A DNA stretch of 32,000 nt, taken from positions 1,440,001 through 1,472,000 of the forward strand of contig OY759724.1 in NCBI GenBank assembly GCA_963662715.1, read 5' to 3'. This DNA comes from Candidatus Omnitrophota bacterium (GTDB taxonomy: Bacteria > Omnitrophota > Gorgyraeia > Zapsychrales > JANLHA01). Positions 1 through 32,000 of this stretch are shown piece by piece; within the stretch, counting starts at the first letter, position 1, and every line of letters begins with the position of its first letter. A program made the translations under genes and the position numbers. The notes below the pieces were generated by a model, which saw nothing but the letters and a program-made list of their open reading frames with translations, was not told the origin of the DNA and ran no database searches.

Positions 1-99
1 GATTTTCTTCCGGTAAATATCGATCGTGTAGCTCATGGATTGGAATGTGTAGAAAGAAATTCCGATGGGCAATAAAACCTTTAAGGTTACAAAATCTCT

Positions 100-339
100 G
101 TGGAACCCCAGGTGATTCAGAATTTTTACAAAGTTAAAGGCGAAGAAATTGAAATATTTGAAAATAAAAAGGATCAAAAGGTTCGCTATGACGCTGATCG
201 CAAGGAATGTTTTTCTTTTCTGTTCCGTCTCCTCCCGGGATATTTTTATGCCGGCAAAATAATCTATGCTCGTGGAAATGATGATGAGGCCAAGGTACCG
301 GAAATCCCACCATCCGTAAAAGAAATAGCTGGATATTAA
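100..339 (+). CDS. hypothetical small protein (weakly supported)
   Basis: The ORF has 79 codons, a GTG start and no convincing SD. Its translation looks protein-like, whereas the overlapping minus ORF 134..457 looks like junk. I recognise no family. Confidence 0.25.
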   Translation: MEPQVIQNFYKVKGEEIEIFENKKDQKVRYDADRKECFSFLFRLLPGYFYAGKIIYARGNDDEAKVPEIPPSVKEIAGY

Positions 340-428
340 TATGAAATAAAGCCGGGCTTTTCCTTTTAGATATATATAGGTTGAAAAAAACAATACGATA
401 AAGACTAAAAAAGAAATGGAATTGAAGT

Positions 429-1421
429 TCATGAGTTATCCTGGAGGTGTTTGACAATGATATTATACAGTCTCAGGGCCACCCGATTGAGCTCCTCCCG
501 GGATGACGGATGAATGTTGTCGGAATAATGTTTTTCCTGGTAATAATTCTTGAAATTATAATAATGAATATTTTCATGGCTTTCTGCCATCCCGGGAAAA
601 CGGTCGTTGATCGGCAGCTTCGTCATGTTGTTTTCCTGCTCAATAAAAACGATTTTTTGTTTGTCTTTTGACAGCTGGTTGAAGAAAAAAGGCAAAAGCT
701 CCGACAGGGCAGGCTGTTCCTTGGGGGTCCTCTGCGCAAAAGCCGTTACGTTATTGGTTTGCATCCAATCCCCGGCTGTGTTTAATGTGTAAGGGAAGAA
801 ATTCATAACGGGCAGCGCCCCTATTTTCAGCGCCAGATTGTTTATCGCTTTTTTGCATTTCACCCGGGTGATGATATGTGTTCTGATTATGGGGAAGAAG
901 GAATATAAAAAGCTTTCCACCAGCTCATCTCTGGTGTATAAATCGAATATTTCATGAGTCCGGATTCTTTTCATTTCGGGAAGGAATATGAGCTTTTTGG
1001 CTTCTGTCCGGAACAAAGGGGCTTCATACCCGAAAGTCATGGGGACAATGTGGGCAATGATGAGGTCGGGATCGTATTTCCTGACATAATTATAAATAAT
1101 AATATAGTCCGCGATGGAAGAGCCGCACATGGAAAAATTTCCTATTTCAAAATCAATGGCCGGATTTGTTTTTTTCAGCGCTTCTATCTCGGAGACAATC
1201 CCGCTCAGCTGGAATACGGAATTTCCCAGCAGGATAACTCTTTTCTTGGTTTTCGGCGGCATTGTTGTGAAAGGCAGCCCATATGTGCCGTATTCAATTT
1301 TTTTGTGAACCACAACATTGTGCTGTTCATGAGGTAGGACATGAAAAATATACAGAAGAAAAAAAAGTGTCGTCAGCGGCAGAAATTTGATAATAGCCTT
1401 AGTTCTGTTAATATCCCTCAC
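429..1421 (-). CDS. membrane-anchored SGNH/GDSL-type hydrolase
   Basis: The product is 330 aa with a GTG start preceded by GAAAGGG. It has an N-terminal TM anchor (LPLTTLFFLLYIFHVL). SGNH block I (VILLGNSVF) and block V D-x-x-H (DNIHPS) are both present. Confidence 0.6.
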   Translation of the reverse strand: MRDINRTKAIIKFLPLTTLFFLLYIFHVLPHEQHNVVVHKKIEYGTYGLPFTTMPPKTKKRVILLGNSVFQLSGIVSEIEALKKTNPAIDFEIGNFSMCGSSIADYIIIYNYVRKYDPDLIIAHIVPMTFGYEAPLFRTEAKKLIFLPEMKRIRTHEIFDLYTRDELVESFLYSFFPIIRTHIITRVKCKKAINNLALKIGALPVMNFFPYTLNTAGDWMQTNNVTAFAQRTPKEQPALSELLPFFFNQLSKDKQKIVFIEQENNMTKLPINDRFPGMAESHENIHYYNFKNYYQEKHYSDNIHPSSREELNRVALRLYNIIVKHLQDNS

Positions 1422-1803
1422 CGTAGCCCTTTCGGAACTTTTTGTTTTATTTCATCGCGAATTTGTTCGTACGACCTGTTTTTTCCGTTAAGCATATATA
1501 TTATTTATAACAAAAATAATCATAAAATTTATAGAATTATTTAAGAAAAGTAATCCTGGATACGGAAGCCCGTCAGCCGGGGAAGTTTATCTCTTGGAGA
1601 AGTCAGGGACATGCCCTTTACCGGAAGTTGATATTCAGCATAAAAAGAGCGCCGTCAAAAAATAAAATGTTATAATAAAAAACATTATTTTTCGTATGTT
1701 CTCAAGTTTTTTGTTTGCCCGGGGTGTTCCGCCTTAACGCCGTAATAAGGCACGCTTTTTCATCGCAAATCAATGAGTTGCTCTTTATTAAGGACGGGTT
1801 TTT

Positions 1804-2478
1804 ATGAAAAAAATAATTTTTCTGACTTTCCTAATAGCGTCTTTTTCCGTCAGATTTCTGTTGGCTGACGTAAGGCCGGTCAGCGGTGCGGCCTGGAAGA
1901 CGATGAGTCAAAGAGATAAGGAATTATATATATCAGGACTTGTCGAAGGCTCTTTGATATATGAAAGGCAGCTGTTGCCCCCCCGGGAAGAAGGAGGGGG
2001 ATATGAGGTCTTTAATTTTTTTCCACAAATGTCTTTTGAAAACTGGATTGTCGCCTTAGATAAATTTTATGAAAATGAAAAGAATGTTTATGTTGCCGTT
2101 GTTCCTGCCTTACATGCCGTCAAGATGCTCATATCCGGCGTCAAAGACGAGGATATTGAAAATTACCTCGATACAGAAAGAAAAGCCGGCGCGGACATTG
2201 TTCAAAAAATGAAGCATAGCTCATCGCCGGGATTGGAGGGAGGCGATGGGCCGCGAGGTAACCCCGGCATTGACATGCAGAATTATTTTGAAGATACGAT
2301 CCCTCTGGCCGGAGGGACGAAGTTTAAAGTCCTTGTTAACGCCACTACCGGCGTTGTGGAGTATTTTTGGCGCCCCGCTGAAGGCTGGCTTCCCGCGAGC
2401 GGTTCTCATATAAACTTCCAGGAGCTGTATAAAATACGGCAGACATTACAATTACTCCCAGGTAATTCCACAGAATAA
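1804..2478 (+). CDS. secreted hypothetical protein
   Basis: The product is 224 aa with an ATG start and AAGGA upstream. It has an N-terminal signal peptide (MKKIIFLTFLIASFSVRFLLA). I recognise no family motif. Confidence 0.6.
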   Translation: MKKIIFLTFLIASFSVRFLLADVRPVSGAAWKTMSQRDKELYISGLVEGSLIYERQLLPPREEGGGYEVFNFFPQMSFENWIVALDKFYENEKNVYVAVVPALHAVKMLISGVKDEDIENYLDTERKAGADIVQKMKHSSSPGLEGGDGPRGNPGIDMQNYFEDTIPLAGGTKFKVLVNATTGVVEYFWRPAEGWLPASGSHINFQELYKIRQTLQLLPGNSTE

Positions 2479-2531
2479 CGCTGTTTTTCCGTGCTTTTTA
2501 AATGCGTGTTTGATTTTGTGTGCCCGCAAGG

Positions 2532-2560
2532 TTGACAGGTTGATAGTTAAATGGTAAACT
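2532..2560 (+). promoter_or_regulatory. putative sigma70-type promoter for the 2671..4186 operon
   Basis: A -35 TTGACA sits at 2532..2537, followed by a 17-nt spacer ending in TGG (extended -10 TGn). The -10 is TAAACT at 2555..2560, about 110 nt upstream of the ATG at 2671. Confidence 0.4.
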
Positions 2561-2670
2561 ATATGTAGTGTGAAGAACGCCCAAAGAATGTTTTGGTTTT
2601 TGATGACTTGCAGGGCAGACATTTTCATGCGTTTGTTGGAAAATTCCTTGAGGAAAGGAGGTGAGGCGAG

Positions 2671-3195
2671 ATGCCTGAAAAGAAGAAAAATGTCCCTCTT
2701 GTTATAGCCTTATCCATCCCCGTGTTGATGATCCTTCTTATTGCCGTGAGTATTTACCTGCCGGTGCTGTTTGTGAAGCCGGGGATTGATTTTATTTATA
2801 GTCATGGCGGAGACTATTGTTCCCGGGACAAATATTCCGTCCGGGATGAAAAGATTGTTGAGAATGCCGTAAAAGAGAATTCTAAAAACCATGGATGCGG
2901 TTATCAGGGAGAGGTCAAACTTTATTACTATGACGTGCAGAGAGACACAGCGCGGGAAATAACATTTGAAGAAGCTAAGAATTATCAATTAGATAATCAT
3001 TCCAAATCTTTGGACGGGTTCGAGGTTGTCCCCGGCAACCAAAGTTTTGATATTCTTTTCTTTAGCGGGTCGTCCTATTACGACAAATATTTAAAAAAAG
3101 GGGCTTTCAGCCGCAAGCTGAATATAGGCAAAGCCTATTATTATAGTTTTAAATTTATCGGCTGGATAAAGGAGTCGTCTCATGAACAAGGATAA
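2671..3195 (+). CDS. N-terminally membrane-anchored hypothetical protein
   Basis: The product is 174 aa with a strong SD (AAAGGAGGTGAGG) upstream of the ATG. A single TM helix (VPLVIALSIPVLMILLIAVSIYLPVLF) is followed by a soluble domain. The gene overlaps the next one by 14 nt. Confidence 0.65.
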   Translation: MPEKKKNVPLVIALSIPVLMILLIAVSIYLPVLFVKPGIDFIYSHGGDYCSRDKYSVRDEKIVENAVKENSKNHGCGYQGEVKLYYYDVQRDTAREITFEEAKNYQLDNHSKSLDGFEVVPGNQSFDILFFSGSSYYDKYLKKGAFSRKLNIGKAYYYSFKFIGWIKESSHEQG

Positions 3196-4186
3196 CGTTA
3201 TCAGAGAGGTTGCCTGTTTGATCAGGTCTGGATGCTTGACGAAAAATGAGTTGCTGGAGGTTTACCGGGAATCCGTTTCCCCGGACGATCAGGAGACGTT
3301 AAGCAAGCAGTCCCGTATCTCCAATATCCTTTATTATATCGGAGGGGCTATTGTTTTTCTGGGGATTTGCATCTTTGTCGGCACCAATTGGGCGAGCCTG
3401 AACGATGTCACGAAAATCATGGCGACCCTGGGGTCATCAGTTATGATCTATGTGGCCGCTGTTTTGTTAAGCCGGTATGACCATTTGGAGAAAGTGAGCG
3501 ATGCTTTTTACTTCATTTCGGCTCTGATTGCGCCTTTGGGAATTTTTATAACAGCGGACATCGCGGGGATAGACACCAGCACCGCGGGCAGTCACAGCAT
3601 GGTGGCCGCGATTGTGTTGACGGTGCAGATGCTTTCTTTCTGTTTTGACCGGAGAAATGTCTTTGTGATCTTTGGCGTGATTTTCGGGACGTGGCTTTTT
3701 TTCGGCCTGACGACATTCCTGATCGGGGGGCGGCCTTTTACAAATTGGGATTTCGTGAAGTACCGGTGGCTGATCGCCGGCCTGAGCCATATGGTTTTGG
3801 GGTATGCCCTGGCTGATACGAGCAGGAAAGGGTTGACTCCTTATCTTTACGGATTCGGATCCTGGGAGTTCCTGAATGCCGGACTTCTGCTGGGCGGCTG
3901 GTCGCCGAATCAAAACGTGTTTTGGGAGCTGGCTTTCCCGGGACTGGCTTTCGGGATAATGTTTTTGAGTGTTTATGCCAAGGTCCGGTCGTTTTTAGTC
4001 TTCGGGACGATATATTTAATGTTTTATATCTTGAAAATTACACACGAATATTTTACGTCCGGATTCGGCTGGGCCTTATCGTTGGTTGTCATTGGATTCA
4101 CCCTTATGGGGATCGGATATTTTGCGTATTCCTTGAATAAAAAGTACCTTCAGCCGCACGGGGGAACGCAGCGGATGTCAGTATGA
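3182..4186 (+). CDS. polytopic integral membrane protein (unknown family)
   Basis: The product is 334 aa with AAGGAG 8 nt upstream of the ATG. A soluble N-terminus of about 50 aa is followed by roughly 8-9 hydrophobic segments. It appears translationally coupled to 2671..3195. Confidence 0.7.
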   Translation: MNKDNVIREVACLIRSGCLTKNELLEVYRESVSPDDQETLSKQSRISNILYYIGGAIVFLGICIFVGTNWASLNDVTKIMATLGSSVMIYVAAVLLSRYDHLEKVSDAFYFISALIAPLGIFITADIAGIDTSTAGSHSMVAAIVLTVQMLSFCFDRRNVFVIFGVIFGTWLFFGLTTFLIGGRPFTNWDFVKYRWLIAGLSHMVLGYALADTSRKGLTPYLYGFGSWEFLNAGLLLGGWSPNQNVFWELAFPGLAFGIMFLSVYAKVRSFLVFGTIYLMFYILKITHEYFTSGFGWALSLVVIGFTLMGIGYFAYSLNKKYLQPHGGTQRMSV

Positions 4187-4969
4187 CGATATCTGACACC
4201 TCTGGTGAGCCATTTTTTGCAGAAAAGCCGCTGTCCCGGGGGGGACGTTTTTAGGGGAGGGAAGCCCCATGGGTGAGGCCTGAAAAAAAGTCGCGTAAAA
4301 AACACAGGCAGCTAAATATGTCCCTGTCATGTTGGGATGGACATCATCGGCATAAAGGTTAATGTCCGGTCTTTGAGTGCGTACATCTTCCCAGGCCATT
4401 CCGACAGGGGCCACAAGCGCTTGATTGTCCCGGGCCATCTTAAGATAACTCCTGTTTATTCTTTGCTGCATTCCCTTGTAGCTTCCCAGTTCCGGAGAAA
4501 CGTGAGCATTGCCCGGGTCCCCGTTTTTTCGCGCCATGGTCATATAAAATACGATCCGGGTTTTGGGGTGAGCCTGTTTGCTCAGTTCCGTGAGTTTCTT
4601 GGCGTACGGAAAGACTTCTTTCTCCACCTGTCTCTGAGAGAAAGCCGGCGTCTGGCTCTGCTCCTGCAGGACGACAAAATCCCAAGGCTGTTCTCTGATT
4701 TTTTTCAGCACGCCCGGGTCAGAGGCATGTTGAACCAATTTCCGCCCTCCCCGGGCGTAGACGTCATAAACAATATTGTGTCCTCTGGATTCCGCCAGAA
4801 TTTTTATCATTCCCGGGAGATCATTGACATATGTTAAGCTGTTTCCGATGTATAAAATGCGGATAGTCTGATTCTCTTGCGGACCGGCCGCCCGCAGCGC
4901 CGGGCAGAACGCAAAGAGCAGGAGAAACAGTGTTGTGAAAAAGGCAGGGATATTTTTATTTATACTCAT
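4178..4969 (-). CDS. secreted SGNH-type hydrolase
   Basis: The product is 263 aa with a signal peptide (FFTTLFLLLFAFCPALRAAG). SGNH block I (ILYIGNSLTY) and block V D-x-x-H (DDVHPN) are present. Its 3' end overlaps the convergent gene by 9 nt. Confidence 0.7.
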   Translation of the reverse strand: MSINKNIPAFFTTLFLLLFAFCPALRAAGPQENQTIRILYIGNSLTYVNDLPGMIKILAESRGHNIVYDVYARGGRKLVQHASDPGVLKKIREQPWDFVVLQEQSQTPAFSQRQVEKEVFPYAKKLTELSKQAHPKTRIVFYMTMARKNGDPGNAHVSPELGSYKGMQQRINRSYLKMARDNQALVAPVGMAWEDVRTQRPDINLYADDVHPNMTGTYLAACVFYATFFQASPMGLPSPKNVPPGTAAFLQKMAHQRCQISSY

Positions 4970-5154
4970 CTGAAGGATATTTGCGTTTTGCCGGGAGTTG
5001 TAGGCGTAATATCAAAAGGAAAAGAACGGCCTTCTCCTTGCTGTCAATATAGCATTTTTTGAGGGAAAGAACAATTTTTCATGAACATGCTTCCCTGGAC
5101 ATGACGGGGGACAGGGATGATCCCGGGGAACCGCTCCGAAAAAAATTTTAATTT

Positions 5155-5182
5155 TTCACAATGTCATGTATACTGTTAAAAT
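5155..5182 (+). promoter_or_regulatory. putative sigma70-type promoter for 5276..5647
   Basis: A -35 TTCACA sits at 5155..5160, then a 16-nt spacer, then a -10 TAAAAT at 5177..5182. A 7-bp inverted repeat (TGTCATG 5162..5168 / CATGACA 5190..5196) brackets the -10 and could be an operator. Confidence 0.35.
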
Positions 5183-5275
5183 CATTGCCCATGACAGAGA
5201 TGGTTTATCCGCCATTCCGATGATTTTTTTGCGCGTGAGGCGATATGCCCGCATGGACATTCCAGGGAGGGGAAA

Positions 5276-5647
5276 ATGAGCTTTTGCACTTCAATTCATT
5301 GTATAGACGGAAGGATACAGGAGCCTTTAATAAAATACTTGAAAGCAGAATTCGCCGTGGATTATGTTGATGCCATAACAGAAGCGGGCGCCTGTAAAAT
5401 ACTCGCCGAACATACAGATAAAACCGCAGTAGACTCCATCCTCCTTCGAACAGCCATTTCCCTCAACAACCATGGATCGAGGCTTATTGCTGTTTCCGGG
5501 CATTATGATTGTGCGGGAAATCCGGTTGACGAAGCAACACAAAAGGATCAAATTGAGAAATCCCTGGCTTACCTGGCGACTCTTTATCCTGACACAGCCC
5601 TCGTTGGATTATGGATAGATCATCAATGGACGGTCCATCGCCTTTGA
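5276..5647 (+). CDS. small protein with a beta-carbonic-anhydrase-like Cys/His metal-site signature
   Basis: The product is 123 aa with SD AGGGAGGGG upstream. It carries C9-x-D11-x-R13 (HCIDGR) and H76-x-x-C79 (GHYDCAG). This matches the beta-CA ligand pattern C-x-D-x-R ... H-x-x-C, but the protein is much shorter than canonical beta-CAs. Confidence 0.5.
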   Translation: MSFCTSIHCIDGRIQEPLIKYLKAEFAVDYVDAITEAGACKILAEHTDKTAVDSILLRTAISLNNHGSRLIAVSGHYDCAGNPVDEATQKDQIEKSLAYLATLYPDTALVGLWIDHQWTVHRL

Positions 5648-5773
5648 GGCGTGTTGCTTGCCCCTTCCTTCTGTCGGACGTCTCTGGGGAACTTGCTGGC
5701 GGGGCCCTTTTTGTGTAAGATCGTTCTTTCTCCTGCGACTTAATACGGGAAGAAGAAACGAGGAGGTGTTCTT

Positions 5774-6373
5774 ATGAGAAACAACTGTGGGATGAATACC
5801 GGCTGGGCTGCCGTATTGGCGGTGTTTCTTTTATTGCCCCAGCCTGCTTTTGCCGGGGAAGCTTATACGATTGATCCGGATCACTCGACCATTGGATTCT
5901 CGGTCAAGCATATGATGGTCAGTGAGGTTAAAGGGGCTTTCGCGGATTATCAGGGAACGATCAGCTATGATCCGCAAGACCTGTCAGCGACAAAGATTGA
6001 TGTGGTCATTCAGGCGAAAAGCATTGATACCCGCTTGCCGAAAAGGGACGAGCATTTACGTAATTCTGATTTTCTGAATACAGGTGAATATCCTCAGATA
6101 ACGTTCGTAAGTCAAGGGATTAACAAGACGGCGAGTAATTACGTGATTGTCGGGGCCTTGACGATCCGGGGGGTGACCAGGACCATTGCTATTCCTGCGC
6201 AGATTACCGGGCCGGTCAACAGCCCGTTCGGCGGTCAGCTGCTCGGTATTGTCGGGGAGACTGTTATTAACCGGCAGGATTTTAATGTGTCCTGGAATCA
6301 GCTCATGGACTCGGGAGGTTATGTTGTCGGCAATGACGTTAATCTGATTATCAGTGTCGAAGCAAAAAGATAG
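5774..6373 (+). CDS. yceI: YceI-family periplasmic polyisoprenoid-binding protein
   Basis: The product is 199 aa with SD GAGGAGG and a signal peptide ending in AFAGEA. It shows the hallmark YceI N-terminal block YTIDPDHSTIGFSVKHMMVSEVKGAF, plus SIDTRLPKRDEHLRNSDFL and YPQITF. Confidence 0.9.
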   Translation: MRNNCGMNTGWAAVLAVFLLLPQPAFAGEAYTIDPDHSTIGFSVKHMMVSEVKGAFADYQGTISYDPQDLSATKIDVVIQAKSIDTRLPKRDEHLRNSDFLNTGEYPQITFVSQGINKTASNYVIVGALTIRGVTRTIAIPAQITGPVNSPFGGQLLGIVGETVINRQDFNVSWNQLMDSGGYVVGNDVNLIISVEAKR

Positions 6374-6404
6374 CGGCCGTTTTTCGAAAGAATATCCTGT
6401 CAGG

Positions 6405-6450
6405 AAACAGCCGGGATGAAGGACGATATGTCTTTCCCCGGCTGTTTTTC
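6405..6450 (+). terminator. putative intrinsic terminator after yceI
   Basis: AAACAGCCGGG (6405..6415) pairs perfectly with CCCGGCTGTTT (6437..6447), and the stem runs into TTTTT. It lies 31 nt after the yceI stop. The 21-nt loop is longer than is typical. Confidence 0.55.
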
Positions 6451-6686
6451 CGGACGTTATTTCTTCGTTGGATGTCTCTTGCGGATTTTCCAGAAAGGCC
6501 TTGCGGCGCTTGTTATTTTTTTTATGAACCAAAGTGTTCAGCCCCCTTTTTTTTGATATAATCAACAACAGATACCTTTATGTTTTAAAATGCCGGATGC
6601 GTGTCGGGGAGATCCGTAACAAAGCCTGCGTCTCATGTGATGTCGCAAAGGCAAGCCAGATTAGCTTTTTCGGAAGGAGATGGACG

Positions 6687-7208
6687 ATGCTTAAAGAAGT
6701 GATTGTTCGGGAGGAGCAGCCGGATGACATTCCGGCTATCCGGGAGGTCAATAATCTTGCCTTTGGACAGTCTCAGGAAGCCAGTATTATTGATGCCCTG
6801 CGAGAGAATTGTCCTGAAATTATGTCCTTGGTGGCCATTTACCATAATAAGATTATTGGACATATCCTTTTTAGTCCCGCGGAAATAAAAACGGAGGACC
6901 GCAGCATAACAGGCATGGGGCTGGCCCCTATGTGTGTTCTCCCTGAATATCAGCGGCGAGGTGTCGGGTCGACCTTGGTCAGGACAGGAGTTTTTTCGTT
7001 AAGGGCGAGATCCTGTCCTTTTATGATTGTTTTAGGGTATCCTCAGTTTTATACCCGTTTCGGATTTGAACAAGCCGGCACTCATCATATTCAGAGTGAA
7101 TGGGATGTTCCGGATGAAGCTTTTATGATCATGATTTTTGACGAGGTCGCTTTAAGGGGCGTACAGGGTACGGCCCGGTACCGTCCGGAATTTGCGGCGG
7201 CGATGTGA
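6687..7208 (+). CDS. GNAT family N-acetyltransferase
   Basis: The product is 173 aa from the ATG at 6687, with GGAAGGAGA 7 nt upstream. It has the GNAT acetyl-CoA motif QRRGVGSTLV and the overall YhbS-like layout. The upstream extension to 6534 has no SD and a junk-like translation. Confidence 0.85.
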   Translation: MLKEVIVREEQPDDIPAIREVNNLAFGQSQEASIIDALRENCPEIMSLVAIYHNKIIGHILFSPAEIKTEDRSITGMGLAPMCVLPEYQRRGVGSTLVRTGVFSLRARSCPFMIVLGYPQFYTRFGFEQAGTHHIQSEWDVPDEAFMIMIFDEVALRGVQGTARYRPEFAAAM

Positions 7209-7217
7209 AAGAGCCTT

Positions 7218-7799
7218 ATGTTCAGCCCTCCACCCGGTTCTAAAATAAAAGTTGTTTATGAACAGGGATATCCTGTTGTTGTCATCCCCCGCCCTTCCGG
7301 AGGTGTTATGCGTTTTTTTATGGGGGCTTTTCTGCTTTTCTGGCTGGGAGGTTGGTTTATGGGATGGCGTTCCGCCGCCGCTCAGCTTATAGGAGGTGCG
7401 GGGCCGGCAGAAATATTTCTGCTTTTCTGGTTGGCCGGCTGGACTGTCGGGGGGCTTTTTGCGGCCGTGTTTTTGTGGCGTATTCTGCGGCCTCCTTTAC
7501 CGGAAGTCTTTTCTTTCTCGTCATCGGAACTGGTTTATGATTCCGGTTTTTCCTCTTTTTGTCCATCAAGAGATTGTTCGGTCCAGTCACAACAGGAAGC
7601 ATGGAAAAAAGCTTTTCCCAAGAGAGTTAAGGTTGCCGTGAATCATATGGATTTAAAAACCCTTAAACTTCGGGAGTTTGAATCCGGAAACCGTCTTACG
7701 GTGGATGTGAAGGGGGAGAGACTGGATTTGGCTGGCGAGGCCGGTGAAGTGGAGAGGGAATGGCTTTATCAGGCCATAAAAAGTTATTACAATCTGTAA
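7218..7799 (+). CDS. membrane protein, two Gly/Trp-rich TM helices plus a soluble C-terminal domain
   Basis: The product is 193 aa and starts 9 nt after the GNAT stop. It contains internally similar TM segments (FLLFWLGGWFMGW / FLLFWLAGWTVGG). I recognise no family. Confidence 0.55.
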   Translation: MFSPPPGSKIKVVYEQGYPVVVIPRPSGGVMRFFMGAFLLFWLGGWFMGWRSAAAQLIGGAGPAEIFLLFWLAGWTVGGLFAAVFLWRILRPPLPEVFSFSSSELVYDSGFSSFCPSRDCSVQSQQEAWKKAFPKRVKVAVNHMDLKTLKLREFESGNRLTVDVKGERLDLAGEAGEVEREWLYQAIKSYYNL

Positions 7800-7961
7800 G
7801 AGGCTTCTGGATCCTGCTGCTCTGACAATTACGGGAAAATTGTTATATACTTGATAATGGCAGAATTTATGCAGCATTTTTCATTCAGGGGCCCCCAAAA
7901 TAGATTCTCGCGGTTGCCTGTTTGAAAGTTTTTAAATTTATTAATATCGAGTGATGAGCCT

Positions 7962-8351
7962 ATGAACGAAAAAGCGTTTAATGTTGGAATTATCAACGGT
8001 TATATCCTGGTTGAATTTTCGCAAGAAACGGTATTGACCTATGATCTGATTATTGAAGCTTTTGATCAAAAGTGTGCTTTGCCGGAATACCAGACAATGC
8101 ATAGTATCTGGGATTTACGGAACTGTAAGCCCCATAAAACGCTTAATTATAAAACGATGATGGATATGGTCAATTATATGAAACAAAATCATCGGACAGA
8201 CTGTGGGCTTAAAAAAGCCTCTATTATCGTGGACAGCCGGCTGGTTTACGGTATGTTAAGAATGTTTCAGATCCTGGGAGAGGATCTTCCTTTTATCGTG
8301 AAGGTGTTCCAGAAGGAGGAAGAAGCTGTTAGCTGGGTTGAAACCGACTGA
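7962..8351 (+). CDS. hypothetical cytoplasmic protein
   Basis: The ORF has 129 codons, is not overlapped by a better ORF and has protein-like composition. The SD is weak. Any STAS-like resemblance is only an impression. Confidence 0.5.
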   Translation: MNEKAFNVGIINGYILVEFSQETVLTYDLIIEAFDQKCALPEYQTMHSIWDLRNCKPHKTLNYKTMMDMVNYMKQNHRTDCGLKKASIIVDSRLVYGMLRMFQILGEDLPFIVKVFQKEEEAVSWVETD

Positions 8352-8684
8352 CAGGTAAAAGGTTCCCTTTTTTGTGCCGTCAGGGTTTTGTCCCGGTTCC
8401 TGCCAAAAATATTGCCGTAAATTCCTTTCTTAAATTTTTCATATAAGTCCTGTGTCACAGCGTTTTGTGTCCCGGCCCAGAATTTTTAGGCCCGGACAGA
8501 ACTATGAGGTATAATGTTGAGCAAACCGTTCTCCTTGAAACCGGGCGTTCCCCGGGCGAACATTGAAAGGACATGAAAGACGGCAGGGTTTTTCTTTGAT
8601 GAGGCGCGCGGTTACTGTCTTTGGAATTTTGCCAAAGAACCTTTTTGTTTGTCAGGATAAAGTTGGTATGATGTTATGTGGCCT

Positions 8685-8706
8685 GAGTGTCTTAAGTGTC
8701 TTTTTG
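8685..8706 (+). repeat. copy A of a shared GTGTC-repeat motif (GAGTGTCTTAAGTGTCTTTTTG)
   Basis: The motif lies 34 nt upstream of the ATG at 8740. It matches 28077..28096 with a single 1-nt indel, including an exact 15-mer TTAAGTGTCTTTTTG. Confidence 0.5.
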
Positions 8707-8739
8707 TTCCGTTAGGACCCCGTAAAAACGGAATGCGAA

Positions 8740-9096
8740 ATGGTTAAAATAGAAAATATCATTGCTCAAGATAAATGGTATTATAAAAACAAGGACGGCA
8801 AGACTGTTTCTGCCGAAATCATTATCGGAAAGCCGTCCCAGAAACTTCACGAAGAAAAGCCCTGTTGGGTTTGTCCTGTTTATATCGAGACGTTTACAAC
8901 CAGGGTGATCTCGGCTGTCGGGGCCGGTCCGGTGGAGGCCCTTTTAAGCGCCATGACCTTGGTGAAAGCTTTTTTTGATATGTATCAGGAATGTTTTGTC
9001 GAGCACGTGCCGCCGAAACCCAAAGAGCCGCAGGCCAGGACAGCGTCTTTAAAACGGAAGAGAAATTCTTCTGTTCCTAAGAAAGTTAAGAAATAA
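8740..9096 (+). CDS. hypothetical protein with a Lys/Pro-rich basic tail
   Basis: The ORF has 118 codons. A globular N-terminal region of about 85 aa is followed by PPKPKEPQARTASLKRKRNSSVPKKVKK. The SD is weak and the family is unassigned. Confidence 0.5.
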   Translation: MVKIENIIAQDKWYYKNKDGKTVSAEIIIGKPSQKLHEEKPCWVCPVYIETFTTRVISAVGAGPVEALLSAMTLVKAFFDMYQECFVEHVPPKPKEPQARTASLKRKRNSSVPKKVKK

Positions 9097-9136
9097 ATTC
9101 TGTGCCGTTGATGTTACTGAGAAGGGGAGGGGAAAT

Positions 9137-10000
9137 ATGAAATCATTTTCTAAGAGAGAAGCTATTAAGTACGGGTGGGGTGCGGTGACGTCTCGCCTGG
9201 GATTTTTCTTCGGCTTAATGGTCGTCCTGCTGGTTATCAAACTGTTTTCCGACGCTTTCGGCGGACTGGCCAATCAGAGGAAAGTTCAAAAAGAGGATTT
9301 TGCCCTTGTGACCAGCGATGTCGACGGTTTATATAACAATCTGCTTCAGAGCGGTTATATTAGCCAGGAGGGGATTGTGAAAAAAAAGTTCAGGGATTTG
9401 AGGCGTCCTGAAGACTTGAATGTCGATTCCGCCTACGGCTCTAAAGCCCGGATCGTTATGACGATGCATAGAAAAATGTTGAAAGTCCCTCCTTCGAGAC
9501 ATAAATTTTATGCGGGTTTGTTCGTCATGTGGGTCATCAGCATGATCGCCCAGATCGGATTGATTAAAATAACCCTTAAAATTCACGACGATCAGCCGGC
9601 GCAGTTGACGGAGCTTTTTTCTTATGCCCCGCTTATTTTTAAATATTTGTTGGCCAACATCCTTTACGGAGCGATTATTTTTGCCGGGGGGATTCTCTTG
9701 ATCATTCCCGGAATCATCTGGGCCGTCATGTTTCAGTTCACCCCATATTTCATCATAGACAAGGATGCCGGTATCATGGAAGCTTTAAAAAGCAGCGCGT
9801 CTTTGACCTCGGGGGCGAAATGGAACCTGTTTTTCTTTAATATCCTTATCGGGTTGGTCAATCTGGCCGGAGCATTGTGCTTTTTAGTAGGGTTGCTGCT
9901 CACGATACCGTTGTCGTTTATGGCCATTGCCTATGTTTACCGTCAGCTTTTATCGCAAACAGGATCGGGCGATAGCCCTGAAATCCCGGCGGTGAGCTGA
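9137..10000 (+). CDS. polytopic membrane protein (unknown family)
   Basis: The product is 287 aa with a strong SD (GAAGGGGAGGGG). It has several long hydrophobic segments, for example LGFFFGLMVVLLVIKLF and ILYGAIIFAGGILLIIPGIIWAVMF. Confidence 0.7.
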   Translation: MKSFSKREAIKYGWGAVTSRLGFFFGLMVVLLVIKLFSDAFGGLANQRKVQKEDFALVTSDVDGLYNNLLQSGYISQEGIVKKKFRDLRRPEDLNVDSAYGSKARIVMTMHRKMLKVPPSRHKFYAGLFVMWVISMIAQIGLIKITLKIHDDQPAQLTELFSYAPLIFKYLLANILYGAIIFAGGILLIIPGIIWAVMFQFTPYFIIDKDAGIMEALKSSASLTSGAKWNLFFFNILIGLVNLAGALCFLVGLLLTIPLSFMAIAYVYRQLLSQTGSGDSPEIPAVS

Positions 10001-10053
10001 TCCGGATAAAGTTAAACTGGACTTTAAATATTATCATTTTAGGAGGATGAACA

Positions 10054-10443
10054 GTGGATTGTCCTGTGTGTCAGGAAGCGATGATTGTCTGCGAGCTGGA
10101 TCAGGTCGAAATTGACCATTGTGTGTCTTGTGGCGGAATTTGGCTGGATGCCGGGGAATTGGAGCTGCTGCTGGGAAGCGGCGCCGGACAGGAAGATGTT
10201 TTGCATGTTCTCTCTCCGGAAACGTCAGCGGAGGAAAGCCCGAGACCCTGCCCGATATGTTTGAAGCCCATGGAGAAAGTTTTGTGCGCCGGAAAAGACA
10301 AGAACATCCTGTTGGACCGCTGCCGGTTTAAAGACGGACTATGGTTTGATAAAGGAGAGCTGAAGGATGTCTTGGAAGCCGGAAACAAAGCCGTGAACAG
10401 TAAGATTCTGATGTTGTTGCAGGAAATATTCAGGGAGAGTTAA
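10054..10443 (+). CDS. double zinc-ribbon protein (zf-TFIIB-type, PF13453-like)
   Basis: The product is 129 aa with a GTG start 6 nt after AGGAGGA. Repeat 1 reads CPVC..x14..CVSCGGIWLDAGELELL. Repeat 2 reads CPIC...DRC..DGLWFDKGELKDVL and is partly degenerate. Confidence 0.8.
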   Translation: MDCPVCQEAMIVCELDQVEIDHCVSCGGIWLDAGELELLLGSGAGQEDVLHVLSPETSAEESPRPCPICLKPMEKVLCAGKDKNILLDRCRFKDGLWFDKGELKDVLEAGNKAVNSKILMLLQEIFRES

Positions 10444-10459
10444 ACCAAGGAGGGGTATT

Positions 10460-11014
10460 ATGATGCTCGTTTTGCTTGTTTTTATCGGCGGTATGATCTT
10501 GATCATTATGTCTTTTGCCGGGACATATAATGCGCTTGTCCGCCTGAGAAATCAGGTTGATAACGCCTGGGCGCAAATCGACGTGCAGTTGAAAAGAAGG
10601 CATGACCTGATCCCGAATCTTATAGAGACGGCTAAAGGGTACATGACCCATGAACGGGAAACCTTGGAAGCTATTGTCGAGGCCAGAAGCAAGGCCATGG
10701 GGGCGCAGACCGTGGGAGAGAAATCGAAAACCGAAGGGTTTTTAAGTGAGGCCATGAGCAAATTTTTCCTGGTTGTGGAAAATTATCCGGATTTGAAGGC
10801 GAACCAGAACTTCCTTGCTTTGCAGGAGGAACTGACATCAACGGAAAACAAAATCGCTTTTGCCAGGCAGGCGTATAATGACCAGATATTGTCTTTTAAT
10901 AATAAAACAGAGATGTTCCCGTCCAATATTGTTGCCGGAATGTTTAATTTTACGAAAAGGGAATTTTTTGAAATAGAAGCGGAAGAACGGGAAGCGCCCA
11001 AAGTCCAGTTTTAG
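10460..11014 (+). CDS. lemA: LemA family membrane protein
   Basis: The product is 184 aa with SD AAGGAGGGG and an N-terminal TM helix. It carries the LemA signature YNALVRLRNQVDNAWAQIDVQLKRRHDLIPNLIETAKGY...ENYPDLKAN. Confidence 0.92.
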   Translation: MMLVLLVFIGGMILIIMSFAGTYNALVRLRNQVDNAWAQIDVQLKRRHDLIPNLIETAKGYMTHERETLEAIVEARSKAMGAQTVGEKSKTEGFLSEAMSKFFLVVENYPDLKANQNFLALQEELTSTENKIAFARQAYNDQILSFNNKTEMFPSNIVAGMFNFTKREFFEIEAEEREAPKVQF

Positions 11015-11025
11015 GTTTCTGCCTT

Positions 11026-12267
11026 ATGATGTGGGAGTTAATACAAGAAAATAAAAGAAAATCCTGGATGCTTTTTTTTGCTATGGGAGGGTGTCTGCTT
11101 GTCCTGGGGTATGTGATCGGTGCGGCGTGGATGCCTCATCAGGACGGGGGGATTTTGGGCGTTATGATCGCCGGCATGGTCTGGTTTTTCATGTCATTGG
11201 TCAGTTATTTTTCCGGAGATTCGATCCTCCTGTCTTTGAGCGGCGCCAAAGCCGTCAATCATGACGTCCATCCGCAGTTGTTTAACGTCGTTGAGGAGAT
11301 GAAGATCTCCGCCAACCTTCCCGTTATGCCGAAGATATACATTATCGACAGTCCGGCCGCGAATGCCTTTGCCACAGGGCGTAGCCCTGAACGGAGCGCT
11401 ATTGCTGTCACCGCCGGGTTGCTGGCGATGCTCAACCGGGACGAATTGCAGGGGGTTATCGCCCACGAAATGTCGCATATCTTAAACCGGGATGTGCTGT
11501 ATATGACATTTGCCGGCGTGCTCCTGGGCAGCATTGTTATGCTTTCGGAGATTTTCTTAAGAAGTCAGTATTATTCCTCGTCCCGCCGTTACCGGGGCTC
11601 TTCCCGGGATAACGGCCAGGGGCAGGCGGTGATCATGCTTATCGCTATCGTTTTTGCCGTCCTGGCCCCGATTTTAGCCCGGCTGTTCTACTTCTCTTTA
11701 TCAAGGCGCAGGGAGTATCTCGCCGATGCGTCTGCTGTGCGTTTGACGCGTTATCCGGAAGGCCTCGCCGCTGCTCTGGAGAAGATCTCTCAGCCGGATA
11801 TTCAACTGGCGAAAGTGAATAAAGTCACGGCTTCCATGTACATCATTAATCCTTTAAAATCTAAAAAGCAGCATCTGGCCCTTGCTTTCAGCACCCATCC
11901 CCCGATCAATGAACGTATAAAAATATTGCGGTCCATGACCCAGGGTGTTAATTACCGTCAATATGCCGAGGCTTTCTCAAAAATAAAAGGCCGGTCTTCT
12001 TTGATGCCGGCGTCGGCTTTGGAGGATTCGCAGGACGTCCCTCTTCGGAAGGCATCGGTCCAGCCGGATACGCGCACGGCGAAACAGAAGACAAGGGAGT
12101 GGGGGGATCTTGTAAGAGTTTTAAATAAGTTTATGTTTATCCCGTGCCCGTGCGGCTTAACGATAAAAATCCCCCCGGATTATAAACGCGATACGGTTGT
12201 TTGCCCCCGGTGTCGCCGAAGTCACGATCCCCGTAAGGCGGCGCATGCAGACCAGCACAAGACTTGA
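11026..12267 (+). CDS. M48 (HtpX-like) zinc metallopeptidase with a C-terminal zinc-ribbon extension
   Basis: The product is 413 aa with TM helices and an HEMSH zinc motif (VIAHEMSHILNRD). A downstream Glu block (RREYLADASAV) and THPPINERI are present. The extra C-terminal region of about 110 aa contains CPCG-x17-CPRC. Confidence 0.9.
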   Translation: MMWELIQENKRKSWMLFFAMGGCLLVLGYVIGAAWMPHQDGGILGVMIAGMVWFFMSLVSYFSGDSILLSLSGAKAVNHDVHPQLFNVVEEMKISANLPVMPKIYIIDSPAANAFATGRSPERSAIAVTAGLLAMLNRDELQGVIAHEMSHILNRDVLYMTFAGVLLGSIVMLSEIFLRSQYYSSSRRYRGSSRDNGQGQAVIMLIAIVFAVLAPILARLFYFSLSRRREYLADASAVRLTRYPEGLAAALEKISQPDIQLAKVNKVTASMYIINPLKSKKQHLALAFSTHPPINERIKILRSMTQGVNYRQYAEAFSKIKGRSSLMPASALEDSQDVPLRKASVQPDTRTAKQKTREWGDLVRVLNKFMFIPCPCGLTIKIPPDYKRDTVVCPRCRRSHDPRKAAHADQHKT

Positions 12268-12362
12268 AAAGAGGCGGGTTGAAGTTTGCCGGCATGCGTG
12301 AGGAGAAATCCGGTTTTTCCTCGCAGTCCTGTTCGGAATACCGAAAAAACTTAGGAGGGAAC

Positions 12363-12602
12363 ATGATTAAACTATTTGATAAAGAAATCGGCGCTGACTT
12401 GGGTTTTATCTCAGAAGAACAGCTGAAATTTCTGGCCGATCAACTGGAGGAGGAATCCCCGGATGACACGGATTATTATTTCAATTCGGCGACGATAGAT
12501 TTATTGGCGGAGCGGGGCGCTGATGAAGAGTTGCTGGCAAAGCTTCGCCAGGCGTTAGGCTCAAAAGAGGGTGTCGAAATTCGCTGGGAGAGGGAGGAAT
12601 AA
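12363..12602 (+). CDS. small acidic hypothetical protein
   Basis: The product is 79 aa from the ATG at 12363, with SD TAGGAGGGA 4 nt upstream. It is highly acidic (EEQLKFLADQLEEESPDDTDYYF). The TTG-initiated extension to 12264 is rejected. Confidence 0.55.
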   Translation: MIKLFDKEIGADLGFISEEQLKFLADQLEEESPDDTDYYFNSATIDLLAERGADEELLAKLRQALGSKEGVEIRWEREE

Positions 12603-12637
12603 ATCCGGTATTTCCTGTCGGATGCTCTCTGAAATAA

Positions 12638-13330
12638 ATGACGGTTAAAGAAATATTAAGGGAACTGAAAGCGTTGTCTGATCCGGGTTCTTTGGAGGGA
12701 ATGGCGCGCTTCGGCATTAAGACATCCAGGGCTTACGGGGTTTCCGTCCCTGCTTTGCGTCGGCTGGCCAAACGTGCCGGGAAAAACCATGTTTTGGCGC
12801 GGCAGCTGTGGCAGTCAGGTATTCACGAGGCCCGGATTCTGGCGGGAATGATTGAGGATCCCCGGGAGGTTACGGAACGGCAAATGGACCGCTGGGCCAG
12901 GGATTTTGATTCCTGGGACCTGTGTGATCAGTGTTGCAGCAATCTTTTCGACAAAACGTCTTTTGCCTATCAAAAGGCTGTGGAATGGAGTGGACGAAAA
13001 GAGGAATTTGTCAAGCGGGCCGGTTTTGTGCTCATGGCGGTATTGGCCGTTCATGATAAAAAAGCTTCTGACAGACAATTTAAAGGATTTTTTAGTCTTA
13101 TAAAAAGAGAGTCGACAGATCAAAGAAATTTTGTTAAAAAAGCAGTTAATTGGGCGTTGCGGCAAATAGGGAAAAGGACCCGTCCTTTGAATAAAATAGC
13201 GATTCAGACAGCAGAGGAGTTAAGCCTGCTGGATTCACCGTCCTCGAAATGGATCGCCAGAGATGCCTTAAAAGAGTTAACAAGCAAGAGCGTTCAGCAT
13301 AAATGGCGGCTTTCTTCCGGGGGGAGATGA
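12638..13330 (+). CDS. DNA alkylation repair protein (AlkD-like HEAT-repeat family, PF08713-like)
   Basis: The product is 230 aa. Characteristic blocks are LKALSDPGSLEGMARFGI, YGVSVPALRRLAK, LWQSGIHEARILA, DFDSWDLCDQ and AVNWALRQIGKR. Confidence 0.85.
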   Translation: MTVKEILRELKALSDPGSLEGMARFGIKTSRAYGVSVPALRRLAKRAGKNHVLARQLWQSGIHEARILAGMIEDPREVTERQMDRWARDFDSWDLCDQCCSNLFDKTSFAYQKAVEWSGRKEEFVKRAGFVLMAVLAVHDKKASDRQFKGFFSLIKRESTDQRNFVKKAVNWALRQIGKRTRPLNKIAIQTAEELSLLDSPSSKWIARDALKELTSKSVQHKWRLSSGGR

Positions 13331-13401
13331 TTCCGGGAGCAGGGTGAAAGGATCAGATCGGATTTGTGCGCGCTGCTGAATATAAACCAGAAAGGTTGAT
13401 T

Positions 13402-14067
13402 ATGAAAAAAGCTTTATTGATTATCATGATTTTTTTTGTGGCGGCGTGCTCGCAGAGGGATGACAAGGCAAAAAAAGAATTGTACCAAGAAACCCGTTCG
13501 ACCAGTGAAGTTTTTACCCTGTTGCTGGATTATTATAGAATGCATCATCCGGAGATCGCCGAAAGCCTTAATCCCCCGGTGGATCAAATGCAGCTAGACA
13601 AACTCGAAAAGCTGATCGGCAGGAAGCTGCCCCCGGATTTCCGTTCCTTATACCTGCTCGCTGACGGACAGAAGGAAAAGACGCCGCCGTTTTTTCCTGA
13701 CGGCTATGTGTTTTTTTCATTGACCGATCTGGAAATTGAATGGAAAGCCCTGAAGGACACCCATTCCGCAAGATCCGATTTCCATATGGGAGGGATGTCT
13801 CCCGGCCGGGTCAGGGATTACTGGTGGCATCCTATGTGGGTGCCTTTTGCCAAGACATCCTACGGTGATTATCTTTGTCTGGACCTTTTTCCCACGAAAC
13901 GCGGCCGGATCGGTCAGGTTATTCAATTTCTGCAAAATAGTGTGGAAAGAGAATGTCTGGGGTTGAGCGTGACCGATTTTCTGGGAGAATACGAAACAAA
14001 ACTGAGCTCAGGGGAATATTACTTCAACTCTGAATACGGTTTTTTTGTTCCCAAAGAGAAGAAATGA
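13402..14067 (+). CDS. SMI1/KNR4 (SUKH-1) family lipoprotein
   Basis: The product is 221 aa from the ATG at 13402. It has a lipobox, MKKALLIIMIFFVAAC. SMI1/KNR4-type blocks include LDKLEKLIGRKLPPDFRSLYLLADGQ and WVPFAKTSYGDYLCLDL. Confidence 0.8.
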   Translation: MKKALLIIMIFFVAACSQRDDKAKKELYQETRSTSEVFTLLLDYYRMHHPEIAESLNPPVDQMQLDKLEKLIGRKLPPDFRSLYLLADGQKEKTPPFFPDGYVFFSLTDLEIEWKALKDTHSARSDFHMGGMSPGRVRDYWWHPMWVPFAKTSYGDYLCLDLFPTKRGRIGQVIQFLQNSVERECLGLSVTDFLGEYETKLSSGEYYFNSEYGFFVPKEKK

Positions 14068-14243
14068 CCGGCCGCAGCGGGGGCAAAATATCCGTGACTT
14101 TCCTGCCTGTCAACGCCGATGTGTTTTAGTTTCATCCGATATTCGGGGACCCCAAAAGACGTCTTGGTTTTTGCTGATTCCGGGAAGCCGTTATATTTCT
14201 ATGCCGTTTAACAGGGGAACGTCAGGTCAAAAGCAAGGAGTAT

Positions 14244-14621
14244 ATGATGGGATATGCCGTTATGAAAATCGTCATCCTGTTCTTGACGGTCGCTGTCTTA
14301 ATCTTTCTCTGGGTCGTTTTGAGGGCCTTGAATAAAAAGAACCATGCTTTTAAAGATTATCGCGAGCTGGATGCCGGGCTGTCCTACCCTTGTCCGAAAT
14401 GCGGCCGGGTCATGGAAAACGGCTTCGTCACGGCAGGGAAAGGTATTATCTTCCGGGCGAGTCAGGAGAAGCCCGCAGGTCAAATACTGAACACGGATGC
14501 TTTATTGGACAACACTATAAATATGACCTTTTCCTCTAAAGAAAACCTGGCTTTCCGGTGCCGGGATTGTCAATATGTGCTTATCGACCACAGCTGCCTC
14601 GTTGGTAAAGTGACGCGTTAA
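14244..14621 (+). CDS. membrane-anchored zinc-ribbon protein
   Basis: The product is 125 aa with SD AAGGAG. The start is at 14244 or 14247, from tandem ATGs. An N-terminal TM helix is followed by CPKC...x58...CRDC, bracketing a small domain. Confidence 0.6.
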   Translation: MMGYAVMKIVILFLTVAVLIFLWVVLRALNKKNHAFKDYRELDAGLSYPCPKCGRVMENGFVTAGKGIIFRASQEKPAGQILNTDALLDNTINMTFSSKENLAFRCRDCQYVLIDHSCLVGKVTR

Positions 14622-14748
14622 AGCAAAGGTTAGATGACGTAAAACCATGAAGAAAAAAGAGCTTTGCCTTTGAAATAAAGGGCTTTTTTATCCGCCGGTT
14701 TTTTGCTATGATTTTTGGACAGCCTTTATCATTTTTGCGGAGGAGACC

Positions 14749-15576
14749 GTGACATCCAAATTGTCTAAACCGTTTTTTTTAACGTCCTATATAGCGGGGG
14801 GAGGGATAACCCATTTGCTGTCCTTTTTGATGTTGATTGCCAGCAAAAAAGATGTTGCTTTCGTCCTGCTGCTGATTTCTTTTGTCTTTTTGGTTTATTT
14901 AACGGTTGTCAGCTGTATTCTTTGGTCTAAGTCCTGGAGCTTCATCCAGGACGGCCATGCCCGGACAACACCAGGCAGGGCGATCGGCTTTATGTTTATT
15001 CCGTTCTTCAGTTTTTACTGGCTCTTTCAGCTGATTTACGGTTTTGCCAAGGACTTTAATGCTTATGTGGACCGCTATAATGCCCCGACAAAAAAACTGT
15101 CAGAGCCTCTTTTTTTGACGATCTGCATTATGCTGCTGGTCGGTGTTTTCATGAATCTGGTCCCGGGCATCGGCATTTTTTATTCTTTTGCCGTTTATAT
15201 TGTCATGATATTTCTTGTTGTTCAGCTGATCGATGCCGTGAACCAGCTTCCCGACCAGGCGGAACAATTTTCTTCTGATGTCCTTTTGCCGCAGGAAAAG
15301 GCTCCGGGGTGTTCGGACAATAAATTCGCCGGCGTCATTGCCATTCTTTTATCGGCCATTGCTCTTTTGCACGAAATGGTTTTCTTTACAGACATATTTC
15401 TGTCTCCCTTTGGCCGAATGATATTAGGAGTTTTGGCCTTATTGAACGGGGGCGTGGTTATATTTTTAGCGACCCGCTGCAGACATGCGGTATTAAAGGT
15501 TTTAGGAATCTGCGTTCCTGTTCTTGTGATTCTTGTTCACCTGCTGCGATGGATGACGAGACCTTTTCCTTTCTGA
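14749..15576 (+). CDS. polytopic membrane protein (unknown family)
   Basis: The product is 275 aa with a GTG start 4 nt after GGAGGAG. It has at least 6 hydrophobic segments and a conserved-looking loop, GRAIGFMFIPFFSFYWLFQLIYGF. Confidence 0.6.
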   Translation: MTSKLSKPFFLTSYIAGGGITHLLSFLMLIASKKDVAFVLLLISFVFLVYLTVVSCILWSKSWSFIQDGHARTTPGRAIGFMFIPFFSFYWLFQLIYGFAKDFNAYVDRYNAPTKKLSEPLFLTICIMLLVGVFMNLVPGIGIFYSFAVYIVMIFLVVQLIDAVNQLPDQAEQFSSDVLLPQEKAPGCSDNKFAGVIAILLSAIALLHEMVFFTDIFLSPFGRMILGVLALLNGGVVIFLATRCRHAVLKVLGICVPVLVILVHLLRWMTRPFPF

Positions 15577-15615
15577 ATCCCGTTTTGTCGGTAACTTTTT
15601 CCGTGTTATGAAATT

Positions 15616-16317
15616 ATGAAGGACGGTATTGCCCGAAGCCCGGTTTTGTTGTTTATCCTCATCCTTTTGGGCCTTTTTGCCTGGACAGGATATTATGGGG
15701 GATATGTCTATACTTTCACCGTCCCGTTGTTTTGGGTTCTTTTCATCAGGAAAAAGCCTGCGGAAATTTTAGGCCTTTCAAAAAATAACATTGTGCCTTC
15801 CGTTTTCACGGGCGGGATAACAGGGATCCTGCTTTCGGTCTTGGGAGGGCTGATCCTGAAATGGAGCGGGCATGAAAAGGTTCATCTGCCGACCATCCCG
15901 GAAACTTCTCCTCTGCCGGCATTGACAGCCAGTATGTTCACAAAATCGGCCGACGGGTATTTGTTGCTGAGAAGTTCTTCTTTCTGGGGCTGTGTCCTTT
16001 ATTTTTTTTATATCTTGCTGGCTGTGGGGCTGGGGGAGGAATTGTTCTGGCGGGGGTTTGTTCAGAATTATCTGATGTCCCGCAAGGGCCCTCCCTGGTT
16101 TGCCGTAAGCGCGACATCGGTTTTGTTCGTCTTGGTCCACATTTTTTTAATTTCCTTAATGCCGGTCAGGACTTTTTCTCTTTTTCTTGCGCTTATAGGC
16201 TGTGCGAGCATGCTCTGGGGCCTGATGTTTTACCGTTTTAAGAATCTTTGGGGCTGCGCCATCTCACATGGCATAACGGCATTCGTTGTTTGGCGGTGTT
16301 TTTTTTATTCGTTATAA
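15616..16317 (+). CDS. CPBP (CAAX) family intramembrane glutamic endopeptidase
   Basis: The product is 233 aa and polytopic. Motif 1 is EExxxR (GLGEELFWRGF), motif 2 is FxxxH (VLFVLVHIF) and motif 3 is HxxxN/D-like (ISHGITAF). Confidence 0.85.
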   Translation: MKDGIARSPVLLFILILLGLFAWTGYYGGYVYTFTVPLFWVLFIRKKPAEILGLSKNNIVPSVFTGGITGILLSVLGGLILKWSGHEKVHLPTIPETSPLPALTASMFTKSADGYLLLRSSSFWGCVLYFFYILLAVGLGEELFWRGFVQNYLMSRKGPPWFAVSATSVLFVLVHIFLISLMPVRTFSLFLALIGCASMLWGLMFYRFKNLWGCAISHGITAFVVWRCFFYSL

Positions 16318-16368
16318 GTTCGGTTTTCCGGGACAGACTCCCGTATACGAGATCAAGGAGGCGGTCTT

Positions 16369-18210
16369 GTGGCAGTAAATCTCAAAAGAATTTTCCGCCG
16401 GGTTTCCTATGGACATCATGCTTTTATTTTTTTTGTTCTTTTGGTCCTGTGCTTGACCGCCCTGTCGGTGTCCGGTGTTTTAAGGCTTGAATTTACGAAT
16501 CGGGATGACCCGGTCTATTTATTGGAGAACACATCTGTCCGCTCTTTTTCTTGGCCAAATCTTCGCAGGATTTTTTCTGAAACGATCTACAAAGCCTATT
16601 CGCCGTTGAGCACGTTGTCTTTCGCCGCCGAATATCATTTTTTTAAATACATCCCTTTTTATTATCATCTTGACAATTTGCTTTTGCACGTGGGCGTCAC
16701 CGCGTGGGTGATGCTTTTTGCGCGAACTTTAGGTGTGAGCCGACGGGCATCTCTGTTGGCCGGGCTTTTGTTCGGGATCCATCCATTGCATGTGGAGCCC
16801 GTGGCCTGGGTCGCCGCCCGAAAAAATGTTCTTTACGCCCTTTTTTATGTGCCGGCTCTCTGCGCCTACTCTGATTATCTTGCGGGCTTCGGACATCCGG
16901 AACGCCGGACAGCCCGCAGAAAAACAATGTATGCCTTAACGATATTCTTGGCATTGTTAAGCATTCTTGCCGAAGCGATGGCCTTGACGCTGCCGTTGGT
17001 TTTTTTGCTTTTGGACTGGTATCATCGACGTCCCTGGTCTAAAAGACTGCTGCTGGAGAAAATTCCCCATCTTTGTGTCGTGGCGCCCGTCGCGCTAATA
17101 ACATATTTTCCCCGGATTATGGATCCGGGCCGGTATTTTTCGGAAGCGATGCTGTTATTCTGGGCGGCGACATTTTATCTTAAAAAATTTTTATTCCCCT
17201 GGCCCTTGTTGCCGCATTATCCGGTTCCGGCCCCGATGCATTTTTTTCCCGGGGAATATTTGACGGCTACCCTTTTAGTCCTTGTTCTGGCTTATCTCCT
17301 GTGCCGGTTCCGTCGCAGGCGGTTGTTTGTTTTTGCTGTTTTGTTTTATGCGGCCACTGTTTTTTTTCTCCTGAAAGCTGATAATCGTGCGGATGCGGGC
17401 ATCGTTGCCGACAGATATATGTATATCCCCAGCGTAGGCTTTTGTTGTCTTGCGGCTGCCTGGTTTGATCAATTGTTGAACTCCCGTGGACGGCGCAGGC
17501 CGCTTGTGATTTGTTTCCTGATCATGATTTACTCATCCTTGGCCATGCAGACATATTTTCAGGTCCGGGTTTGGCGAAACAGCCTGACTCTTTGGAGCCA
17601 TGCCCTCCGTTTTTGGCCGGACAATGCCCTCTTTTGGCTTAATCGGGGAAGCGGTTTGTCGCAACAGGAGCGTTATCCGGAAGCATTGTCGGATTATCAG
17701 CATGCGTTATCCTTGAACCCTGAACTGGGCAAGGCCTATTATAATATGGCTTATATTTATTATCTCCAGGAGCAGGACATGGATGCTTTGGAGGTGCTCG
17801 AAAAAGAACTTAAGATCAATGACCGCGACATTGACGGTTATTTTTTAAAAGGGAATATTCTGCAGCGGAACAAGGCTTTGTTGGCCTCCATTGACACCTA
17901 TACTCATATTTTAACCATTGACCCGACGCATGTGCTGGCGTGGAACAACCGGGCTATCGCACATGCCAAACTCGGTCACGATCAACAGGCCTTGGAGGGG
18001 TTCACTCAGGCTTTGCGGCTGGATCCTATGTGCGGCGACTGTTATCTCAGCCGGGGCAATTTTTACCTGAACAAGAAAGAATATTATCTCGCGTTACAGA
18101 ATTATGATCAGGCCTTAAAAGTCAATCCGCAAGACGGCAGAGTATATTTTTTAAAAGCCGTTGTTTATAAGGAGATGAACCGCATGCGGAAAGCTGGCGG
18201 TAATTATTAG
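16369..18210 (+). CDS. GT-C fold (PMT/TMTC-like) membrane glycosyltransferase with C-terminal TPR repeats
   Basis: The product is 613 aa with a GTG start 7 nt after AAGGAGG. It has roughly 10 TM segments and an acidic first-loop motif (FTNRDDPVYLLEN). The C-terminal 200 aa or so are tandem TPR units (ALSDYQHALSLNPELGKAYYNMAYIY...). Confidence 0.8.
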   Translation: MAVNLKRIFRRVSYGHHAFIFFVLLVLCLTALSVSGVLRLEFTNRDDPVYLLENTSVRSFSWPNLRRIFSETIYKAYSPLSTLSFAAEYHFFKYIPFYYHLDNLLLHVGVTAWVMLFARTLGVSRRASLLAGLLFGIHPLHVEPVAWVAARKNVLYALFYVPALCAYSDYLAGFGHPERRTARRKTMYALTIFLALLSILAEAMALTLPLVFLLLDWYHRRPWSKRLLLEKIPHLCVVAPVALITYFPRIMDPGRYFSEAMLLFWAATFYLKKFLFPWPLLPHYPVPAPMHFFPGEYLTATLLVLVLAYLLCRFRRRRLFVFAVLFYAATVFFLLKADNRADAGIVADRYMYIPSVGFCCLAAAWFDQLLNSRGRRRPLVICFLIMIYSSLAMQTYFQVRVWRNSLTLWSHALRFWPDNALFWLNRGSGLSQQERYPEALSDYQHALSLNPELGKAYYNMAYIYYLQEQDMDALEVLEKELKINDRDIDGYFLKGNILQRNKALLASIDTYTHILTIDPTHVLAWNNRAIAHAKLGHDQQALEGFTQALRLDPMCGDCYLSRGNFYLNKKEYYLALQNYDQALKVNPQDGRVYFLKAVVYKEMNRMRKAGGNY

Positions 18211-18250
18211 GCCGGCTTGTTCTCTTGAAGCGATTTTTGCGCTAAGAAGA

Positions 18251-18616
18251 TCAAAAAGGCCGTTTCTGCAAAAGGATTTTGCTGGCGATAAACCAAATGG
18301 TCAGGCCACTTAATAGTAAGATGGTCCAGAATTTAGCTGACTTGACAAAACGGAAGGAGCCGTAATCAGAGATAGGTTCCGGCTGCACTTCTCCCATCAA
18401 TTCTCCATATTGATAGTAATATTCTTCGATAACCTTGCCTGTTTTATCAAATATCTGTTCAATGCCGTGTTTTTTTCCTTTTTCATACGAGACTTTGGAC
18501 TTCAGTTCCCCGGTTTCATAATATGTCATGTGTTCCTTTGGGCTGGAATGGCTTTGACCATAGGAAGAACCCGGCCATAAGACCAGAAGAATCAACAAGA
18601 AAACAGTTTTTGTCAT
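18251..18616 (-). CDS. MORN-repeat-variant (YwqK-like) protein with a signal peptide and a C-terminal TM anchor
   Basis: The product is 121 aa from the ATG at 18616, with GGAGAA SD upstream on the minus strand. It has a signal peptide (MTKTVFLLILLVLWPGSSYG), MORN-variant units (YYETGELKSKVSYEKGKKHGIEQIFDKTGKV) and a C-terminal TM helix (FWTILLLSGLTIWFIA). Confidence 0.7.
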   Translation of the reverse strand: MTKTVFLLILLVLWPGSSYGQSHSSPKEHMTYYETGELKSKVSYEKGKKHGIEQIFDKTGKVIEEYYYQYGELMGEVQPEPISDYGSFRFVKSAKFWTILLLSGLTIWFIASKILLQKRPF

Positions 18617-18751
18617 ATGAGTCGTTCTCCTGTTTTTTTGTCCTTTCACGACGTTCCGCTGTCCTTTGTCCTTGGATTCCTGCGGATATGCTTAAGGGGA
18701 TGAACAACGTTTCCTGCGTGTAGCGAGAAGGCCCGGCATTCCGGGGGTGTT

Positions 18752-19279
18752 TTAAAACGCCCCCCAGTCCTGATCCCCCGGGATGTAATACGAGGGGCAG
18801 ATAAACCGGAAAAGCTGTGCGAACCTTCTTGCTTTTGCTGAATCGTTATCGCTTTGCGTTTTGATTTCTGCTAAGGATGAAGCCGCAACTTGCGAGAAAT
18901 ACTCTTCAGTCGCTTTGTTCCGGGCTTCTTCGTCAGGATACAGAGAGCGTATCTGGGCTAATTCGCCGACGTCAAGCCATATCCCTCCGCATTGAGCGCA
19001 TTCGTCCAGTTCAACGCTTTTTTGAATGCTGAAATAATGCTTCATCATAATGATGTCTTGGCACCGGGGGCATTTTCTCTTGGCAGAATAATCGACCTTG
19101 ATGCTGCCGTCCCGGGAAATGTTCAGCAATTGTTCTCCGGCATGTTCGTGCGGTTCATCAACTTTTTCCAGTTCGAAATTGTCAAACCACACCCCGCCGC
19201 AGCCGCCCTCACAGACATCCAGGGCCAAATCTCCAATTTTGATTTCTTTTAAATTGTTCTGACATGCGGGACAAATCAT
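18752..19279 (-). CDS. double zinc-ribbon protein (zf-TFIIB-type, PF13453-like), paralog of 10054..10443
   Basis: The product is 175 aa with SD AAAGGAG. It has two intact units, CPAC...CEGGCGGVWFDNFELEKV and CPRC...CAQCGGIWLDVGELAQI, plus a C-terminal extension of about 70 aa. Confidence 0.8.
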   Translation of the reverse strand: MICPACQNNLKEIKIGDLALDVCEGGCGGVWFDNFELEKVDEPHEHAGEQLLNISRDGSIKVDYSAKRKCPRCQDIIMMKHYFSIQKSVELDECAQCGGIWLDVGELAQIRSLYPDEEARNKATEEYFSQVAASSLAEIKTQSDNDSAKARRFAQLFRFICPSYYIPGDQDWGAF

Positions 19280-19431
19280 AATAAATCTCCTTTTAAGTGT
19301 TCACTCTAATATCTTAAATTATGATTACGGCCTTTATTATACACTACAAAAATTGTCTTTTATAGCGGGGATTTGAGTTTATTTAACAGAGAGCGTGCTT
19401 ATTAACTATAAGAATTTGTTGGGTTTTTGTT

Positions 19432-19459
19432 TTGATCGTGACGAATTCATAATATAATA
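19432..19459 (+). promoter_or_regulatory. putative sigma70-type promoter of the giant-gene operon
   Basis: A -35 TTGATC sits at 19432..19437, then a 16-nt spacer, then a perfect -10 TATAAT at 19454..19459. It lies in an AT-rich divergent intergenic region about 75 nt upstream of the ATG at 19535. Confidence 0.4.
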
Positions 19460-19534
19460 AAAAACACGCTACTACTAAATTTATAGATATATGTAAACCT
19501 TCTGTTATCCAGACTTAAAGAAAGGCTAAGTATT

Positions 19535-22500
19535 ATGAAAAGATATTCTAAGAATATTACATGGATATTTTCGTTCAGCTTGGTTTTTGTCTTGTTCTTC
19601 TCCGGGGCCCCGGAAGCCAAAACCAACGGCGCGAGCTTAACCCAAAAAGTCGAGACTCTTTTAAGAAAATATGAGGATCTTCGGGAACAGAATAAAAGCC
19701 TGAAAGAAGATCTGGAGCGGGCCAATGAATTGGCGACGAAATATAAAGGTAAACTCATTGATGCGGAAGACTCTCTTCTGGAATTGCAGAGACAGATGCA
19801 AAACCAGAGCGAGGAGACAAAAGGGGGGCAGGATGCCCGGCAGGAAAAGTTGAAGAAGGAGCTGGATCAGGTCCGTCAGGAAGCCGGGGAATATGAAAAA
19901 CAGCTTTCCGAGAAAAAATCCCTCCTGAAAGACTTGCAGGCGAAAATTCAGAAACAGGCGGAACAGCTTGAAGGGGCCCGGACTGAATTGGAAGAGCAGA
20001 AAAAACAATTGAGCCAAAAGAAATCCGGAGCGGAAGACCTGGAGCAGGTCATTGCCAAATTGCGGGATGAGAATCAAAGACTCAAGGAGGATATTGAGGA
20101 AAGCCGAAAGACCATGAGAGACATCAAGACGTCTTTCAAAGAGGATGAGTCGTCTTTAAAGGAATCTTTGGAGAAAGAATTGCGTGAGCTTAAACAGGAA
20201 GTGCAGATTAGAGGGGCCTTTGTCAGAGACGGGGAGGAACAGATTGAATCTTTAAAGGCTGAAAAAACGCAATTGATGGAAAACATAAAAACGCTGGAAG
20301 AAAAAGTCGATGATTTGTCGGGTCGCAGGGACCGAAAAGAGGAGTCCGTAGCCAGAAAAATTGAAAAAGTCCGGCAGCCTTTGGAGGAGAAAATAAATGA
20401 GCTGCAAACGCAGCTGGAGGATTTGAAAAAAACGGAGCCGCAAAAAATTGAGGAAGCACAAAAGCCTTTGAATGAAAAGATAAAAGCTCTTACAAATGAA
20501 AATGTTTCTTTGCGAAAATCCGTGAAGGATGAAGTCCGGGCCGCCCGGGAGCCTTTAGAGGAAGATATTAAAGAGTTGCGGGGCCAGCTTAAAGAGGCGC
20601 AGGAACAAATGAAAGAGCAGGCTTTGCAGAGCGATAAAGCGGATGCCGAACAGGTTCAGGAATGGCAGGAAAAGCTGCGGGCAGCGGAAGAGTCCGGAGA
20701 AGAAAAAGAGCAGGAGGCCCGGATTTTAAAAGAGCAAGTGGATCAGGTGAAAAAACAACTGGCGGGTTTGGAAGAAGAGAATCAGACGTTGAGGGAAGAG
20801 TCTGAGTCGTTCAAGAAAGACCTGAAGAAGGAAAGGGAGTTGGCGGAAAAAGATCTGGAAGCGACGAAGTCTTCCTTGCAGGAGAAAATTGACGATCTGC
20901 AGCAGGAATTGAAGACTTCCGGGAAGAAGAAAACAGAGAAGCTTTTGAGACAGCAGGAAGACCTTGAGCGGGAGAAACTTGCTTTAGAAGAACAGATTCA
21001 AACAATAGAAAAAGCTGTCCCGGGGAAAATAGAAGAGGCTAAACAGCCTTTACAGGAGAAGATTGATTCTTTACAGGAAGCCTTAAAGGAAGCGCGCCGT
21101 TCCAAGGATGAAAAAGCAGCTCAGAAGGAAGAATCTTTGCGGGATGAGATATCCGAGTTAAGGGAACAGTTGAAACAGGCCAATAAAATCACGGCAGAAA
21201 AAGTTGAGGCGGCAAAGGCTTTATTACTGGATCAAGTTGCTGCTTTAGAACAGCAGTTGGAGGATCAGAAAGCCAGGCTTCCCGAGAAAATAGAGGAAGC
21301 CAAGCGCGAAGAGCAGGAAGAAATCGTGATGTTGGAAGCCCGCATTCGAGAAAAGGAACAGGAATTGTCCGCGCAGGAAGAAGCTATAAAGAATAAGTAT
21401 GAAAAGAAGTTTAAGTCCCAAGAGAAAGAGTTGAATCAGCTGAAAGTGAACGTCACGGAAGAGCAGGCTGAAAAGAGGAAAGCGGAGGTGGAGATTGAAC
21501 GATTGAGCCGGGAACTTAAAAGCCTTCAGAAGAGCGAAAATTCTCATCAGAAGGAACTGGCTTCTTTACAGGACCGGTTGAAAAGGCAGGACGCCCGGTC
21601 TGATCAGCTCGTCGAAGACAAGACAGCGAATTACCGGGTCCGTATTTCTGACCTGGAAGAGGAATTAAAGAAGGTTCGGGAGTCCGCTCAGCTGCAGGTC
21701 GATGAAGCTACGCAGGTTAAAGAAAATGAAATTGAGAAGTTGACCCGGAAAATTGAAAGCATTGAAAGCTCTATCCCGGAGAAGATCGCAAGAGCCAAAC
21801 AGCCTTTGGAAGAAGAAATTAAAGAGCTTAATAAAAAAATCAGACTTGATAAGAATTCCAAAAAGGAAGACCTTCAGAAGGCTCAGGAACCGCTGGAAGA
21901 AAAAATAAAAGATTTAGAAACCCGGATTGAAGAACAAGAGGCAGAATGGCAAGCCCGGGTCGAAGGCGCTAAAGAGCCGCTCTTGGAGCAGGTACGGGAT
22001 CTGGAGGCCAGGCTGAAGGAGAAGGACAGCGAGGTTGCCGGCCGGGTTGATAAAGCCCGGGAGCCGCTTCTGGAACAGGTGCGGGATTTGGAGGCCAGGC
22101 TGAAGGAGAAGGACAGTGAGGTTGCCGGCCGGGTCGATAAAGTCCAAGAGCCGCTTCTGGAACAGGTACGGGATCTGGAGGCCAGGCTGAAGGAGAAGGA
22201 CAGTGAGGTTGCCGGCCGGATCGATAAAGCCCGGGAACCGCTTTTGGAGAAGGTTCAGGATCTGGAGGCCAGGCTGAAGGAGAAGGACAGTGAGGTTGCC
22301 GGCCGGATCGATAAAGCCCGGGAACCGCTTTTGGAGAAGGTTCAGGATCTGGAGGCCAGGCTGAAGGAGAAGGACAGCGAGGTTGCCGGCCGGATCGAGT
22401 CTGTTAAAACGCCTCTGGAAGACAAGATTGCGGCTTTGAAAGAAGAATTGAAAAGTGTGCGGCAAGAAGGAGAAGACCGTTTAAAGGAAGACCAAAAAGA

Positions 22501-25500
22501 TAAAAAAGAAGAAATAGAAAAGGTAAGGCAGGAGTTTAAAGAGTATAAGAACAGGGTGTCGGAAAAAATCAGCAAAGCCAAGGAACCGCTGGAAGAGAAA
22601 ATTTTGCAGCTGGAGGACCGGCTTAAAGAGCAAAAAGAAGAAGGAGCCCGGCAGGTCGAAGAAGCTCAGGCCGTGTTAAGACAGGAGATAGGAAAGCTGG
22701 AAGCTGAGCTGAAGGAAAAGGATGCCGGTTTGACAGTCGGTCTTGAGGAAGCGAAAGAACCTTTGGTCGGACAGATTCAGGCCCTTGAGGAGAAATTGAA
22801 AGAAAAAGATACCGTCATGGCTCAAAGAATTGAGGAGGAGAAAGCCGCTTTTCAGGAAAAAATTGCCGTTCTGCAGGAAGAGTTAAGAACGGCGCGGGCG
22901 GAGGCAGAGGTCCGTTTGAAGGAGGAACAGGGGAAGAGCGCGGCGGAGATTGAAAAGGTTCAGCAGGAATTAAGAGAATATAAAGATAAAGTCTCGGAAA
23001 AGATTGCCAGAGCCAAGGAGCCTTTGCAGGACAAAATAGAAAAATTGAAAGAAGATCTTAAGGAAGCTAAAAGCAGACGCAGTACAGCTTTGCAGGATGC
23101 TCAGGCTCCTTTGGAGGAAAAAATCAGGGACTTGGAAGAGCAGCTGAAAGAGCAGGAAAAAAAGTGGGCGGAGAAAGCGGAAGAAGCCAGGCAGCCGCTT
23201 GTCGAACAGGTGCAGGTTCTTGAAGAAAAAATAAAAGAGAAAGAATCCGGAATCGAACAGCAGATTGAGGATGCTAAAGTTCCTTTATATGATGAGCTTG
23301 CCGCGGTTAAAGAAGAGCTGCAGACGGTACGGGCAGACCACGAAGAGCGTTTGAAAGAGGCCGCGCAGGAAAAATCAGAGGAGTTGAGAAAATTGCAGGA
23401 AGAGCTGGACGGGTATAAGAATAGCGTTGCAGACAAGATCGCGGAGGCTAAAAAACCTCTGGAAGAGAGAATTGCCGAATTAGAGCAGGATTTTAAGACG
23501 GCACAGGAAAAACATGAGGGTGTTTTACAGGAAGCCCAAAAACCCTGGGAGGAGAAAGTGCTGAACTTGGAGTCCCGGATAAAAGAACGGGATGAAGAGT
23601 GGGAGGAAAAAGTGGCCGAGTCCCAGGAGGCGTTGTTAAAACAGATAAAGTCATTGGAAACAGATTTAAGACTGAAGGGATCGAAGATTGCCGAGAAGAT
23701 AAAACTTGCCAAGGCACCTTTGGAAGAGGAAATCCTGTCATTGGAACAGGCCCTGAAAGATAAAGATAAGGAATTAGAAAAGAAGATTGAGGAGGCGAAA
23801 TTCCCTCTCGAGATTAAGATCAGGGGGCTGGTGCAGAAACTGGATGATTTTGAGGCCAGCATCCCGGGCGTGGTGCGGAAATCCCGGAGACCGTTGGAGG
23901 CCAAAATTGTTGACATGAAAGAGGAAATGGAAACCCTCCAAAATTCTATTCAGGAGAAAATCGCGGAGGCCAAAGTTCCTTTGGAGAAAGATAATGCGCA
24001 ATTGCGGGACAAAGTGCAGGAAATCCAGTTATCCGTTGCGGAAAAGGTCGCCAAAGCTAAAGAGTCCTTGGAGGATGATAATCAGCGTCTTAAGCAGGAG
24101 CTTCAGGAGCAGGAACAATCCATGGCCGAGAAGATTGCTTCGGCCAGACAGCCTTTGGAAGAGAAGATTTCCGCTCAACAGGAGGAAATGAAGGAACTCA
24201 AGAATTCTATCTCAACAAGAATTGAGGAAGCAAAAACCTCCCTGCAGGAGAAGATTGATTATTTGCTGGAAAAGATGAAGACGGATGAAACTTCCTTTAA
24301 AGAAGAGTTGAAAGCCGCTCAGGAGGCGACCCGGCAAGGCAAGGAGGACGTTCGCGGGCCTTTGGAAAATGAAATCCAACAATTGAAGTCGGAAATAAAA
24401 GAGTCAGGGGTGTTGATTAAAGAACAGGAGAAAACGATTAAGCAGATAACGAAAGAGAAGGACGATCTGCTGAGAGAACTTAATATCGCTGAGGATAAGC
24501 AGAATAAAATGAATGAGCTTGTTGACCGGTCCAAGGAAGAACAGCGGCAGTTACAGGCGGATATTCCTGAAAAAGTTCAGGAAGCCAAGGAGCCTCTTTT
24601 GGAAAAAATCCGGCAGCTGGAGGTTAAGATCGATGAGATAAACAGGGAGACAGCGGCGAAGATCGAGCAGGCAAAACAGCCTTTGCAGGAGCGTGTCGAG
24701 GACCTGAGCGCAAAACTTAAAGAAAAAGACGCGGCTTTGAGCCAGGAAATCTCCAAGGCGAAAGCCCCGTTGGAGAATAAGATCGAAACAGTGAAACAGG
24801 AGATCATAGAGAAGGATCGAAATATTCAAAGCCATCTTAAAGAGAAAGACAATCTCAATAAAGAGCTCGTTGCCGCATTGAAAGAGAATACGTCCTTGAA
24901 TGATTCTGTTATGACTCTTAAGAGAGAACTGCAGGCAGCGCAGGATAAGCTGCAGACGGATGTTTCAGAAACCCGCAGGGGATATGAACAGAAGATCGCG
25001 GATTTGGAGAGCCGTTTGAAAAAAGCCGAAGGCTCGCTCCCGGATCAGATCAATGCCGTAAAAGTTCCCTTGATTGATAAAATTGCCACGCTGGAAGAGA
25101 CCCTGAAAGAGAGGGACGCTAAGGAAGCCCAGCGCATCTCTGAGGTGCGGACGCCTTTAGAAGGGAAAATTCAAAATCTTCAGCAGCAGCTGCAGGAGCG
25201 GGATGCTTCCTTGTCGCAGAAAGTTCAGGAAGCCAAAGCCCCGTTGGAAGCAGAAATTCAGTCTTTAAAAACACAGTTGCAAAGTCACCAGCAGTCTTTG
25301 CCCGAACAGATTCAGGATGTCAGGCGTCCTTTGGAAGAGGAAATCTCTTCATTGAAAACGCTTTTGCGTGAAAACGAAAAGTTTATGTCGCAGCAGGAAT
25401 CTAAAATACAGGATAAGAGTCAGTCCTTGAGCCGGGCTCAAGAGGAGTTGACGAATTTGCAGAAGATGTTGGAGGAGACAAAAACCAAAAAAGATTCGGC

Positions 25501-26455
25501 GGAAAAAGCATTATCAGAAAAAGACAGGACCCTTCCACAGATGATCAAAGAAGCCAAGCAGCCGCTGGAAGAGGAAATAAAAATGTTAAAGCAGCAGTTG
25601 AAGTCTAAGGAGAAAGATTTGCCTCAGCAGATGGCGGAAGTCCGCAGGCCTTTGGAACAAGAGATAAAAGATCTGAAGAAGGAATTGAAAGAGGCTGAAA
25701 GTTCTCTCCCTGGGCAAATGGCGGAAGCGAAAGCCCCTCTCGAGGAGAATATCCGGTCATTGGAAAAAGAGCTTAAACAGGTCCAGGGGGCATTGCCGGA
25801 ACAATTGGCGAAGGCCAAAGAACCGCTTGACCGGGAAATAGCTCAATTGAAACAACAGCTTAAAGATGCGGATAAGGCGGTTAAAATTAAAATTGCGGAA
25901 GCTCGGAAACCACTGGATATCAGGATCAAGGCCTTGGAGGAGGAGCTGAAATCCGTTCAGAAGGATACGAATCAGCAGTTGAACGAGGAAAGAAATCAGC
26001 ATGAGAAAGCCTTAGGCGAAGTTCAGCAGCAGATAAAATCTTTTGAGGACACCGTGCAGAAGAAAGATGCTGAAATGCAGAATTTGTCTAAAGAAGTCGA
26101 TCGCCTGACGATCAGCCTTTCGGCGATGCAGCAGGAGAATATCTTTCTGAATAATGAATTGGATTCATCCAAGAAGTCCATGCAGACGGTTAAAGACGAA
26201 TTGACCCAGAAGAATTCAAAGAAAATAACCGAGCTGGAGGAGAAGGTCCGCTTTTTGATGGAGCTTTTGGATCAGAAAGAAGCTCTTGTCCAGGAGAAGA
26301 CTAAGATATTGCAGGAGAGAGATCAGCAAATTTCAGCGTTGACTCAGGAAGCGGATGAGTTGGCCAAAGATTATTTTTCAATACTTGATAAAAATGTGGC
26401 TTTAAGCGAGAAGGTGGAAAAATTAGAGAAGCAGCTTTCGGGGGCGGCTCGTTAG
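19535..26455 (+). CDS. exported giant (2306 aa) proline-punctuated helical-repeat protein built of 29-residue units
   Basis: The reading frame is uninterrupted for 6.9 kb. A Sec-type signal peptide (MKRYSKNITWIFSFSLVFVLFFSGAPEA) leads into E/K/L/Q-rich, Cys-free sequence. I count about 40 copies of x-P-L-x-E-x-I-x-x-L spaced exactly 29 aa apart. All other ORFs in this span are shadows of the repeat. Confidence 0.9.
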   Translation: MKRYSKNITWIFSFSLVFVLFFSGAPEAKTNGASLTQKVETLLRKYEDLREQNKSLKEDLERANELATKYKGKLIDAEDSLLELQRQMQNQSEETKGGQDARQEKLKKELDQVRQEAGEYEKQLSEKKSLLKDLQAKIQKQAEQLEGARTELEEQKKQLSQKKSGAEDLEQVIAKLRDENQRLKEDIEESRKTMRDIKTSFKEDESSLKESLEKELRELKQEVQIRGAFVRDGEEQIESLKAEKTQLMENIKTLEEKVDDLSGRRDRKEESVARKIEKVRQPLEEKINELQTQLEDLKKTEPQKIEEAQKPLNEKIKALTNENVSLRKSVKDEVRAAREPLEEDIKELRGQLKEAQEQMKEQALQSDKADAEQVQEWQEKLRAAEESGEEKEQEARILKEQVDQVKKQLAGLEEENQTLREESESFKKDLKKERELAEKDLEATKSSLQEKIDDLQQELKTSGKKKTEKLLRQQEDLEREKLALEEQIQTIEKAVPGKIEEAKQPLQEKIDSLQEALKEARRSKDEKAAQKEESLRDEISELREQLKQANKITAEKVEAAKALLLDQVAALEQQLEDQKARLPEKIEEAKREEQEEIVMLEARIREKEQELSAQEEAIKNKYEKKFKSQEKELNQLKVNVTEEQAEKRKAEVEIERLSRELKSLQKSENSHQKELASLQDRLKRQDARSDQLVEDKTANYRVRISDLEEELKKVRESAQLQVDEATQVKENEIEKLTRKIESIESSIPEKIARAKQPLEEEIKELNKKIRLDKNSKKEDLQKAQEPLEEKIKDLETRIEEQEAEWQARVEGAKEPLLEQVRDLEARLKEKDSEVAGRVDKAREPLLEQVRDLEARLKEKDSEVAGRVDKVQEPLLEQVRDLEARLKEKDSEVAGRIDKAREPLLEKVQDLEARLKEKDSEVAGRIDKAREPLLEKVQDLEARLKEKDSEVAGRIESVKTPLEDKIAALKEELKSVRQEGEDRLKEDQKDKKEEIEKVRQEFKEYKNRVSEKISKAKEPLEEKILQLEDRLKEQKEEGARQVEEAQAVLRQEIGKLEAELKEKDAGLTVGLEEAKEPLVGQIQALEEKLKEKDTVMAQRIEEEKAAFQEKIAVLQEELRTARAEAEVRLKEEQGKSAAEIEKVQQELREYKDKVSEKIARAKEPLQDKIEKLKEDLKEAKSRRSTALQDAQAPLEEKIRDLEEQLKEQEKKWAEKAEEARQPLVEQVQVLEEKIKEKESGIEQQIEDAKVPLYDELAAVKEELQTVRADHEERLKEAAQEKSEELRKLQEELDGYKNSVADKIAEAKKPLEERIAELEQDFKTAQEKHEGVLQEAQKPWEEKVLNLESRIKERDEEWEEKVAESQEALLKQIKSLETDLRLKGSKIAEKIKLAKAPLEEEILSLEQALKDKDKELEKKIEEAKFPLEIKIRGLVQKLDDFEASIPGVVRKSRRPLEAKIVDMKEEMETLQNSIQEKIAEAKVPLEKDNAQLRDKVQEIQLSVAEKVAKAKESLEDDNQRLKQELQEQEQSMAEKIASARQPLEEKISAQQEEMKELKNSISTRIEEAKTSLQEKIDYLLEKMKTDETSFKEELKAAQEATRQGKEDVRGPLENEIQQLKSEIKESGVLIKEQEKTIKQITKEKDDLLRELNIAEDKQNKMNELVDRSKEEQRQLQADIPEKVQEAKEPLLEKIRQLEVKIDEINRETAAKIEQAKQPLQERVEDLSAKLKEKDAALSQEISKAKAPLENKIETVKQEIIEKDRNIQSHLKEKDNLNKELVAALKENTSLNDSVMTLKRELQAAQDKLQTDVSETRRGYEQKIADLESRLKKAEGSLPDQINAVKVPLIDKIATLEETLKERDAKEAQRISEVRTPLEGKIQNLQQQLQERDASLSQKVQEAKAPLEAEIQSLKTQLQSHQQSLPEQIQDVRRPLEEEISSLKTLLRENEKFMSQQESKIQDKSQSLSRAQEELTNLQKMLEETKTKKDSAEKALSEKDRTLPQMIKEAKQPLEEEIKMLKQQLKSKEKDLPQQMAEVRRPLEQEIKDLKKELKEAESSLPGQMAEAKAPLEENIRSLEKELKQVQGALPEQLAKAKEPLDREIAQLKQQLKDADKAVKIKIAEARKPLDIRIKALEEELKSVQKDTNQQLNEERNQHEKALGEVQQQIKSFEDTVQKKDAEMQNLSKEVDRLTISLSAMQQENIFLNNELDSSKKSMQTVKDELTQKNSKKITELEEKVRFLMELLDQKEALVQEKTKILQERDQQISALTQEADELAKDYFSILDKNVALSEKVEKLEKQLSGAAR
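21974..22408 (+). repeat. 5 x 87-bp near-identical in-frame tandem repeat (unit EPLLEQVRDLEARLKEKDSEVAGRVDKAR)
   Basis: Copies start at 21974, 22061, 22148, 22235 and 22322. Copies 1 and 2 differ at about 10 of 87 nt. Copies 4 and 5 are identical over the first ~77 nt apart from one synonymous C/T, and copy 5 diverges only at its 3' end. Confidence 0.95.
22394..23698 (+). repeat. 3 x 435-nt (145-aa = 5 x 29) second-order super-repeat, diverged, no indels
   Basis: Units span aa 954..1098, 1099..1243 and 1244..1388. All three align column for column, for example IExxKxPL..., E.RLKE..., EYK..VS/AEKI..AKEPL and AQ.P.EEK. A partial fourth copy (unit positions 59..145) precedes them from aa 751. 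Confidence 0.85.
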
Positions 26456-26488
26456 CGCTTCCTTTTTTGGGAAGTGAATCTTTAAAGA

Positions 26489-27679
26489 ATGATGTCTCAT
26501 AGATTATTTGCAAAAAAAATAAAGATATTCCTGTTTTTTTTCTTGGGAGTTCTTTTCTTTGAAAAGACCATTCTCCTGTCTCAGGTCTATGGAGAAGAAA
26601 AAGCCTCCCTGCCGCTGGATTCCCGTCATCAAGTCATACAAGATGCTTTGGATTATCAGGAGGAGCTGGACGATATCGTTCAGCATAAAAGAGCAGAAAC
26701 GCCACCTCCGCCTTTTGATCCTCGTGCCGTGATCTCAGAAGATGACCTCCTGCCTGACCGCCTGCCGCAATTCCTTCCGGATGAATTTAGTGCGAACCCC
26801 AGGACGGTTCTGGACCGGGATGAAGTTGTCCGGGAAGCTTTGAATGAAGTAGAAATCGGCCTCGAAACATATGCCATCAGCTACCGAGAGCCGGGGCTCA
26901 TGAAGGATCAGGGGATTCTGAGCGGTTTGTACGGCTCCTATACTTACCGTACCAGGGACAATCAGCAGATTCAGAGTTTTAAAGATGCCTGGAGAGACCG
27001 CTTCAAAATTAACAAATTTATGGCGGAAGGGCGTTTGGCTCGGGGAAAAGTGGATTATGAATCAGACGACAGCGGGACGCTTGACGGGCTGCCGTATTAT
27101 ACCTTTGAACTGCGCGGTCTTTTGGCGTATGAAATGCCCATGATCCCTTCCGGGTGCATCACGCCTTATTTTGGTGTCGGTTTTAGATATTTGAAGGATG
27201 ACAGCGGCGGGAAAACGACAACAACCGGACATTGGTCTTATGACCGGGAGTCCCGATATATTTATATCCCTATCGGTTTAGAGATCACAAAGCAGTTGAA
27301 GAACAAATGGTCTGTCGGGTTGACCTGCGAATATGACATCTTCCTGTTCGGGAAGCAAAAGAGCCATTTGGAAGACGGCGGGGCGTGGATTCTTGATGAC
27401 GGACAGTATTATGCTTTGGATACTTTGGAAAACGACCAGGAAGAAGGGTTTGGTTTAAGGGGGTCTCTAAAAATTATGCGGCAGCATGAAAAATGGGATT
27501 TTGTTTTTGAACCTTTCGTAAGATATTGGAGTTTAAAGGATTCTTTATTAGCACAATGGACTTCTTTGAGCGGCAGTGTCTTGTGGTATTCTGACCCGGC
27601 TTACCGGTATCCCATTTATGGATATGAACCGGAGAACCATACAACGGAGTATGGCTTTCGTCTGGGCGTGAATTATTAA
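26489..27679 (+). CDS. predicted outer-membrane beta-barrel protein with a Pro/acid-rich N-terminal linker
   Basis: The product is 396 aa and starts 33 nt after the giant-gene stop. It has a signal peptide (IKIFLFFFLGVLFFEKTILLSQVYG). An acidic, proline-rich region (ETPPPPFDPRAVISEDDLLPDRLPQFLPDEF) is followed by about 270 aa with alternating-hydrophobic strands, ending in an aromatic residue (YGFRLGVNY). Confidence 0.6.
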   Translation: MMSHRLFAKKIKIFLFFFLGVLFFEKTILLSQVYGEEKASLPLDSRHQVIQDALDYQEELDDIVQHKRAETPPPPFDPRAVISEDDLLPDRLPQFLPDEFSANPRTVLDRDEVVREALNEVEIGLETYAISYREPGLMKDQGILSGLYGSYTYRTRDNQQIQSFKDAWRDRFKINKFMAEGRLARGKVDYESDDSGTLDGLPYYTFELRGLLAYEMPMIPSGCITPYFGVGFRYLKDDSGGKTTTTGHWSYDRESRYIYIPIGLEITKQLKNKWSVGLTCEYDIFLFGKQKSHLEDGGAWILDDGQYYALDTLENDQEEGFGLRGSLKIMRQHEKWDFVFEPFVRYWSLKDSLLAQWTSLSGSVLWYSDPAYRYPIYGYEPENHTTEYGFRLGVNY

Positions 27680-28076
27680 AAAGAGGCGAATATCCGGACG
27701 TGTTGTTGCCGGCAAAACAAGCCCTTCTGAATTTTTCAAAAGCCGTTCGGTTAAACTCCAGAATAATACAGCTATCGAGAATATTGTTCCGTTATTGTCC
27801 CTGAATTTTGGGGACGCGGAAATTCAGGCCTTATGTCACGATGTCAAAACAGGGCTTGTTCCTCTTCGATGTTCGGGATTCCGGCAAAGTATCGCTCAGA
27901 AAGACTTTGTTCCGTCTGAATATTTGTCTTTCGCTTGTTTCAAAATAACATTTAAGATACAATAAGCAACTGAAAGTTGTTTTATAAAGCCTTTCAGCCT
28001 TCTCTAAGAATAATCCGTTCAGTTAAGCGACGGCGCGCCGCCCGGGGGTGTTTTCGCGATTTGGAATTGTGTCTGG

Positions 28077-28096
28077 GAGTGTTAAGTGTCTTTTTG
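28077..28096 (+). repeat. copy B of the shared GTGTC-repeat motif (GAGTGTTAAGTGTCTTTTTG)
   Basis: The motif lies 40 nt upstream of the ATG at 28137. Its wider context is GTGTCtgggaGTGTTaaGTGTCttttt, which matches copy A at 8685..8706. Confidence 0.5.
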
Positions 28097-28136
28097 CGGC
28101 ATATTATTTGTAAAGACTTCTTGAAAAAGATAAACT

Positions 28137-28616
28137 ATGGACAGAACCCTTCACAATAAATTCATGCGCAAAGCCATTTTGAAAGCCCGGGAAGGTTTGC
28201 GGCAGGGGCAGACCCCGTTTGGAGCCTGTATCGTTAAAGAAAACCAGGTGGTCAGTTGCGAGCATAATGGCGTCTGGAGAGGCCGGGATATTACCGCTCA
28301 CGCTGAGGTGCGGGCTATCCGGCAGGCGTGTAAAAAATTGCGGACCATAGATCTCTCCGGCTGTATTATTTATTCTACCTGTGAACCCTGTCCGATGTGT
28401 TTCAGCGCTTGCCACTGGGCGAGAATTTCGAAGATCTTTTTCGGGGCCCGCATCCGCGATGCTCAAAAGATCGGGTTTAATGAACTGCCGATATCCAATC
28501 AGCAAATGAAGACGCTGGGGGGCAGCCGGATGACAATCATCCCCGGTATTTTACGAGCAGAAAACCTCAAACTGTTTCGGGACTGGCAGAACGGCCGTAA
28601 TGGACGGAGCTATTAA
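28137..28616 (+). CDS. guaD: CDA-fold nucleoside deaminase, guanine deaminase (GuaD) type
   Basis: The product is 159 aa with zinc motifs HAEVRAI and CEPCPMC. The blocks PFGACIVKEN, CIIYSTCEPCPMCFSACHWARISKIFFG and the C-terminal FRDWQN closely follow the B. subtilis GuaD pattern as I recall it. TadA cannot be fully excluded. Confidence 0.8.
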   Translation: MDRTLHNKFMRKAILKAREGLRQGQTPFGACIVKENQVVSCEHNGVWRGRDITAHAEVRAIRQACKKLRTIDLSGCIIYSTCEPCPMCFSACHWARISKIFFGARIRDAQKIGFNELPISNQQMKTLGGSRMTIIPGILRAENLKLFRDWQNGRNGRSY

Positions 28617-28630
28617 GAGGAGTGGGCGAT

Positions 28631-29230
28631 ATGAAACAGAAATCCTGGGTGCTCGATTTTTTGGCTGTTTTTTTTCTGTTGTTTGGCATCCTTTGGCTGG
28701 TGACGATTTACAACCGGTGTCAGGTGATTTCCCCTGAACGGCAAGTTCACTCCGGGTTAAGATATTCTTATTCCCGTATGGGTGTCATGCGGACCGCACG
28801 GAGCCTCGCGTCTTTTTCTTCTCATATCCGGCCGGCGCATATCCTGTATTTCTGGGCCCTGGCATCCATGGAAATGATGTGCAGCCTGCTTTACATTGTC
28901 GGGGGTTTTGCATTATTCAGAAGATATAAGTTCGGGTACAGCTTAAGCCAGTATGCCTTGTGGTTTGACTTGTTGTACAAGATTCTGACGGCGGCCTATA
29001 TGTTTTTAATCGCTGTGCCCCTGCAGTGCCTGTTGAAGAACAGCAACAATATACTGCTCAATTATTACTTGCCGGACCGGAGCGCGTTTTCGGATTTTTC
29101 AGCGTTCTTCTCCGGCCTCAGGTTTTATTATCCGGAAATTAATTTTTCAGTTATTGTTTATTCCATGTATTTTATTTTTGTTTATGCTTTCATCAAGCAA
29201 AGAGTCTGTGAAGTCCGGGAGATGTCATAA
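28631..29230 (+). CDS. polytopic membrane protein (unknown family)
   Basis: The product is 199 aa from the ATG at 28631, 8 nt after AAGAGGAG. It has 4-5 hydrophobic segments. The gene is tightly spaced after guaD. Confidence 0.6.
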   Translation: MKQKSWVLDFLAVFFLLFGILWLVTIYNRCQVISPERQVHSGLRYSYSRMGVMRTARSLASFSSHIRPAHILYFWALASMEMMCSLLYIVGGFALFRRYKFGYSLSQYALWFDLLYKILTAAYMFLIAVPLQCLLKNSNNILLNYYLPDRSAFSDFSAFFSGLRFYYPEINFSVIVYSMYFIFVYAFIKQRVCEVREMS

Positions 29231-29326
29231 CCTTTTTTTATAACATTGCGATTGAGGCTGGCCGGACCGCTTGGACACGCATTTTATTTTTTAAAGATGA
29301 ACGTGACCCTTGCTAAGGAGGTTCCA

Positions 29327-29743
29327 GTGAAAAAGAATATTCTGTTTTTTATTTTTATGTTTATTGTGTCGGGATGCGCCTCGACCGATCCTTATTCTTA
29401 CCGGGAGATTCCGGTGGCTTCGCGGCGTTTCTTAAGCCTTCGACAGATCTACGTCGGAATGACCCGGCAGGAAGTGGCCAGTGTGTTGGGCAGCCAGGTT
29501 ATTGTCGGTTATGAAATACACGATGATACAAGCGACCAGTATTCTCCCATCACGGTTAAGAATCCTTACCGGCAAGAAGAATATGTCAAAGGCAATAAAA
29601 TTTATAATATTGATTATTATTTTGTCGGCATTGACACCGCGGACGGGACCATCTCCGATCAGGAGCTCGCTCCGCTTGTCTTTGTGAAAGATCAACTGAT
29701 GGGATACGGCTGGGACTACCTGAATAAAAAAGTCAAAAACTAG
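29327..29743 (+). CDS. lipoprotein, BamE/SmpA-OmlA-like
   Basis: The product is 138 aa from the GTG at 29327, 5 nt after AAGGAGG. It has a lipobox, ILFFIFMFIVSGC. The block IYVGMTRQEVASVLG is typical of the SmpA/OmlA fold. The upstream extension to 29246 lacks an SD. Confidence 0.6.
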   Translation: MKKNILFFIFMFIVSGCASTDPYSYREIPVASRRFLSLRQIYVGMTRQEVASVLGSQVIVGYEIHDDTSDQYSPITVKNPYRQEEYVKGNKIYNIDYYFVGIDTADGTISDQELAPLVFVKDQLMGYGWDYLNKKVKN

Positions 29744-29944
29744 TGTCATGACAAGCTGATTTTTGCACCCGAGGGGGTATAGGGGCGACGGGCCTCTCCA
29801 GGATTTTGCGGTTTCCCGGCGGGCGAAAGGGGCGCTTCTCTTGGCGGAAGAGCCTTTGCTGAGGGAGAAATTCATTGGGCGGGACACTTGTCCCGCTGAG
29901 AAAGGCGGGAAAGGACGCGTCTAGGAAAAGTCTGGGATTGATGT

Positions 29945-30925
29945 ATGTCGCATAAAAAGTATAAAGATATAGCCGTAAAAAATTTTATCCTGCATTACCA
30001 GCACGAGAGGCCTATCAATTGGGATTTTCATTTTCAGCAGTCAGCCCCGTTAGATTTAGAGATCGGATTCGGTTTGGGCGAGTTTCTTTTGAGCGAGGCG
30101 CAGAAGAACCCGGAACGTAATTTTGTGGGCATTGAACTTGACTGGCAAAGAATAAAAAAAACCTTAAGCAAAATCCGGGTGATCCGCCAATCCCCTGAAC
30201 AGCATTATAACGCAGATAATATCCGGGTTTTGCAAGTTGAGGCCAAGGTGGCTTTGCTGCGTTTGTTTCAGCCTTTGAGCCTTCATCGTGTTTTTTGCCT
30301 TTTCCCTTGCCCGTGGCCCAAGAAGGGGCACGTCAAATACCGGTTGTTTTCTCATTCTTTCTGCCGCCTGGTCAACAGCCGGCTGATTGAGGCCGGTACG
30401 GTGCAGATAGTGACGGATTATGAGCCTCATTTCTTGTGGCTTAAGGAAGAAGTCGTTGATGCAGGTTTTTCGTGGGAAGAGAACATCATCTCTCCGAGAT
30501 TCAATACAAAATTTGAACGAAAATGGCTGTCGGAAGGGCAGAAAGAGTTTTTTGAATTAACCTTGCATAAAGTCCAGCACATTGATATACCGATTCAGGA
30601 GGATATACCCTTGACCGTGTATTTTATTGATCAATTCGATGCCGAAAAATTTCATTTTAATAATGTCTCCGGATGCCCGTCCGTGATTTTGAAGGACTTT
30701 TTATATGATAGCGGCCGGAAAAAAGCCATGGTCCATCTGGTCGTCTCGGAAGAACATATTACTCAACATTTGTGGATTGTGATCGTTCATAGTAAGCGGG
30801 GGTGGTGCGTTGCCCAGGCAGCCGGCCAAACGGTTTTGCCCACGCCGGGGGCGGCCCTGGCGATCCGCATGGTTGCGGACGCCGTACGCCAAAGCGCTGA
30901 CCAGCCGGAGAAAAAGCATGCTTAA
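29945..30925 (+). CDS. trmB: tRNA (guanine46-N7)-methyltransferase TrmB with a C-terminal extension of about 100 aa
   Basis: The product is 326 aa. It has the SAM-binding block LDLEIGFGLGEFLL, then NFVGIEL, then the TrmB signature CLFPCPWPKKGHVKYRL. Sequence beyond about aa 215 has no counterpart in canonical TrmB proteins of 210-240 aa. Confidence 0.9.
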   Translation: MSHKKYKDIAVKNFILHYQHERPINWDFHFQQSAPLDLEIGFGLGEFLLSEAQKNPERNFVGIELDWQRIKKTLSKIRVIRQSPEQHYNADNIRVLQVEAKVALLRLFQPLSLHRVFCLFPCPWPKKGHVKYRLFSHSFCRLVNSRLIEAGTVQIVTDYEPHFLWLKEEVVDAGFSWEENIISPRFNTKFERKWLSEGQKEFFELTLHKVQHIDIPIQEDIPLTVYFIDQFDAEKFHFNNVSGCPSVILKDFLYDSGRKKAMVHLVVSEEHITQHLWIVIVHSKRGWCVAQAAGQTVLPTPGAALAIRMVADAVRQSADQPEKKHA

Positions 30926-31772
30926 AAACTACAGGATATCTGCTCTTAGAAAATGGAAATTTTCCCGTCACCTGTGTCTTTATCTCATTGTTCTCCTCTG
31001 TTGCCCGGCGCCGGTTTTAGCAAAGAAGAAAAAGGGGGCGTACAGCGTAAGCGCGGAGGCGGCGATTTTTTCCAACAGCACGGAAGTTGTCCGTTATTAC
31101 GGGAAGAATGTCCATACACGCGTGCTTCCGGCCAGCACTGTGAAAGTTATGACAGCTTTGCTGGTGTTGGAACGATTGCCTTTAAATAAAGTTGTCAAGG
31201 TCAGTCCGCGGGCAACCTATCCGCAGCCGTCTAAAATTTATGTAAAACCCGGGGAGACCTTCAGGGTCAAAGACCTGCTTTATGCTATCATGCTGAAATC
31301 AGCCAACGATGCGAGCGTTGTTTTAGCCGAAGCCGTGGCTGGAAGCGAAGAGAAATTTGTGCGGCTGATGAACAAAAGGGCCAGGCAGCTGGGGGCCAAA
31401 CATACCCGTTTTGCCAATGCGCATGGTCTGCCCTCCAAGAAAAAACAATATACGACTCCTTATGATATGTATTTGATTTTCCGGGCTGCGCTGAAACATG
31501 ATTTTTTCCGGGAGCTCGTGGCGACCAAATACCGGACAATTTATTCACAGCAGGGCCGAAAAATTTCTCTGAAGACCCATAATAAAATTTTGTTTATGGA
31601 CTGGAAGAGAAAACTGTATGGTAAAACAGGTTATACAAAGGCGGCAAAAGCCTGTTTTGTGGGGTATCTTAAGAAAGGGGAGAGTATCTGTATTATCGCC
31701 ATTTTCGGCTGTTCCCGGAGGTGGACAGACATTAAGCATATTGTGGAGCGTTACGGGCACATTGATCTTTAA
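30918..31772 (+). CDS. D-alanyl-D-alanine carboxypeptidase (peptidase S11, low-MW PBP)
   Basis: The product is 284 aa from the ATG at 30918, with GGAG 7 nt upstream and an 8-nt overlap with the trmB stop. It has a signal peptide and all three PBP motifs: SxxK (ASTVK), SxN (SANDA) and KTG (KTGYT). Confidence 0.88.
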   Translation: MLKNYRISALRKWKFSRHLCLYLIVLLCCPAPVLAKKKKGAYSVSAEAAIFSNSTEVVRYYGKNVHTRVLPASTVKVMTALLVLERLPLNKVVKVSPRATYPQPSKIYVKPGETFRVKDLLYAIMLKSANDASVVLAEAVAGSEEKFVRLMNKRARQLGAKHTRFANAHGLPSKKKQYTTPYDMYLIFRAALKHDFFRELVATKYRTIYSQQGRKISLKTHNKILFMDWKRKLYGKTGYTKAAKACFVGYLKKGESICIIAIFGCSRRWTDIKHIVERYGHIDL

Positions 31773-31904
31773 GGTTTGTCCCGGAAGACAGCGGCCTCTT
31801 TGATTTAAATGTATTGCAAAATACAATTTTATAGAATAAAATTAAACAATTGTAAAGTTAAAGGACGAGAGAAAATCATTAAATTAAGAAAGGAAAGGAT
31901 GGAT

Positions 31905-32000
31905 ATGAATAACCGCACTTTTACCTTGCCGATTATTATTATAGCCGCTATCGCCGTTGGAGTGTTCCTTACTGTGCAGAGAGTTAACAGCCCGGTTATG
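31905..32000 (+). CDS. 5' end of a membrane-anchored protein (truncated by the window edge)
   Basis: An ATG at 31905 lies 6 nt after AGGAAAGG. The 32 open codons encode MNNRTFTLPIIIIAAIAVGVFLTVQRVNSPVM, which includes a TM helix. The ORF runs off the window. Confidence 0.35.
   Translation, partial: MNNRTFTLPIIIIAAIAVGVFLTVQRVNSPVM

Follow-up and report, generated by a model that had tools for sequence, protein, structure and literature searches.

In type V secretion (types Va and Vb), a large exported protein is encoded beside an outer-membrane barrel, which has 12 strands in type Va and 16 strands plus POTRA domains in type Vb. A comparable gene order is found in Thermotoga, where the gene for the rod-like coiled-coil protein Omp-alpha lies directly upstream of that for the outer-membrane beta-barrel Omp-beta, and the rod, which has about 400 residues and carries an SLH domain, spans the periplasm. 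CrvA, a further point of comparison, is rich in coiled coil. CrvAB of Vibrio cholerae is cited in PMC11369160 as a periplasmic, polymer-forming complex. The rod of SF-assemblin is built from 29-residue segments of four heptads plus a skip residue, which together form a segmented coiled coil (PMC2119799).

We compared these systems with a locus on the chromosome of an Omnitrophota bacterium, within a window of 32,000 nucleotides (the whole stretch of DNA analysed), from the first letter of which all positions are counted. A first-pass annotation had described four open reading frames here, arranged as two divergent pairs, and had proposed from their order that the products are functionally linked in the cell envelope. 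All four genes and the spacer between the pairs are present as described, and the gap between the giant and barrel genes, given as 33 nt, measures 33 nt. The features are as follows.

18251..18649, minus strand: small MORN-variant protein, 132 aa; open reading frame with a PF07661 MORN_2 match below the cut-off; second gene of the minus-strand pair
18752..19279, minus strand: cytoplasmic protein with two TFIIB-type zinc ribbons, 175 aa; PF13453, E 2e-25, in two stretches
19280..19534, no strand: AT-rich divergent intergenic region; GC 27.8% vs 46.1%; contains GAATTCATAATATAATAAAAA
19535..26455, plus strand: open reading frame of the giant protein, 2306 aa
19535..19618, plus strand: Sec-type signal peptide of the giant, ~28 aa, MKRYSKNITWIFSFSLVFVLFFSGAPEA; from the sequence and the AXA-type sites of orthologues
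20357..25966, plus strand: rod region of the giant, aa 275-2144; ~45 well-scoring 29-residue repeats and less regular coiled-coil stretches
21974..22398, plus strand: recent tandem amplification in the giant gene; Tandem Repeats Finder, 4.9 copies of an 87-bp unit, 93% identity
25970..26452, plus strand: C-terminal domain of the giant, its final 161 aa; more strongly conserved than any other part
26489..27679, plus strand: open reading frame of the barrel protein, 396 aa
26489..26842, plus strand: signal peptide and N-terminal extension of the barrel protein, aa 1-118; AF2 model with a helix at 43-70, then a low-confidence Pro-rich linker
26843..27679, plus strand: ten-stranded outer-membrane beta-barrel, aa 119-396; AF2 model with pLDDT >90, 10 long strands and a C-terminal aromatic residue

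We favour, at a probability of roughly 0.55, the reading that these are four real genes that do not make up a dedicated machine, and that the giant is a structural fibre of the envelope made independently of the barrel.

The spacer had been proposed as a 255-nt AT-rich control region, and its AT-richness is borne out: only 0.09% of all 255-nt windows have a GC content equal to or lower than its 27.8%, the value for the window as a whole being 46.1%. Within it, the conserved block GAATTCATAATATAATAAAAA lies at 19443-19463, with its TATAAT ~80 nt upstream of the ATG of the giant gene; this block is kept in the window and at the related loci L026 and L004, and is not found in L005 or L013. A generic sigma-70 promoter scan returned one weak site in the spacer and, overall, fewer promoter-like sites than shuffled sequence, and is therefore uninformative. 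Rfam and tRNA scans of the window found nothing.

The giant had been described as exported, and an N-terminal signal peptide is indeed present. Signal peptides are conserved in its orthologues, which display n, h and c regions and cleaner AXA-type sites (...VTGAGA↓KD and ...HPLFA↓DD); in the window protein, cleavage probably falls at about residue 28. The rod that follows is dominated by a 29-residue repeat with the consensus xKIxEAKxPLEEKIxxLExxLKEKDxxxx, for which the identity autocorrelation at lag 29 reaches 0.245 vs a background of 0.099 +/- 0.027 (>5 sd), and the hydrophobic power peaks at 3.62 residues (29/8). Pro9-Leu10 is invariant in 38 repeat copies. Strongly hydrophobic residues make up only ~24% of the total and lie in a narrow a/d-like stripe that takes up 8 of every 29 positions. 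For aa 1300-1560, AF2, run as a monomer on a pseudo-alignment of the giant's own repeats, gives two long helices running through the prolines.

These features identify the giant as a segmented coiled coil of the 'four heptads plus skip' design found in eukaryotic SF-assemblin. It shares with the SF-assemblin/beta-giardin family (PF06705) the 29-residue period and, at 3.62 residues per core position, its regular spacing, although the score of the window protein, 17.1 bits, is below the PF06705 cut-off of 30.6 bits and does not establish membership; the orthologue at L032 exceeds it, scoring 37.1 bits across a single stretch of 229 residues. SF-assemblin itself is a cytoplasmic, microtubule-associated, eukaryotic protein of about 280 residues, whereas the giant is bacterial, has 2,306 residues and a signal peptide, and keeps an invariant proline in every one of its segments; the likeness may be a product of convergence. 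Matches of the giant to SMC/Rad50, intermediate-filament and Baculo_PEP_C families were set aside as compositional coiled-coil matches that do not fit the repeat period; Baculo_PEP_C alone among the Pfam matches rejected, including that to apolipoproteins, lies above its curated cut-off.

The proline-punctuated helices would also suit an apolipoprotein-like, lipid-binding protein that forms no coiled-coil fibre and whose amphipathic helices either coat or stabilize one leaflet of a membrane or carry lipid through the periplasm. The window protein scores 76.4 bits against PF01442 (Apolipoprotein A1/A4/E) and that at L032 scores 81.1 bits, which points in this direction, as does a weak ApoLp-III match at L034, but both PF01442 scores fall below the curated cut-off of 90, which leaves the giant outside that family, and its period is 29, not 11 or 22. 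In addition, the modest hydrophobic content and narrow stripe described above are typical of a coiled coil and not of a broad lipid-binding face, and we consider a lipid-binding role very unlikely.

The final 161 residues of the giant are its best-conserved part, with 64% identity over aa 2201-2300 vs 19-53% elsewhere, and the alignment of orthologues displays the invariant motifs QQENIFLN and LT.EAD.LA.DYF.ILDKNV. Searches of this domain against Pfam and the PDB returned generic coiled-coil matches only. Orthologues were sought with the same C-terminal 161 aa together with a degenerate-pattern metagenome scan, a query with the whole giant being swamped by low-complexity coiled coils. The family is rare: a search of 1.84 billion representatives yielded only 119 proteins at E <= 1e-3. 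The ten best matches were checked, and the three that carry names are all hypothetical proteins of Omnitrophota. The family is uncharacterized and appears to be restricted to this group.

The giant could be a surface fibril, coat or adhesin, comparable with M-protein or the stalk of a trimeric autotransporter, that crosses the outer membrane by way of a secretion system encoded elsewhere, in which case its neighbours would be irrelevant. It is an exported, very long and highly charged rod; we found neither a lipobox nor a membrane anchor in it, no beta-signal at its C terminus, no anchoring domain such as SLH and no match to PF05860 (TPS domain). Its gene has, moreover, undergone recent in-frame amplification, the 87-bp unit at 21974..22398 corresponding to one 29-residue repeat (protein copies GRVDKAREPLLEQVRDLEARLKEKDSEVA), and its length differs by lineage (2224-2346 vs 1604 aa); repeat amplification and length variation are typical of surface proteins. 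Against this, no secretion signal was recognized beyond the Sec signal peptide, and inspection of open reading frames and Pfam matches in the window found no secretion-system gene near the giant. The conserved C-terminal domain and the fixed place of the gene among those for envelope biogenesis, upstream of UppP, a BamE-like lipoprotein, TrmB, a DD-carboxypeptidase and DsbA, are more in keeping with a structural role of a housekeeping kind, and we regard the surface-fibril alternative as unlikely.

A structural fibre of the envelope, our preferred reading, has a parallel in CrvA and CrvB, which are likewise exported and have been proposed as envelope structural elements outside the cytoplasm, localization and polymerization of the giant being predictions only. 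Of the traits of a CrvA-like periplasmic filament, the giant has the signal peptide and the coiled-coil rod. CrvA is far smaller than the giant and has no 29-residue repeat array.

The 396-aa product of the downstream gene had been called a beta-barrel, which agrees with a model of pLDDT >90 over residues 119-396 and an aromatic C-terminal end (...GVNY). Foldseek placed this model closest to OpcA (E 8e-11 to 3e-10, target-normalized TM 0.64-0.79), followed by OmpT and Pla (E 6e-07 to 1e-06, target-normalized TM about 0.6), and the model has the 10-stranded barrel fold common to OpcA, a Neisseria adhesin, and the omptin proteases OmpT and Pla. Sequence identity to OpcA and the omptins is 8-15% (8-10% to the omptins), and the family differs from them further in its added N-terminal extension of ~85 residues and its own motifs (YDRES, SHLEDGG, LENDQ and EPFVRYW). 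No omptin Pfam match is listed for the 30 family members, two of which marginally match OpcA PF07239 (best E 0.022), and a family profile found nothing significant among PDB sequences, with 1k24 at E 0.47. Near the strand ends predicted to be extracellular, the family conserves Ser and His as well as acidic residues; E134, D237, R253-S255, S292-H293-E295, N315-Q317 and E380-N383 are among the conserved positions of the barrel. The 188 homologues found are, where named, almost all from Omnitrophota; an exact look-up of the window barrel and of the homologue P0001 found neither on record.

The absence of any type V secretion component, as first annotated, holds for the window barrel, which has no Pfam match, shows none to PF03797 even at E <= 1 and is not a member of that family; it stands less well for its relatives, since PF03797 is weakly matched by 19 of the 30 family members (best E 5.8e-08) and some are named 'autotransporter domain-containing' in NCBI records. 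An autotransporter identity was rejected on strand number (10, not 12) and on structural ranking, the beta-domains of NalP, EspP and BrkA reaching TM values of only 0.35-0.43 in Foldseek, which argues that the PF03797 label probably reflects generic barrel resemblance. The type Va architecture is likewise absent from the model, in which the helix at aa 43-70 is separated from the barrel by a linker of low-to-moderate confidence and no linker helix fills the pore; there is no fused passenger. Two-partner secretion is equally at odds with a barrel of 10 strands without POTRA domains and with a giant that has no TPS domain. The barrel is OpcA/omptin-like by fold only, and we could not place it in a known, unrelated functional family, so that its identity counts neither for nor against the linkage first proposed.

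On the minus strand, the 175-aa protein, annotated as a double zinc ribbon, matches Zn_ribbon_TFIIB (PF13453) at 88.4 bits (cut-off 22), with Cys pairs of the CxxC...CxxC pattern visible in the sequence. Orthologues at the equivalent position occur only in L026 (78% identity) and L035 (56%); the lineages of L001-L005 and L013, among them close relatives of the window, lack the gene. The 132-aa protein falls just short of PF07661 MORN_2 (29.2 bits, cut-off 29.6), and precomputed matches of its orthologues to PF07661 are 'faint'; its sequence has a signal-like N-terminal segment and a hydrophobic C-terminal segment that is a putative anchor. In L001/2, L004, L005, L013, L026 and L035, a MORN-variant orthologue is oriented divergently to the giant.

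The closeness of the giant and barrel genes raises the possibility that the barrel is an outer-membrane anchor or export partner of the giant, with the MORN and zinc-ribbon proteins in accessory or regulatory roles; for example, the N-terminal helix of the barrel might pair with the conserved C-terminal coiled coil of the giant, which would then be tethered or displayed. Without exception in the sub-clade (the window, L026, L001-L005, L013, L025, L027-L029 and the sister L035), the giant gene is followed on the same strand by the barrel gene, at a spacing of 22-36 nt, and the two stay together even where barrel identity is down to 48% (L035). L028 and L029 come from activated sludge. The window, L026 and L035 retain all four genes in an unchanged order. 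A generic terminator scan found no terminator-like site between giant and barrel, and the predicted periplasmic helix and linker of the barrel could, on the model, bind a partner. The unbroken pairing and its tight spacing make a lineage-specific functional link possible.

Beyond the sub-clade, the picture changes. The six more distant giants (L024 and L030-L034) have kept their place on the chromosome and, on contigs that extend far enough, precede the BamE-like and TrmB genes, but the next gene is UppP or a deaminase and in no case a barrel at that locus. Barrel loci were sought with an alignment of 9 family sequences, and none of the 19 other barrel-family loci has a giant (0/19); the dominant context there is a housekeeping one, deaminase ... 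barrel(s) ... Tex-dnaX-recR. A barrel that 'travels with' the deaminase was considered and dropped, the Tex-context deaminase being only 38-45% identical to that of the window and probably a paralogue. Neighbour-joining trees of TrmB and of the BamE-like protein join L035 to the window clade as its sister and leave the barrel-less loci outside. The giant gene at L034 has a 4-nt overlap with an unrelated deaminase gene, and tight spacing is therefore no evidence for shared function. Barrel paralogues at L007 and L015 lie directly 3' of large exported proteins (a 1362-aa protein whose function is not known and an S8 subtilase), and these contexts hint at a possible partner role for the barrel family.

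The distant giants and the other barrel loci without a giant tell against the anchor model. Its case is helped by the two paralogues that follow large exported proteins, but large upstream genes at 2 of 19 barrel loci do not clearly exceed chance. The N-terminal extension, although variable across the family, is common to homologues with no giant nearby, such as P0012, which lies in the Tex context and aligns over 96% of the query, extension included. To our knowledge, 10-stranded OpcA/omptin-like barrels have no translocation role, and in the model here no linker helix fills the pore and POTRA domains are absent; the zinc-ribbon gene, in turn, is dispensable in close relatives. Unlike the Thermotoga pair, the giant has no SLH domain and its pairing with a barrel is confined to one sub-clade. 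The adjacency persists no further than the surrounding housekeeping synteny, and the giant-barrel linkage is thus no stronger than background. Anchoring of the giant by the barrel is accordingly possible but unsupported, and we hold the anchor or export-partner role to be doubtful. Conservation of the neighbourhood, by which the first-pass annotation proposed to judge the linkage, thus gives a mixed answer and supports it only in part. The four-gene neighbourhood as a whole, conserved in the window, L026 and L035, with the giant-barrel pair present across the sub-clade, does not extend to the distant giants; given this, the lack of giants at the other barrel loci and the losses of the zinc-ribbon gene, the four genes form no conserved module and are at best a lineage-specific arrangement.

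On the favoured reading of an independent structural fibre, the giant would be a Sec-exported fibrous protein of ~2,280 mature residues, whose 29-residue segments, each with a fixed proline and eight core positions spaced 3-4-4-3-4-3-4-4 (3.625 residues per turn), would build a nearly unsupercoiled, segmented coiled coil of the SF-assemblin type, ~0.3 micrometres long when fully extended at about 0.15 nm per residue, with a substructure of about 4.3 nm expected from the repeat (29 residues x 0.148 nm). We infer that it oligomerizes outside the cytoplasm into an envelope structural fibre, which could be either a periplasmic 'periskeletal' element or a fibre on the surface, and that it is served by its own promoter region. 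The barrel gene would have acquired its place between the giant and the deaminase genes once, in the ancestor of one sub-clade, in which it is probably co-transcribed with the giant; nothing here shows it to be necessary for the giant. The MORN and zinc-ribbon genes would be accessory neighbours of the same sub-clade.

A bolder extension, which we think quite unlikely, is that the sub-clade recruited a 10-stranded OpcA/omptin-like barrel as an outer-membrane dock for a coiled-coil fibre ~0.3 micrometres long, and that the giant is a bacterial, extracytoplasmic counterpart of eukaryotic striated-fibre proteins. If true, this would be a new route of outer-membrane tethering or display, being none of the type V, TPS, SLH or lipoprotein solutions. 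The abundant Omnitrophota proteins labelled 'autotransporter domain' are likely to be misannotated, as they model as OpcA/omptin-like barrels of 10 strands in which a polar mouth is conserved. The locus is also a caution for the reading of gene order, as a shared divergent spacer and tight gene spacing marked no conserved functional module here. Omnitrophota are widespread and mostly uncultured, and their cell envelope is almost unstudied; the giant, if it is an exported segmented coiled coil, would rank among the longest extracytoplasmic rod proteins described in bacteria, and it gives this group a concrete candidate for a surface fibre or a skeleton of the envelope.

Two divergent gene pairs flank an AT-rich spacer, as listed below, and the first-pass annotation of this arrangement is confirmed. 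All four ORFs lie exactly where they had been placed, and the shared 255-nt control region exists, having an AT-richness equalled by just 0.09% of 255-nt windows in a scan of the window.

The four genes and the divergent spacer
18251-18649, minus strand: MORN-variant protein, 132 aa
18752-19279, minus strand: zinc-ribbon protein, 175 aa
19280-19534: divergent spacer, 255 nt, GC 27.8% vs 46.1% for the window
19535-26455, plus strand: giant exported repeat protein, 2306 aa
26489-27679, plus strand: outer-membrane beta-barrel protein, 396 aa

The double zinc ribbon claimed for the 175-aa protein was recovered by Pfam as two TFIIB-type zinc ribbons (E 2e-25), and the 132-aa protein did match MORN_2, although its score of 29.2 bits against 29.6 leaves the MORN-variant identity borderline.

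From gene order, the four genes had been proposed as a candidate envelope system in which the giant might be displayed or anchored via the barrel. Close relatives of the locus (L001-L005, L013 and L025-L029, from other genomes or metagenomes) keep the order giant, barrel, deaminase, p202, BamE-like, TrmB, with 62-69% barrel identity, and the divergent MORN gene is kept in all those whose upstream side can be seen; among them the zinc-ribbon gene was found only in L026. L035 (barrel 48% and TrmB 49% identical) has the complete set of four, ordered as in the window, and UppP comes next on the other strand. Six more distant giant loci share the C-terminal motifs and 29-mer repeats, with the BamE-like/TrmB block downstream where the contig reaches, and no barrel was found within any of these loci.

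Gene order at the six distant giant loci
L024: giant, UppP (-), BamE-like, TrmB
L030: giant, UppP, deaminase, BamE-like, TrmB
L031: giant, UppP (-)
L032: complete 1604-aa giant, UppP, BamE-like, TrmB; unrelated 448-aa gene upstream in place of MORN
L033: giant, deaminase, p202
L034: giant, deaminase, p202; 4-nt overlap of giant with deaminase gene

In neighbour-joining trees of TrmB and the BamE-like protein, L035 branches as the sister of the window clade, and the barrel-less loci fall outside that clade. Most simply, the arrangement arose once, in the ancestor of one sub-clade, when the barrel was placed after the giant and the MORN and zinc-ribbon genes before it, and the zinc-ribbon gene was later lost from some lineages of that sub-clade. 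The giant-barrel adjacency is stable inside the sub-clade, does not outlast the housekeeping synteny around it and is missing from other genomes that retain the giant. In addition, no giant was found at 19 other barrel-family loci (L006-L012, L014-L022 and L036-L040), eight of which share a context of a deaminase paralogue, one or more barrels (often in tandem) and Tex-dnaX(-recR). What stands of the proposed neighbourhood is a giant-barrel pair unbroken in one sub-clade and a full set in L026 and L035; against it stand the barrel-less giant loci, the giant-less barrel loci and the scarcity of the zinc-ribbon gene, and the four genes do not make up a conserved module.

The widely conserved Omnitrophota neighbourhood that recurs at L014, L016, L017, L020, L036, L037, L038 and L040, and in which the barrel family is chiefly found, runs (M16 peptidase, T2SSE ATPase, PAS histidine kinase), cytidine-deaminase-family gene, one or two tandem barrels, Tex, dnaX, recR. 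Elsewhere in the window, four genes at 14244-18210 separate the MORN gene from the SMI1/KNR4 gene; they encode a DUF6487 protein (125 aa), a 275-aa membrane protein, an Rce1-like CPBP protease and a 613-aa membrane protein with C-terminal TPR repeats. At this position L001 and L002 lack counterparts of these and have a single 111-120-aa gene, and L026 has the Rce1-like gene only; this is a variable insertion zone adjoining the giant locus. Another gene for a TFIIB-type zinc-ribbon protein (10054-10443, 129 aa) stands directly upstream of a 184-aa ORF (10460-11014), which is followed by a 413-aa ORF (11026-12267) with a HEMSH zinc-protease motif. As the L001 counterparts of these two ORFs are annotated LemA and Peptidase_M48, a paralogue of the giant-adjacent zinc-ribbon gene lies in a separate conserved membrane-protease context of the same window.

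The barrel has 188 homologues at E <= 1e-3, the named ones nearly all Candidatus Omnitrophota; an identical protein is encoded on a contig of 3.36 Mb, and the related loci from species-representative genomes are likewise Omnitrophota MAGs. A structure model built from a 120-sequence alignment (mean pLDDT 87.5; above 90 over residues 119-396) has a barrel of ten long transmembrane strands, together with an N-terminal helix (43-70) and a Pro-rich linker that is poorly ordered. Foldseek matched this model to OpcA (E 8e-11 to 3e-10, TM 0.64-0.79), to the omptins OmpT and Pla (E about 1e-6, TM about 0.6) and to the autotransporter beta-domains of NalP, EspP and BrkA (TM 0.35-0.43), all TM values being normalised to the target. 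The window barrel had no Pfam match; among 30 homologues, PF13505 was matched by 12 and PF03797 weakly by 19, the latter accounting for the NCBI label 'autotransporter domain-containing', which the strand count fails to support and which looks like a mis-annotation. In an outer-membrane protein the outer strand halves and long loops usually vary most, yet here, according to the model topology and the family alignment, they hold most of the near-invariant motifs (Y-x-EP, VDYES, DDSGG...W-YDRES, Q-SHLEDGG, LENDQ, EPFVRYW and EP-N-T-EYG), which suggests a binding or catalytic site, possibly an omptin-like catalytic or ligand-binding mouth.

The first-pass interpretation is partly supported. In favour of anchoring or display of the giant by the barrel, an unlikely reading, the pair is never separated inside the sub-clade and two paralogous barrels directly follow other large exported proteins, namely a signal-peptide-bearing protein of 1362 aa that has no Pfam match (L007, 160-5531) and an S8 subtilase with DUF4215 repeats (L015, 1-4396). 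However, this evidence is confined to gene order, the fold is not known to act as a translocator, and the N-terminal extension of the barrel is also present in homologues without a nearby giant, such as P0012 in a Tex context. A novel outer-membrane dock for the giant fibre is improbable. The barrel belongs to a general family of 10-stranded outer-membrane proteins in Omnitrophota and is a neighbour of the giant in a lineage-specific way. Two of 19 loci with a large exported protein directly upstream are too few for a pattern; L006 (1975-4818) encodes a TPS-domain protein 4.5 kb upstream of its barrel.

The window, L026 and L004 share a conserved TATAAT-containing block (19443-19463) about 80 nt upstream of the giant ATG. 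No terminator-like site was found between giant and barrel, making their co-transcription plausible, and the overlap with an unrelated deaminase gene in L034 indicates that tight coupling to any downstream gene is a general property of the giant gene. Giant and barrel share a frame, separated by a stop codon and 11 codons that include a second stop; as the barrel carries a signal peptide of its own and the two lie in different frames in L004, a read-through fusion is unlikely. Scans of the 457 nt between barrel and deaminase gene (27680-28136) turned up neither an Rfam match nor a tRNA, and no plus-strand ORF there reaches 100 aa; this gap is about 230-260 nt in relatives, and L025 has a called 56-aa ORF there.

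The giant itself has a Sec-type signal peptide, kept in its orthologues with cleaner AXA sites (...TGAGA/KD, ...HPLFA/DD), followed by alpha-helical repeat almost throughout. Identity autocorrelation is strongest at a lag of 29 (0.245 vs 0.099 +/- 0.027), and 58, 87 and 116 appear as harmonics; Pro-Leu pairs are spaced 29, 58 or 87 residues apart, and an HMM of the 29-residue unit found about 45 strong copies over residues 275-2144. In the consensus, xKIxEAKxPLEEKIxxLExxLKEKDxxxx, core positions 3, 6, 10, 14, 17, 21, 24 and 28 make one heptad plus two hendecads, and the hydrophobic period is 3.62 = 29/8. A monomer AlphaFold2 model of residues 1300-1560, from a pseudo-alignment of the giant's own repeats, gave two long helices (mean pLDDT 80.6), continuous through the prolines and broken only at SIPG. 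Purines strongly predominate on its coding strand (AT skew about 0.35, GC skew 0.2-0.36), as expected for a Glu/Lys/Gln-rich protein, and the gene contains 4.9 tandem 87-bp units (21974-22398) at 93% identity, one repeat per unit, indicating recent in-frame amplification; length varies by lineage, 2224-2346 aa vs 1604 aa in L032. The last 161 residues, the best-conserved part, matched nothing beyond generic coiled-coil models, and a search for a lipobox, C-terminal beta-signal, SLH, TPS or other anchoring domain found none.

The evidence best fits a giant that is exported and self-associates into a structural fibre of the envelope, its gene being an independent unit. A surface fibril is a lesser rival, as is an apolipoprotein-like protein; the latter is weakened by scores below threshold, a repeat period that does not fit and a hydrophobic stripe that is narrow. 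The Pfam SF-assemblin model was matched weakly by the window giant (17.1 bits, cut-off 30.6) and above cut-off by the L032 orthologue (37.1 vs 30.6 bits, 229 residues in one stretch). On the favoured reading the giant would be a bacterial, extracytoplasmic protein of SF-assemblin design, comparable in concept to CrvAB, a periplasmic polymer in Vibrio (PMC11369160).

With residues 749-1502 as query, exhaustive HMMER searching of 1.84 billion representative proteins gave only 119 matches at E <= 1e-3, few of them proline-punctuated 29-mer relatives, and of the ten best matches, which were checked, the three that have a name are Omnitrophota 'hypothetical proteins', indicating a narrow, uncharacterised family. 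The giant exported 29-residue-repeat protein is the most interesting element of the locus, probably a new variant of coiled-coil structural protein and apparently restricted to Omnitrophota.

Follow-up and report, generated by a model that had tools for sequence, protein, structure and literature searches.

Long coiled-coil rods that depart from the strict heptad pattern are known from several bacterial proteins. Scy and FilP (with a 51-residue repeat), crescentin and intermediate-filament-like rods combine heptads with regular stutters, have conserved ends and form filaments; Scy/FilP and crescentin-type proteins are cytoplasmic and lack signal peptides. Lpp, Omp-alpha of Thermotoga and domain II of TolA are exported alpha-helical rods of 8–50 nm that span the periplasm and carry lipid, SLH or transmembrane (TM) anchors. 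Among eukaryotes, SF-assemblin and beta-giardin offer a precedent for segmented coiled coils with a 29-residue repeat (PMC2119799). SF-assemblin is cytoplasmic, microtubule-associated and about 280 aa long, and is made up of a non-helical, Pro-rich head and a rod of 253 residues. Each of its 29-residue repeats consists of four heptads plus a skip, and the segmented coiled coil builds striated fibres and filaments of 2 nm (PMC2119799). The Omnitrophota have been proposed to be ultra-small and host-dependent (PMC10066038; bioRxiv 10.64898/2026.06.07.730766), and their giant ORFs encode multi-domain proteins of 10,000–147,000 aa, mostly with TM helices (PMC10066038; bioRxiv 10.64898/2026.06.07.730766; bioRxiv 10.1101/2023.11.21.568195). 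Coiled coils are mentioned neither in PMC10066038 nor in bioRxiv 10.64898/2026.06.07.730766.

We analysed a stretch of 32,000 nucleotides from a Candidatus Omnitrophota genome (the window); coordinates refer to this window, and the giant gene, its parts and the two neighbouring genes described below lie on its + strand. The window holds a complete gene for a 2306-aa helical rod protein with predicted export (19535–26455), which runs from an ATG start to a TAG stop (26453–26455) over 6.9 kb without interruption and has a collinear orthologue at locus L014. The gene is real and, as read from its sequence, its product is an all-helical, Pro-punctuated rod that bears a signal predicted to direct its export. 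As the preliminary description had it, the protein is Cys-free, poor in aromatic residues (F 0.9%, Y 0.6% and W 0.3%) and rich in E, K, L and Q (53% together); E, K and R account for 38% of residues. Because it has no Cys, it is no lipoprotein. Except for aa 26, in the signal peptide, all of the 51 prolines fall between aa 282 and 2126. The putative Sec-type signal peptide (aa 1–28, MKRYSKNITWIFSFSLVFVLFFSGAPEA; 19535–19618) has the n/h/c layout of Sec signals, and every full-length relative likewise has a signal peptide, most with clean AxA-type sites in the N-terminal alignment, in keeping with the export through a Sec signal that had been proposed. The giant protein's own signal-peptidase site is atypical, with cleavage expected at PEA|K or GA|P.

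Residue autocorrelation, an analysis that the preliminary description had suggested, peaks at lag 29 (0.245, versus 0.098 ± 0.006 for shuffled sequence), with harmonics at 58, 87, 116 and 145. Over aa 728–1597, the hydrophobic Fourier power forms a sharp peak of 24.1 at 3.625 residues per turn (99th percentile of shuffles, 1.6) and is only 0.7 at 3.66 residues per turn. Hydrophobic residues fall at unit positions 2, 6, 9, 13, (16), 20, 24 and 27, a 7+11+11 pattern, and their frequency is 95–100% at positions 2, 6, 9, 13 and 24, 79% at position 27 and 71% at position 20. This profile and the Fourier peak uphold the geometry of 29/8 = 3.625 residues per turn that had been deduced from the repeat length. 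The resulting hydrophobic face comprises 7–8 of the 29 residues, covers about 75–100 degrees and is aromatic-poor; K and R lie at ±56–80 degrees from the seam, and E and D at 120–180 degrees.

The pattern P-[LW]-x3-hydrophobic-x2-hydrophobic, with P at unit position 1, finds 38 unit starts in the 2306-aa protein; the previous estimate was about 40 intact ones. The protein had been described as made almost entirely of the repeat, which overstates its share: recognisable 29-residue units, about 45–52 of them, make up 57–65% of the sequence. Clear units occupy aa 282–368, 728–1597, 1687–1773, 1845–1960 and 2010–2154, with a few isolated ones elsewhere, and Pro-poor, heptad-like stretches (aa 369–727, 1598–1686, 1774–1844 and 1961–2009) intervene between the arrays. 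The region from aa 282 to 2154 does therefore contain long arrays of 29-mers, as reported, but not the seamless concatenation that had been envisaged.

The first short array in the unit survey has three 29-residue units (aa 282–368; 20378–20638) and recurs in the L014 orthologue, at its aa 273–331. Register, Fourier and AlphaFold2 analyses define the main array (aa 728–1597; 21716–24325) as 30 consecutive in-register units without an indel, with the consensus PLEEKIxxLExxLKExxxx(V/L/I)(A/P)x(K/R)IxEAKx. The run of about 29 unbroken units previously placed at aa 757–1597 proved to be exactly 29 in-register units with no indels, and the 11-residue insertion near aa 1598 was also recovered, as the next motif P, at 1609, is offset by 11 residues. 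Five near-identical units of the main array (aa 815–959) are encoded by a tandem repeat of 87 nt in 4.9 copies with 93% matches (21974–22398), the only DNA-level repeat in the gene. They are followed by three copies of a 145-aa (5 × 29) super-repeat (aa 960–1394; 22412–23716), identified by lag-145 autocorrelation and row-by-row comparison. The unit survey also gave distal arrays of three units (aa 1687–1773; 24593–24853) and four units (aa 1845–1960; 25067–25414), and a further one has five (aa 2010–2154; 25562–25996), most of which have the two family-motif prolines, at unit positions 21 and 1. Outside the 21974–22398 repeat, the mean pairwise identity of the units is 30%. Because the units are this diverged and only one DNA-level repeat is present, yet 29 units run without an indel, we conclude that the period is kept by selection on module length and not by recent duplication.

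The repeat core is flanked by two Pro-free segments, each with a hydrophobic period of 3.54, close to that of heptads. The N-terminal rod spans aa 29–281 (19619–20377), and a head motif, LTxKV(E/D)xLLxKY(E/D)xL, is common to the giant protein and its close orthologues in the N-terminal alignment. The conserved C-terminal tail (aa 2155–2306; 25997–26452), also recognised by profile matches, contains the motifs QQENIFLNNEL and LAKDYFxILDxNVxL and finishes in a helix ending ...KQLSGAAR; it is 36–42% identical to the tails at loci L007, L009 and L006 (E = 1e-25 to 2e-27), versus about 25% elsewhere in the protein. With the prolines past aa 26 confined to aa 282–2126 and a period near that of heptads, the earlier view of the flanks as Pro-free and coiled-coil-like is borne out. 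AlphaFold2, which had been suggested for fragments of this kind, modelled five units (aa 1163–1307) as one continuous helix (pLDDT 94.6) that the prolines leave unbroken, and the last 160 aa likewise as one continuous helix (pLDDT 94.6). AlphaFold2 monomer runs yield lone helices for any coiled coil; a Foldseek search of the single-helix model against the PDB gave no matches, as expected for a lone helix.

No characterised family could be assigned, in agreement with the preliminary description: all Pfam and NCBIfam matches of the giant protein were below the curated cut-offs. The protein is not unique, however. Judging from shared motifs and arrays, it belongs to a rare family that has not been characterised and that occurs in Omnitrophota and in uncultured bacteria related to them (PVC-group MAGs), some of them with orthologues in synteny. 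A 42-column motif profile recovered 84 proteins among 1.84 billion (1.84e9) representatives and had no match in an indexed search. Whole-protein homology searching returned only three weak matches, with the identical protein absent from the record, and a scan of GTDB representative genome contigs with the single protein gave none. Genome loci were gathered with the strict pattern AKxPLEEKI, which under-samples the family and gave 8 matches, and the same pattern found 3 loci in metagenomes. We set aside one of the 8 matches, L008, in which the motif occurs by chance where an acetyltransferase-like ORF ends. The named members and the MAG loci come from Candidatus Omnitrophota or "uncultured Planctomycetales", and relatives carry the name "hypothetical protein [Candidatus Omnitrophota bacterium]". 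The family is not described in the literature that we searched on Omnitrophota (coiled-coil, periplasm, giant), Velamenicoccus, the OP3 LiM proteome or proline-punctuated helices.

Family members are pure rods of 1,300–4,400 aa, and the syntenic orthologues, of 1282–2340 aa or more, have the same arrays; no globular domain was found in the giant protein or in the nine large members scanned. The L014 orthologue is collinear and lies at the same chromosomal position with 43% identity, versus 52–83% for the neighbouring genes, which marks the giant gene as the faster-evolving. Gaps between the two proteins are mostly whole modules (five of 29 residues and one of 58), the smaller ones being 1–26 residues. 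Across the family, the module (I/L)-P-x2-I-x2-A-K-x-P-L-E-E-K-I-x2-L occurs in multiple copies at spacings of 29 + 7n, and the giant protein has 38 of them. Among 496 spacings, 29 is found 200 times, 78 is found 95 times and 71 is found 22 times, and 107, 127 and 156 also occur; among the 233 spacings other than multiples of 29, 61% are ≡ 1 mod 7 (chi-square p = 3e-94). Because the spacings are mostly ≡ 1 mod 7, each motif should mark a single skip residue within the heptads of a coiled coil. The tail motif LAKDYFxILDxNVxL and the position of the locus together mark an order-level subclade, and the giant protein has both.

The giant protein follows the repeat rule of SF-assemblin and beta-giardin (four heptads plus a skip). 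It differs from SF-assemblin in being bacterial and signal-bearing, in its helical head, in being eight times longer and in having a proline inside each unit; the PF06705 match (17.1 bits, E = 0.0038, versus a cut-off of 30.6) does not show homology. It shares a long stuttered rod with Scy/FilP and crescentin but differs in repeat length, signal peptide and Pro-bearing module, and matches to PF00038 (Filament; 19.7 versus a cut-off of 40) and Rod_CreS (18.1 versus 100) were sub-threshold, as were those in relatives. Compared with Lpp, Omp-alpha and TolA domain II, the rod is far longer, at about 340 nm, and has no anchor motif. Like the Omnitrophota giant ORFs, it belongs to that phylum and is large, poorly annotated and probably envelope- or surface-targeted. 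Domains of trimeric autotransporters or secreted fibrous adhesins (C-terminal anchor, secretion, head) were absent from the Pfam and NCBIfam results. Conserved ends, as seen in this family, are also a property of filament-forming rod proteins.

We favour, with moderate confidence, an exported segmented coiled-coil rod that would build envelope-associated fibres; we infer both its location and its function. At 0.1485 nm per residue, the 2278 mature residues would give a rod of about 0.34 µm. Each Pro-bearing module would add one extra residue (a skip equal to two stutters, 7+11+11) to a heptad rod. Modules four heptads apart, as in this protein, bring the average to 29/8 = 3.625 residues per turn, at which the narrow seam of Leu, Ile, Val and Ala would be almost straight. 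Such a seam would make for a stiff rod without supercoiling, with an axial repeat of 4.3 nm and a super-repeat of 21.5 nm, and the near-heptad head and conserved tail motif would flank this repeat core. Two or more chains may pair along the seam, to judge from the seam itself; in part of the core, Leu alternates with beta-branched Ile and Val, which suggests that the dimer is parallel. Beyond the cytoplasmic membrane, in the periplasm beneath the outer membrane or at the cell surface, the rods might then use their conserved ends to join into a lattice or fibres. Because the giant protein has no recognisable outer-membrane secretion or anchoring signal, these two locations cannot be distinguished. 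Several observations count against this exported coiled-coil rod: a proline every 29 residues, and often at position 21 too, is unusual in coiled coils; basic seam flanks with an acidic opposite face are the pattern of class A lipid-binding helices; marginal PDB sequence matches are mostly apolipoproteins; and the signal-peptidase site is atypical.

Omnitrophota cells are 0.2–0.3 µm wide. A rod of 0.34 µm is comparable to the cell width; it must therefore either follow the envelope or extend beyond the cell, and both arrangements would be new cell biology. It is conceivable, if rather unlikely, that the rods form an extracytoplasmic skeleton of straight coiled-coil cables in a striated lattice with 4.3-nm and 21.5-nm repeats. 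This lattice would lie within the periplasm of ultra-small Omnitrophota or beneath their outer membrane, where it would determine or stabilise the shape of the cell and the spacing of its envelope. If true, it would be an intermediate-filament-like system outside the cytoplasmic membrane, with cables each roughly one cell width long, and the Pro-bearing skip module would be a coiled-coil building block not described before. The sequence rule proposed here is that a conserved Pro-x8-Pro-Leu module adds a single skip residue to the heptads of a coiled coil and that modules four heptads apart should offset the supercoiling and leave the rod straight. Coiled coils normally exclude proline, which makes this rule of direct interest to structural biologists of coiled coils and to protein designers. 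The analysis also flags a conserved, fast-evolving, signal-bearing fibrous protein in an uncultured phylum whose envelope architecture is almost unknown.

The gene that starts 33 nt downstream of the giant gene encodes a candidate partner of 396 aa (26489–27679), which is conserved in L014 and L015 (69–76% identity). With a hydrophobic N-terminus, a PPPPFDP linker and the end ...YGFRLGVNY, it is probably an outer-membrane beta-barrel. No homologue was found at more distant orthologous loci, where the genes downstream do not match it, and no partner gene conserved across the family was found at the orthologous loci. The most consistent downstream neighbour is a gene for a BamE/DUF3192-like lipoprotein (29297–29743; lipobox IVSGC; PF04355, 23.3 bits versus a cut-off of 23.2), which lies immediately 3' of the giant gene in L012, L009, L006 and L007. 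The position of the giant gene upstream of the BamE-like lipoprotein, TrmB and D,D-carboxypeptidase genes is conserved in the subclade. Searches of Pfam, NCBIfam and the PDB with the tail, the head, the 396-aa neighbour and the ORFs at 28622–29230 and 14749–15576 gave nothing above threshold, and scanning the window for Rfam families and tRNAs returned no match.

Exchangeable apolipoproteins (A-I, A-IV, E and apolipophorin III) also have Pro-punctuated amphipathic helices with P-L-x-E-E-hydrophobic starts, an E/K/L/Q-rich composition, secretion and a basic polar–nonpolar boundary. An apolipoprotein-like scaffold, whose helices would lie flat on a membrane or wrap lipid as a periplasmic leaflet coat, a vesicle stabiliser or a host-lipid scavenger for a host-dependent nanobacterium, seems doubtful to us. 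PF01442 (Apolipoprotein) is the top Pfam match (76.4 bits, E = 3e-21, 9 stretches), but the score is below the Pfam cut-off of 90 and was obtained with a biased, repetitive query. Of the 16 PDB sequence matches at E ≤ 1, 15 are apoA-I, apoA-IV, apoE or apolipophorin III (best E = 9e-4), and the unit start P-L-E-E-K-I resembles the apoA-I 22-mers. The predicted export signal would suit the scaffold, as would basic residues bordering the hydrophobic face with acidic ones opposite. However, the period is 29 and not 11 or 22 (3.67 residues per turn), the hydrophobic face is narrow (7–8 of 29 residues, about 75–100 degrees) and aromatic-poor, the helix modelled by AlphaFold2 is unbroken at the prolines, and the ≡ 1 mod 7 motif spacing in relatives, with near-heptad flanks, is coiled-coil grammar. 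The apolipoprotein analogy drawn in the preliminary description thus holds for the boundary prolines and class A charges but not for score, period, seam width or heptad spacing, and for a protein of bacterial origin the likeness is at most convergence.

A secreted surface fibril or tether, which would cross the outer membrane, reach as far as about 0.3 µm from the cell and serve an epibiotic Omnitrophota cell as the adhesin or spacer with which it contacts its host, is also a minority reading, about as improbable as the skeleton. Very large envelope or surface proteins of Omnitrophota have been suggested as adhesins or coat (PMC10066038; bioRxiv 10.64898/2026.06.07.730766). By arithmetic, a rod of this length would not fit upright into a normal periplasm, and both the fast evolution of the gene (43% identity versus 52–83% for its neighbours) and the clade-conserved gene for a probable outer-membrane barrel 33 nt downstream fit such a role. 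Against it, that barrel is missing at most orthologous loci, the consistent neighbours are periplasm-facing envelope genes (BamE-like lipoprotein and D,D-carboxypeptidase), and the protein and its nine large relatives have no autotransporter, T1SS, T5SS or T9SS signal, adhesin head or globular domain. We considered and rejected a single alpha-helix (ER/K-type) spacer, a stable monomeric helix serving only as a ruler; although 38% E+K+R and the isolated straight helix from AlphaFold2 resemble one, it is very improbable, as a strictly conserved Leu/Ile/Val seam (95–100% at five positions) and a strong 3.625 periodicity are foreign to such domains. Least probable of all, and likewise rejected, are an assembly chimera of collapsed repeats and an SMC/Rad50/SbcC-type ATPase. 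The near-identical 87-nt × 4.9 repeat could mis-assemble, but at this locus independent assemblies have orthologues that are collinear and similar in length, and repeats outside the 425-nt stretch are too diverged in DNA to collapse. NCBIfam SMC models reach E = 5e-36, but the scores (124 bits versus a cut-off of 567, and 48 versus 1087) reflect coiled-coil arms only; the protein has a signal peptide and, in Pfam and NCBIfam, neither ATPase head nor hinge. The database labels of relatives as "Exonuclease SbcC" or "chromosome segregation ATPase" are corrected accordingly.

By far the longest open reading frame in the window, on the + strand at 19535-26455, encodes a 2306-aa protein whose translated N-terminus, MKRYSKNITWIFSFSLVFVLFFSGAPEA, passes from basic residues through a run of 15 hydrophobic residues into a small-residue c-region. 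Beyond the N-terminus the protein is Cys-free and aromatic-poor, with E+K+L+Q making up 53% of its residues, and its prolines are confined to aa 282-2126, save one in the signal peptide. Translation and composition match a preliminary description of a Cys-free, aromatic-poor, E/K/L/Q-rich product with Pro-free flanks and predicted export. Neither the exact protein nor its genome had an entry in the collections searched, and the source is most likely an Omnitrophota bacterium (PVC group). Residue autocorrelation peaked at a lag of 29 (0.245, compared with 0.098 ± 0.006 in shuffled sequences), with harmonics at 58, 87, 116 and 145, and the main array (aa 728-1597) stacks perfectly when laid out in 29-residue rows. 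Within it, 29 consecutive units (aa 757-1597) contain zero indels, and the next motif proline, at 1609, is off register by 11 residues. The original observation was confirmed, from the open reading frame and predicted signal to the period and the 11-residue break. The repeat was, however, described as making up almost the entire protein, which overstates its coverage: recognisable units account for about 57-65%, in blocks of 3, 30, 3, 4 and 5 with a few isolated copies, and heptad-like, Pro-poor stretches lie between the blocks.

At the protein level, the array includes five near-identical units at aa 815-959 and a super-repeat of 145 aa at 960-1394. Repetition at the DNA level is restricted to 21974-22398 (87 nt × 4.9, 93% matches), and the remaining units share only about 30% identity with one another; for these reasons, the exact unit length is taken to be under selection. 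The near-identity of the five 87-nt units at 21974-22398 (+), amid an otherwise diverged array, indicates recent unit duplication or gene conversion, and the stretch is probably a hotspot where copy number varies or the assembly collapses.

A profile built from 38 units begins with P1 (100%), L2 (100%), E3, E4, K5, I/V6 (97%) and L9 (97%), continues with L/I13 (97%), K14, E15 and a hydrophobic residue at position 20 (71%), and ends with A/P21, I/V/L24 (95%), A27 (79%) and K/R28. Its core positions (2, 6, 9, 13, (16), 20, 24 and 27) follow one another in steps of 4, 3, 4, 3, 4, 4, 3 and 4. Each unit is one heptad plus two hendecads or, equivalently, four heptads plus one skip residue, the skip being distributed over two stutters located at proline positions 1 and 21. 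In the main array, hydrophobic Fourier power has its maximum at precisely 3.625 residues per turn, the value anticipated from 29 residues over 8 turns; the maximum reaches 24.1, where the 99th percentile of shuffled sequences is 1.6. The two flanks that had been called coiled-coil-like, the head at aa 31-281 and the tail at aa 2155-2306, peak at 3.54, nearer the heptad periodicity. On a 3.625 wheel, the hydrophobic seam is about 75-100 degrees wide, with basic residues beside it and acidic residues opposite. AlphaFold2 models, which as monomers bear on helicity rather than oligomeric state, gave a single uninterrupted helix both for aa 1163-1307 (pLDDT 94.6, from an alignment of non-overlapping in-register blocks) and for the last 160 residues.

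As the preliminary description had found, the protein could not be assigned to a characterised family: all Pfam and NCBIfam matches were sub-threshold (Apolipoprotein, 76.4 bits against a cut-off of 90; SMC, 124 against 567; SF-assemblin, 17.1 against 30.6), and a PDB sequence search returned mostly apolipoproteins with marginal E-values (best 9e-4). A whole-protein search revealed three weak relatives, each with a signal peptide, that carry the motif (I/L)PxxIxxAKxPLEEKIxxL at spacings of 78, 71 or 50 residues. We scored a 42-column profile of this motif, made from 88 instances, against 1.84 billion representative proteins, and obtained 84 matches at E<=1e-3, 24 of them at E<=1e-10. The proteins inspected reach 4143 aa and, where full-length, mostly carry signal peptides; the nine rod family members scanned contain no globular Pfam domain. 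The pattern AKxPLEEKI, sought across GTDB species genomes, occurred at seven genuine loci, four in Candidatus Omnitrophota MAGs and three in "uncultured Planctomycetales" MAGs; an eighth (L008) was dropped as a chance match. Dense 29-residue arrays are present in relatives of at least 3056 aa (locus L011; 77 motifs, 60 spacings of exactly 29), 2045 aa (L012; 49 motifs), about 2100 aa (L006), 1282 aa (L009) and 1290 aa (L007). Low-GC distant members are P0001 and the 3428-aa protein of L010. Source records name family proteins "hypothetical protein [Candidatus Omnitrophota bacterium]", "Exonuclease SbcC" or "chromosome segregation ATPase"; the latter two labels, carried by P0011, P0012 and P0086, look like automatic coiled-coil mis-annotations, because these proteins have signal peptides and lack ATPase domains.

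The spacings between motifs follow a simple rule. Among 496 in the family, the commonest are 29 (200 cases), 78 (95) and 71 (22), followed by 58, 107, 156 and 127. When multiples of 29 were excluded, 61% of the 233 spacings up to 200 were ≡ 1 mod 7 and the rest mostly ≡ 2 or 3 (chi-square p = 3e-94); each motif therefore contributes exactly one extra residue to a heptad-phased rod. This pattern reads as a coiled-coil grammar, in which a conserved Pro-bearing skip module is set within heptads. The window protein and its closest orthologues are the extreme case, in which the spacer heptads are gone and a skip recurs every 29 residues, so that mean periodicity shifts from about 3.5 to 3.625 and the rod should straighten. 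Judged by sequence, the 2306-aa protein belongs to a rare family, as yet uncharacterised, from Omnitrophota and related uncultured bacteria of the PVC group, and is in kind a variant of the non-heptad segmented coiled-coil rod proteins, set apart by its predicted export, conserved proline-bearing skip module and quantised 29 + 7n spacings. A 29-residue segmented coiled coil has a eukaryotic precedent in SF-assemblin/beta-giardin (PMC2119799), but no homology to these proteins is detectable, and they are short and cytoplasmic. A literature search for this rod family found no description. The earlier interpretation is supported in part.

The locus is conserved and adjoins envelope genes. Common to the window and orthologous loci is the order giant gene, (TadA), BamE/DUF3192-like lipoprotein, TrmB and D,D-carboxypeptidase, the last being 65-69% identical. 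The lipoprotein gene (29246-29743, +; true start likely near 29297; lipobox IVSGC) is the most consistent gene just 3' of the giant-gene orthologues (L012, L009, L006, L007, L014 and L015), and may encode a functional partner of the rod or reflect conserved gene order only. The mechanically called frames for TrmB (29945-30925, +) and the carboxypeptidase (30810-31772, +) overlap by 116 nt, and the true carboxypeptidase start is probably 3' of the listed TTG, because homologues have 278-284 aa. A 396-aa frame (26489-27679, +) begins 33 nt 3' of the giant gene. Its product starts with a hydrophobic segment, has a linker rich in acidic residues and proline (PPPPFDP), and ends in ...YGFRLGVNY, which resembles an outer-membrane beta-signal. 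The frame has no family match in Pfam or NCBIfam. On metagenome contigs L014 and L015 it again directly follows the giant gene (69-76% identity), but it has no homologue at more distant orthologous loci; its product is a probable outer-membrane barrel of the window's own clade.

L014 and L015 retain nearly the whole neighbourhood (neighbour genes 52-83% identical), and their giant gene is collinear with that of the window, yet only 43% identical. Unit blocks run 3, 2, 18+11, 4, 5, 5 in that gene and 3, 1, 28, 1, 3, 4, 5 in the window, and gaps between the two are mostly whole modules (five of 29 residues and one of 58), with smaller ones of 1-26 residues. Such collinear relatives, together with the single DNA-level repeat stretch, effectively exclude an assembly artefact. 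The orthologous gene is called in pieces in L014 (3237-10336; 2228 + 111 aa) and in L015 (1-6192; 593 + 55 + 1183 + 158 aa, with unknown residues); the fragmentation could be genuine, or could stem from errors made in sequencing or assembling a repetitive gene. The protein is best conserved over its last ~150 residues, which match L007, L009 and L006 at 36-42% identity (E = 1e-25 to 2e-27) and contain the motifs QQENIFLNNEL and LAKDYFxILDxNVxL; a tail profile matched only Omnitrophota-type fragments. The mature N-terminus carries a weaker common motif, LTxKV(E/D)xLLxKY(E/D)xL. Such conservation would be expected of ends through which rods link up lengthwise or contact fixed partners.

The protein, predicted to be exported, all-helical and devoid of globular domains, combines a narrow, almost straight hydrophobic seam with strict module length and conserved ends. 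We propose that chains associate along the seam; the alternation of Ile/Val with Leu in part of the core suggests a parallel dimer. The product would be a stiff rod of about 340 nm with axial repeats of 4.3 nm and 21.5 nm, and such rods may build fibres or a lattice external to the cytoplasmic membrane. A rod of this kind would be too long to stand across the periplasm, and would have to run alongside the envelope or extend outward from the cell. Envelope association is hinted at, rather than proven, by the consistent periplasm-facing neighbours (BamE-like lipoprotein and D,D-carboxypeptidase) and the probable barrel adjoining in the window's clade.

Other readings make different use of the same features. 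An apolipoprotein-like lipid or membrane scaffold stays in play because of the Pro punctuation, the units that start with P-L-E-E, a charge pattern resembling class A, and the Apolipoprotein and PDB matches below threshold. It is weakened by a period of 29 residues, a seam both narrow and poor in aromatics, the mod-7 rule and flanks close to heptad periodicity. A secreted surface tether or adhesin fits proposals on Omnitrophota biology and the fast evolution of the giant gene. The protein lacks a head domain as well as any signal for secretion or anchoring. The conserved core positions of the unit effectively exclude a single-alpha-helix spacer, as the SMC score, far below its cut-off, does an SMC-type ATPase.

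Downstream of the low-GC distant members, L004 (19789-22239) and L010 (12588-14995) have in common two membrane or coiled-coil genes (E = 1e-15 to 1e-20) that are missing from the window, and family subclades may therefore differ in their partners. Divergent from the giant gene and 5' of it are a MORN-repeat protein (18251-18649, -) and a protein with two TFIIB-type zinc ribbons (18752-19279, -); L014 has the pair upstream too, with 78% identity for the zinc-ribbon protein. A 613-aa protein (16369-18210, +), multi-pass membrane in its N-terminal half with C-terminal TPR repeats, has a homologue (E = 5e-20) at L001 (14602-16383, -), two genes from the distant member P0002; a YceI gene lies near both, which could be weak synteny or coincidence. 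Unrelated accessory genes at 11026-14067 (+) encode an M48 peptidase, a DNA alkylation repair protein and a SUKH-1 (SMI1/KNR4) protein, a group that often serves as toxin immunity.
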